In this document: one piece after another, positions 1 to 64,000 of the stretch
How positions within the stretch are numbered: the first letter of the stretch is position 1
Layout: every line of letters starts with the position of its first letter
Assembly: GCA_002269645.1 (NCBI GenBank)
Contig: NIVC01002066.1
Span: 1-64,000 of the forward strand
Length of the DNA: 64,000 bases
DNA from: Macrostomum lignano
Taxonomy: Eukaryota
Direction of reading: 5' to 3'
Made by a program: the position numbers and the translations under genes
The notes under the pieces: model-generated
The model's input: only the letters and a program-made list of their open reading frames with translations
Told to the model about the DNA's origin: nothing
The model's database searches: none

Positions 1-3000
1 TAGTCGGAAAAGAAACGAAACATTGTTACATTTTCCAAATTCTTTGCACGCTTTGAATACTTGTCGCAACTATTCCTGCAAACACCCTTTTCCTCCACTG
101 CGCGGGTTTCGCCAGTCTGAACAAAAACAAATTCTCGCGAACCCTTGTACATTGACGTCTGCAATAGCAAATGCATTGCCTCTTGCGCCGAATAATCACG
201 CGCTCCAACTTGCGCCATCAAGTGTTGTTGTACAACACGCCTTGCAGTGTTGCTACGCTGAAAATTGTTATCGGCATTCTGTTCTGCATTATCTTCCAAC
301 TCCTTATGAAGACGCTTTGTCAGCTCCGCCATATAATCCGACTCCTTTTCGCTTTTTGTCGCATACTTGATCAAATAGCGAATCAAATTCTTCACGGACG
401 AAATCATTTGAACATCGACATTGGCTCTCCACATGCACAGCAACTGCGGACTGTGAGAAATCATTCGCTCGTCGTTGCGCTGCGTCTCAACTTGCCAATT
501 TAAACGGGATACTCGCTTTGCAACAGTCTTTTCCTGCGGCTCGCGCGGATACTTGAATCGGCACTCTTGTTTGCCTTTTACTGTTCGCAAGCACTTTTTA
601 CTGCAAATAGTGTGCCTCTCTGTCAAATGCGAAATTAACTGCAAATCTTGCTTGTCATTTTCAATCTCTTCCGGTTTCAGTTGAGCTGGATGACCTTGAC
701 CTGCTAAACTGCCATTCAAAACTTGATTTCCATAATCCGATTCGTCCATGGCCAAATTCCAACTACAGATGTACTTGTCAACAAAGCTCGTCAATTCTTC
801 TGCATTCAATGTATTCGATGTCACATCAACACCATCTGGCATCCAAATGCAACCGTGAACGTGTGGACTTCCGCGACTCTGATATTCTATGCGAAACCAA
901 TAATCGTTTACTTTCCAGTGCTCGACCAAAAAACGTTTCAAACATGTTTCAAATCGCAACCAAAACACAGTGTCTGCCATTCCGGGATCTTTTTGCAACT
1001 TTGACAACATTTCTGCTCTTAGTTCTACATTGCTTTCATATTGCTCTGCATCGATTCCCCAGGCATGCTGCAACTCTGGCCAATGTACATCTGCTGCCGA
1101 TAGTGTCACGAAAAAATGAGGAACACCAAGCGTTCGAATCATGGCTTCCAATTGCCGTCCTTTACTCTGCCAATAAGCGCTTGTGCCTCGCAAATCTGAT
1201 GCTCGAACTGACACGCTAGCCAATACTGCCGGGTCATTTAGTGCTTCAATCATTTCCTTGGCACTTAATCCAGCATACTTGTTGTCGTGTACAAACACGC
1301 GACCAACTTCCAGCGCCCTCCAACGCATCACCATATTTTCAATGTAAAATTTAAACCGCAAATCGGTACGAAATCTTGGACACCGGAATTGCATCAAATG
1401 CTTTGCATAGTCGCCCAAACTTAGTCCAAAATTACGTGGCGTACTATAATCTCCTGCTCCATCCGGAAAGAGATGAGGATAAGCCAATGTAAAATATCCT
1501 TCATCCTGAAATTCGTTTACCGGCTCGTTGCTTCTTGCTGGCCATTTCAATTTTTCACTCAAAAATTTGTCTCGTACTGCCGATTCCAATCGACGCAAAG
1601 GAGTCTCCAACAGCGAACTAATTGTTTCCTCGAGCTCGTTCGTCTCGTCCGCATTTTTTTCTACTTGTTGCTGCAATCGCTCAGCTCTGGCTGAGCCGCC
1701 TTCTTGCTGTGCCGCCTCGAAATTCACTTCATTGTCAGACTGCATTTCGACAATCATACCTTCTACTTGATGAGCATAACCATCTTCAGGCAGATGTAGC
1801 AACGCATCATTATTCATTGAAACCTGATACTGTCTAAAGTACTTGTTGTTTGCCATTAAATAGCGCATCGCATTAGTCACTTTGTCGCGTCGAACTCGCA
1901 AATTGTTCATTGTGCCGCTTTGCGCTTCTCCAGGCTGAACACGGGCTCTTTCGTCGTACATTAAAACAACTGGCAGAGATCGTCTTGGCAGCTCTCGCAA
2001 AACGTGCGACTGATCTTGAGGCAACATGATTCCGTGTCCTCTCGATTTTGTTTGCTTTTGGGGAAAAATTTGTACCACAACAATAACCGACAAAACTGGC
2101 GAAATCAACATTTGCTCTGCTACACTCAAATCTTGCAAATCTTCTGGCTGCTCCAACATCGGAATCGCATTGTTTTCTTGGCTAAACGATTTCGGCTCAT
2201 TGTCATCTCTGAAACAACGATCGCACATGTCTTCAGAATCGATGCTAAAATATTTTCCAGGAAACTTTTCCCTACACACGTAGCACTGTTTCAAATGTGA
2301 TACTTTTGTTATGTTTTCATTGAAAAAGTCTTGCCTCATCTTTTTGAACTGGTCTGTGAACGGATTGCGAAGGCACTTTGGCAGATTAGGATCTCCGATT
2401 TCATCTTCAACAATTGGAGCATCTTGAGCGCTCTCTTCTGAAGTGCTGCTCTGCGGAACATTTTCTTTAGCTGGCTGCTGCTCCATTGTAGGCCGCTTTC
2501 TGGGTGACGAACGGATCGCTTCATCAGGCTTCTCCTGAGTAGCACGTGTCTTTCGTGGTGATGAATACGTAGAAGTAGCTGGAATATTATCAGACTGACG
2601 TTTATCTTGCTGCTCCTGCTGCAAAGGTGCCGTCTTCCTAGGCGACGATCGAACGGGTTCGCAGATATGATTTTCTGCGTTTGTCAATCTCTGTTTCCGT
2701 GGTAAAGAATTTGCATAGTTGACCACTTGCTGCTGGTTTTTCAAACGCTCGCTGCGACGAGTAGGAGCACTTGGTACAACGTCGCTCTTCTTTTCTCGAC
2801 CTCTTCCTTTTTCCAAATGGCAAGAAACGCTTGAAACCGCCGAAACTGAGTCGCCACAACCGATGCAACTGCAACATGGTGCTCTCCGAGTGCGACTGCT
2901 TCTTCTCAATAAGCTCTGACCAGATACACTAGAGGCTGCAACAGACACAGACTCTAATGTGTTTGCTTTAGCGCTCAGTCGACTACTCCGACGCGTAGCG

Positions 3001-5390
3001 CAACTTGCCTTCCCAACATCCTTTTTACGCCGACTGCGCCGCGGAACATTTGATGGCACGGACTCTGACACACGATCACTTTTAACTGACTCTGACACAT
3101 GCTCAATTTCAACTGACTCTGCGCTATCCTCCGCGTCAAGATCGACATTCCAATTCCAGACAGAGTTGTTCCGATCCCGAAGCACTTCATATGAATTCGG
3201 ATGCGCAAACAAACTCGTATTATTTTCCAAGGACTTTGCTTGATTTCTACAACGTCCCTTCCAATGCCTACTTTGAACTCGGGTCCAGTCTGCAACCTTT
3301 TCAAAAGGCGTCATTGGTGGAGCTGGAGGTGGCATCATTACAACAGGATCTTCGACAACATGAACATTCTCGTTGAGAGGGGGCATTTCCACATTCTTGG
3401 CGCTCAAATCTCCTTGGCCAGTCGGCCGAACTGAGCTTGCTTCATTAACTTCCAAATCATTGACACGAACGATTTCGTAGTGTTGACTACCAGGATTAAA
3501 CAACAATCGAATAGTAGCCAAACGTTCTCCAATATTCGGTCGGGAATAATGGCCAGGCCGCGCTAGATTAAGCATGTTTGACTGATAAATAAACACTTCT
3601 AGCCGCAACAGTTCACCAATTAGTTCTGGAACTCCGCATGGCACGTACATACGGGGACGCCTTGTATCGTCGCGCACTTTTTCCCAATTCAGTCCTGTTT
3701 GCATAATTCTTTCCTGATTATTGACATCGCGATGCACCCATTGCTCGAATTCTGCAGCAACCGCATCTCGAAAATCTTCTACGCTTAGCGATTGATAGGC
3801 GGAAAAACCTGGCAGTTCTTGTAATTGTCTCAATATGGCCGTGAAAAAACAGTTGCCGTCACCTCGTACATTCTCAACGCGACACGAAGAAAAAGGAACC
3901 CATACAGGTTGGACTTGTACAGCAGCAGTTACATGACCTTCGGCAAAATCCATTGCAGTAGCACCTGTTTCATCTGTAAAAGAATACAACTCTTAAACAG
4001 TGAGGTATGATAATTTTAAGGAATTGAGCATTAATTGTATTTTGCACAAGTCGTAAACACTAAAATCTAATTTTCAATATTCGCAAGCAAAGTCAGATGT
4101 AAGAAAGAAAATTAACTTGTACTATGCATAGAAATTCAATAAAAAATAAAACTCTCACCAGCACTCAAGTAGCCTATAAGTTGCTCATTGTAAGCAGCAC
4201 CAGAATTGGGCACTTCAGCATCACCTTCGACCACGGGGTATTCCGAAGCAGCCAGAGCGTCGGCCAGAGCAGCATCATGTTCAGCTAGCAGGGCAGCCAG
4301 ACCAGCCTCGTCCAGCTTAATCACAGACTCAGTTTTAGCAGCAGCATCAGCAGAAGCACCAGCTTTAGTCCCAGCAGCGGCAATAGAAGAGGCAGCAGCA
4401 GCTTCCGGTTGTACATCTGGCTCTTGAATCTGTTCTTCGCCAGCAGTTAAATCACCGACAGCAGCAACTTTAATATTATTCTTGGAGCGGCTCCAGTTTT
4501 TCTTCTTCGGCCGTCCGCACTTTTTCGCACCTGTTTAAAGTCACAGTAAAAAAGAAATTTATAAATCTACCTATATATATATATATATATATATATGTCT
4601 GTCCATCTATTTCGCTCTAGAGCGTGCCATTCTTGATCAATTTTGATAGCATTTTTTCTAAACTATTGCAGATTTTGCACTGATTATACAGTGGTCAAAA
4701 TTTCTTAAATCTGCTCAAATTCTAAGGGTGTTAAACATTCGAAAATAGAGTTTCTATAATTATTTTAATGATCTGTCAAACAAGGTCAGATTCCAATTGA
4801 ATTTATTCCCTTTGTCGAAACTATTCAGTCGAAACTACTCAGTCGAAACTATTGAGTTCACACTATTCAGTCAAAACTACTCAGTCAAGATTATTAAGTC
4901 TAAACTATTCAGTTGTAACTATTCAGTTGAAATTATTCTGTCTGTCAAAACTATTCAGGCGAAACTATTCAATCTAAACTATTGAGTGTGAACTATTGAT
5001 TTGAGCTGCGTCAGTTAAGAGTTTGAAAAATTCACATTTTTAGACATCTGAAAAACACTTTTTTACAGAATTACCTGTGAACTATTCAGTGTGAGTTATA
5101 GTGTGAACAATTGAGATTTATTGTTTGGTAAATAAATTGTGTAGTGCAGGAACTTTTTAGTTTGTCTGTTGCCCAAATGGGCAGCCAAGAATGCTAGTAA
5201 AAGCTGGTTTCCTAAGGTGTGAATATTAATAATAAAGGTAGGATTGCTTTGAAACTATTCCTGAAAGTAGCACCTATCACCTGCAAGTTGCAACAAATGT
5301 ACAAAACTTACTATTGGCAGCAACAGAAGAAGCACTTGTATCCTTGTTAATGCTAGTGTTGTCCTTGATGCTGTTTTTGTCGTTGCCCAT
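1..5390 (-). CDS. Helitron-type Rep(-helicase) polyprotein, 3' end off-window: OTU cysteine protease + CxxC..CxxC region + HUH Rep. Predicted coding exons 5390-5312, 4530-4159, 3973-<1
   Basis: Manual translation gives a stop-free minus frame from 3973 to the window edge (~1320 codons), not listed in the ORF track. Motifs: VRGDGNCFFTAI...SQHYEIV (OTU), CYVC...CDRC, GYFTLAYPHLFPDG, LRGTSAYWQSKGRQLEAMIRTLGVPHFFVTLSAAD, RIEYQSRGSPHVHGCIW (HUH), YLIKYATKSE (Tyr motif), RDYSAQEA. Phase-1 GT..AG introns 5311-4531 and 4158-3974 join the exons in frame. The first coding exon has a TACTAAC branch point, an acceptor, ATG at 5390 and a GTAAGT donor. Confidence 0.85.
4572..4596. repeat. (TA)n microsatellite in the first coding intron of the Helitron gene
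   Basis: Direct reading. Confidence 0.9.
4818..5100. repeat. Degenerate short repeat cluster (AAACTATTCAG-like motif)
   Basis: Many imperfect copies of aaacta(t/c)tcag. Confidence 0.6.
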
Positions 5391-6269
5391 CCTGTCTAAA
5401 TAAACATGTTAGTAAATATTTCAGAATGATAAAGAAACTAATTAGCTAAACACAGAAAACATGCTACTCTTTACCAAGTTAACTCAACTCTTTTCTGGTG
5501 GCAAATTTAGTTAAACTACGAACACTAGCACTGCTACTGGATTGTGGATTAATATGCTGCAGCATAATATACTGGCATATAGGCGGTGTGTGCCATGTAG
5601 TTTTTGTGCTTTCAACATTTTTTCTTGGATTTAGTGCATATTTTCTAGAGTTTTTTCAGGCATATTCCATGTTTTTGTACATGCTTCTAGGAATTCTATA
5701 TCAGCAAAAAAACATCCCTTGGTAAAAATTCACCATAAACTAAGTGTCTAGCACTTTCAAGCATTGCTTGATATAAGGAGCATTGGCATGTATATATTGT
5801 CTAGCAAAAATGCTAAATTTATAATAAATTGAGCAGAATTTATAAAAAGTGTCCACAAACTTCTACCATTAAGCAGAGTACTACAGATATTTGTACTATG
5901 CTAAACATATGAAGAAATAAAAAGAATACTTACTTCAAAACTAAAGTCTTAAGTCAAAATTATGCAAACAAAAGGAAAATTCAAGTTAAATTTGACTGAT
6001 AACTACAAAATAAAATGTGAAAGGATGAGTACTTTTAAAAGATATATGTAAATATGACTATAATTTATAAAAATATGGAGCAAAAAGCAAAGCAGAGAAA
6101 AAAAACGTAAATATTTGGCAGAATACAATTAATTAGCTATAAAATAATATTAAAGTACTATACTTCAGTTATATTTCAAATAAAATTTGAAGCTTACACT
6201 TACAGTGTAAAACTGATAACAATTGAATATATTACAATTAAAACTTGTACTTGTAGAATATAATATATT

Positions 6270-7523
6270 CAGTGTTGGGCAAGTTACTCAAAAAAAGTAA
6301 CTTGCGTTACTGTAACTTAAGCTACCACTTTTTAAAAAGTAACTTACGTTAGCCTAGTAACTTTGAACAAAAACCCGGTAACTTTTAAGTTACTTCCGTT
6401 ACTTACTTCCGTTACCTATGTTATTAACAAAATTTTCTGCTTTTTTAACATTGCAAATGTGATGGAACAGCACAAATGATCGCGAAAGCCAGGAGGAAGA
6501 ATACAACAACATTAATTTCAGTAACTGTATTAAATTTTAATCACTTTAGGCCCTTTCCGTAAAAAGAAGAGAAGCTGAAGGTCAGAAACGTTAAAGGCAA
6601 AACGCAATTTAATTTTTAATAACATTATAAGTTATAATACACAAGGACAACTTAACGTAACTTCAGTTGTCCTTGATAATACATCGCTCGTAATAAGTAC
6701 CTGGCTTTACTCCACTCTACAGTCTGCTTTACTAGTCTTTTTATTTATTTTCAATTATTATCATTAATATTAAATTATTGTGCAGTGCAGTGCAGTGCCA
6801 GTGGACTTTAGTGGTGTAGCCAGGGAGGCCGCCTTAACAATCGTTGGGGCGGCAACTTCACCCCACCTGCAAGACACCCCACCTGGGGGGGTGGGGTTGG
6901 GCGTGGCGGGTACCAAAAACCATGAGGCGATTGAGTGCCTGCGGCGCTTAAATGAGTGCCTGCGGCGCTTAAATGAGTGCTTGCGGCGCTAAAATGAGTG
7001 CCTGCGGCGCTAAAAGTGGCAATGGCATGAGGCATGGCCAGCCAGGCCAACCCGCCCCCCCCCAATTAAAATTCCTGGCTACGTCGATCACTGAGTGGAT
7101 TTGTGGAGACTACAGATGAATTTCTTTCTTTGGTTGTTTGTTTCTAAGAACTAAACAAAATATTTTTATTAACTTAAAAACGAAAAGCAAAAATATTTTA
7201 CCGAAAATAACAAAGTAAAAACATGTTTCAAGTATTTCTTTATTAATTACAGCGTAATACCGTATGATATTATTCACTTAGTTTTGAATTTAGGAATGAA
7301 AAATGCTAAAAATGTGACAACTGGAGTAATAGCTAAGCATATCAGTTTTAAATTTAAATATTGCGATTGTTGCAAAGTAACTGTAACGGACTTCCGAAAT
7401 TTGAGTAACTTACCGTTACTCCGTTACCAAAATAGGAAAGTAACTTGCGTAAGGAACGCTTTACGAAAAAGTAACTTGCGTTACCATTTACAAGTTACTC
7501 GGTAACGGAAGTGCCCAACACTG
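6270..7523. mobile_element. Non-autonomous hAT-type DNA transposon (MITE), 1254 bp
   Basis: 12-bp perfect TIRs CAGTGTTGGGCA...TGCCCAACACTG; 8-bp TSD AATATATT at 6262-6269 and 7524-7531; subterminal GTAAC..GTTAC motifs; empty allele in the right IR arm. Confidence 0.9.
6799..7093. mobile_element. Small GC-rich MITE-like element nested in the hAT MITE
   Basis: CAGTG...CACTG ends with internal GTAGCCAGG...CCTGGCTAC inverted motif and a 21-bp internal tandem repeat (TGAGTGCCTGCGGCGCTTAAA-like, ~4 copies). No clear TSD. Confidence 0.5.
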
Positions 7524-8146
7524 AATATATTGTACAATAATTATATATAATGTAGTAGGATACGAATAAATAGCGTAACAAAACCGAATATTATAGCTAC
7601 AGATTGAAGCTTGAAAATATTTCAGATTTAGATAGCGTTTGCTTAGATAAGTTGCTTTGAAAATTTGGGGTCAAATTTGTCCTACAGCAATAAACTACTG
7701 TTAACATAACCGATTTAAATTTAAATTTTTGTAGAAATTATAAGGAACAGAACGACTGAAATGTACAGTTTAATTATTTCAAAATTAAATAATTTCGAAT
7801 TCTATTTTACCTTATTGCTTTCTTCAATTAAATTTTGTTATACAATTTATAAAATGCCTATTTTCAAAATATACCTCAAAAAGTAAGTTCAACAGCTTTA
7901 AAAATGCGCACGTTTTTACACTTCACGGCTCCAAAAAGTCACCATAGAAGATTTTTGCAGGACGCAAGACTTTTTACGTTACAAAATAGCACTTTTATGT
8001 GCATTTTTTATTCAGTTTCAAAAGGCTTTTTAGTTACCTATTTGGTATTTTTTGTTTTAAAGATTTTTGCGAAATCAGGTCATTTTAACTTGTTACGAAA
8101 CTGTGGACCCACACTTTTACGCAACGCAATGCGCATGATGTCATCT

Positions 8147-9210
8147 TAAAGCACTTGCTAAATGCTATTTATTGACACTACACTGAAGGCCTGGCGTAGG
8201 ATAGTTAATAAATGGCAGCGTGAAATATAGCAAAAAAACGCATAGTACCGGAACCTCGTAATTCGGTAAAATGTTAATAGCGTCAAAATACGAATTTTCG
8301 CACACTAACGAAGATGGCAGTCATCTGTACGTGTTTACTGGGCACAATAGTGCTCTTGGAAGCTAAGAACCTCATAGCGAAAATTAATATATTTTCCGCC
8401 CTATGTAGTGCTCAAATGGGTTGTTTTTGCACAAAATCACGTTTTTCGATTTTGAGAGTCAATTAAAAATTTTTTTTGCAACTGACAGACGTGAATGTCA
8501 CTTTTTCTGAGAGTATTCATCTAGATGTTTCTAATAAGTACTAATATGGGTCATTCTTATGCTTCACCTATCCTTAGTATAGATACAAAGTCATTATTTC
8601 ATTTCCAGCAAGTCACGTGACCTGGCCTGAGGTGTACAACGCATCGTGCAATGCCAGCGAACATACACTCAAATTAAAGCACTTTTTAAATGCTAACTAT
8701 TGACACCACACTGAAGGCCTGGCGTAGCATCGTTAATAAATGGCAGCGTGAAATATAGCAAAAAAACGCATAACACCGGAACCTCGTAATTCGGTAAATG
8801 TTATTAGCGTAAAAATACGAATTTTCGCACACTAACGAAGATAGCAGTCATCTGTACGTGTTTACTGGGCACAATAGTGCTCTTGGAAGCTAAGAACCTC
8901 ATAGCGAAAATCAATAAATTTTTCACCCTATGTGTGCTCATATAGGTTGTTTTTGCACAAAATCACGTTTTTCGATTTTAAAAGTCAATTATAACAAAAT
9001 TTTGCAACTGACAGACGTGAATATCATTTTTTCTGACAGTAGTCATCTAGGTGTTTCTAATAAGTACAAATTTTGGTTCATTCTTACGCTTCACCTATCC
9101 TTAGTATAGGTACAAAGTCATTATTTCATTTCCAGCAAGTCACGTGACCTGACCTGAGGTGTACAACGCATCGTGCAATGACAGCGAACATACATTCAAA
9201 TTAAAGTACA
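8147..9210 (+). repeat. Direct tandem duplication of a ~530-bp unit (2 copies)
   Basis: 8147-8674 and 8675-~9210 are highly similar, e.g. CTGAAGGCCTGGCGTAG and GTGTACAACGCATCGTGCAATG occur in both. Confidence 0.85.
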
Positions 9211-9759
9211 TCTAAAATGTAGTTCAATGACACCAAGCGCGTCGCGCTCCGGTAATCCGCTCAAAAGTTACAGGCTAAAAAGTATGTTCGATATGCAAGC
9301 CCCCCGTACCGTCGTTAAAGTACATTTCTGTACCGGCAGCGACTTCAATAAACTAAGACGAAATTTCAAAATATACATATTGTGCGCAATTTAGTTGTGC
9401 ACCTTGCCTAAAAAGTCTGATTTTCCTAGCATGTCGTCGTTTCTTATTTTTTGTACATTTGTATCATGAAAAATACATAAAAATAGCCTAAATCACGTTT
9501 ATCGACTTTAGCAGTGTATGGCTCAGAGTCAGTGCAACGAAACGGCTCAAAATGTATTATAAACATGTAGATCTTACCTAAATGACCGCATTCATGTACT
9601 TTTTAGAGTCTCGCAACAAGGTTGAATTTCCTTTATTTCGGTTCGAATACCTACCCGTCGAATATTCGAATGTAATTAACAGGTGCGAATGTACAGTTAA
9701 AGTGAGTATCTTGGTTAAAGTCGTGCGTCATGTAAGAGTCCCAGGTGCCATTGTTAGAA

Positions 9760-9807
9760 TGACGCAGCTCAAAGGTCGCGCTGACGCGCGACCTTTGAGC
9801 TGCGTCA
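9760..9807. other. Perfect 22-bp stem / 4-nt loop palindrome
   Basis: TGACGCAGCTCAAAGGTCGCGC-TGAC-GCGCGACCTTTGAGCTGCGTCA. Confidence 0.9.
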
Positions 9808-10246
9808 GTTGAAAGTTGATAAAAATGCGCATTTTTTGACACTTAAAAAACACACTTTTACAGAATTACCTATCAAGGTAAGCATTTAGCGGAAAATAAC
9901 CAATCAGTGTCTTGAAGGTCTGAAAATTCGCCAAAAGTTGGGTTCAATCAATTTTTGACTCCATATTGTGAATCCTTATTTTTTGAGATTCAAGATTTGG
10001 ACGGGTCTAAAAAAAGTCACTTTTTTGTTGCCATGGCAACCAAGACGCGTTGCTATGGAACTTTCACGTCACACATCTTGTAGCCCTAAATGTTTTACGT
10101 CCATAGAGGGGTCACACATGGTTTCATCTCAAGTGGTTTTAACTCTGCATCAATTTTATTTTCTAAAACGTTGATTTTACGTTGGGGGAGTCTCCGGGAC
10201 ATCTTATCTCGGTCTCGTTTGTCCGAAAAAATTGCCAACGAGGAGC

Positions 10247-11279
10247 GAAGCGAACGCTATCTAAATCTGAAATATTTTCAAGCTTCAATCTGTAGCTATA
10301 ATATTCGGTTTTGTTACGCTATTTATTCGTATCCTACTACATTATATATAATTATTGTACAATATATTATATTCTACAAGTACAAGTTTTAATTGTAATA
10401 TATTCAATTGTTATCAGTTTTACACTGTAAGTGTAAGCTTCAAATTTTATTTGAAATATAACTGAAGTATAGTACTTTAATATTATTTTATAGCTAATTA
10501 ATTGTATTCTGCCAAATATTTACGTTTTTTTTCTCTGCTTTGCTTTTTGCTCCATATTTTTATAAATTATAGTCATATTTACATATATCTTTTAAAAGTA
10601 CTCATCCTTTCACATTTTATTTTGTAGTTATCAGTCAAATTTAACTTGAATTTTCCTTTTGTTTGCATAATTTTGACTTAAGACTTTAGTTTTGAAGTAA
10701 GTATTCTTTTTATTTCTTCATATGTTTAGCATAGTACAAATATCTGTAGTACTCTGCTTAATGGTAGAAGTTTGTGGACACTTTTTATAAATTCTGCTCA
10801 ATTTATTATAAATTTAGCATTTTTGCTAGACAATATATACATGCCAATGCTCCTTATATCAAGCAATGCTTGAAAGTGCTAGACACTTAGTTTATGGTGA
10901 ATTTTTACCAAGGGATGTTTTTTTGCTGATATAGAATTCCTAGAAGCATGTACAAAAACATGGAATATGCCTGAAAAAACTCTAGAAAATATGCACTAAA
11001 TCCAAGAAAAAATGTTGAAAGCACAAAAACTACATGGCACACACCGCCTATATGCCAGTATATTATGCTGCAGCATATTAATCCACAATCCAGTAGCAGT
11101 GCTAGTGTTCGTAGTTTAACTAAATTTGCCACCAGAAAAGAGTTGAGTTAACTTGGTAAAGAGTAGCATGTTTTCTGTGTTTAGCTAATTAGTTTCTTTA
11201 TCATTCTGAAATATTTACTAACATGTTTATTTAGACAGGATGGGCAACGACAAAAACAGCATCAAGGACAACACTAGCA
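10247..11279 (+). repeat. Right arm of the inverted duplication = truncated second copy of the Helitron 5' region, including the start of its first coding exon
   Basis: Reverse complement of the left arm. Contains TACTAAC..TTTAG|ACAGG-ATG GGC AAC GAC AAA, then breaks off at 11279. Carries the empty site (single AATATATT) for the hAT insertion. Confidence 0.9.
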
Positions 11280-11312
11280 AGGACAACACTAGGACAACAC
11301 TAGCACTTCGAC

Positions 11313-12945
11313 CTAACTAGGACAGAATTACCTTCACTTTGCTCCCAACTAGGATAGAATTACCTTCACTTTGCTCCCAACTAGGACAGAATTACCTTCA
11401 CTTTGCTCCCAACTAGGACAGAATTACCTTCACTTTGCTCCCAACTAGGATAGAATTACCTTCACTTTGCTCCCAACTAGAACGAAATTACCTTCACTTT
11501 GCTCCCAACTAGGATAGAATTACCTTCACTTTGCTCCCAACTAGGATAGAATTACCTTCACTTTGCTCCCAACTAGGATAGAATTACCTTCACTTTGCTC
11601 CCAACTAGGATAGAATTACCTTCACTTTGCTCCCAACTAGAACGAAATTACCTTCACTTTGCTCCCAACTAGAACGAAATTACCTTCACTTTGCTCCCAA
11701 CTAGGATAGAATTACCTTCACTTTGCTCCCAACTAGGATAGAATTACCTTCACATTGCTCCCAACTAGAACGAAATTACCTTCACTTTGCTCCCAACTAG
11801 GATAGAATTACCTTCACTTTGCTCCCAACTAGGACAGAATTACCTTCACTTTGCTCCCAACTAGGACAGAATTACCTTCACTTTGCTCCCAACTAGAACG
11901 AAATTACCTTCACTTTGCTCCCAACTAGGATAGAATTACCTTCACTTTGCTCCCAACTAGGACAGAGTTACCTTCACTTTGCTCCCAACTAGGACAGAAT
12001 TACCTTCACTTTGCTCCCAACTAGGACAGAATTACCTTCACTTTGCTCCCAACTAGGACAGAATTACCTTCACTTTGCTCCCAACTAGGACAGAATTACC
12101 TTCACTTTGCTCCCAACTAGGATAGAATTACCTTCACTTTGCTCCCAACTAGGATAGAATTACCTTCACTTTGCTCCCAACTAGGACAGAGTTACCTTCA
12201 CTTTGCTCCCAACTAGGACAGAATTACCTTCACTTTGCTCCCAACTAGGACGGAATTACCGTCACTTTGCTCCCAACTAGGATAGAATTACCTTCACATT
12301 GCTCCCAACTAGAACGAAATTACCTTCACTTTGCTCCCAACTAGAACGAAATTACCTTCACTTTGCTCCCAACTAGGATAGAATTACCTTCACTTTGCTC
12401 CCAACTAGGATAGAATTACCTTCACTTTGCTCCCAACTAGGATAGAATTACCTTCACTTTGCTCCCAACTAGAACGGAATTACCGTCACTTTGCTCCCAA
12501 CTAGGATAGAATTACCTTCACATTGCTCCCAACTAGAACGGAATTACCTTCAATTTGCTCCCAACTACGATAGAATTACCTTCACTTTGCTCCCAACTAG
12601 GATAGAATTACCTTCACTTTGCTCCCAACTAGAACGGAATTACCTTCACTTTGCTCCCAACTACGATAGAATTACCTTCACTTTGCTCCCAACTAGAACG
12701 GAATTACCTTCACTTTGCTCCCAACTAGAACGAAATTACCTTCACTTTGCTCCCAACTAGAACGGAATTACCTTCAATTTGCTCCCAACTACGATAGAAT
12801 TACCTTCACTTTGCTCCCAACTAGAACGGAATTACCTTCACTTTGCTCCCAACTACGATAGAATTACCTTCACTTTGCTCCCAACTAGAACGGAATTACC
12901 TTCACTTTGCTCCCAACTAGAACAGAATTACCTTCACTTTGCTCT
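11313..12945. repeat. 32-bp minisatellite, ~50 copies (GGA(T/C)AGAATTACCTTCACTTTGCTCCCAACTA and variants)
   Basis: Period 32 read directly; head-to-tail with no spacers. Confidence 0.95.
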
Positions 12946-13085
12946 CAGTCTCAACTACAGAACTGTACAGGACAAAGATTACCTTGACCTATACCTACAA
13001 AATCACTCGTATTTTCGATGAGAATCATGAGAAATTAACTCAGAATTTTCACTCAGACACCCAGAGAAGGTCTTGGAACCGCTAC

Positions 13086-13391
13086 AATCTCTTCATCTAA
13101 CAGACTCACCCCCTCTTTCTCCCTCCGTCCCTTCCTTCACCCTCCCCTCTTCTCCTTTCATGCCCCTCTTTTCCCCTCCCCGCTTTCTCACTCCCACTCC
13201 TTCCTCTCTATTTCCCTCCCTCCCTTGCTTCTCACTCTGCCTCTTCCTCCCATCCTCTCTTTTTCCTTCTGTCCCCTCTTTCTCCCAGCCTCGTCTCTCT
13301 TTCTCACTCAGTCCCCCTCTTTCTCCCTTCCTCTCTTTCTCCTTAATTCTTATCCCACTCTTACCATTTCTCATCCTACACCGCTTTCCAG
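13086..13391 (+). promoter_or_regulatory. Long polypyrimidine tract ending in CCGCTTTCCAG, a probable splice acceptor 4 nt before the gene A ATG
   Basis: CT-rich tract; the same CCGCTTTCCAG-N4-ATG arrangement occurs in paralog B. Confidence 0.55.
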
Positions 13392-13395
13392 AAAA

Positions 13396-16300
13396 ATGAG
13401 CCAAAATAAAAGTCTGCATCAGCCCGTCACTACCGGCAACATCACTCAAACTGCTCGACGCGCTGCAAACCATGGGTACTTCAGCGACTTCCTCCAGGCC
13501 ACTTGCACTGCTGCACTCAATGGTCACTTTGAAGACGTCAAGTTTCTCGTCCCACAAATCAATGACCAATCAAACAGGGACACCTGCTGCATCAAAGCTG
13601 CCGAAAAAGCTGCAAACAGTGGTCACTCTGAAATCGTCAAGTTTCTCGTCCCACAAATCAATGACCAATCAAACAGGGACACCTGCTGCATCAAAGCTGC
13701 CGAAAAAGCTGCAAACAGTGGTCACTTTGAAATCGTCAAGTTTCTCGTCCCACAAATCAATGACCAATCGAACAGGGACACCTGCTGCATCAAAGCTGCC
13801 GAAAAAGCTGCAATTCGTGGTCACTTTGAAATCGTCAAATTTCTTGTCCCACAAATCAATGACCAATCAAACAGGGACACCTGCTGCATCAAAGCTGCCG
13901 AAAATGGTGCAATTCGTGGTCACTTTGAAATCGTCAAGTTTCTCGTCCCACAAATCAATGATCAATCAAACAGGGACACCTGCTGCATCAAAGCTGCCGA
14001 AAATGGTGCAATTCGTGGTCACTTTGAAATCATCAAGTTTCTCGTCCCACAAATCAATGATCAATCGAACAGGGACACCTGCTGCATCAAAGCTGCCGAA
14101 AATGGTGCAATTCGTGGTCACTTTGAAATCATCAAGTTTCTCGTCCCACAAATCAATGATCAATCAAACAGGGACACCTGCTGCATCAAAGCTGCCGAAA
14201 ATGGTGCAATTCGTGGTCACTTTGAAATCATCAAGTTTCTCGTCCCACAAATCAATGATCAATCAAACAGGGACACCTGCTGCATCAAAGCTGCCGAAAA
14301 TGGTGCAATTCGTGGTCACTTTGAAATCGTCAAGTTTCTCGTCCCACAAATCAATGACCAATCAAACAGGGACACCTGCTGCATCAAAGCTGCCGAAAAA
14401 GCTGCAATTCGTGGTCACTTTGAAATCGTCAAATTTCTTGTCCCACAAATCAATGACCAATCGAACAGGGACACCTGCTGCATCAAAGCTGCCGAAAATG
14501 GTGCAATTCGTGGTCACTTTGAAATCATCAAGTTTCTCGTCCACAAATCAATGATCAATCAAACAGGGACACCTGCTGCATCAAAGCTGCCGAAAATGGT
14601 GCAATTCGTGGTCACTTTGAAATCATCAAGTTTCTCGTCCCACAAATCAATGACCAATCAAACAGGGACACCTGCTGCATCAAAGCTGCCGAAAATGCTG
14701 CAGACAATGGTCACTTTGAAATCGTTGAGTTTCTCGTCTCACAAATCAATGACCAATCAAACAGGGACACCTGCTGCATCAAAGCTGCCGAAAAAGCTGC
14801 AAACAGTGGTCACTCTGAAATCGTCAAGTTTCTCGTCCCACAAATCAATGACCAATCAAACAGGGACACCTGCTGCATCAAAGCTGCCGAAAAAGCTGCA
14901 AACAGTGGTCACTTTGAAATCGTCAAGTTTCTCGTCCCACAAATCAATGACCAATCAAACAGGGACACCTGCTGCATCAAAGCTGCCGAAAATGGTGCAA
15001 TTCGTGGTCACTTTGAAATCATCAAGTTTCTCGTCCCACAAATCAATGATCAATCAAACAGGGACACCTGCTGCATCAAAGCTGCCGAAAATGGTGCAAT
15101 TCGTGGTCACTTTGAAATCATCAAGTTTCTCGTCCACAAATCAATGATCAATCAAACAGGGACACCTGCTGCATCAAAGCTGCCGAAAATGGTGCAATTC
15201 GTGGTCACTTTGAAATCATCAAGTTTTTCGTCCCACAAATCAATGACCAATCAAACAGGGACACCTGCTGCATTAAAGCTGCCGAAAAGGCTGCAATTCG
15301 TGGTCACTTTGAAATCGTCAAGTTTCTCGTCCCACAAATCAATGACCAATCAAACAGGGACACCTGCTGCATCAAAGCTGCCGAAGAAGCTGCACTCCGT
15401 GGTCACTTTGAAATCGTCAAGTTTCTCGTCCCACAAATCAATGACCAATCAAACAGGGACACCTGCTGTATCAAAGCTGCCGAAAAAGCTGCAGACAATG
15501 ATCACTTTGAATTCTTCAAGTTTCCCGTCCAACAAATCAATGACCAATCAAACGGGGACACCTGCTGCATCAAAGCTGTCGAAGAAGCTGCAGACAGTGT
15601 TCACTTTGAAATCGTCAATTTCCTCGTCCAACAAATCAATGACCAATCAAACAGGGACACCTGCTGCATCAAAGCTGCCGAATATGCTGCAATTCGTGGT
15701 CACTTTGAAATCGTCAAGTTTCTCGTCCAACAAATCAATGACCAATCAAACAGGGACACTTGCTGCATCAAAGCTGCCGAATATGCTGCAATTCGTGGTC
15801 ACTTTGAAATCGTCAAGTTTCTCGTCCCACAAATCAATGACCAATCAAGCAGGGACACCTGCTGCATCAATGCTGCCGAAAAAGCTGCAGTCAAGGGTCA
15901 CTTTGAAATCGCAGAGTTTCTCCTCTCACAAATCAATAACCAATCAAACAGGGACACCTGCTGCATCAAAGCTGCTGAATCTGCTGCACTCCGTGGTCAC
16001 TTTCAAACCGTCCAGTTTCTCGTCCCACTAATCAGTGACCAATCAAACAGAGACACCTGCTGCATCAGTGCTGCCGAAAAAGCTGCAGAATATGGTCACT
16101 TTGAGATCGTCGAGTTTCTCGTCCCACAAATCAATGACCAATCAAACAGGGACACCTGCTGCATCAAAGCTGCCGAATATGCTGTAGACAATGGTCACTT
16201 TGAAATCGTCAAGTTGCTCATCGCGTGTCTCTCAAGTCCAGATCTAAAAGCGAATCTCCGTTTCCAGTACGTAGTCGCAGCTTGCTCTCGTCTTCAGGAA

Positions 16301-19300
16301 AATGTCGTTGCTTCTCTCCGCCTTGAGCCCGAGTGGCTCTTCCAATCCAGCACCATCCTCAGCTTCACTGCAGCAATGGCCATCGAAGGCAGAAACTCCG
16401 TTCTCAACAAAACCCTCTCTCAAATGCAGCCAGCTCAAATCACACAGCTGCTCCGTCTCTCAATCTCTCAAAGACACGTCGCTCTTGCTGTCACGCTGCT
16501 CAATCATGAGCAATTCAGCAGACAGCATGTCGATCTCTCAGACGACAACACAGGAGCCACTGCTCTCATGCTCGCAGCTGATGCAGGTCATCACGAACTC
16601 ATTCACAAACTCATCGATCTCGGTGCGTCAGTGCGTGCTGAAGACAGTCAGGGTCGGACTGCTCTGTCACGAGCGTGCCAAGCCGGTCACGTTCGAGCAG
16701 CCAAGATTCTTATTGACAATGGAGCCGATGCCAGTCATCGAGACAATCAGGGTCTCACGTGTGCGCAGGTGGCACAGCGATTTGAGCAGCGGCAGGTGCT
16801 GCGGCTGCTAAATCCCACCGAGTCAGTTGCCATTTGTCTCTCTACTTGCAATCACTTCGCTACATTACCTCGCAAATCTTTCACACATTCCAGAAACACA
16901 CAGCACCCACAACTAGTTGCTCACCGCCTCCACCCGTGAGTCTGACCGCTTTCACTGCCCCCTGCCTTCCTTGGATTGAGATTGGGCCACTGCAATTTTT
17001 AAATCCGCCTCCACTGACTGCACCTGCACTCTGACCTCTCCTGCTCCACAAACTCGCATCCTTCCAGACTCTCAGACGAGGAGCTGCATCGACTGCTCAG
17101 CGAGGCGGGATTCACCGAGCAGAGAGCAAAGTGTCAGCAGAGACTGGCTAACTGGCTGGAAGAAGTCGCTCGAGTCCTCACACAGGATGACTATCGCAGG
17201 CAGATGACGGGCAGCTACGCAGAGGGCTGGGCCAACAGTCTGGTGCAAGTGAACGGCAGGACAGCTGCAGACTCGGACATTGACTGGACTGTGCTGGTTC
17301 CTGGGCAGCAGTTCCATCTGGAAGGTGGCTGCAATGGACGAAAGAGTCGGCAGGATTCATGCAAAGACGCCACTCCGCTGCAGGTCAATGAGGGCCACGC
17401 ACAGGTGCCAGTCGGAGCAGGTCAGTGACGCTGGGCTCACTATCAAAGTCCAAAACTCTGTTCAATTTTTATTCGATACGGAGTGCTTGAACTTCAGAGT
17501 TCACAAGTTCAACCGGAGTTTGAGTCCGTTCTAAAATGCGATTCAGCACTCATTTCGCATTAAATTGAAATTCTTGCAATTGCACCGCCTCAGCATTTCG
17601 GAGGTTATATCAAATAATTATTTAGGAATGGTATGCACACAGTATAAAAACTCTTAAAATACGCAAGTTGTTAAATCCTGATCTGAAAGAAAGTAAAATC
17701 CAATATACTAAGAAAGATTTTTTACCATGAACTCCATGAAGCAATTAGCATTTCAACGAATACATAGCTTTATTCATTAATTACAGTAGTAGCACTGACA
17801 CAAAAACAGAACGAAATCAACTAACACATTCAAGCAGTTTTAAAACAACCAACGTTTTTCACTCGCCACAAAGCGAATCTCTGCTCACTGCGCTCTGCAG
17901 GCAGCCAACCTGCAGTGACAGCCACGGCATACGGTGTGCGGCCTGCACAGGACACGTGCCAAGCGATCCACTGCTGCAGCAGTTTCTGTGAGGACAGAAT
18001 TAAAAAACTTTTTCAATTACCTGGATTTGTTCACCTCGTTCAAGCGACCAGACCGAGCTCGACCAACGAGCTCAGAGTGAGTTTCAGCTTCCAAGAAAAA
18101 GACATCATGAGACGGCTGAGCACAGTCCAGGGCCAGCTGTTCACACTCATCAAGTTCATCTTCAAGAGACACTTGCCGCTCACTCTGGACACACCTGGAC
18201 TCAAGACCTACCATGCAAAGTCTCTGCTATTCTTCATGCTGGAGAAGCATGGCACAGATCCTTCGATTGAAACTTGGCAGCCCCACAATCTGATCGCTCT
18301 GCTCAACGAGTCTCTCGACATGATGCTGAGCTTCATCGACTCGAGCAGCAGCTCGCCCGATGAGTGCATGCCGCACTTCTTCATGCCCGACGCTCCGCTC
18401 TACTTCAAGAACGCTGGAATCGGCGGCGACTTCGACAACACGAAGGCGAGGGTTCGAGACCGACTTTGTGAGCTGAGAAGCGACATCGGCGGAGTGGTCG
18501 AGCAGCTGAGGAGACTCGTGAGACCTCTGCAGTCAGAGAAGTTCTACTTTCACCCGTTCACTCTGCTCCCTCTGACAGCGCCGCCTGCTGTCACGGAGAT
18601 CAGGAAAGGAAGTGATTGCTATCCAGAAATTCACTCCAAGTTCGCAGACGTGTACAGTCTGTTGCACCAGTGTGTGGGCGAGCTGCAGTCTGAATCGAGC
18701 GACAGAGACACCCTGATGAGGCAGCTCAGTCTCCTGCATCATCATCGGCTGCAGTGGTGCAAGTGCGCCGCCCTGTGCATGACCGCCATGGCGCATTTGA
18801 AGTTCGGAGAATCTAAGGAGGCTGAGAGACTCGCGATGGAGCTGCAGAGACATCAGGTTGAGTCAGGGTTGAAGCCACATTATATTCGAGAAGAGTGGTA
18901 CATTCCAAAACTGCCAGAAGACTCAGACTGGGCGTGGAGGTTCTGCCTCCCCTGCGACTCTCCGCCTCGCTTCCCATTCCTTCCCGAGTTCACGCAGACT
19001 CTGTTCACAGCCAGACTGTCGCAGCCTCTCTCCTCCCACCTGTACGTGAACTTCCGCTGCCTGAGCTGGAGTCTCCAAGCTGAGCTGCTCCGCAATCGCG
19101 CACCTGCAATCGCATTCGATCATTGGATTGAACAGCTGCTTGGAGACCCGGACTTGGAGGAGCTGCTCACTCTGGCTCACTACAGCGACTGCCGCGAGCA
19201 CGTGGAGCTCAGCCTGCAGCAGATGGAGATGATCGAGAAAGAGAGACGCGTCGCCATGGAGACGCAGGACGAGGAGAAGATCGGCTGGGTCAGGGAAAAG

Positions 19301-19381
19301 CTGGAGATACTTGATGCAGCCGGAGTTCTCAAAGCCGCGTCGCAAAGTCGAGGTCGGAAAAGGAAGGCTGAGTCAGACTGA
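13396..19381 (+). CDS. Ankyrin-repeat / Mab-21 (cGAS-like receptor, cGLR) nucleotidyltransferase, copy A. Exons ~13396-16821, 17068-17420, 17901-19381. Two 1-bp deletions (~14541, ~15134) frameshift the ANK array, so this is a possible pseudogene or assembly error; ~1750 aa if corrected
   Basis: 28 AxxGHFEIVKFLV cores, then 3 canonical ANKs (GATALMLAADAGH, GRTALSRACQAGH). NTase signature GSYAEG...DSDID in exon 2; a likely third Asp (QDTCQAI) and Mab-21 motifs LRVSFSFQEK, LKTYHAKSLLFF, MPHFFMP in exon 3. GT..AG introns with compatible phases. The exon 1/2 junction has an alternative same-phase donor at 16936. Confidence 0.8.
13520..16215 (+). repeat. Coding 99-bp tandem array (33-aa ankyrin unit, 28 cores)
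   Basis: GGTCAC cores spaced 99 bp apart from 13525 to 16196, minus 2 nt for the two deletions. Confidence 0.95.
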
Positions 19382-19504
19382 CTGCCTGATGCAGTGTTCG
19401 ATGCTGATACAAATTTCATGTACTTTAGACTTTTAAATCAAACTGTTTATTCTGGCGCATGCTGACTTGATGGGATTCTGCTGGTTCTGCATGAAAACAC
19501 CTCC

Positions 19505-20000
19505 ACATGCTGTTGGATTGTCTGTGCATGCCGTTGGATTGTCTGTGCATGCCGTTGGATTGTCTGTGCATGCCGTTGGATTGTCTGTACATGCTGTTGG
19601 ATTGTCTGTGCATGCCGTTGGATTGTCTGTACATGCTGTTGGATTGTCTGTACATGCTGTTGAATTGTCTGTACATGCTGTTGGATTGTCTGTACATGCT
19701 GTTGGATTGTCTGTACCTGCTGTTGAATTGTCTGTACATGCTGTTGGATTGTCTGTACATGCTGTTGGATTGTCTGTACATGCTGTTGGATTGTCTGTAC
19801 ATGCTGTTGAATTGTCTGTACATGCTGTTGGATTGTCTGTACATGCTGTTGGATTGTCTGTACATGCTGTTGGATTGTCTGTACATGCTGTTGGATTGTC
19901 TGTGCATGCTGTTGGATTGTCTGTGCATGCCGTTGGATTGTCTGTACATGCTGTTGGGTTGTCTGTAAATGCTGTTGAACTGTCTGTACATGCTGTTGGG
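19505..20000. repeat. 21-bp minisatellite (GCTGTTGGATTGTCTGTACAT), ~23 copies, 3' of gene A
   Basis: Direct reading; the source of the spurious ORFs at 19425-20117; absent downstream of paralog B. Confidence 0.95.
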
Positions 20001-20516
20001 TTGTCTTTACATGATGTTGGATCAATGTCTATAGTTTTTTCTTTTGCTGATTCTGTTGCCTGTTTAGGAAATGAGCAGGTCCAAAGCCATCGAGTGCCAG
20101 CAGCCCTCCTGCTATGAACTGCAGTTTTGTATATTTGCGCTGCAATTCAATTCACACTGCATGCTGAATTGCTTTTTCCGTTCAAACTGCGTGTCTGCTT
20201 TGATGCGGGCTTTTCTCTGCAGTTTTGTTCTGCGGACTTCAATACCCGATTGCCAATGCTGTTTAATGAAAATATTCAAGCCAAATTTACAGGTAGCAGT
20301 TGTCTGCATGAAACTGAAAAACTAAAAGGTCGGCTGGGTCAGGAAGAAGCTGGCGAGTTGAACTCAGAATTTTGTAAGCTTCTCTGGCTTTTGTGGGAGC
20401 TGTTTGAGATATTTTGCTATAGATATCTTATAAATATTTTGTGTTTTGTGGCTTAAAACATTGTGTGTACATGCTCCTGGTTTATTTAAGAACCTGCTCT
20501 CAGAATGAATATTGAG

Positions 20517-20809
20517 TTACTGACAGGCTGACAGCTCCCTCATGAACATTCAGTGACTGACAGCCTGACAGCTCCCTCATGAGCATTCAGTGACTGACAG
20601 CCTGACAGCTCCCTCATGAACATTCAGTGACTGACAGCCTGACAGCTCCCTCATGAGCATTCAGTGACTGACAGCCTGACAGCTCTCTCATGAACATTCA
20701 GTGACTGACAGGCTGACAGCTCCCTCATGAACATTCAGTGACTGACAGGCTGACAGCTCCCTCATGAACATTCAGTGACTGACAGCCTGACAGCTCCCTC
20801 ATGAACATT
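20517..20809. repeat. 37-bp minisatellite (TGACTGACAGCCTGACAGCTCCCTCATGAACATTCAG), ~8 copies
   Basis: Period 37; same family as 34268-35264. Confidence 0.95.
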
Positions 20810-21104
20810 ACCTAAAATTCCATTATTTTATCAATTGCTGTTTCATAATATTTCATGTAGCTTTGTTAAAATACACTCGTAGTACATGTATGTTTGCTTG
20901 CCTTTTCCAGGTCGCCATTAAATTTGAAAAATAATGGAAGAGTTTGTGCATGGTTTCTCGAACTCACTGTAGTGTGAGCACCTTTTGTGTAATTTCTGAA
21001 TTCTATTAGTTAGTAGCTTCTGTATTATTGTTGATAATTATTGTATTTTGCTTTAATTTAGTCACGTCTTCAATGTACTTTTCTTGTTAGTTAGAATCAA
21101 TTTT

Positions 21105-22155
21105 GTGTAAACAGGTTAGAAGTCAGACACCAATTGTGACTCTCTCAATTGTGAGTTTTTCTGCGAACCCCAGCTTTGCGCGGTCAGCCAATCAGAACCG
21201 GCCTGGACCCTGGCACGCGGCAAAATCCAAGTCTACCCGGCGCCGCGGGCACAGTGCAAATCAGCTTAGCGAGCGGCCGGCCAGACGACGACCACCCGGC
21301 TTGAGGGGGGTTTTGAGGGGTTTGACTCTGACTATATATGAAAGTGTGTTTTGGCAATCGGATCTCACTTTTCTCTCTCTCTCTTTCCCCGGCCTTGGTT
21401 TTGTTCCGGCTTCCCGGCCGTTTTGCCTAGTTTTGGTTCGCGCTTTGAGGCGCCTGAGTTCGTCACCCCGGTCCGTGTTTTGCTTCCCTGCCCGACCGCT
21501 TCAGTCTTGTAGCGTAACGTCTACGGCAAATTTCTGTCTGAAGTCGTCGCTATTAAGCGCGGTCTAGTTAGAGACTGTCGGATTTGACCAAGTACGTGGC
21601 CTCGACCCAGAGGGCCTCAGTGTCACACTGAAGGGCAGCGCTGATAGAATTTAGTCAGTGCTCCGTTGAACGGTCAATTCGGCAGGGCTCTCGTTTGAGT
21701 GTAGGTTCTGGTTTAGGCCAGGGGTTAGGAGTCTTCTCCGTGCTCCCGTGTTCGGTTCCTCTTCTTCCTCAGCTGAGATCCGCTTGCCAGTTGCGTAACT
21801 AATTATTACTAATCGTTGTATCGTTATTATTGTTCGTTCAAATCATCTGCGCCGCGAATCGCATTGAATTTTGTAACTTTATTAAATCTAATTAAATCGT
21901 CAAGTCAATCAAAATTAGTCATTCTTGCTAGGATTATCACTCTCTAAATCCGTTCGGTTCGTCTTCTCCTGCGTTCTTTCTTTTCCGGTACTGTACCTGC
22001 GGCTATTGGAGAAAGACTGGTAGGACTCGCCGACCGGCGATAGGCGATTAGGGCCAATAGTTTTAAAATCTCCGAACGCTCCAAGTAGGTTTGTCTAGTA
22101 GGGCCTAAATAGTTGCTTATCGTGCATGCTATATACATTTATTGTATCTATCACA
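21105..22155 (+). mobile_element. Possible solo LTR
   Basis: TGT...ACA candidate ends, CCAAT and TATA-like motifs followed by a CT-rich segment and ATTAAA. No TSD identified. Confidence 0.25.
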
Positions 22156-22574
22156 TCACCCTTTGAGTTATCCGCCCCACAATGCTGCCTTCAAAGTGCC
22201 GCGTGCTGAGAGCTTTCACGATTTTAAAGTTAACAAATCAAAATTCCTGAATACAACATGAGAATCCTACAGTTGATCACCTGCAAGATCCCTGCAGACA
22301 AAAATAAAAGTACAAACGGCTGCTAGGCCACAATAACATCAAAGGTCAGCCGGCACCTCCTCAGCCAGCAGGCAGTCGCAGAATCGCCGGTGGCTGCCTG
22401 CAGCGCCAGCAGCGGCACCTCCTGAACTTCCGGCTGTGGGTGGCCGCTCGGCTCTGCAGCATCTGCAGTGCAGCAGCCGCCTCGGCCTGCGATTCGAGCC
22501 ACTCCGCCAGCGTCCAGGTCTCGGCTTGCCTGGAGCTGCGCCGCCCTCTGACGGTCAGGCAGGGACTGCAGGAC

Positions 22575-22757
22575 CGCCCTCACACAGCCACAGGCAGCCC
22601 TCACACAGCCACAGGCAGCCCTCACAGCCAAAGGCAGCCCTCACACAGCCACAGGCAGCCCTCACACAGCCACAGGCAGCCCTCACACAGCCACAGGCAG
22701 CCCTCACACAGCCACAGGCAGCCCTCACACAGCCACAGGCAGCCCTCACACAGCCAA
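22575..22757. repeat. 21-bp minisatellite (GCCCTCACACAGCCACAGGCA), ~9 copies
   Basis: Direct reading. Confidence 0.9.
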
Positions 22758-22857
22758 ACGTAACCCTTAGTACCCAGCCCGGAGAGGAACTCCACGAGCA
22801 CAAAGAGGAACGTAGAGGTTGGCGAGAGCACAGAGCTCTCTAGGAAATAGACAGCCA

Positions 22858-24140
22858 CCTGATCCCACACCCTATCTGATCCCACACCTATCTGATCCCA
22901 CACCCTATATGATCCCACACATATCTGATCCCACACCCTATCTGATCCCACACCTATCTGATCCCACACCCTATATGATCCCACACATATCTGATCCCAC
23001 ACCCTATCTGATCCCACACCCTATCTGATCCCACACATATCTGATCCCACACCCTATCTGATCCCACACCCTATCTGATCCCACACCCTATCTGATCCCA
23101 CACCCTATCTGATCCCACACCCTATCTGATCCCACACCCTATCTGATCCCACACCCTATCTGATCCCACACCCTATCTGATCCCACACCCTATCTGATCC
23201 CACACCCTATCTGATCCCACACCCTATCTGATCCCACACCCTATCTGATATCTGATCCCACACCCTATCTGATCCCACACCCTATCTGATCCCACACCCA
23301 ATCTGATCCCACACCCAATCTGATCCCACACCCTATGTGATCCCACACCCTATGTGATCCCACACCCTATCTGATCCCACACCCTATCTGATCCCACACC
23401 CTATCTGATCCCACACCCAATCTGATCCCACACCCTATCTGATCCCACACCCTATCTGATTCCACACCCTATCTGATCCCACACCCTATCTGATCCCACA
23501 CCCTATCTGATCCCACACCCTATGTGATCCCACACCCTATCTGATCCCACACCCTATCTGATCCCACACCCTATGCGATCCCACACCCTATCTGATCCCA
23601 CACCCTATCTGATCCCACACCCTATCTGATCCCACACATATCTGATCCCACACCCTATCTGATCCCACACCCTATCTGATCCCACACCCTATCTGATCCC
23701 ACACCCTATCTGATCCCACACCCTATCTGATCCCACACCCTATCTGATCCCACACCCTATCTGATCCCACACCCTATCTGATCCCACACCCTATCTGATC
23801 CCACACCCTATGTGATCCCACACCCTATGTGATCCCACACCCTATCTGATCCCACACCCTATCTGATCCCACACCCTATCTGATCCCACACCCTATGTGA
23901 TCCCACACCCTATGTGATCCCACACCCTATCTGATCCCACACCCTATCTGATCCCACACCCTATCTGATCCCACACCCTATCTGATCCCACACCCTATCT
24001 GATCCCACACCCTATCTGATTCCACACCCTATCTGATCCCACACCCTATCTGATCCCACACCCTATCTGATCCCACACCCTATCTGATCCCACACCCTAT
24101 CTGATCCCACACCCTATCTGATCCCACACCCTATCTGATC
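22858..24140. repeat. 17-bp minisatellite (CTGATCCCACACCCTAT), ~75 copies
   Basis: Direct reading; mixed 16/17-bp units at the 5' end. Confidence 0.95.
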
Positions 24141-24559
24141 CCTCTCCCGCCTCTCATTTTCCGTCGTCTCCACCTCTGAACGCAATGACTACTTCATTGA
24201 TTGTATGACAATACTGGCTGAAGGATAAAGTGTAGTTTAAAAAGTTTTTTGGCACGGATTTCTAATTATTGTAAAGATTTTTTCCGCTCTTTGTCGAAAA
24301 AGTGAATTTATTCTATTTATTATTCTTAAAAGCTATTTTAATCTGCAAGTATCATGAGTCTCTCAATAGAGTTATTTACATCAATGGCGACACCAGCTAC
24401 CAGCTTGTACAGTAAAATATCCTCCAGACAGAACCCATTGCGGGCGAAGGATGATCTCAGGAAGCTGTAAGCAGGCAAATCCTGCAGCTGCCCATGCGAG
24501 TCGGTCGGGATCGCACATTCGAGGCTCGGCCAGCCTGTCCAAGGATGGCCGAAGTGCAA

Positions 24560-24850
24560 AAAATGGACGATCTGAAAAATGGCATCAGAGCTGCAGCCGC
24601 TACCGATGTCACTGTGAAGGCAACTGCAGCGCACACGCAACTGCGGCATCCCAGACCGAAACGCCTCTGAGCAGTGCCGCATCTGCGGTGCATGGCGGGC
24701 CACCAAGGCGGCCGTCAACTCGCACAGCCGCCGCCTGCACAAGGAGGCCCGAGAGCTGCAGAAGCTGAGTAGCGGGTCGCTGATGAGGCAGCCGATGCAC
24801 GGAAGCTGGCAAAAGAAATTGCTGTCGAGCTCTGCGGCTGGCTGAAGGCA
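24560..24850 (+). pseudogene. Degenerate Cys/His-rich coding fragment with a C2H2-like finger (CRIC-x12-H-x4-H), probably transposon-derived
   Basis: Translation EQCRICGAWRATKAAVNSHSRRLH in a frame broken by frameshifts and stops. Confidence 0.3.
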
Positions 24851-25074
24851 TTCAGATCTGATGTCAAGATGCCAAAGTCCTTCAGGCGCACCTGGCAAAG
24901 CTGATGACCGAGCTGCGGTTCGTCCATTTCAAATCTCATCTTGGAGTGCAGCAGGCGTCCGTTCGGCTGATTTCTAGACGATCTGAAGCGCTGCCCTCTG
25001 AAGCAAAACAGCTTCAGCTTTGGGGAAAGTCGGACGATTTCTAAGAATGTTTGGACGAAATCGTCACTGAAGAG

Positions 25075-26045
25075 TAATGGAATGTAATGGAATGTAATGG
25101 AATGTAATGGACTGTATAGAATGTAATGGAATGTAACGGAATGTATTGTAATGGAATGAAATGTAATGGTATGTAATGAAATGTAATGGTATGTAATGAA
25201 ATGTAATGGAATGTAATGGAATGTAATGGACTGTAATGAAATGTATTGTAATGGAATGAAATGTAATGGAATGTAATGGAATGTAATGGACTGTATAGAA
25301 TGTAATGGAATGTATAGAATGTAATGGAATGTAATGGACTGTATAGAATGTAATGGAATGTAACGGAATGTATTGTAATGGAATGAAATGTAATGGTATG
25401 TAATGAAATGTAATGGTATGTAATGAAATGTAATGGAATGTAATGGAATGTAATGGACTGTAATGAAATGTATTGTAATGGAATGAAATGTAATGGAATG
25501 TAATGGAATGTAATGGACTGTATAGAATGTAATGGAATGTATAGAATGTAATGGAATGTAATGGACTGTATAGAATGTAATGGAATGTAACGGAATGTAT
25601 TGTAATGGAATGAAATGTAATGGTATGTAATGAAATGTAATGGTATGTAATGAAATGTAATGGAATGTAATGGAATGTAATGGACTGTAATGAAATGTAT
25701 TGTAATGGAATGAAATGTAATGGAATGTAATGGAATGTAATGGACTGTATAGAATGTAATGGACTGTATAGAATGTAATGGAATGTAACGGAATGTATTG
25801 TAATGGAATGAAATGTAATGGTATGTAATGAAATGTAATGGTATGTAATGAAATGTAATGGAATGTAATGGAATGTAATGGACTGTAATGAAATGTATTG
25901 TAATGGAATGAAATGTAATGGAATGTAATGGAATGTAATGGACTGTATAGAATGTAATGGAATGTAACGTAATGCAATGGAATGTAATGAAATGTATTGT
26001 AATGGAATGAAATGTAATGGTATGTAATGGAATGTAATGGGATGT
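25075..26045. repeat. (AATGG/AATGT)n pentamer-derived satellite with ~227-bp higher-order structure
   Basis: Marker variant TAACG at 25134, 25361, 25588, 25786, 25965. Confidence 0.9.
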
Positions 26046-26227
26046 AATCTAGCTACTTTATTTTAATAGACAATTAACTTACATATACGATTTCCGATGC
26101 TTGAATCCATTGGAAGTTATAACTGTTTGTTATTGCATTTTTTTGTTACAAAACATAATTGCAGGTAATAAATTTGTAATTATAACCTAACCTAAATATA
26201 AATGAATGCATATATATTATGCAATGG

Positions 26228-26762
26228 CTCTCCCGCATCTCAGCTGCATCTCCATCTACTTCTCAGTCTCTCCCGCATCTTAGCTGCATCTCCATCTACT
26301 TCTCAGTCTCTCCCGCATCTCAGCTGAATCTCTATCTACTTCTCAGTCTCTTCCGCATCTCAGCTGCATCTCTATCTACTTCTTAGCCTCTCCCGCATCT
26401 TAGCTGCATCTCTATCTACTTCTCAGTCTCTCCCGCATCTTAGCTGCATCTCTATCTACTTCTCAGTCTCTCCCGCATCTCAGCTGCATCTCTATCTACT
26501 TCTCAGTCTCTCCCGCATCTCAGCTGCATCTCTATCTACTTCTCAGTCCCTCCCGCATCTCAGCTGCATCTCTATCTACTTCTCAGTCTCTCCCGCATCT
26601 TAGCTGCATCTCTATCTACTTCTCAGTCTCTCCCGCATCTCAGCTGCATCTCTATCTACTTCTCAGCCTCTCCCGCATCTCAGCTGCATCTCTATCTACT
26701 TCTCAGCCTCCCCCGCATCTCAGCTGCATCTCTATCTACTTCTCAGCCTCCCCCGCATCTCT
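26228..26762. repeat. 40-bp minisatellite (TCTCCCGCATCTCAGCTGCATCTCTATCTACTTCTCAGTC), ~13 copies
   Basis: Period 40. Confidence 0.95.
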
Positions 26763-27509
26763 TTACATTGGCCTTCTTTTCAAATATAATTGTGCCTGAA
26801 GGCATCAAAGCACTTTTGTGCAGCGAGCGCACCGTAAGGATTCCAAGGACAACTTAGTAATCCTTGAAGGATTCTTCTGTGCTTGCGGGATTGAGTTTAT
26901 GTTCAATTGAGAGGGCATATTTATGCAGAGTGTTTGCAAAGCTGTGAGGAACTCAAAGAAAACTGAATGCGAAATAAAATCCCAGCAAATCATCAAAATA
27001 TCAAAACTGCATGAGACGCCTTGTGACACCGTGCTGGCCTCACTGCGGAGGTCAATCTCAGGTTAGAGATTTTCCATGCACCGTGTCTTCACCATCACTG
27101 ACGCCTTGACGCAGTGCAGGGGCAGCAGCAAAAGGGCGCCATGGCTGCGGTGCAGAGGCTACATTTGAGCGCCGGTCCTCAGCGGCTGTCCTGTTGAGAA
27201 GGAAAGCTCAAAATTTGAGTGTGGCCGCAGCAGCCCCTCAGCTCAGCCGCTGGATTCGCCACTGCTGCAAAATACCCGAGTGGCGCACTGCTCAAACTCA
27301 AACTGCAGCAGGAGCGGAAAATTGTGGAGACAAGCGGAGAGCAAATGCTCGGTGAGTAGCAGGTGGGCGAGCGGTCAGCCCTGGCAACACTGGAGGCGTG
27401 GAAGCAGCCAGAACATAAAAGTGTTTTGGATCACAATTTATTAAGGTGAATACATGTATTATAGCATTGTAAAAGTACTTTATTTAGAACTTTCCGTAGC
27501 ATGTACACG

Positions 27510-27910
27510 GAACTCGAGCTCAGATTCCAGTGAAACTCGTGCTCAGATTCCAGTGAAACTCGTGCTCAGATTCCAATGGAACTCGTGCTCAGATTCCACT
27601 GAACTCGTGCTCAGATTCCAGTGAAACTCGTGCTCAGATTCCAGTGAAACTCGTGCTCAAATTCCAGTGAAACTCGTGCTCAGATTCCAATGGAACTCGT
27701 GCTCAGATTCCACTGAACTCGTGCTCAGATTCCAGTGAAACTCGTGCTCAGATTCCAGTGAAACTCGTGCTCAAATTCCAGTGAAACTCGTGCTCAGATT
27801 CCAATGAAACTCGTGCTCAGATTCCAATGAAACTCGTGCTCAGATTCCAGTGAAACTCGTGCTCAGATTCCAGTGAAACTCGTGCTCAAATTCCAGTGAA
27901 CTTAGTGCTC
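27510..27910. repeat. 23-bp minisatellite (AAACTCGTGCTCAGATTCCAGTG), ~17 copies
   Basis: Period 22-23. Confidence 0.92.
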
Positions 27911-28657
27911 AGTTATGCAGAGTTCGTTCAGCTTTAAGGCGAGACCGAGATCGCCAATTTCGGATTTGCTTTTCGTTCCGAAATGATCGAGAATTCTGAG
28001 CCGACAGTCAGCTACCGCCGCTTATGAGGATCTTGGACAAGCTACTCTTTGGAAACGTACTGGGCTGGAGCCTGGAACGCCTGGGCCTTCCACGTTCCCC
28101 AAGCCAGTCTATCCATCGCTTTGGGTCAGGGGTGGGGCAGAGGTTCCGCTTTCCAATGTGCGTTTCGGCCCAACCTCTTGCGCTGTCTGCCCACCGCAAG
28201 TGTACGCGAACAAATTTCTGTGCCGGCTTCGTACGAGCGTCCGCTCGCTTCATCTCCCAGCCTTCCCTTATTAGAACCAGCGTTCGGTACTTCTGTAGCA
28301 GCCCGCCGCGGATTTGTCCAGTCTTTGCGCCCCTCAGCCACTGCCTCTTCCTCTTATCTCAAGTACCGTGTTTGCTTGCTGCAGGGCCTCCCGTCTGCTT
28401 TTGCGAGTTCCGCTTTGTCTGTGGCCTGCGAGTCTCTGCCTGCCGCTCCATCAGCAGACTGGCGAGCTCATAATCATAACTGGCGATCGGCGAGTCCTGC
28501 TCTGCCCTGCTGCAGTCTGCTGGGCTGGCATTGGAGTGAGCTGTCAATTGGGGCTTGCAATTTTTCACTGACCGAATCCTTTACTCTGAGTTCATAGACT
28601 GCCTTTGCTCGCCTCTCCCTCCTTCCCTTCTTTTTTCCCTCGAGTTTTGGTTAAACT

Positions 28658-29597
28658 GTGAACTGTCACTCTGTGCTGGGACCTGAGCACTGTGATCTGT
28701 CACTCTGTGCTGGGACCTGAGCACTGTGATCTGTCACTCTGAGCTGGGACCTGAGCACTGTGATCTGTCACTCTGAGCTGGGACCTGAGCACTGTTATCT
28801 GTCACTCTGAGCTGGGACCTGAGCACTGTGATCTGTCACTCTGAGCTGGGACCTGAGCACTGTGATCTGTCACTCTGGGCTGGGACCTGAGCACTGTGAT
28901 CTGTCACTCTGAGCTGGGACCTGAGCACTATGGTCTGTCACTCTGAGCTGGGACCTGAGCACTGTGATCTGTCACTCTGAGCTGGGACCTGAGCACTGTG
29001 ATCTGTCACTCTGAGCTGGGACCTGAGCACTGTGATCTGTCACTCTGAGCTGGGACCTGAGCACTGTTATCTGTCACTCTGAGCTGGGACCTGAGCACTG
29101 TGATCTGTCACTCTGAGCTGGGACCTGAGCACTGTGATCTGTCACTCTGGGCTGGGACCTGAGCACTGTGATCTGTCACTCTGAGCTGGGACCTGAGCAC
29201 TGTGGTCTGTCACTCTGAGCTGGGACCTGAGCACTGTGATCTGTCACTCTGAGCTGGGACCTGAGCACTGTGATCTGTCACTCTGAGCTGGGACCTGAGC
29301 ACTGTGATCTGTCACTCTGAGCTGGGACCTGAGCACTGTGATCTGTCACTCTGAGCTGGGACCTGAGCACTGTGATCTGTCACTCTGAGCTGGGACCTGA
29401 GCACTGTGATCTGTCACTCTGAGCTGGGACCTGAGCACTGTGATCTGTCACTCTGAGCTGGGACCTGAGCACTGTGGTCTGTCACTCTGAGCTGGGACCT
29501 GAGCACTGTGATCTGTCACTCTGAGCTGGGACCTGAGCACTGTGATCTGTCACTCTGAGCTGGGACCTGAGCACTGTGATCTGTCACTCTGGGCTGG
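28658..29597. repeat. 34-bp minisatellite (TGTGATCTGTCACTCTGAGCTGGGACCTGAGCAC), ~27 copies
   Basis: Period 34. Confidence 0.95.
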
Positions 29598-29754
29598 CAT
29601 CGACGGATGCACAAACCTTTGAAACATCTGCCACTCTGACAGCAGCCGCGACTGAAATCTGTAACTCTAAAAGCAGCCAAGGATCATAGGTAGGGCTCAC
29701 GAAGATTTTTAAAATTCTTTATAAAAATTTACAGCCACAATGCAGCCCCAATTG

Positions 29755-30192
29755 CTCGCTTCCCTCTCCTTCGCTCCCTTTTTTCGTCTCTTTCTCCCAC
29801 ACTCCCTCCTCTCTCCCTCCCTCCTCCCTTCTTCTCCTTCTCCCTCCCTTCTCTCCTTCTCCCTCTTTCCCCTCCGCTCCTTCTTCCTCTCTCCCCTTCT
29901 TCTCCCTCCCTCCTCCCTCCCCTTTTCTTCGCCTCCCTCCCTCACACCCTTCTCCTCCCTCTCCCCTTCTTCTCCCTCCCTCCCCTTTTTCTCCTCCTCC
30001 CTCTTTCTCCCCTCCTCCTCCTCCCTCTTTCTCCCCTCCTTCTCCTCCTCCCTCTTTCTCCCCTTCTTCTCCTCCTCCCTCTTTCCCCCTCCTTCTCCCT
30101 CTCTCCCTCCCTCCTTCTCTCTTCTCCCTCTCTCCCCTCTTTCCACCAACTCTCTTTCTTACACCCTCTCCCACCACGCCTCCGCTTTCCAG
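29755..30192 (+). promoter_or_regulatory. Polypyrimidine tract and probable acceptor (CCGCTTTCCAG) 4 nt before the gene B ATG
   Basis: CT-rich low-complexity tract; same arrangement as gene A. Confidence 0.55.
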
Positions 30193-30196
30193 AACT

Positions 30197-33100
30197 ATGG
30201 ACCACAATCAAAGTCGCCAACGGCCCCTCACCACGGAAAGCATCACCCAAACTGCTCGACGCGCTGCGGCCCAAGGATACTTTGACGACATCTCCAGCGC
30301 TACGTTTGAAGCTGCACACTATGGTCGCTTTCAAGATGTTCAGTTTCTCGTACCACTCATTAATGACCACTCTAACAGGGACGCCTGCTGCATCAATGTT
30401 GCCAATCCAGCTGCACGCAATGGTCACCTTCAAATCGTCAAGTTTCTCGTCTCACAAATCATTGACCACTTTAAAAGGGACTTCTGCTGCATCCGTGCTG
30501 CCAACTTTGCTGCAGCCAATGGTCACCTTCAAATCGTCCAGTTTCTCGTCCTACTCATCAATGACCACTTTAAAAAGCAAACCTGCTGCATCATTGCTGC
30601 CAAATCAGCTGCACGCAATGGTCACCTTCAAATCGTCCAGTTTCTCGTCCCACTCATCAATGACTACTCTAAAAGGGACACCTGCTGCATCGATGCTGCC
30701 GATGAATCTGCACGCTATGGTCGCCTTCAAATCGTCCAGTTTCTCATCTCCTGTCTCTCAAGTCACGATCTAAAAGCAAAGCTCCGTTTCCAATGCGCAC
30801 TCATAGCCTGCTCTCAAGGACACGAACCTCTCGTCGCCTCCCTCGACCTACAGCCCCATTGTCTCTTCCAATACAACACCATCCTCACCTCCACTGCTAA
30901 CTTGGCCATCCAAGGCACCAACTCTGTTCTCAACAAAATCCTCTCTCAAATGCAGCCAGGTCAAATCACACAACTCCTCCATCTCTCCATCTCCCAGCGA
31001 CACGTCGCTCTTGCCGCCACACTGCTCAATCATCACCAATTCACCACACAGCATGTCGATCTCCCAGACGACAACACCGGAGCCACCGCTCTCATGCTCG
31101 CAGCTGATGCTGGTCAGCACGAACTCATTCTCAAACTCATCCATCTCGGCGCCTCACTGCACGCTCAAGACAAACACGGTCGCACTGCCCTGTCACGAGC
31201 CTGCCAAGCCGGTCACGTGCGAGCAGCCAAGACTCTCATCGACTATGGAGCCGATGCCAGCCATCGAGACAGTCAGGGCCTCACCTGTGCGCAGCTCGCA
31301 CAGCGATTTGAGCAGCGGCAGGTCCTCCGACTGCTTAATCCCAACGAGTCAGTTCCCCTGACAGTTCCCCAGTCAGAACCTTCCAGACTCTCTCACCACC
31401 ACCTGCATCCACTGCTCAACGAGGCGGGATTCACCAAACAGAGAGCCAACTGTCAGCAAATACTCGCTGACTGGCTGGAAAATGTCACTCAAGTCCTCAC
31501 ACAGGATGGCAGGCGGATGACCGGCAGCTACGTAGAGGGCTGGGCCAACAGTCTGCTCCAAGTCAACGGCAGGACAGCTGCAGACTCGGACATTGACTGG
31601 ACTGTGCTGCTTGATGGGCAACCATTCCATCTCGAAGGTGGCTGCCATGGACAATTTGGTTCCTGCAAAAACGCTACTCAACTGCAAGTCAACGAAGGCC
31701 ACGCACAGGTGCCAGTCGGAGCAGGTCAGTCACGCTCGACTCATCCCAATACTAGCCCCCCCCCCAATCAACTTTGCTCAATTCGATACCCACAGTCTGA
31801 ACTTCTCAACCTCACTTTCACACCTTGCTCAGTTTAAATCCATCTAGCACTCGCTTTGAATACAAATTCTGCAAACCGATTCAAATCCTACCAATCATTG
31901 CACTGCCTCACCACCTAACAGGTTATAAAACAATTACCATGCAATGCCATGCGCAAGAAAGTAAACTGCAACAAACTGCAACAATGTAAAATACTTTCTC
32001 TCCCTCTCTGCCCATCATCAACTCCTTACCGCTGCATTTCAACAAATACTTTGCTTCACTCATTGACTACAGTAGTAGCACTCACACACGAACTCAACCG
32101 ACACACTCAAGCAGCTGCAAACCAACCCCATCTTCTTCACTCGACACTCTCCTCTCACTGCGCTCTGCAGGCAGCCAACCTGCTGTCACAGCCGCAGCAT
32201 GCGGTGTGCGGCCTGCACAGGACACGTGCCATGCGATCAAGTGCTGCAGCAGTTTCTGTGAGGACAGGATTAGAAAACTGCTTAGATCCGATGATAAGGT
32301 TCACCTCGTGCGGGCGACCAGACCGAGCTCGACCAACGAGCTCAGAGTGAGCTTCAGCTTCCAAGAGAAACACATCATGAGAGACCTGAGCACAGTGCAG
32401 GGCCAGCTGTTCACACTCATCAAGTTCATCTTCAAGAGACACTTGCCGCTCACTCTGGACACACCTGGACTCAAGACCTACCATGCAAAGACTCTGCTAT
32501 TCTTCATGATGGAGAAGCATGGAACAGATCCTGAAACTGAGGCTTGGCAGCCCCACAATCTGATCGCTCTGCTCAACGAGTCTCTCGACATGATGCTGAG
32601 CTTCATCGACTCGAGCAGCAGCTCGCCCGATGAGTGCATGCCGCACTTCTTCATGCCCGACGCTCCGCTCTACTTCAAGAACGCTGGAATAGGCGGCGAC
32701 TTCGACAACACGAAGGCGAGGGTTCGAGACCGACTTTGTGAGCTGAGAAGCGACATCGGCGGAGTGGTCGAGCAGTTGAGGATACTCGTGAGACCTCTGC
32801 AGTCAGAGAAGTTCTACTTTCACATGTTCACTCTGCTGCCTCTGACAGCGCCGCCTGCTGTCACGGAGATCAGGGAAGGAAGTAAATATCCAAAAAGCGA
32901 CTCCAAGTTCGCAGACGTGTACAGTGTGGTGCACCAGTGTGTGAGAGAGCTGCAGTCGGAATCGAGCGACAGAGACACCCTGATGAGGCAGCTCAGTCTC
33001 CTGCATGAGCCGAAGTGGTGCAAGTGCGCCGCAATGTGCATGACCACCATGGCGCATTTAAAGTTCGGAGAATCTGAGGAGGCTGAGAGACTCGCGATGG

Positions 33101-33855
33101 AGCTGCATAGACACCAGGTTGAGTCAGGGTTGACGCCACGGGATATTGGAGACGAGAGTACCTGGTACCTGATCAACATAAAACTGCCAAAAGACTCGGA
33201 CTGGGCGTGGAGGTTCTGCCTCCCCTGCGACTCTCCGCCTCGCTTCCCATTCCTTCCTGAGTTCACGCAGACTCTGTTCACAGCCAGACTGTCGCAGCCT
33301 CTCTCCTCTCACATGTACGTGAACTTCCGCTGCCTGAGCTGGAGTCTCCAAGCTGAGCTGCTCCGCAATCACGCACCTGCAATTAAACTAGAGGATTGGA
33401 AGCGAGAGCTGCAAGAAGACCCGGACTTGGAGGAGCTGCTCACTCTGGCTCACTACAGCGACTGCCGCGAGCACGTGGAGCTCAGCCTGCAGCAGATGGA
33501 GATGATCGAGAAAGAGAGACGCATCGCCATGGAGACGCAGGACGAGGAGAAGATCGGCTGGGTCAGGCAGAAGCGGTGGCTAGTTTCGAACCGCAGTGGC
33601 AGCGACAGCGGCGCTCACCGCAGCAGGGAAGATGAGGAGCGGAGGCTGTGGGCGAGGGCGAGGCTGCGGCGAGACGGGGCCGACTTGGGGCGCCTTGTTG
33701 CCATGGAAACTGCAGCGGAGCAGAGCGACAGCTGGACTCACGCCTCGCTCAGTCGGAAGAGACTGGAGAAGCTGGAAAGACTTGATGCAGCAGCGGGAGT
33801 CCTTAAAGTGGAGTCGCAAAGTCGAGTTCGGAAAAGGAAGGCTGAGTCAGACTGA
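30197..33855 (+). CDS. Ankyrin-repeat / Mab-21 (cGAS-like receptor, cGLR) nucleotidyltransferase, copy B, intact. Exons 30197-31347, 31387-31724, 32171-33855 (~1057 aa; 1070 aa if the 39-nt intron is retained)
   Basis: 5 divergent + 3 canonical ANK repeats; GSYVEG...DSDID; QDTCHAI; LRVSFSFQEK; LKTYHAKTLLFF; MPHFFMP. The phase-1 intron GCAG|GTCAGT...CTGCAG|GC is conserved with copy A. No frameshift or internal stop. Confidence 0.88.
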
Positions 33856-34267
33856 CTGCCTGGAGCGGTGTTTGATGCTGACTATTTTCATCTACTTAGT
33901 GTTTTTTCAATCAAACAATTTATTCTGATTCATGCAAAAACTGAAACTGGGCAAATTTGATGCAGGTTTTTTCTGTGATTTTGTTCTGCGGACTTCAATA
34001 CCCAATCGCCAATGTTGTATAATGACATATTCAAGCCAAATGCACAGGTAGCAGTTATCTGCATGAACTCGTTATCTTTTAAGCCTCTCTGGCTTTTGCG
34101 CGATCTGTTTGAGAAGTTCTACTGCACAGGTTTGTGATAAATGTTTTAAATGTACTTTTATGCCCTAAAATATTGTGTGCACATGCTCTCTGACTATTTA
34201 GGCATCTCCCCTCAGAACCAGCCACATTTTTCATTATGTACTTACATCATGTACACATGTACCCTGC

Positions 34268-35264
34268 AGTGACTACCAGCCTGACAGCTCCCTCATGAAC
34301 ATTCACTGACTGACAGCCTGACAGCTCCCTCATGAGCATTCAGTGACTGACAGCCTGACAGCTCCCTCATGAACATTCAGTGACTGACAGCCTGACAGCT
34401 CCCTCATGAACATTCAGTGACTGACAGTCTGACAGCTCCCTCATGAACATTCAGTGACTGACAGTCTGACAGCTCCCTCATGAACATTCACTGATTGACA
34501 GCCTGACAGCTCCCCATGAACATTCAGTGACTGACAGCCTGACAGCTCCCTCATGAACATTCAGTGACTGACAGCCTGACAGCTCCCTCATGAACATTCA
34601 CTGACTGACAGCCTGACAGCTCCCTCATGAACATTCAGTGACTGACAGCCTGACAGCTTCCTCATGAACATTCAGTGACTGACAGTCTGACAGCTCCCTC
34701 ATGAACATTCAGTGACTGACAGCCTGACAGCTCCCTCATGAACATTCAGTGACTGACAGTCTGACAGCTCCCTCATGAACATTCAGTGACTGACAGCCTG
34801 ACAGCTCCCTCATGAACATTCACTGACTGACAGCCTGACAGCTCCCTCATGAACATTCAGTGACTGACAGCCTGACAGCTCCCTCATGAACATTCAGTGA
34901 CTGACAGCCTGACAGCTCCCTCATGAACATTCAGTGACTGACAGCCTGACAGCTTCCTCATGAACATTCAGTGACTGACAGCCTGACAGCTCCCTCATGA
35001 ACATTCAGTGACTGACAGCCTGACAGCTCCCTCATGAACATTCAGTGACTGACAGCCTGACAGCTCCCTCATGAACATTCAGTGACTGACAGCCTGACAG
35101 CTCCCTCATGAACATTCAGTGACTGACAGCCTGACAGCTCCCTCATGAACATTCAGTGACTGACAGCCTGACACCTCCCTCATGAACATTCAGTGACTGA
35201 CAGCCTGACAGCTCCCTCATGAACATTCAGTGACTGACAGCCTGACAGCTCCCTCATGAACATT
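34268..35264. repeat. 37-bp minisatellite, ~27 copies (paralogous to 20517-20809)
   Basis: Same monomer, same position downstream of the paralogous gene. Confidence 0.95.
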
Positions 35265-35969
35265 AATTGACCGGACAGGCAGGTCGCGGCCCCAGTCGCA
35301 ATTCATTTTTCTGTCCGATCCAAGAGCTCTGCATGCTGCTGATGAACTCAAAACTGCGGCCATTTCAATATTGCCGTTCATATTTTATGCCTGCTCTGTG
35401 CCATAAACCAACTGCAGTGCTTCGGTTTCTAAATATAGAATGATGCGACCTGCCACTCGCTCTCAGTGCCATTTTGACGCTCTGCAAGGGTGCCTTGAAT
35501 GTTTGAAATACCAGCCATAAAACGGAAGTGAGCTACTGCTACTACTTAACGTAAGTGGCCTCATGCAGTTTTGATTGCATAATTGATTCTGTACACAAAG
35601 ATTTGAAGCTCTCTGCAATGAGCGAAACATTGCGGACGGTGAAAACTGGTCCTGTCATTCCGCCTGAAACTGCGCAGATCAAGCAGCCCTGCCCACCAAA
35701 AGCAGAGACAAAGCAGAGCCAGCAAAAGGCCGCCACTCGAATCACTGAAAGCAACATAGAAAATGTGTCGTGAGCTCACTTCGCCTGCAGGTCCCCCAGT
35801 GACCTCTCGGCGTGATGAAGGCAGTTCAGCTCCGCAAACACCCGCCTTCGCCAGCTGCAGCTGCGCCCACACCGTCCAGTACAGGAGGCACAGCACAGTC
35901 AGGAAGTCTTTCAGGGGATGTGAGGGGCTGCAGATCTGAGTGAGCTGTGGGACACTGAGATAGACGCCA

Positions 35970-36130
35970 AGACAGACACTTAGAGACACTCAGACAGAAA
36001 CCTAGACAGAAACTCAGACAGACACTCAGACAGACACTCAGACAGACACTAAGGCAGACACTAAGACAGACACTATGACAGACATTCAGACAAACACTAA
36101 GACAGACACTAGAACCAAAAAATACAGACA
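35970..36130. repeat. Degenerate (GACA/GACACT)-type microsatellite
   Basis: Direct reading. Confidence 0.7.
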
Positions 36131-37016
36131 CTAATATAAGAAAGACACAAATGCAGAGAACTGGGGTTACAAAATCCCCCCTGACCCCCTCATCGCTACC
36201 ATTCACAGCAAATACGAGAATTAGATACGCAAAGTGAGTTGGGCTATGAGCTTCTACATGTACATTACGATCAATAGAAAGTTTAGAAACAGATGCGTAA
36301 GAGAGAAGCTCTGCTTCTTAAAACAAATTTAAACTTTGGGCCACAGAATTCTGAGGTTTAAGCTGCAGTTCACAGTCACATATCGATCAATCATTCTTTA
36401 TGGGCTTGTGAGCTGGGCCATAGACATAACAGACCGGTCAGTGCATTTTCTTCGGAATGCTCGGCTATAAAAGTTCTACAGATCGAAGAGTTGGGCCACA
36501 GACAGTTGGTCTCTTATTCAAATGCGAGTTCTTTCCACTCTCTATGGTCACTCAGTCGACCCTGTATCGAGCTATGCCTCGACAGAACCGCGCTCTGAAA
36601 TATCAAGCCTGAGTTTAAATAGGTTTGCCGTCTCTGATCTGTATCTTGAAATAAAAAGCTGGCTTGTCAAAAGCTGCGACATACTCGCAGATTGAGCCGC
36701 ACGCAGCAAAATGTTCCATCAGTCAACCAACCAACCGGTCGCAAACACTGGAGGAGCGTCGTTGTTAGCATCCGTTGAAGGATCAGCATCTGATCTATTA
36801 TCGGTACGTGACAGGTACTTTAGAGTGAAATTTAAATATCGGGACTTGAAAGGGATTTTGAAAAGTTTTCTTGGAAAGGGGTAGCAAAACATAACTGAAC
36901 TACAGAAGAATACGCACTTAATTAGTAAGATTGTACAGTAGTACACTATTGAATCATTCCGAATGGCAGGCTGTGTCATTCATCCAACTGTAAATTTTGA
37001 ATTGAACGATCTTGGA

Positions 37017-37070
37017 CAGGGGTCGACAAACTCTGGCCTGAGGGCCACATGCGGCCTGAGAAGCCTCTCT
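37017..37070 (+). mobile_element. Possible isolated hAT/Charlie-like terminus
   Basis: CAGGGGTCGACAAACT..GGCCTGAGGGCCACATGCGGCC resembles the common hAT MITE 5' end; no matching 3' TIR found. Confidence 0.3.
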
Positions 37071-39739
37071 ATCCGCCCTCGGGTCCTTTAAAACAATTAA
37101 CAATAGCCATCTGGCCCGCTTAAGGTTTGTCTCTTCTCAGCTCTCTTCTCTCTAATCTCCTCTCCCTTCTCTTCTCTCCCTCTTCTCGTCTCTTCTCCTC
37201 TATTCCATCTACTCTCTCCCGTTTTCTGGCCCGCAGTCATTTGCTGGATTTTTATCTGGCCTATGTGGTAAAAAAGTTTTCTACCCCCTCCTAGCATAAA
37301 AAGCCTTTTACAAAGTCTATAATGGGTGTTTCTCAAAGAAATGAAAATCCTATCATGTCATGTTAATGATAGACTTTAACAGTCTTTTTATCATTATTTT
37401 CTGTTTTGAATCCAACCATAGTCATAAACAATTGCAGAATAATTTAACCAGTACGTGCATGGGGCCAGCTATAGGAGTAGTTGGTTCAGTAATTCGAAGC
37501 GGCTAGCATAGTCTATGGCTTTTCCTAGCTTCCATTTTGGTGCGTTCGCTCATCAGAGCTTTCGCAGCCTACTTGGGAGCGCACAGCTTCCTGTAATGAA
37601 TTGAATCCAAGCAAGATTTGCGAAAGGAGAAAGCTGAATTTCACATGTCTATGGTCGCTAAGCCTGTCATTTTGGTCTTGTAAGCATTCATTGGGTCAAG
37701 AAGAGCAAGAAGCCAGCTATGAAACTAGAGAGTACCGAGCTATCATAGAGTGCCAATTAAAACCCGAAGCCAAAATTCCAAATCTTCGGGCTCCTAATTT
37801 TTTACCATAAACAAAAGTCTAGAACTATAATTACTTTCCTAAACAAAATAAAATATTCGGCTTGTCTGGCATATGATTACAGCATAAAGTCATGATATTC
37901 ACTGCCCAAATTCTCGAATGAAGCAAGATATGTAGTGGGGTCGCCTTCCTCACCTCGTAGCTGCTTTGTACTTGCTGCCACGCAGCTGTCTTTGCCTCCT
38001 CTTTGTGGGGTTGCAGGTTAATGATTATTTTGTAATTTTCAACTAATTGGATTTAACAGGTCTCAGTAAAAACCCAGTCTGTTCGAAATCTTCACCATTC
38101 AAGCCTTTAACTTTCAGATCTGCATGCAAGGTTATTTGTAAAATTCAAAACTGATCGGAATTCTCAGCGACATTTCGTCATTCTTTCTGGAGAAAAACTG
38201 ACTGCAATGCTGGCTGTATAAGAAGCTGGTGACAGAAATTGGAATTTCAGGAGTACACGAATAATGGATCATAGGATCCTTCATTACTGCAAAGTGGCAA
38301 ACCAGGTTAGTTTATTATGGTTGCTCAAATAATGATTTTTATTGCTGATATAATTTAAGCTGTTTAAGAAGCGCAAGGATACCAGCATCAAATCAAGTCA
38401 ACAATGCAACACTACGGGCAGATGAGGAACTCGGTGTGTTTAAAGAGTTTTGGATAATATCAATCGTAGTTTACTTTTCTAATCGTGTGTGACGTGCAAG
38501 TGCGACCTTTTTGAATTTAACATAATTTATCCGTTTGCTTTAATTTATTTGTTGACACGCTTTATATAAAAGCGCGGCAAAGTACAATTTAAATTGGCGG
38601 GAAGAAGTCTATTTGAACCTTGGATGACAATAAAAATATTATAGAGAATCAAACTAATAAAATCTACAACTACGAGCGTAAATATAAAATTTATTACCTG
38701 AAAAAACTATTTAAATACAAAAAAAATTCCATAAAATATAAAAAATCACTGATTACAAGCAGAATTTTATTTACGATACATCGCTTTTTGATTAAATAAA
38801 GATTATCTGTCCTCTAATGATGGGCGAAGCTCATTGTAATTTATTATTTATTGTTTGTATTGATTTTTGTTTCTCGCATTGGGATTAGTCTTAAATCTAA
38901 TCCACTATGCTATAAGAGTTTCCTATGCGCTTCAAAACGTAAATGATTTTTAAAGTTCACTTCCTTTCCGATTGTGCTTTGTAACTCTTTCGATGTACGG
39001 GTATATATTATGATGCAGCTACAAAACTTTTAAGTCATAAACAAGCACATTTACGTTTTTTCGCGACTTAGTCATTTCTTATTTCACCTTCACTTGTCTC
39101 CGTTTACTCTGAATTTTCTCTCCCTCTCTATCTAGTGACTTTCTCTCTCTCCCTCGCTGCCTTCTGATTGGCTCCTCAATCTCGCCTCTTTCTTTCCTCG
39201 CGCACTCCACACCCCCTTGTTTTATCTTGGACCCAACCTCTCTAATTTTCAATGCCTTAAATGTACTGATTTGAGCCCAGCACCGCCCAGCCTGTCTGCG
39301 CCTAGTTATTTAGTTTGGGTTGTGTCAACTTCAATCAAAAAATTGTGTTCAACACTAATTATATTATTGCCTACTCTGGTCGCCCATAATTTTCATTCGT
39401 CTCAGCAGGATTTGCGTCTGGACGGATCTGGTCTCTTCATTTATCGTTCGTCTCGCTGGATTTCGCACTTGACGGCCTCAGGTCTCTTTGTGGTCAAGGC
39501 TTCAGACTCAGTGCTCACTCAGGATTCAGGACTCAGGACTGATCGACTGGACAGCAGCCGGAAGAAGTGGTTTCGTCTGAAAGCTAAGTTTTCATTTAGA
39601 CTGTTTTCATTTGCTGTTTGAATTTAAACTCATTTATTCATACTGTTCACTCGCTACTCATTACGCGTTGTATATTTTTCACTTCTTTGCTTAAAACCAC
39701 GTAAATTTTTGCCATTTTGCTGTCACTTGGACTATCGCA

Positions 39740-42330
39740 AAGGTCGAAATGCTCTTGTCACTTACTTGGTCGAATGCCGAAGCCAAAGCCCATGCAGAGG
39801 TGTGCGTAGAGGTTCTGAAAGAGAAGCTGAAGGCTTTAAAAGGCGCAGATGAAGTGGTTCAGGTCGATCGATCCGAAGATAAGATGGAATCGGAGTTGGC
39901 TGAGAGCCATGAATATTCGTTTCACTGCCGAAAGTGCATTAAATTGCTAGAAAATTCTCTCAGTTTAAACGTGACGCAACAGCAGCCTTCAAGCTGTGCT
40001 CAACCTCAAGTGAAGCTGCCTAAGTGTCAGCTTTAATGGAACAGTTGCGGATTGGCAGACTTTTTAAAGATCAGTTTTCGTCATCGGTGGATTCTAATTC
40101 CTTGCTCCCTGATATTGACAAATTGAGTTATTGCTTGATTCTCTCTCCGACTTGACCAAGTCTGGCAGTGAGTGGCGCGAATTACTCAGCTGCGGTCACC
40201 ATTCTGCGAAATCGGTTCGGCAAGCCAGGGCTGATAGTCAGATGCCTCATGCACCAGCTGTCAGAGTTTAGGCTAGCTGACACTTTTCTTTCAAGCCTGC
40301 AACATTTTGATGACGATGTTTCTGCTGCCGTGCGCTGCCTTGAAGCTCAATATGTGCAAGCTGCCTCGTATGAGACATTGTTGCTGCAAACCTACTCAGC
40401 GGTGTCCAGATGAGTTTATATTGGACATGCTCATACCAGCCGCTTATTCAGGATCGCCGTGCGATTCAGTTGAGGCCTCTTTTACATATTTTAGGCCAGG
40501 AAAATGATGTTCGCGAGAAGGCTGTTTTAGTTGGTAAGAAGACCGGACACGATCGCTATTTGTCTGGAGACTCACCGAAGCATTCACTTTCAACTCTGAC
40601 AGTTCAGTCTAAATCGAATAACACATCAAAGGAACCTAGGAAAGTCATTTGCACCGACTGCAATTCAGGAGCCGATTGTGCTCAATTTACAACAGCGACC
40701 AGCCGTCGCTATTTCCTGCACCAGGAAAGCCGTTGCTTTCGATGCTTGTGCACAGGTCACGGTGCTAGCCTGTGCAGTGAGCCTCGGCAGTGCAGAGACT
40801 GGCGGAGCTCATCACGTGAGCATTTGCAACAACAGGCCTGCTGGTATAGCTAAGTCTAATAAACCTGCAGAAAAGCAACTCGGAGGCAATGCAGTCAAGG
40901 TCAAATAATCAGTGCTTACCTACGACTGCAGTTTCCACAGAGTCCTCGCCACTCGAGCCTTCTGCTCGTGCCCAACCTGATAGTTCGAACTCGCAGTCCG
41001 ATGCTGGCAGCTCAGTCACCGTCTGTGCCACTCGTGACGAGCCAGTGGCTTCACCGAATCACTTCTCTTATCATTTTTCTTCCATCATGTTCATTAGCAG
41101 CAATCCTTCAGTGGCCCTTCCATTTTCCAAAGCTATATTGCTGAGTGCTATTGGTCAGCTCCTGATTAGGGCATTATTCGATACAGCTAGCAACACATCT
41201 ACATCAGAAAGGATGTATGCAATATCTTAGGCATCACGGCAATCAGAAGTGAGCCATTGACTGTATCGACATTAAACGGTCTCAATACAACAATCGAATC
41301 AGGTACTGTCAATTTCTCAACCAGGAAGTTGAATTCGCGTCACGTTCAGAACATCCGCGCTAATATGGGCAATGACATTTGTCAGCCTCAGCGCCCAGTC
41401 TTAGCAAACCAGTTTCCTCATCTGGTGTGAGGGCTCCGGCAGTCCCTTGAGCAATTCAGCAGCTAATGGGCTCAGCGAAGCTTTTTAAGTTCTTTGCTGT
41501 ACAGTTGTGGACGCGCTGACAGGCACCTCTGATTGTGGCTTGTCCTGATTCTAGCGCTTAGAAGCTAGAAGCTAAGTATCTCAGAAATTCAATATTAGTC
41601 CTTGATCGATGACTTTCCTTGGAACCCGCGACTGATTAATGGACGCTACGAAGCCAAGCTTTCTTGGAAGCGACCAGATGACTCACTCATGCTACGCAAT
41701 CACTTAAATGATCTCGCATAAAAGAGTTTGGACTCGACTATGCGAACTCTCTCACGCCAACCAGGTACAGTCGAGAGAGCATTTGAGATCATCCCTGAGC
41801 AGGAAACCACCAGGTGCCATTTAAAAAAGTGCCTAACGCCTACCTACAGCAGGATGATGCCGTTATCTTCATCATAGCTGTGACATGAAAGCTGCTAATG
41901 GGCAAAAAATGCTGCGTATTGTCTTTAATGGTTCTGAACGAGCTTTCAGGGAATATTATTCCATCAGCGATCATCCACAAGTCGCTCTGACGAATTTTTG
42001 GAGAATTTTCAACATTCCCCTGCACTTCCGTCGTAACCATGTAAGCAATTTTTGTTGTTATTGCGGTGACATCGAGAAGGCATTTCTCAAAATCTCGATT
42101 CACGTTAGCGATCCCATTTCGTAGAGTTTTTCTGTGGCCCGATTTGGCAGACAATAAGCAAATCTGTCATCTGCCATTCGGCTCGACATGCTCGCCAGTT
42201 GTGCTCCGAGCGATCATCCTGAGCCGTCTGGCCACTTTTGGGTCTATGTTTCTGGAATGTGTCGGTATCGTTTGAATAGTTCTCTACTTCGATACTCTCG
42301 TGAGCAGTTGTAGTTCAAATGCAGAAGCTA
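39740..42330 (+). mobile_element. Degenerate BEL/Pao LTR retrotransposon (gag, protease, RT fragments)
   Basis: Broken frames: PQVKLPKCQL, NYSAAVTILRNRFG, CFRCLCTGH...HH knuckle, RALFDTAS (protease), GRYEAKL.WK, LRIVFNGS, GDIEKAFL, LPFGSTCSP. Confidence 0.8.
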
Positions 42331-43199
42331 TGGTTCTGTACAAAACACAAAAAATTATCTTGCTGGTACGAATATGGGTCAGTGAATGTCGAAATCTGCT
42401 TTATTCAACGAACATCTGCTGAATTGGCTGCAGGAAAACGAGCACCTGAAAATTTCTGTTTATAAAAAAACGTTAGTTTAATCTGCAGCGACTTATCAGC
42501 TGGTGTCGCATTGATGCTGATTGGATCTAGTACGGGCATAAGCAAAGAGGCCGCGAATGCTTTAAAGAGAGCGAAGCGCCTGACTTAAGTGACGAGAGAC
42601 GATGTATTTGAGGGTAAAATTTGATCGCACAGCATTTGGCTAGTCGTAAGTACACAGGATGCTATTGAGGCCGATGACTCGTGCCATAAAACAAATTCTT
42701 GTGGGACAGAAGGGCCTTGATGCCTCCGTCATTGCTGCATTCAATCATCTCTCAGCACGCGCCCCTGAGGCGCATCGGAGCTAAAGTTGGTACCTCGACT
42801 GAGGTACGCAGCTGCTGCTGTGAGTGTTATATCTCTTGAATTAGCAGAATCTTGTTTGGTTTAGCGTAGCTCAGCCGCGTCTTGCGCGCTCTGTCACCAG
42901 GACCGAGCCCTTTTATCTTTATTGTCTCATCAACGACAAGTACGAGTACTTAAAAATCAAATCACAACGCAACATCCTCCCCCTCACCAGCTGTAGCGTT
43001 GCAAGGGTCGCCGCTGACGATTCGATTTGACGTGAGCGGTATATTGGCTGGTCCCGAGGCTGGTCCTGGTACTTGAATATTTGTCTCTCCGTCACATTGA
43101 GCAGGTTGTTGTCTTGGAATATCAACGAGAGGGTCCAGCTCGCTCGGCGCTGTTGGTTTAGAATTTAGCCGCAAATAATTGGTACAAGCGCCTGCTGAT

Positions 43200-44950
43200 T
43201 CCAGTTGCTGCCACTCATTAGTCTACACACAGCGTCCATTGTCTTGACGACCTGCAGTGGCCCAGAGAGCCGCATCCCCAGCTTTCTATGTCACACTGAG
43301 AGGAAGTACTTGAATCCAGTCACCGGCGCACAGTGTTGGTGGTCGCCCCCCTCCCCCACCGCCGGTCAGTGTAAGCCACCGTTCGCTGCTGACTCTCCTA
43401 AATTTTCTGTGCGATATCTGGTTGTGCGACCGTAGTGTCCTTAAACGGTGCCAGTAGAGGCAGTGTGGTGAACCAACGTCTTACTAACATCACCTGGGCT
43501 AGACTATTGCCAGACAGGGCGAGCGGCGTACTGCGGTTGGTCTCCAGGAATTGCAACAGCGCGTCTTGCATTGGGACATTCTCCCAATCCCAATTAGCGG
43601 TTATGGCCGCTCGTAAGCGGTCTACCAGAGTCCGGTTGAGCCTCTCTGTCTGCTCGTTAATGCTAGGACGGCACGGTTTGGTTTTCTGATGCCGGCTTCC
43701 AGCAGAAACCCTGTGAGCGCACCGCTGCGCTGCGATCCGTTGTCCGTGAGCATCGTCTCGCACGATAAAATATCAAGCGTGCAAAAAGGCTGCGTAACAC
43801 CTTGCAACTCGTCTCAGTGATGATTTTTGACTTTGAAATACTTCCGGTCACTAAATACTCGAATTCAAATGCGAAGTGACCAGAAAAATTCGTGTCAATA
43901 CTGGTGCTGTCTGTAGCTCACCGACGAGTTCGATGGCGATCTGTGTTCACAGCTTATCTGCCCCCGCAGAGGCTCCAGATGAGCCGGTCCGCAGCTTGAA
44001 ATGTTTTTCTACACTCTCGCAAGCACTACAGCCTCTGAAAAACGTCTCGATGTCGCAGTCCATCATTGGCCACCAGGCAAACCCACAGAGCTGCTGCTTA
44101 GCGCGAACCACACCCAGATGTACGGTGCGCGCCGATTCCAGTAGCTTACGCCAAAGCTGTGTAATGACTGGTCGCTCTTGGAAAGCCCAGTAGGTGCCAT
44201 TCTGTCAAACGCTAAGGGGCTCTCCGACTTTGAAGAACGGGTGCAACTCCGTGTCCTTCGTTGAGCCCTAGTTGTCGCTAGTCACTCGCAAAATCACCTC
44301 GCGCAGAACCATGTTCTCGGCCGTGGCTGTCGCTAGCTGGGTAAGCGTAACTACCATGGACTCCAGGCGTCGCTGTGTCCTGTAGCTGTACGATGGTCAT
44401 ACTTGACCGACAGCTCCACTTTGGCAAAATGTCAACCTCAAAATTTCGATTGCCTGGCAGATCTTGTACGTGGAAATCGTACGGTTGAAACTTGTCGCCC
44501 CACTTGTGGATGCGCAGCGGCCGATGTCCCGTGCCGCTAGGTCCTAGCAGCAGTTGCCGTAACGCTTGATGGGTCGTTTTATAACTCAGATTAAAGGTAG
44601 TAGTGCCACTTCTTTTATGGCCCACAGACTGGCCAATGCATATCGCTTCTCGGTCTCGATCAAGGCTCGGGCGGCAAGGGTGATCGGACGCTTGTCGCCG
44701 TCTTGGACCTAGGACAGTTGTGCACCGAGAGACTCTGCACTGGTGTCGCTAGTGGCAATCGTCTTGGCATCTGAGTCGAAGTGCGTCAGGATCAGTGAAT
44801 TGCAGATCGCTGCTTTTAGCTCTTTGAACGCTCATTTGCAGTCCCTCGACCACCCAAACTCCACGTCCCCCTTCAGTAGGGGCCTCGGAGGCGCTGTGAC
44901 TTCAGCTAAATAAGGCATAAAGCGCATCGGGTAGTTTGCAGCTCCTTAAA
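43200..44950 (-). mobile_element. Degenerate Ty3/Gypsy pol (RNase H + integrase)
   Basis: ERLNRTL (integrase), TTHQAL...KWGDKFQPYDF..LPGNRN (RNase H), LTHFD...SDTSA.SLGA; many stops and frameshifts. Confidence 0.75.
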
Positions 44951-45349
44951 ACGCCTGCAGCTCCTTCTTGCTCGATGGCGAGCGCAACTGACTGAATACC
45001 CTAATCTGGGATTCTGACGGTCGCATACCATCAAATGAGAAGATAAGGCGAAAAATGCGACCTCCGTCTTGCGCAGCAGGCTTTTGTCTTTATTAGCCGT
45101 TAGGCAGCAACGTTCATACGCCTTAACAGCGCTCGAAGCCTTGAATAATGTTAAAACGTCAAAATCTTTTGGAAAGTCCGCTGGCACTGACACTAGGCCG
45201 AACGACACCCTGCAATACCGATACAAACGCGATCATTATGCAACTACACCTGTATGTAGCCAGCTTTAAGATTTGTAGTGTCTCTATGGAGTAGCTCTCG
45301 ATCGCGGTGCCAGTGAAATACGGAAATGTGCGCTCGTTTACTTCTCTCA

Positions 45350-47300
45350 AATGATGCGTCTGTCTCAGGTTGCCACACAGCATTTCCTAGCGTCGAGATA
45401 CCTGACGTAATGTGGCTGACGGCGACTGGTAACCCTGGCTGGCTGCGCAGTTGGCTGCTTCGTGCCGGGTGGGCTGGCAGGTTGGGCTGGTAGTGAGGCA
45501 GGCACTGCTTCGGCCGACACGCTTCAAGGGCGACCCTGTGGGCGGCTGTGGGACAGGATCGGTGGTGTCAAGAATGGCCGGCTTCAACCTGTCAGTGCTC
45601 ACTCGATCGCGCCGTGTGCCCAGGTCTCGCTGAACTCAGACACGTAAAGCAGATGCTCAGAACTCAGACACGTGAAAACGCGTCCCTCCTAAAAGTAACG
45701 AAAATGCTGGATCGGCAGGTAGAGCGCCAGCAGCTCACGGTCAAATACCCTGTACTTCTGCTCTGCCGGCTGAAGAAGACTTGCGAACGTGAGTGCGATG
45801 GGCGCGTCTGGGCGAGGGTGCGCCAGCGTGGTGGCGAGGGCCAACGCCCGCTTAGCTCCTTCGGAATCGATTAACTCGGCTGTCCAATGGCTCAGGCTCT
45901 CCTCTGTCTGTCATGGCCGTATGAATGGGCTGCCGGGCTTCGCGCCGTACGAAGCGGTGGTAGTAGAAGATCACTATGCCAGCGAACTCTTGTAGGCCCT
46001 TGACGGTGACTGGTACTGAACCTGGCGTCAACCTTGGCGGGCAGTAGCTTGGCTCCTTGGGCGTTGATCCGGTGGCCCAAGAAGTCAGTATCGCTGCGAC
46101 CCAAATCGTACTCGTCCGGGTTGATGATTGGGCCACTGTCGGCTAGGCGCTGAAACAGCTTGCGCAGATGCTCACGGTGCTGCTGCGGGCTGCTCCGGGC
46201 TGCTGCGAGCTGCTCCTGGCCAACAGGAAATCATCGATGTAGGCGAAGACGCATTCGATGTCCTCGCAGACTGAATCGACGAGGCGCTGGAAAGCTTAGA
46301 CGGCGTTCTTGAGACCAAACTGCATTCGTATGAACTTGAAGAGGTCATACGGTGTGGTGACAGCGGTCTTGGCACTTCGGCAGCGGCGAGGACACCTGGT
46401 TTTAACCTTGCACCAGGTCAATTTAGGCGAAGACCGAGCAGCCCCCAGGGGTGCCAGAAGTTTTGAATGTGAAACACTGGGTAGTGGTCTGGCACCGTGG
46501 CGTCGCTGAGCCTCCTGCAGTCGCCACTAGGCCGCCAACAGCCGGAGGCCTTGGACACCATGTTCAGCGGCAAAAACCACAAACGGTGAAAGCGCTGAAC
46601 GATGCTGAAGGGTTTCAGGAACCGGAACGCCTCCTTGGCCACTGCTAACTTGTCTGGTGGCAGATGGGGCGGGTGGGCGTGCACCGGCAGGCCGTTGGTC
46701 GGGTTGTGGTGCGGGATGACTTAAGCACCCGTGTCTATTAGGAACTGCCGGACTATCTGTAAATCCGGGGTGAGAAGCAGGCTGCTGCTGCAGGTCGCCA
46801 AGCTGTTTACTGACGGCCGGCCTGCTCGTTTCCCTAAAATTTACAAGGCGCTTCACGTCTGGCCTTTGTGCCAAACTTCCAATGAAACTATCAGAGATCA
46901 GTGGCTGTTTGTGGGACTCTTTGATGGCCGTGCGCGGGCAAAATGGATGGCCGTGCGCGGGCAAAATGGATGGCCGTGCGCGGGCAAAATGGATGGCCGT
47001 GCGCGGGCAAAATGGATGGCCGTGCGCGGGCAAAATGGCTCGTGCTGCTCTTGCGGGCGGCTGAAACCACTACGAGCTAGCTCGTCAGGCGGCTGAACTT
47101 CGGCCACCAACGGCTGGGTCAGCTGACCCAAAGCTTGTCTGCGAGCTGTGCCGCTGAGCAACCGGCTGGCCCGTTGCTGCCGCGTTAGCCCGAACTTGCC
47201 CAGTAGACAAGCCCTCAGCTGCTTGTACTTTTTTGATGCAGGGGATTTCTCCAGTAAGTCCCGGAGTCGCTTGGCCGACTGCTGATCTCTGAGTCGGCCA
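45350..47300 (-). mobile_element. Degenerate Ty3/Gypsy RT and flanking fragments
   Basis: [36 protein letters not shown] motif near 46230, DFLGHRI.AQG, TVKGLQEF. Confidence 0.75.
46924..47038. repeat. 23-bp tandem repeat (ATGGCCGTGCGCGGGCAAAATGG), 5 copies
   Basis: A single copy occurs in the paralogous segment near 48265. Confidence 0.9.
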
Positions 47301-48109
47301 GAAAAAATGGTATTTAGTTTCGTCTTGTGTTATTTATTGAAGGCTGAAATGTGTCGGCCTGGATGAACCAAGCCCTGCCTGAGCGTGCCAAAATGTCAGC
47401 AACCCGACCCCGCCTTTGTGTTGGCGCTGATCCCAGTGACAACCTATTGGTCTAAAAATGGTTGGTCGCTGCGTCTTCTGCGTTCTCAGGCATGCTCAAA
47501 CTTACGGTTTGAGTATTTGGACTTATCAATGACGTAGCTCGCGATCGCGATGACACTGAAAAAAGGAAATGTGCGCTAGTTTTTTTGCTCCGCTTGTGAA
47601 CTCCTCAACTGTAATGAGGCGCGTGAAAATTAGAAGTGACCATGACAATTGATGCGTCTGCTGTAACGCGGCTCTGATCTCGCAATTGCCGTGCAACGCG
47701 TAAATTGTAACTGTGCATTCTGTGATGACCTACAGAGCCTTGCTGCGACAGGATCGACGAGCGCCGCGCTGGGATGGAGGCCTCGTGGCTTGTTCAGTCC
47801 GGACTGTCAGTGCACACTGGCCAGCGCTTGGGCGTCAAGCAAACGTCGGTGAGGCATTTTCACTAGAAGGCCGTGATACCGTAGAAAATCAGCGCCAATT
47901 AGTGGTCACGAGACTGCTGCCAGAACGAAAGACCGAGAGCAACGCGGAATGCCGAGATCCAGAGTAAGCTGACGGGTACCGAAGGTCCTGATCTGACTAC
48001 TGCTGGCTGTGTAGAGCGGTGGGCCTTGGCGGCGAAATCGGGTGTCTGCCCCTGCGACCTGAAAGATGCTGACCTCTTTTAGGTCAGCATCTGAACGAAT
48101 CGTCTTCTT

Positions 48110-49180
48110 TCAGAGAAGCAGGCTGCTGCTGCAAGTCGCCGAGCTGTTTACTGAGCCGCCTTCCCGTTTCACCGAAATTTACAAGGCGCGTCAAACGTCT
48201 GGCTTAGTGCCGAACTTCCTATGAAAGTAAAACAGATCAGTGGCTTTCTCTGAGGGACTCCGTGACGGCCGTGCGCGGGCAAAATGGCTCGTGCTGCTCT
48301 TTCGGGCGGCTGCAACCACTAGCTCGTTAGGCTGCTGAACTTCGGCCACCAACGGCTGGGTCGGCTGGCCCAAAGCTTGTCTGCGAGCTGTGCCACTGCT
48401 TGCGAGTCCGTGAAATCAGAAGAAGCTTACGCCATTCTGATGTCTACGGGGAAATGCTGGTGGAAAAGTTCCTCGAACGGCATACATGGCGAATGCCGAG
48501 GCCGGTCATACTGAGCAACCGGCTGGCCCGTTGCTACCGCGTTAGCCCAAAACTTGCCCAGCATTCAAGCCTTCAGCTGCTTGTACTTTTCTGCTGCAGG
48601 GGTTTCTCCAGTACGTCTAGGAGTTCGTCTAGGGCCAACTGCTGATCTCTGATGCGTCAAATACTGGTATTTAGTTTCGTATTGTGTTATTTATTGAAGG
48701 CCTAAATGTGTCTCGGTTTGGATGAACCAAGCCCTGCCTGAGCGGCCAAAATGTCGGCAACCCGACTGCTACATCGTTGATGGCTGAATTTCTGCTGGCC
48801 GCGTTAGCCGTTGAGTTGGCGCCGACTACAACGACAACCTCCTGATCTGCATCTGTGTTGCTCGCTGCGTCTTCTGCGTGCTCAAGCATGCTCAAAATTG
48901 CGGTTTGAGTAATAAGCCTTATCAATGACGTGGCTCGCGATCGCGTTGCCAGTGAAAAAGAAAATGTGCGCTCGTTTTTCCCCCAGCCTGTGGGCTCCTC
49001 AACTGTAATAAGACGCGCACAATTTAGAAGTGACCATAAACAAATGATGCGTCCCTTTCTGGCCGCCACAAAGCTGACAATATTCGGACTGCCACCCAGC
49101 TGTACCGCGGCTCTGATCTCGTAATTGCCGTGCACCGCGTAAATTGTAACTGTGCCCTCTGTGCTGACCTACAGAGCCTT
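48110..49180 (-). mobile_element. Second diverged copy of the 46780-47750 Gypsy-associated segment
   Basis: Shared sequence, e.g. GAGAAGCAGGCTGCTGCTGCA(G/A)GTCGCC and GATGAACCAAGCCCTGCCTGAGC. Confidence 0.7.
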
Positions 49181-49929
49181 GCTGCAACAGAATCGACTGA
49201 GCAAATTGAGCTTGCCGCATTTGTTTCACTTCTTTTCATGCTTGGGACATTCTGTTTACGCGTCATAACTGCAGTCGCATCGCGGAAAGGAACCTCCGGC
49301 TTGGCGCCGGGGTTTGTTGCTGACCCGAGTGCCGGGCTGGCATTGAGACTGTGTTTTATACAGTCCGGAATGTTCCTGATGTGCTGTTTGCTGCCATCGC
49401 CTTGATTCCTGCTGTTGCGTCCTCTATAGTCGTCGCAATCTTGACGGCACAGTCCCAGAGTCAGTGTGGCCGCGTCCTCCGTCAGAAGATACTTGTGTAT
49501 CCTGGTGCTGCCCGTCGTTTGCGTCAGCCAATCACGAATTATTTCGTCCACCAGAACACCGTAGTTGGCTGATAGCTGTCAAAGTGATGCAACAAAGGTG
49601 GCTGCGTCCTCTTCAAGTAGCTGATTTCGTTCCTGGAATCGGTGGCGGGCAATCATCACATTAGACCGCGGCCAGTCACCGAATACAGTCGTCAATAGAT
49701 CTTGAGTTTGTCCATCGGCATTCGCATTTTGAGCCATATCTATCTGCTGCCCCTCTAAACTGTTGCAGGTGAAGCAGCATGTTTCGGCACACCGTTTGTA
49801 GGCGTGTAGCTCCAGAGCTGTAGCTTCTTCTCCTTTCGGCCGTGGAGACCAGATCTGCTTTTCGACGTGAGCTTTAAGCTGCATCGTAGAGGGTCTTAGC
49901 TCTTATTCGCCTAAGGTCCTTGCTGTGGC

Positions 49930-51715
49930 TTCGCTGAGCACTTTGGCCCAGCAGTCGGCCATCAGGCTGAAGTAGCTCGCGATCGCGGTGCCAGTGAAAT
50001 AAGGAAATGTGCGCTCGCTTACTTCTCTCAAATGATGCGTCTGTCTCTGGACGCAACACAGCTCCCTCCAGCGTCGAGATACCTGACGAAATGTGGCTGT
50101 CGGCGACTGCTAACCCTGGCTGGCTGCGGTGTTGGATGCTTGGTGCCGGGCGGACTGACAGGTTGCGCTGGTGGTGAGGCAGGCACTGCTTCGGCCGCCA
50201 CGCTCCCGGGGGCGACCCCGTGGGCGGCTGTGGGACAGGATCGATGGTGTCGAGAATGGCCGGATTTACGCTCGTAACCTGCCAACGCTCAACCGATCGG
50301 ACCGTGTGCCCAGGTTTCACTGAACTCGGAAACGTAATCCAGATGCCGTGGCTTCTGTTTCAATGACGAGTCTGACACTTTGCCATGGCGGCGACGAGCG
50401 GCTTGTGGTCAGTGTAGGCTGTAAAAACTTGTCCTCCAGAAAGTAACGAATATGCTAAACAGCCTGGTAGAGCGCCAGCAGCTCGCAGTCAAATGCGCTG
50501 TACTTCTGCTTGGTCTGCGGGAGCTGCCGGCTGAAGAAGACTTGCGAACGTGAGTGCGATGGGTGCGTCTGGCGAAGGGTGCGCCAGCGTGGTGGCGGAG
50601 GCCAGCGCCCTCTTAGCTCCTTCGGAGGCGGTTAACTCGTGTGTCCACTGGATCAGCGTCTCCTTGCTTGCCATGGTCACATGGATGGCGCGCAGCTCGC
50701 GCGCGCAGTGGTAGAAGCTCACGAAATCTTGCAGGCCCTTAACGGTGACTTGTGGCACGAACTTGACAATGGCGTCAATCTTGGCGGGCAGCGGAACGGC
50801 TCTTTGGGCGTTGATTCGATGGCCCAAGAAGTCAATCTCCTAGCGACCGAAATGTACTTGTAAGGGCTGATGATGGTGCCGTTGTCGGCTAAGCTCTGAA
50901 ACAGCGTGCGCAGATGCTTCCGGTACTGCTACGGGTTGCGGCTGGCCGCCAGGAAATCAATGATGTAGGTGAAGACGAAATCGAGGTCCTGGAAGATTGA
51001 ATCGACGAAGTGCTGGAAGACTTAGACGGCATAGAAGATGAAGCCAAAAAATTGAACTCTGTCCTGCGCAGCAGGCATTTGTTCTTATTAGCCGTTAAGC
51101 AGCAACGTTCATACTCTTAATAGCACTCACAGCCTTGAATAATGCTTAGTCCTGCTTGTGCCGAACGCAAGGAAATCGTCTAGAATGTGAAGACTGGCTA
51201 CTAAATCGTCAAAATCTTTTGGCACCCTGCAATACCGATACAAACTCTTGTGCGTGATTAATGTTGTCCAGTTACGCGATGCCTCGTGCAACTGTATCTG
51301 CATGTAGCCAACTTTGAGATCTGTAGTGTCTCTATAGACTAAAACAGATAAAAAGCCGCGGACAATAAGGCAATTAAGAATTCAGCAAAAAGAGTACATT
51401 CCACTAGGGACGACTATCCGAAGCTTATATTTCTAAGCCAAACATGAATTACTAAGCGATCGATAATTTGGCAACACGAAAAGCTGAACGGCCCGCCGCA
51501 CGAAGCAATGGTAGAAGCTCACTATGCCGGTGAACTCCTGAAGGCCCTTGTCGGTGGTGGCACAAACCTGGCAATGGCGTCAAACTTGGCAATCAGAGGC
51601 ACTGCTCCTTAGGCGTTGATCCGGTGGCCCAAAAAATCAATCTCGCTGCGGCCAAAATTGTACTTGTCCGGGTTGATGATGGTGCCGTTGTCGGCTCTGA
51701 AACAGCGTGCTGGCG
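49930..51715 (-). mobile_element. Further copies of the Gypsy RT/RNase H/integrase-end fragments (paralogous to 45100-46300)
   Basis: GHRINAQ..VPLPAKIDAIVKF, YKFGR.EIDFLG, YIID; duplicated flanks such as TTATTAGCCGTTA(G/A)GCAGCAACGTTCATAC. Confidence 0.7.
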
Positions 51716-54700
51716 ACCATACGGACAGCGAGCTAGCGACAGTAGCAACGCTGCCGTACGCACGCCAACGCGTCCCGACTAGGCAGGCCAGGTAGTCAAG
51801 CAGGCTACTCAGCGAACAGGATACAGGAATGCAGTGGGTCTGCTTGCAGTAAGCTAGCCACTCACGGATGTGCCTTGCCACCGTCTGCCTTGACCGTGGT
51901 GCATAGGAGACGGCTACAAGCGACGCAGCCCGGCGGCTGAGAGAGTTTGGCGCAGCAGGACGGCCTGAAAATGAAGAAAGTGGGCAGAGGCAGGGCAGAA
52001 GGCATGTCGATGCATTCCTTGCAAAGCAAACGGGCACAAATTGCCATAGTAGCGAAATAAAAAATTAATCAACTGACTGCGCTCTTGCAACCGAGACGCT
52101 GCAAGAATTTGAAACTCTCTCGCGCCGGTACATGAAAGGCTCTCACCCTCAGACCATGCCGTAATGACATCAGCGCAATCGTCTGCAGTAACCTCTGCAC
52201 GACAGGACACACCTCGAAGTGCCACTGATGATAAAAGGACAGGCCGCCATGTTGTCACAATAAGCGCTAACGTTACAGCCTTTCAGCTCTTCCCTCTAGC
52301 GCAGGATTGACAGCACAGGAACCCCTGCCTCTTTTTAGTTGATTGGCAGATCAGCGAACACCCCGGCCGCATCCTGAATCCAATTGATGCAGCAGCAGTC
52401 CCAACTGCCATCTGACCTTCGAAGCACCGTTGCCCCGCCTCTTCCACATGCATCAGAGTCGATTGCCACATGTTTCTTAAACTCGGGCCAGAGCTCCACT
52501 CATCAGGCCGACTCCAGCGCCACAATCTACCAGCTGAATTGGTCCCAGAGCTGTAAGCTGACTTTAATTCTCTCGGCTGGCCACATAGCGTTGCACACTT
52601 CGATCAGATCACGTAGAAATGTTTTCCCTTTGCAAATCACTTGCGCTGCCCAGCCAAGCTTGCCGATCAAGCGTTGTAAAGTGTTATGATTGAGGCTCTC
52701 GGAGGCTGAGGCTGAGGTTTCGGATCTGCAGCTCGCAGCTGTTTAATTACATATATTTTCGCTCAATTCTGAGCTGAGATTTTCGAGCTCTCTTTTATAC
52801 AAACTTGACTTTTTTACGCATGCGCATAGTAGTTCCACTTAGAAAAATAAAGAGCAGCCTGTGCTCAAATTGATATCTATGGCCAAGCCATAACACAGCA
52901 CGCTTGCTGGTCCTGGTTTTGCTCCTCTCAGTTGCTAGCAACTCAGCCAGGTTCTTCGCCTTCTCCTCGGGCAGCCTCTTGATGCCGGCCACTGTATCGA
53001 ACTCGGCACCAAGAAAGGTCATGCGCTTAGTTGATGTCTGACCCTTTGCCCAGTTTACAGTGAAGCTCAGTCGCGTCAACAGGCCCGTCAGCTCGTCGTA
53101 AAACCACTGGGATTCGTCCCGAGAGCCAGCGAAGGCGAAATCGTTCAGGTAGGACTCGGTGCCCACAAAGCCTCTGCGCACCCTCATTAAACGCACAGCG
53201 TTGCTAAAGATGGTGAAAACAGGTAACAGAAGCCGCAGCGCCAAGCGGCAAACGGGTGTCATGCATTTAGGTGGCTGCCTTGAACTCGCCGAAGCAGAAC
53301 TTGATCCCTGTCTGACCGAAATCATCGCTTGAACACCACAGGCGCGGTACGCTTCGCTGAGATCCACCTTAGTCATAAAGCAGCCTCTAGAAATCTAGAA
53401 AGCTCCCTCGCAAAGTTGTCGGAGCACGTGAAGCGCAGCCTCTCCTGGCTGACCCATCTAGAGTTCACAGAGTTATTCACGGGCCGACTGCAGTCGTGAA
53501 TCAGGCACACACGGTCACCAACCTTGGGCAGGGCTCCGAGAGCACTGACCACTTGCGGATGCCAGCCGGTCGGGCACTCGCGATACCTGCCACTCCCGAG
53601 CTCCTTCTTTACCTGCTTTTCTACAGCCTCGAAATTAAAATTGACAGAATGGTAGTTGTTAACATCATTTGGTTTTCAGTCAGAAACATTTTTGTTAGTT
53701 ATACGAAAACCATATGCGACAACATCGAGAATAAACTTCTTCTGATCCATTGGTAAATCAATACACATCAGCTCCTTCTCCCACTCCACGAACCTCAAGT
53801 CTGTAGATAAAACGGGGACGTTAAAATAGCTACGGGCACTTAGTCAGTGCGAGGGCCTGGCCGTCTCGATGTTCACTCCATCCCGGTGGACAGCCGCTTC
53901 CGGGTGGCCTAGACCGCACCTCCGGCATTGATGAGCGAACTTGCAGTTTCTTCTGCTGCAACCGGTTTCCTTATTGAAGTCAAAGCACACAGGCTGCTGG
54001 CTCATTTTCGACAGTCTCTCTGAGGCAATCGGTCCTCTCTGTGGTGCCATCAGGTAGGCGGCTACCAGACCCATGTCGGAGGCTCTGGATTGCCAAGAGG
54101 TAGTAGCTGTCTGGCCTATTCTGCACTCGTCGTTGAATCTCATGACGCGGGTCTTCTCAAAACCAAGGTCAAAAAGCTCTCCTGTCCGAATATTAAAGCG
54201 CAGGTAACCTCAGAGCTCGGAAACATCAGGGCATCCTCCTTCACCGCTCTTAACTAGAGCTCCATCATCCAGAATCTTCAGCATTATGCGCGCATTACCA
54301 GCAATCCAGTCGCCAAAGGTCAGAGATTCCAACGCTGCCTCCTTCACCTTGTAGACAACTTTGCCTGTCCGTTCAACAGACTGGATGATACCCGCTTCCT
54401 GTTGCTTACGTTTACAGATGAATTCGGGGATGCGGTAGGTACCATGCGGGATCGCTGGTCTAGCTGACTCACTCCCTGATATCACGTGACGAAACAACTC
54501 ACCATGGTTAGTTGAGGGAGCCCGGTACCGCTGCAATAGGTTAACCTCAGCCTGCAGATCGGCTTCTTCCTTGCGTAGTTTTAGCAGCCGGATACACTGC
54601 TCGACTTCCCGCAGCTCGTCGTCCAGGCCGCCAGCCGCTCCAGACTCTGGTGACACCGTCGCCGCTTCGCTGTCCGCCGCAGCCGCCAGCAGATATTGAA

Positions 54701-54970
54701 TGTTCTTCGAGCGAGTCGTCATCGGGGTCAGTGAAGGTCTGCGATCATCGCCGTCCTGTAGTTCTGTTACGCTATCGATGTGTGCGGACAGCGTCTCCAA
54801 TAGCTCCATTTTGTTTCCGTGGGTGGGTAGGCCTAGGCCATGCAACCTCTCGGGCAGTGACTTGACAGTGTCAGTGCCAGTCATGATTGAGTGATTGGCA
54901 TTAGAGTTCAGAAGCGTTGGTATAGAACGCAGGTTCGTTTGACTGTAAATTTTCAATGATGACTGCATTC
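51716..54970 (-). mobile_element. Degenerate DIRS/Ngaro tyrosine-recombinase retrotransposon: gag-like ORF (SAP-like motif, C-terminal Cys/His finger), RT, RNase H, N-terminal part of the YR
   Basis: 54968-54210 LPERLHGLGLPTHGNKMELLETL; 54143-53844 CFDFNKETGCSRRNCKFAHQCRRCGLGHP; 53376-52795 KVDLSEAYR, YLND, LSFTVNWAK..MTFLGAEFDT..RLPEEK; LQRLIGKLGWAA and IDSDACGRG; 52037-51720 SYAPRSRQT..WLAYC..LLDYL. Confidence 0.75.
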
Positions 54971-57243
54971 AGCTAAATAGACACGCAGAGTTTGATAAGC
55001 CACAACAAAACCATATTGGAGCACTTCACGGAAAAGTTTCATGCACTTCGCGATGGAAGCTGCGTTCAAGCAAAGCAAATTCATTGAGCTGAGCAATATA
55101 TAGGTAGCTTGAGCCAAGCTTTGCAAATCTAAACGGACAGCGAATATTTGTGCAGTTTACAATTGCCCGAGTGTATTGCACCGTATGCGGGTATTGAATT
55201 TCGACATTTGCAATAGTTTCCTGAACAATGGTCCGAACACGAGGAGCTCTACTATGCCGACCTCGCTGTACAGCAGTAATTTTACGGTGCAGTTTTCCGC
55301 GTCTGCATAGGTGGGATATCCGTGAGGTGGACTTCTGAATATTTTGTCTGACGCAGAAATGTATACACTGTGGCAAAAATATTGCCGCCATACAGCATTC
55401 GAAATGTAAGGTTAACAAGGCTTGACTAGCGCGGGAGTTTCTACAGCGGAAGAGTTACGGAGTTACGTTGAGAATTCTGCTCAAATTTGAAACCACTTTT
55501 AACTCCAGCTGCTTTGAGATGAACCCAACGTCGTTTCAAGCATCGCAAGAAACATTGAAGAGTCCAAAGTTATCAGTAAAGTCAAATGAAATAGACTGTA
55601 TAGATGACGCAAAACTGTGCATGTGACCAGCTGTGTTCCAGTTCCAAACAGCGAAAACAACTCTTTCGAATGTGACATTCGTATGAATTGCAGACCCAGA
55701 TGACCAAAAAAACTAAAGTTGAACAGTTAAAGTAAAATCTAGAATGTAGTCATATTTGCGAAGGGCGGCTGCAGCTAAAACCATATTTGTTCTATGCAAG
55801 CATAACTATTTTCTTTCCGAAGCGTATGCTCGTGTTTGAGATGAAGGAGAGACAGTGGAGGCGCTCGCTTCACTTTTCTCTCGCCTGCATCTGCGGGCCC
55901 AAAGGCAAGGCCATTGCCTCAGCTGGGCTGCAGACCACAGCAGCCTTGGCCCAGAAAAACCGTGCTTCGAGTTCACTTCTTTGTTATCCGACGTGAGCAG
56001 AAGGTTCAGGCAGGACGCAAAATCCTACCTGTTACAATACAGACTCGATATAAGAATCACATGAGCCAGTTAACAGTTCTGAGTACAGCAGACTCAGCAT
56101 TGGACATACACACTTTGACACGCTGAACAAGTTCTGAAGCGTCAAAGTCGCGTATCGGGTGAGTCCATGTCGCTGCTCAGCCCCGTCACAATCGGCAAGA
56201 AATAACTGAAACGCAAAGTTTGTGCGATTTGCCACAGCTGGTGCGTGCTCTACTGGAACACCAAACTGCAGAGAAATCGAGTGTTTGACTACAAGCAAGC
56301 AATTTTGCGAGCAAACTGTCATTAGCTACTAAGGCAATTCAGCTGTCCAGGCTCATTCTCACAGCGGCATCTCTTCGCCAACCATCACTAGCCTCACAGT
56401 GGTGTCTGCTGCACTACAGTCAGAACAGTTGCTCCATGATAGCGCTAACTTAAGCGCACAGTTTAGACCGGTATTCTGCACCTCAGCGATATCGTGAGGA
56501 GCAGCTTTATTGGAAGGGACCTGCGCAGTGAGAGAGAACTGGTCAGCGACACCTCTAAGTGATGGTCGCTTGGAGTGGTTTCACACATTTATTTCAGGCT
56601 GGCAAATGGAGCCAGACGCTCACAAAAAGAGTTGTCCCTCTCATCTGCCTCCACAAAGGCTGCGTCGATACCATTCAAGGCGGTGCTCCAAAGCGGGATG
56701 ATATCGAGGCATCGGCTTCCAGATAGGCGGGGCATGATTCTACGACGAATTTTATACTGCGTCGCATTTGGTGCCTCTGCACTGATGAAGAAAATTATAT
56801 TTGGTCGATTCGTTCATGAAAAGCCACCGACTTCACCTTGGGCTTGAGACGTAGCTGCCATGTATCGGCTGTCGGCTCATGCCTGGCAAGGTACAGAACC
56901 TGTGCTGACGAGCTTCTAATTGCCATGTTAACCTCTGCAAAATGAAGGCTTGTTTAAAGCCCTCTGGTTTTAATTGAAATTTAGCTAGACATTCTAACCG
57001 GGCTAGCAGCAATCTCTGTGCCGTCTGTATGATTCATCAGAGGCGAGCCGAAGTTCGGTTGCCGTGCCATGCTTTGGAGACTGTGCGATTCGAGAGAGTG
57101 CAGCTGGCACCAGAAAAAACAGTCAAGAGTCGCATGCAGCAGCTGAATTAATAGTAGAGATCGCGATTTCTTGGTCTGATGGGCTTGCTTGCAGTAAAGA
57201 GGATTTGATGCTCACCCGTTTCAATTTCTGTTAGCTGTAAGTC

Positions 57244-57534
57244 TCAGTTGGAGTCTTGGAGATATACCTTTTCCACTAGTCCATTGCATGATAGCTCGAC
57301 CGAGCTATCAGCAGATGCAGTCGTTCCAGATTTAGATATTTCCAGCGCTGCAGAATCGTTCGCAAACCACCATCCGCTGCCAGCACCGATTGCTGCGTCC
57401 ACCCTGTCGCCAAAGCGGGCTGAGAAGCCGCTGCCATTCGGTGCCGGAAATGCAGAGCCATTAAAGTCGCCTCCGTCATAGTCAGAAACGCTTGACATGA
57501 AGCTATCAACTTTATTAATCACTCTGAAGCTCAA
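57244..57534 (-). pseudogene. Possible fibrinogen-related (FReD) domain C-terminal fragment
   Basis: FRVINKVDSFMSSVSDYDG..NGSGFSA..GSGWWF resembles the FReD FxV..YxLxVxxYxG..NGxxFST..GGWW pattern, but lacks the conserved Cys. Confidence 0.3.
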
Positions 57535-57544
57535 TCATTTGTGA

Positions 57545-58000
57545 ACCGTTCTTGAGCCTTCCCTCGGTACTCGTCGCCTTAGACGTATGTGATAAAAAGC
57601 ATTTAAGAATGCGTCCATATCAAGACTGTAAGCCATTTTCAGGTGCACCGCTCGGATCTCCAGACAGGCAAACAGCGCTAAATATCCTTTTTAGTGCTTC
57701 CTTCCTCGTCCTTGTATGTACAGTCACAAAACCGAGAGCTGTATAAATGAAAGCGCTAAAATTGCCCTTTTCACCGAACCGCTGGTAACTGTGCCATTTG
57801 CTGAACCTCTGGTCGAGCCCGCGGTCGCTCACAGTGCGCATATTCCCGTCCCCCACTCTGGAATCGCTTCGCTCCCACCGATCAACCAAAACTTCTCAGA
57901 CATCACCGATAAGGTCTGATTTGTTCCGCCTCGCTCTTCGTGATACTGTTACGAGTATCTTGGTGACCCTTGTGATCCTCCTTCGGGGCTCGCACTTGGG
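57545..58000 (-). mobile_element. BEL/Pao integrase fragment
   Basis: YHE..GGTNQTLS..EKFWLIGG, MAQLP, LFACLEIRAVHL..LDMDAFLNAF..RRRVP. Confidence 0.7.
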
Positions 58001-58189
58001 ATGGCGAGCATGGTATGGTATGATAAATTTTGCTATCTTGTCAATGCAGAGGCCAGCCCCAAATCAGTCCCATAGCGCTTCTACGAGCATAGAAGGAATC
58101 TACCAAATTCACATCTGTCGGCTTGCGCTCTCAATCAGTTTACGAAATCTGCCGCAGGCTCGTGAGCTTCTTGCTGCATCAGATTTAAC

Positions 58190-58800
58190 TTTTAGCGCAC
58201 CGCAACACTTGAGCTTCTTCTTGGGGTAACATGATTCTCAATTTCCGTCTTCAATTGTTCAAAGAGCTCGCTGTATGACTTATCAGGTGACATCAGATTA
58301 AGATAAGATCTTGCTCTTGTAAAAAGCAACCCATAAAGCATGTGGAGACCGCAGAGCACAATTTCTTCTTGTTGGAACGGTGAGACCACAGGGACTTAGA
58401 TTGGCCGTCCAAAAACTACTCGGCTGAGCTTTTTCTACGAGCGTGCGACGAAACTCGGTGGTGCAGCAGAACTCTCCGAAAAAAACGGGGTGAACTCTGC
58501 GTGAGTTATGTGATCATCCCAGGTACTCAGGGCGCGCTTGACAGTTTGCAGGCCCGTTAGACGGCTCCATTAACCTAGGGGAAGTACGTTGGCGATTCGA
58601 GTTTGCAAACCCCGTTTGCCTGCAGCCAAAGGCGCACTTGGTCGCTTATGAACTCTGGAGCGTTGTCGGAGACCAGCAATTCAGGGATTCCGAAGTGAGT
58701 GGATGCTGTTCGATGCGATAAAACTACAGATTCTGAGGATCCATCTTTGCATTGAAACGCTTCCATCCATCCTTAGAAAGTATCCACGATCATAAATATA
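58190..58800 (-). mobile_element. Gypsy gag and integrase fragments
   Basis: FGIPELLVSDNAPEFIS..NGV..SPTYFP; SPDKSYSELFEQL. Confidence 0.65.
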
Positions 58801-59639
58801 TTTTCGGCGCGTTGTACAAACGCCCAATCCATGTGAAGTTTTTGGAAAGCGTACTCCGAAGAGAGTCTGCAATTGCAAGGCTCCTAAAATAAACAATCTG
58901 CTCTGACTGTTTAATTTCAAATCTAGAACTCACTGCGGTCAATAACGTATACTGCAGCCTTTTTGTAGAGTTAAACAAAATCTATTGAAGCTTCGCATGG
59001 AGATCCAGTCAGCAGAACTTTTTAAAAAATCAAAAATCTCTCGAAAGAGACTATAAACATTTCGTGTATCGGAGTTCCTGATCGAAAAAACCGTTGCCGT
59101 TTATTCCAGGCGCTGTTGAAACAAAAACCAATGCCATATATTTACGATGTTTTAGCTTTATCTGAAAATTTTAAAGTAGTTCAGCACTCACAGGTGCAAT
59201 AAAACTATTAGCCCCTTGTATGGTTTCTGATGAGACCAGGGCTTGGATCTCCACCGGGCTGCACTGAGTTGACTCCCAATGCCTGGCGTCTGAAGCGTTT
59301 TTTGAACGTTAAACACTTTAGCTTGTATAGAATTTTATCCCAAGGAAAGTATTAAATAAGCAATGACTCACTATAATAGAGCGACTGCTACTGTGTAATA
59401 CAGCTACCAGTTAAATTCCGAAGGCCAGCAGTTGCCGAAGACAGAACTCAGGATCGAGACCTGCAGCTGTATAGTAGTGCAGTCCTCCGGGACTAGTCTT
59501 TGATATTGGAGCAAAGTAGGTCGTATTTCAAAGCTTACCCTTGTCGACTGCTCTGACCTCGCACAGAAACGGGTGGGTGTCCTTCTGAAGATCGCAATTT
59601 GCCGCGTGAGCTGAGCGTCAAGCGTGAGTCCCAGGACTC

Positions 59640-60830
59640 AAGTGTATTCCAGTTGTTCCACAGGACTGGGCTGCTGTCTCACCACTCGCATCGTCTTTGG
59701 TTGGCGATCGCATTGACGATCATTATTATGTTTTCGGCGCGTTGTACAAAGGCCCAATCCCAATCCAAAAAGTGTACTCAGCATATGGCCATGCGTCTCG
59801 TTCTTGTGATGGTCTTGGTCGCAATTAATTGCAGGTCGAACAGTCACGGACGAAGTGTTCCTGGCCACCAGCAGGACAGCCATGAAATTGTAGGCTAAGA
59901 TTTAAGGTGGTGTGTGCAGTGCGGAATGCCTCGTCTCTCAGGCTAGAGGGAATAAAGATTCGACTTCCATGAACAAGCAGACCGCCTGCAATGGTAAGGC
60001 TGTCAGAAAACTTATCAAAGGGTCTTGTCGCCTGAGAGCAACCCGTCCACTTTCCTGTTTTAAGACGATAATTCCACCTTGAATAACTGGATCCATCTCC
60101 AATTCCGCTAGAATGCGGTGCTGTGGTACCATACTCATCGTAAACGCGACTCAGTAAAACTGCGGCAGTTTATAGCATCGGACAGCTCCGAAGTATTTTT
60201 CGATGGTTCAGTAAAACGCAGACGAGACAAAGCGAGGTATTTTGGATTTTGGCATGTATTTAATTTCTTAGTCATTGTGCCTTCATCACAAGTGCCCATC
60301 TCGATATGCGAACAGATGTGTTTGTGGGCACGCCACAAGACTGGCCAAACAAACGAATCAGAGGTTGGTTATCTGTTGTTATGGTGAATTTTTGCCTACG
60401 AGATAATTTTTGAGGCGATTGACAGCCCAGAATATGGCCAGCGCTTCCCGTTCGATGTTTACATAATTCCTTTTGGCGCTTGACAAACAACGTACTATAC
60501 TACGTAGTACGTACTACAATATACTACTGGGTGTCCGGCTTGTGTGACGACGCCGGCAGGTGCACCTTACGAGGCATAGATCGTGAGCGATAACTCCTTT
60601 TCCAACGAATATGGTTGGACCACGGGTGCAGATGAAAGGCTCTATTGCACTCCGCTGACCAAACGAATGTGGCGTCATTATGCCAGAGGTTATGCAGACA
60701 CTTCGTTTTGCCAGCAAATCTTGGAATCAGCCGGCCGAAGAAGATTTTTAGACCGAGAAACTTCTTCAGTTCCTTGCAGTTTAAAGGCATATAAACACCA
60801 CACCCCAAGGGAAGTGGAAGGCGGACGCGA
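59640..60830 (-). mobile_element. Gypsy RT-RNase H-integrase fragments
   Basis: ELKKFLGL..FGRLIPRFA..FVWSAECNRAF; KFTITTDNQPL..RISRWAL. Confidence 0.7.
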
Positions 60831-61145
60831 GTGATTGCGAGTATCGAGTACAGTGCGAGTGGATACGACGGTCCAAAATCCAAAAAATGATGGGAGAAAA
60901 GTGAAATAAAAGACGGGGGGGAACGCAGGATTCACGCTTGCAAGCAAGTAATAAAATAAAACAGTCATTAAAACAGCACTTAATCCATAAGACAACAGTA
61001 ATCATTGCGCAAAAGATAAAACCAGAAATAAGAAAACACACGAGTTGAGAGAAAAAAAATCAGTGCATTTGATTCCAAGCCAGAGAAAAAATAGAAGAAA
61101 GCAGACAGCACACCAGCTACTACCCAAAACAGGCAAACGAAAAAA

Positions 61146-61480
61146 TTATAGGCATTGAGACAGTTTGCGAACAGCCGCCAGCTGGAGGTCGAAGCCCTGC
61201 TCCAGCCCCAGGTGCACCTCAACCGCCGAGCTCCGCCAGTTGCCCAGGGTTTTGACGATCGGCAGCGGCACTCCGGCGCGGAACGCCAGCGAGGCGCCGC
61301 CGCGTCGAAGGCTGTGAGGAGACAGAGACCGGTCTGCCAGGCCGGCGCGGTGGACGACGTGCTGAAACAGGCGACAGAACCGGGTGCTGGTCAGAGGCGT
61401 CAGGCCGCCGCTGCTTCGGTAGGCGAAGAGGTGGGCAGCAGCGGCGCGGTCCGGCTGGTTGATGCGCAGGTGGTCTTTAC
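61146..61480 (-). pseudogene. C-terminal half of a DIRS/Ngaro-type tyrosine recombinase
   Basis: Minus-frame translation ...SPHSLRRGGASLAFRAGVPLPIVKTLGNWRSSAVEVHL...stop. HxxR and W motifs are present; the expected catalytic Tyr reads His (CAC). Confidence 0.8.
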
Positions 61481-62142
61481 GGCCTGTAGCAGTTTGCTGC
61501 GTGTGGACGAGTTATCGGCAGTTATTCTAGTAAACGAGTACGCTCTTAAGTTCATGAAGGATGTTGTACTTTAAGTTATTTTCTTGACTTATATCAACCG
61601 TTTTACTCCTCGGTACTAAGTGAAGGCAGATGACTCTAGCAAGTACGGGTACAGACGAGAGCCTGGGAGCAAGAATGCTCCCTTACCATTTCGTTTTATG
61701 GGATAGACGACTATAAAAATGACATGAAGTTTCGAAGTATATATTGATTTTCGAAACCTTAGTGAGTTCCCAGCACTTTAACCAAAGCCCGCTCCACGAA
61801 ACGGAAAGGATCTCGGATGTCGAGCAGTTTTCAGCTTCAACCGCCATGTTAGTCAAATGAAAGTGCTTCTTGAATTCAATGGTCCATCGACTTGACTGCG
61901 AAATATGCACACTTTAATCGTCCCTTGGGATCTCTGGGCATTCTGTAAGCTCAGGTTTGGGATATCGCGCTTTTTCAACTTTTACCAATGGGAAAGCCCA
62001 GGAGATCTGCAACAACGGCAAGAACTCGAGCACTGAACATTCTTGAATGGCGTCACCGGTTGCTAGGTGGTAGCCTATCAGCGACTTAAAGCTTCCGTCG
62101 CAACAGTGTCGCACTGGTCTGGATAGTCTAGTTGTCCAAAAA

Positions 62143-63189
62143 GATTCTGCAATTGCAATGGCTACTAAAATGAAGCTTTTTGCTCTGACTGTTTATTTCA
62201 AGTTAAACAAAAGCTGTTGAAGCTTCGCAATGAGATCCAGGCATCCAGTCATGTATCAGGGTTCCTGGTCGAAAAAACCGGCGCCGTTATTTCAAGGCGC
62301 TGTTGAAACGAAAACCAATGCCATATTTAGAATATTTTAGCTTTATCTGAAAACTTCGAATCAGTTCAGCACTCACAGATGCAATCAAACTTTTAGCCCC
62401 TTGTATGGTTGCTGATGAGACCAGGGCTTTTATCCTCCATCGGGCTGCAATGAGTTCACTCTCGAGGCCTGGCGTCAAAAAGCGTTATTTAACGCTGAGC
62501 ACTTCGTTAAAAGACAAAAAGACAATAAAAAGACAATTTTATCTCAAGGAAATTATTAAATAAGCAATGACTCGCCATATTAGAGCTACTGCACCACCAG
62601 TTAAATTCCGAAGACCAGCAGTTGCCGAAGACAGGACTGCAGGATCAAGACCTGCAGCTATAGTTCAGTCCTTCGCTAGCTTCTCCTAACAGTGGGCCAA
62701 GGCCATCAGCTGAGACTAGCCTGTTAGAAGCTTTTCAAGGCCGGTTAGCTGATTAGCCGATTAGAAAGAGCAGTGCAAACGGAAACAAGTGTCTCCTTGA
62801 CTCTTGAGCAAGAGCCTAAGTAGGTTGATGTACGAAGCCACACACTCATATGAGGTGTAAAGTGACCCCTAGTTTTAATAATCAGGCTCGAACTTACTTT
62901 ATGTGTAGGGATTGGGCCTTATCTAGGGTGAAATCCGGGCCTAATAATATATTAGTATTTGATAATAGAGCAAAGTAGGTCGTGTTTCTAAGCTTACCCT
63001 TGTACCAGAAAGGTTGCCTGCTCCGACCTCGTACAGAAACGGGTGGGTCTCCTTCTGAAGGTCGCAGTTTACCTCAGTCAATTTGCCGCGTGAGTTGAGC
63101 GTCAAGCATGAGTTCCAGGACTTAAGTGTTTTCCAGTTGTTCCACAGGACTGGGCTGCTGTCTCACCACTCGCATCGTCTTTGGTTGGC
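62143..63189. repeat. Diverged duplicate of 58863-59705 (probably retroelement-derived)
   Basis: Shared blocks such as TCTGCAATTGCAA..CTCTGACTGTTTA and CCAGTTGTTCCACAGGACTGGGCTGCTGTCTCACCACTCGCATCGTCTTTGGTTGGC. Confidence 0.75.
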
Positions 63190-64000
63190 ACTGAACCACC
63201 CGTCGATGTGAACGAGGCCTCGAACGAGCCGGTCGTCAGTTGATTTAATTTCATACTAAGACTCTTTTCCAGTGAGAATGAACTTGACGGTCGTCATTCA
63301 GTTGTACGTGAATTGCAGACTCATTGAGTTTATTGGTCCACATTCTGGGTTGCAATGAGTCCCTGCTACAGTTTGCTGCACTGGAAACTATATGATGCCA
63401 ATAAGTGTAATAAGTGTGTTTTTGTATTATTATTATTATTGTTTGCATAACTTGACGGGTACCCGAGCAGCTCGAGCCGAAGCGAGGCGGTACTGAAGGC
63501 CTTAACTGGCACAAGCCGAACTGGCACATTAGTGACCAGCCAGACACAAAGAGACACATTGAGACAATTGGCGAGCAAGGCGAGCAACGCGCGGGAGGCG
63601 CACAGCAAAAGTTATGCATTCAAGCTATGTATTTTATAACGAGTTACAAAGAAAAACACTTTTTGAGTTAAGAGAAAAATTGAATTGAAAAAAACCTCAA
63701 GCGGAGAGCTGCTTCAATCAGCCATGTTTGAATTTAAACAGGCAGTGAAACTCACCACAGAGGCTTTAATCAGCCAGGTTTGAATTTAAACAGGCAGTGA
63801 AACTCACCACAGAGGCTTCAACCAGCCTGATGTGATTCGTCATGAAGCCACTGGTCCAGGTTTCGATGACTCTAGCCGATAAATTGCTGCCATTGCTTAC
63901 AAAACCGGATAAATGCAGGTCCTCTGTCTCTGATCTCCAGCATGTCAACAATGATTATTCTCCGAATAAAACGTCACTGAGGCTCGCTTGTCACCAGTGA

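Follow-up and report, generated by a model that had tools for sequence, protein, structure and literature searches.

Two neighbouring genes on the plus strand, gene A (13396-19381) and gene B (30197-33855), were characterized in the window, that is, the whole stretch of 64,000 nucleotides of Macrostomum lignano DNA analysed here. We consider it probable (roughly 70%) that they are tandem duplicates from a large family of cGAS-like receptors (cGLRs) with ankyrin repeats, which is restricted to Macrostomum and falls in the Mab21 superfamily. A preliminary description of the region had proposed two same-strand paralogs, which is confirmed with exact coordinates: gene A starts with its ATG at 13396, and the stop codon of gene B ends at 33855. 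Both genes share a common layout, in which a short leader is followed by a variable number of atypical 33-amino-acid ankyrin (ANK) units, which a linker joins to three canonical ANK repeats, then by a predicted nucleotidyltransferase of the Mab21/cGAS fold and a family-specific C-terminal domain of approximately 245 amino acids. No third paralog was found in the window by tblastn, and no Pfam families were detected in the longer ORFs that lie beyond gene B at 40-55 kb. A chance origin was rejected since the arrays, motifs and fold far exceed chance, and a prokaryotic or viral origin was rejected on the basis of GT-AG introns and relatives that all belong to Macrostomum.

The duplicated block spans 13088-20809 for gene A and 29787-35271 for gene B, and takes in a C/T-rich tract upstream of the gene as well as a 37-bp satellite on its 3′ side. 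The tract upstream of gene A (13088-13395, plus strand), which also appears in the low-complexity rows of TRF, pairs with 29787-30196 upstream of gene B in a blastn comparison of the two blocks. The 37-bp minisatellite is present in 8.2 copies 3′ of gene A (20505-20809) and in 27.2 copies 3′ of gene B (34267-35271), where it marks the end of the block, and a 21-bp minisatellite of 24.7 copies directly 3′ of gene A (19505-20022) has no counterpart after gene B. In rounded TRF counts, the non-coding copy numbers of A and B are therefore 8 versus 27 for the 37-bp unit and 25 versus 0 for the 21-bp unit. The 37-bp unit was also observed 3′ of one other M. lignano paralog. The catalytic motifs occur in both genes, but the earlier suggestion of a near-identical catalytic module is too strong, as identity between A and B is 84% in the last exon and 75% in the first enzyme segment. 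The dN/dS ratio between A and B is 0.45 in the Mab21 core, while the shared intron is only 65% identical, in keeping with constraint on the core. This main intron follows ...VGAG in phase 1 and has GT..AG ends in both genes, so that the proposed identity of intron positions stands for its place and phase but does not extend to an additional intron in gene A.

Gene B is intact, and its spliced model encodes 1070 amino acids. Exon 1 (30197-31724, plus strand) is one unbroken ORF, supported by Pfam matches and the splice site, which contains the leader, five ANK-like units (array 30310-30745), the linker and three canonical ANK repeats (approximately 31076-31340), as well as the motifs TGSYVEGWANS (31520-31552) and ADSDIDWTV (31580-31606). 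Because this one exon encodes both the ANK repeats and the half of the enzyme with GS and DxD, their fusion in gene B is independent of splicing. Removal of the sole intron (31725-32170, plus strand, GT..AG, phase 1) gives a model that translates without a stop. Exon 2 (32171-33855, plus strand; supported by the ORF, Pfam and the spliced model) carries the third catalytic Asp (32209-32229), the Mab-21_C lobe with GLKTYHAK (32467-32490), the C-terminal domain and a low-complexity tail that is absent from gene A, and ends with the stop codon.

Gene A, also on the plus strand throughout, has three predicted exons and a broken frame. According to three-frame translation and Pfam, exon 1 (13396-16821) comprises the leader, 27 full units and a cap unit, the linker and three canonical ANK repeats, and its frame stays open only after the repair of two 1-bp deletions, which gives a corrected model of 1753 amino acids. 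In both deletions CCC has become CC, and CTCGTCCACAAATC replaces CTCGTCCCACAAATC: one lies in unit 11 (14536-14549, CC at 14541-14542) and the other in the otherwise identical unit 17 (15129-15142, CC at 15134-15135), as established by frame translation, variant counts and the unit matrix. The window contains exactly two occurrences of the deleted variant and 16 of the intact one. The ORF starting at 13396 accordingly ends at a stop at 15145-15147, short of the enzyme. Between the ANK and enzyme parts, an A-specific segment of 246 nt (16822-17067), assigned as an intron from the sequence, the gene model and paralog loci, contains in-frame stops, has GT..AG ends and keeps the frame on removal; gene B reads straight through the short equivalent stretch. 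Introns at this position are found in several M. lignano paralogs (1.4-13 kb), but not in gene B or paralog P0005. In exon 2 (17068-17420), which encodes the nucleotidyltransferase core in its N-terminal half, TGSYAEGWANS lies at 17207-17239 and ADSDIDWTV at 17267-17293. This exon is followed by the intron common to both genes (17421-17900, phase 1, GT..AG) and by the last exon (17901-19381), which includes RPAQDTC with the third catalytic Asp (17939-17959), the Mab-21_C lobe, the C-terminal domain and the stop codon.

Since the same 1-bp deletion is found in two identical units, gene A as assembled cannot yield an ANK-enzyme fusion. Approximately 1170 codons are open downstream of the frameshifts, with the catalytic residues intact, and dN/dS between A and B is approximately 0.45, which indicates that the damage is recent or artefactual. 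A very recently disabled copy and two consensus errors in the repeat are about equally likely. If both deletions are consensus or polishing errors, which in our judgement falls a little short of an even chance, gene A is truly intact and its product has 1753 amino acids and 28 units. Such errors are typical of long-read assemblies within near-identical repeats, and here both consist of the same C lost from CCC, the affected units being otherwise the same as three error-free ones. In addition, A and B show no other lesion over approximately 7 kb of coding sequence, and intact ORFs with arrays of 10 and 20 units exist in M. lignano. However, the same picture would result if one genuine deletion had been passed between identical units by conversion or unequal exchange, and CCC is a short homopolymer. 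Rescue of the frame by splicing or an internal start was also considered and found no support; the array units contain no Met codon.

The 99-bp tandem array of gene A (13521-16219, plus strand) consists of 27.3 copies with 93% match by TRF, and that of gene B (30310-30745) of 4.4 copies with 82% match. A unit HMM counts 28 units in A and 5 in B, in agreement with the numbers given in the preliminary description. The units match ANK profiles and have a period of exactly 99 bp; Pfam Ank_2 is matched with E values of 2e-73 in the first 382 amino acids of A, 4e-64 after the second frameshift and 1e-26 in B. In the unit difference matrix, five units of gene A (7, 8, 11, 16 and 17) have the same DNA sequence, units 2 and 14 also match each other, and the most diverged units lie at the 3′ end. 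The array of gene A is recently expanded and nearly homogeneous, with 27-28 units. The recent homogeneous expansion, previously singled out as the unusual part, is thus present, but the copy that carries it is frame-broken as assembled. Unit number is not invariant, as close paralogs span 1 to 28 units by the same HMM; the largest array in the annotated M. lignano set has 20 units, and the 28 of gene A exceed all those counted. Identity between units is higher within an array (0.73-0.85) than between paralogs (0.35-0.69), and each paralog appears to amplify its own unit type. Arrays of such 99-bp units may grow and shrink via unequal crossing-over or slippage, in surrounding DNA that would be generally prone to these events.

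The enzyme part is predicted to have the bilobal Mab21/cGAS fold. An AlphaFold2 model of the enzyme and C-terminal part of gene B reached a pLDDT of 88 and a pTM of 0.90, and the top 50 Foldseek matches in PDB were all cGAS or MAB21L1, with a probability of 1.00, E values of 1e-7 to 1e-5 and TM scores of 0.46-0.55 (normalised to the target). The assignment to Mab-21 nucleotidyltransferases made earlier is therefore supported by the structure check, which was run on gene B, whereas the corresponding Pfam check gave a mixed outcome: Ank is matched and Mab-21_C (PF20266) is above its cut-off, with 29.7 and 25.8 bits in the two genes (25.8 in A) against 24.1, but PF03281 (Mab-21 nucleotidyltransferase) matched neither the exons nor the spliced protein. 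A sequence comparison of the enzyme part with PDB gave no match even at E<=10. With PF03281 silent and no sequence relative in PDB, the enzyme assignment rests on predicted structure and motifs. Both genes contain TGSY.EGWANS, ADSDIDWTV and RPAQDTC, and the putative active site is spaced as G40-S41, D62-I-D64, 59 residues and D124. The published cGLR motif is GS followed by [DE]h[DE]h X50-90 h[DE]h (Li et al. 2023, Figure S5 legend), and the 59-residue gap between D64 and D124 fits its 50-90 window. Across 24 family members, GS is conserved in all, D62 in 23, D64 in 22 and D124 in 21. The C-terminal domain of approximately 245 amino acids is conserved family-wide and is modelled with a pLDDT of 82.7; when it was searched alone, no significant fold match was obtained (best E 0.23), with short TPR-like resemblances only. 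The pI of the Mab21 core is 6.3 in B and 7.25 in A.

This family is not new, as the ANK-fused cGLRs of Macrostomum have already been catalogued (Li et al. 2023), which the preliminary description had rightly anticipated for ANK-Mab-21 fusions. Strong protein matches to A and B, approximately 40 in the protein search, were all M. lignano proteins with ANK and Mab-21_C domains. An exhaustive search returned 98 clusters (50% identity) at E<=1e-10, and every sampled cluster was from M. lignano, whose paralogs are also clustered in the genome. The catalogued proteins, such as PAA68676.1 (BOX15_Mlig016402g1) and PAA93208.1 (Li et al. 2023, Tables S2 and S3, samples 89-93), have the same architecture and belong to the same family; PAA68676.1 (P0006) is 78% identical to gene B across 92% of its length. 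Motif strings held in common with the catalogued proteins include TGSYAEGWANS, ADSDIDWTV, RPAQDTC, GLKTYHAKTLLFFM and CMPHFFMPDAPLYFKNAG (Li et al. 2023). Nevertheless, the identity of genes A and B to annotated M. lignano proteins reaches only 75-86%, with a best match of 75% at full length and of 86% for the enzyme part. They differ from the annotated ANK-cGLRs in that no match exceeds approximately 86% even in the enzyme part, and gene A further differs in its 28 units, against a maximum of 20, and in its broken frame.

The nearest relatives outside Macrostomum are bivalve Mab21 proteins, some with TPR, such as KAL3881049.1 of Sinanodonta woodiana, with approximately 30-35% identity over Mab-21_C. 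In the bivalve Mab21/TPR proteins, TPR is C-terminal to the enzyme, whereas ANK is at the N-terminus in A and B; the bivalve proteins also match both PF03281 and PF20266, unlike the window proteins, which lack the former. The Mab21 family is massively expanded in bivalves as well (Li et al. 2023, Table S5), and other ANK- or TPR-fused cGLRs are known, for example three in Stylophora pistillata (Li et al. 2023). With cGAS and animal cGLRs (Drosophila cGLR1 and those of coral and oyster), A and B share the predicted bilobal fold and the GS/[DE]h[DE]h active site, but cGAS is only 13-16% identical to the window enzyme in structural alignment, and the window proteins are distinguished by N-lobe insertions, the extra C-terminal domain and a near-neutral pI.

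Intact members of the family are probably cytosolic sensors, in which a ligand bound on the ANK surface would switch on the synthesis of a nucleotide second messenger. By analogy with characterized cGLRs, the A/B family may synthesize cyclic dinucleotides and signal through STING. Five M. lignano cores (samples 89-93), from which the ANK part had been removed, were screened with poly I:C and 45-bp dsDNA; they are absent from the 15 active enzymes and carry no 'active' note in Table S3 (Li et al. 2023). In the same study, a pI above 8.5 was tied to nucleic-acid-sensing cGLRs, and Mab21L1/2/3 were described as having no predicted functional active site (Li et al. 2023). The near-neutral pI of the A and B cores, together with the absence of the screened cores from the enzymes activated by poly I:C or dsDNA, would favour a non-nucleic-acid ligand, and a protein or other such molecule would be more likely than dsDNA or dsRNA. 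Loss of STING and cGAS has been reported for Schistosoma, Schmidtea and cestodes; Table S5 of Li et al. (2023) lists 0 cGLR and 0 STING for cestodes and has no row for Macrostomum. The literature searched contained nothing specific on variable ANK arrays in Macrostomum cGLRs or on STING in Macrostomum.

It is also conceivable, albeit improbable in our view, that these proteins are Mab21-fold scaffolds that make no second messenger, or that they have another transferase activity, with a role that is perhaps not immune. MAB21L1 is among the best structural matches, and to our knowledge this vertebrate Mab21 member has no demonstrated cyclase activity. The silence of PF03281, the position of the family cores outside the active set of the published screen (Li et al. 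2023) and the reported loss of the STING pathway in the other flatworms examined point in the same direction. However, unlike Mab21L1/2/3, the family keeps GS and the three acidic residues in 21-24 of 24 members, and a large lineage-specific tandem family with variable repeats would suit immune receptors better than developmental factors. The preliminary description envisaged a diversifying sensor, in which the ANK array is a recognition module under diversifying selection, with paralogs, and perhaps also individuals, made to differ in unit number and in surface residues so as to track ligands, in a logic akin to that of LRRs in NLRs or VLRs. This reading is supported only in part and seems to us rather unlikely. 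It draws on the range of 1 to 28 units, the expansion of each array from its own unit and the variation in the first helix: unit number varies among paralogs that share 75-85% identity in the enzyme part, and within arrays the unit framework is nearly invariant while substitutions gather at positions 10, 11 and 14-18 of the unit, in the first helix beside the GH turn. This pattern is seen in gene A and is clearest in P0007, an intact M. lignano paralog. The two residues preceding GH would correspond to positions randomised in designed ANK binders (DARPin consensus). At the variable positions pN/pS values of 2.4 (P0007) and 1.14 (A) were obtained, compared with 0.57 and 0.49 in the framework, but these ratios are biased upward because the positions were picked after viewing the data. 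Moreover, the older array of P0001 shows no such contrast (0.77 vs 0.73), the ratio of nonsynonymous to synonymous distinct variants over the whole unit of gene A is approximately 0.9, and the largest and most homogeneous array, that of A, is frame-broken. The evidence for positive selection at the helix-1 positions is thus only suggestive. The non-coding satellites of the duplicated block vary equally in copy number, so that general repeat instability is a sufficient cause of the resizing. Alternatively, the array could be an autoinhibitory or oligomerisation scaffold whose length is of little import, sensing being left to the enzyme groove or the C-terminal domain. The family-wide conservation of the latter domain (pLDDT 82.7, no known structural match) and the coexistence of proteins with 1 to 28 units would agree with this, but variation confined to one helix face points to a functional surface, and we give the scaffold little credence.

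In the field of innate immunity, cGLRs are now viewed as a major family of animal pattern-recognition receptors, with a ligand known for few of them, and roughly one in eight cGLRs has extra domains. Flatworms are generally said to lack cGAS and STING through loss, which makes the large ANK-cGLR family of Macrostomum, a laboratory model, an informative exception. The window pair itself adds little, B being ordinary and the striking A being out of frame as assembled. Across paralogs, the combination of an invariant framework, a short variable helix stretch and 1-28 units provides a testable hypothesis for how new specificities may be gained, and no description of this pattern was found in the literature searched. 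On a broader and quite unlikely reading, Macrostomum, unlike the other flatworms examined, might keep and expand cGLRs with ANK arrays that serve as a germline-encoded binder repertoire, generated by rapid unit amplification and substitutions on one helix face, as a natural counterpart of designed ANK binders. Through such arrays, proteins or other ligands that are not nucleic acids might be linked to signalling by nucleotide second messengers, possibly via a receptor other than STING. The likeness to lamprey VLRs, plant and animal NLR-LRR proteins and DARPins would lie in a conserved framework, few variable surface positions and a variable repeat number; it is a resemblance only, and the arrays of A and B show no mechanism of somatic assembly. 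As judged from reading the sequence, the first helix of the array units is approximately three residues longer than in the ANK consensus.

Genes A and B form a real ANK-cGLR tandem pair, correctly recognised in the preliminary description, and represent new members of an already catalogued family. The two genes lie on the same strand and fill the interval of 13396-33855 exactly as reported. Searching the 64 kb by tblastn with B recovered no copy besides A and B; the DNA is eukaryotic in character (GT-AG introns, dense minisatellites, GC 33-56%). Gene A extends from an ATG at 13396 to a stop at 19381, and gene B (30197-33855) consists of two exons (30197-31724 and 32171-33855) separated by a phase-1 GT..AG intron, its spliced model encoding an uninterrupted protein of 1070 aa. 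In B, a single exon encodes both the ANK repeats and the GS/DxD-bearing half of the enzyme, so that their fusion can be read directly from the sequence. Intron positions had been described as identical in the two genes, which holds for the second intron but not for the first (16822-17067), present in A and absent from B. This 246-nt segment between the ANK and enzyme parts of A contains stops and can be spliced in frame, and its counterpart in B is a short in-frame remnant (31344-31386) that is read through. Among M. lignano paralogs, the intron between the two parts measures 1.4, 7 or 13 kb, and the paralog P0005 lacks it like B, a pattern suggestive of an intron that is polymorphic in this family through loss or gain. 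The window's genes start with MSQNKS (13396-13410) and MDHNQS (30197-30211), with no Gly at position 2, and M. lignano paralogs begin with MGQNLSS or MGQYLSS (loci L001 and L002, at 10001), fitting an N-myristoylation-type consensus.

The ANK arrays are fused to a Mab21-fold enzyme that has a complete catalytic set and is under purifying selection. In the HMM search suggested in the preliminary description, Ank and Mab-21_C were recovered, the latter above the Pfam cut-off in both genes, but the nucleotidyltransferase model PF03281 gave no score in A or B. Because this model was silent and a sequence search against PDB matched no entry, the enzyme part was modelled from an alignment of 24 family members (pLDDT 88, pTM 0.90). 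The predicted fold agreed with the proposed assignment, as the first 50 Foldseek matches in PDB were all cGAS or MAB21L1 with a probability of 1.00. Of the 24 members, 21-24 retain GS, the DxD pair and a third Asp located 59 residues further on, in agreement with the published active-site pattern of cGLRs. For the core, the A-B comparison gives a dN/dS of 0.45, and the common intron is only 65% identical. Beyond the Mab21 lobes, a conserved domain of ~245 aa (33040-33780 in B and 18770-19300 in A) carries the motifs DWAWRFC, FPFLPEFTQ and LYVNFRCLSWSLQAELL; its confident model (pLDDT 82.7) has no significant match among PDB folds, just one short stretch being TPR-like. In B, a near-invariant His/Cys cluster (H75, C80, C87, H99, C131 and C132 within residues 75-132 of the modelled segment; about 31630-31724 and 32171-32250) flanks the third catalytic Asp and could be a metal site; it is placed elsewhere than the zinc thumb of cGAS. 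Near the C-terminus, B also has a charged low-complexity insertion of ~60 aa (33600-33780, RWLVSNRSGSDSGAHRSREDEERRLWARARLRRDG...) that A lacks.

The reported 28 and 5 ANK units were counted again in A and B, respectively, with a profile built on the units themselves. Tandem Repeats Finder placed the 99-bp arrays at 13521-16219 in A (27.3 copies, 93% match) and 30310-30745 in B (4.4 copies, 82% match). The units score very strongly as ankyrin repeats in Pfam, and three more canonical ANK repeats follow the array in both genes. Within A, units 7, 8, 11, 16 and 17 are identical in DNA, as are units 2 and 14, and divergence is greatest in the last eight units, which implies a very young age for the array's 5′ and central portions. 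The homogeneous 28-unit array, singled out earlier as the unusual feature, is indeed present, but its copy is out of frame as assembled. The sequence CTCGTCCCACAAATC occurs 16 times, and its version with one C deleted is limited to two sites, 14536 in unit 11 and 15129 in unit 17. Each of these deletions moves the ANK reading frame by one, so that the ORF from 13396 enters out-of-frame sequence and ends at a stop at 15147. Only with both bases restored does A encode a protein of 1753 aa. As ~1170 codons downstream of the lesion are open and conserved, with intact catalytic residues, the frameshifts represent either a very recent lesion or an error made in assembling nearly identical repeat units, with about even odds.

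Whether the ANK array is a diversifying recognition module, as previously proposed, received a divided answer. In favor of such a sensor, unit number is variable among paralogs (28, 20, 20, 10, 9, 9, 8 ... 1) whose enzyme parts are 75-85% identical, and unit identity is 0.73-0.85 inside single arrays compared to 0.35-0.69 across paralogs, indicating that each gene amplified its own unit. In addition, amino acid changes cluster at unit positions 10, 11 and 14-18, in the first helix beside the GH turn, with hardly any change in the remainder, a pattern that stands out very clearly in P0007, an intact M. lignano paralog, and is visible in A too. At these positions, which were picked after seeing the data, pN/pS is 2.4 in P0007 and 1.14 in A compared to ~0.5 in the framework, a contrast weakened by that choice. 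However, the older array of the paralog P0001 displays no such contrast, the whole-unit ratio in A is ~0.9, and the frame is broken in the very copy that has 28 units.

Moreover, the non-coding arrays of the duplicated block (13088-20809 for A and 29787-35271 for B) changed equally. A 37-bp minisatellite has 8.2 copies 3′ of A (20505-20809) versus 27.2 copies 3′ of B (34267-35271), and a 21-bp array of 24.7 copies in the block of A has no counterpart in that of B. The ~10 kb separating the genes is almost entirely composed of minisatellites (19505-29597: 21 bp x25, 21 bp x9, 17 bp x75, 10/227 bp x98, 40 bp x13, 23/114 bp x18 and 34 bp x28), and a further minisatellite region lies upstream of A (11315-12944, 32 bp x51). 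Given this minisatellite-packed setting and the altered non-coding arrays, ordinary local repeat instability is enough to explain 28 versus 5 units. The apparent family-wide pattern, in which unit number varies and variation within units is confined to a localised stretch, is at most a worthwhile lead. The 37-bp minisatellite apparently belongs to the duplication unit and moves together with the gene, and a copy 97% identical to that of the window lies 3′ of the P0005 gene (locus L004, 16017-17014).

All strong database matches were M. lignano proteins of 650-1850 aa containing Ank and Mab-21_C, the best having 75% identity across 97% of B, and even within the enzyme part no annotated protein exceeded ~86% identity. 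Among 1.8 billion representatives searched exhaustively without a profile, 98 clusters reached E<=1e-10, and each one looked up was M. lignano. Next in relatedness come Mab21(+TPR) proteins of bivalves, which, unlike A and B, score on both Pfam Mab-21 models. The earlier suspicion that ANK-Mab-21 fusions may already be catalogued was justified, as the supplementary tables of a cGLR catalogue and biochemical screen (Li et al. 2023) include exactly this family: six M. lignano accessions are given with Ank_2 domains in Table S2, and five M. lignano enzyme cores, expressed with ANK removed, appear in Table S3. One of the five, PAA68676.1 (P0006), shares 78% identity with B. In the 'Note' column, where the 15 active enzymes are named, the five samples are left blank, and Macrostomum is absent from the main text. 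Thus, the ANK-cGLR architecture in M. lignano is already catalogued; no description of array-size variation or variable positions in Macrostomum ANK-cGLRs was found in the literature searched.

Intact family members probably act as cytosolic sensors in which ligand binding would trigger a nucleotide signal. The cores of A and B have pI values of 7.25 and 6.3, respectively (family median 7.9), a pI >8.5 has been associated with nucleic-acid-sensing cGLRs, and the M. lignano family cores were not among the dsDNA- or dsRNA-activated enzymes (Li et al. 2023); hence, a protein or other non-nucleic-acid ligand, contacted by the surface of the ANK array or by the C-terminal domain, is more likely. 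Among other flatworms, loss of both cGAS and STING has been reported in Schistosoma (PMC4117786), Schmidtea (PMC13563047) and six cestodes (Li et al. 2023, Table S5).

The flank downstream of B (35951-42417) is shared, at 76-83% identity, with the M. lignano paralog locus L002 (NIVC01000038.1:352990-391362), which holds one gene rather than a tandem pair: P0001, with 20 units, an intact first exon of 885 aa and a 13-kb intron between the ANK exon and the enzyme exons. Together with the protein identities and the common 37-bp minisatellite, this places the window in Macrostomum, as a diverged paralogous region of M. lignano or as DNA of a closely related congener. Pfam found nothing in several ORFs of 130-250 aa at 48671-55418 (minus strand) and at 59813-60788, which may be remnants of decayed mobile elements; the latter segment resembles L002 34183-35166, where its order differs from that of the remaining common flank.
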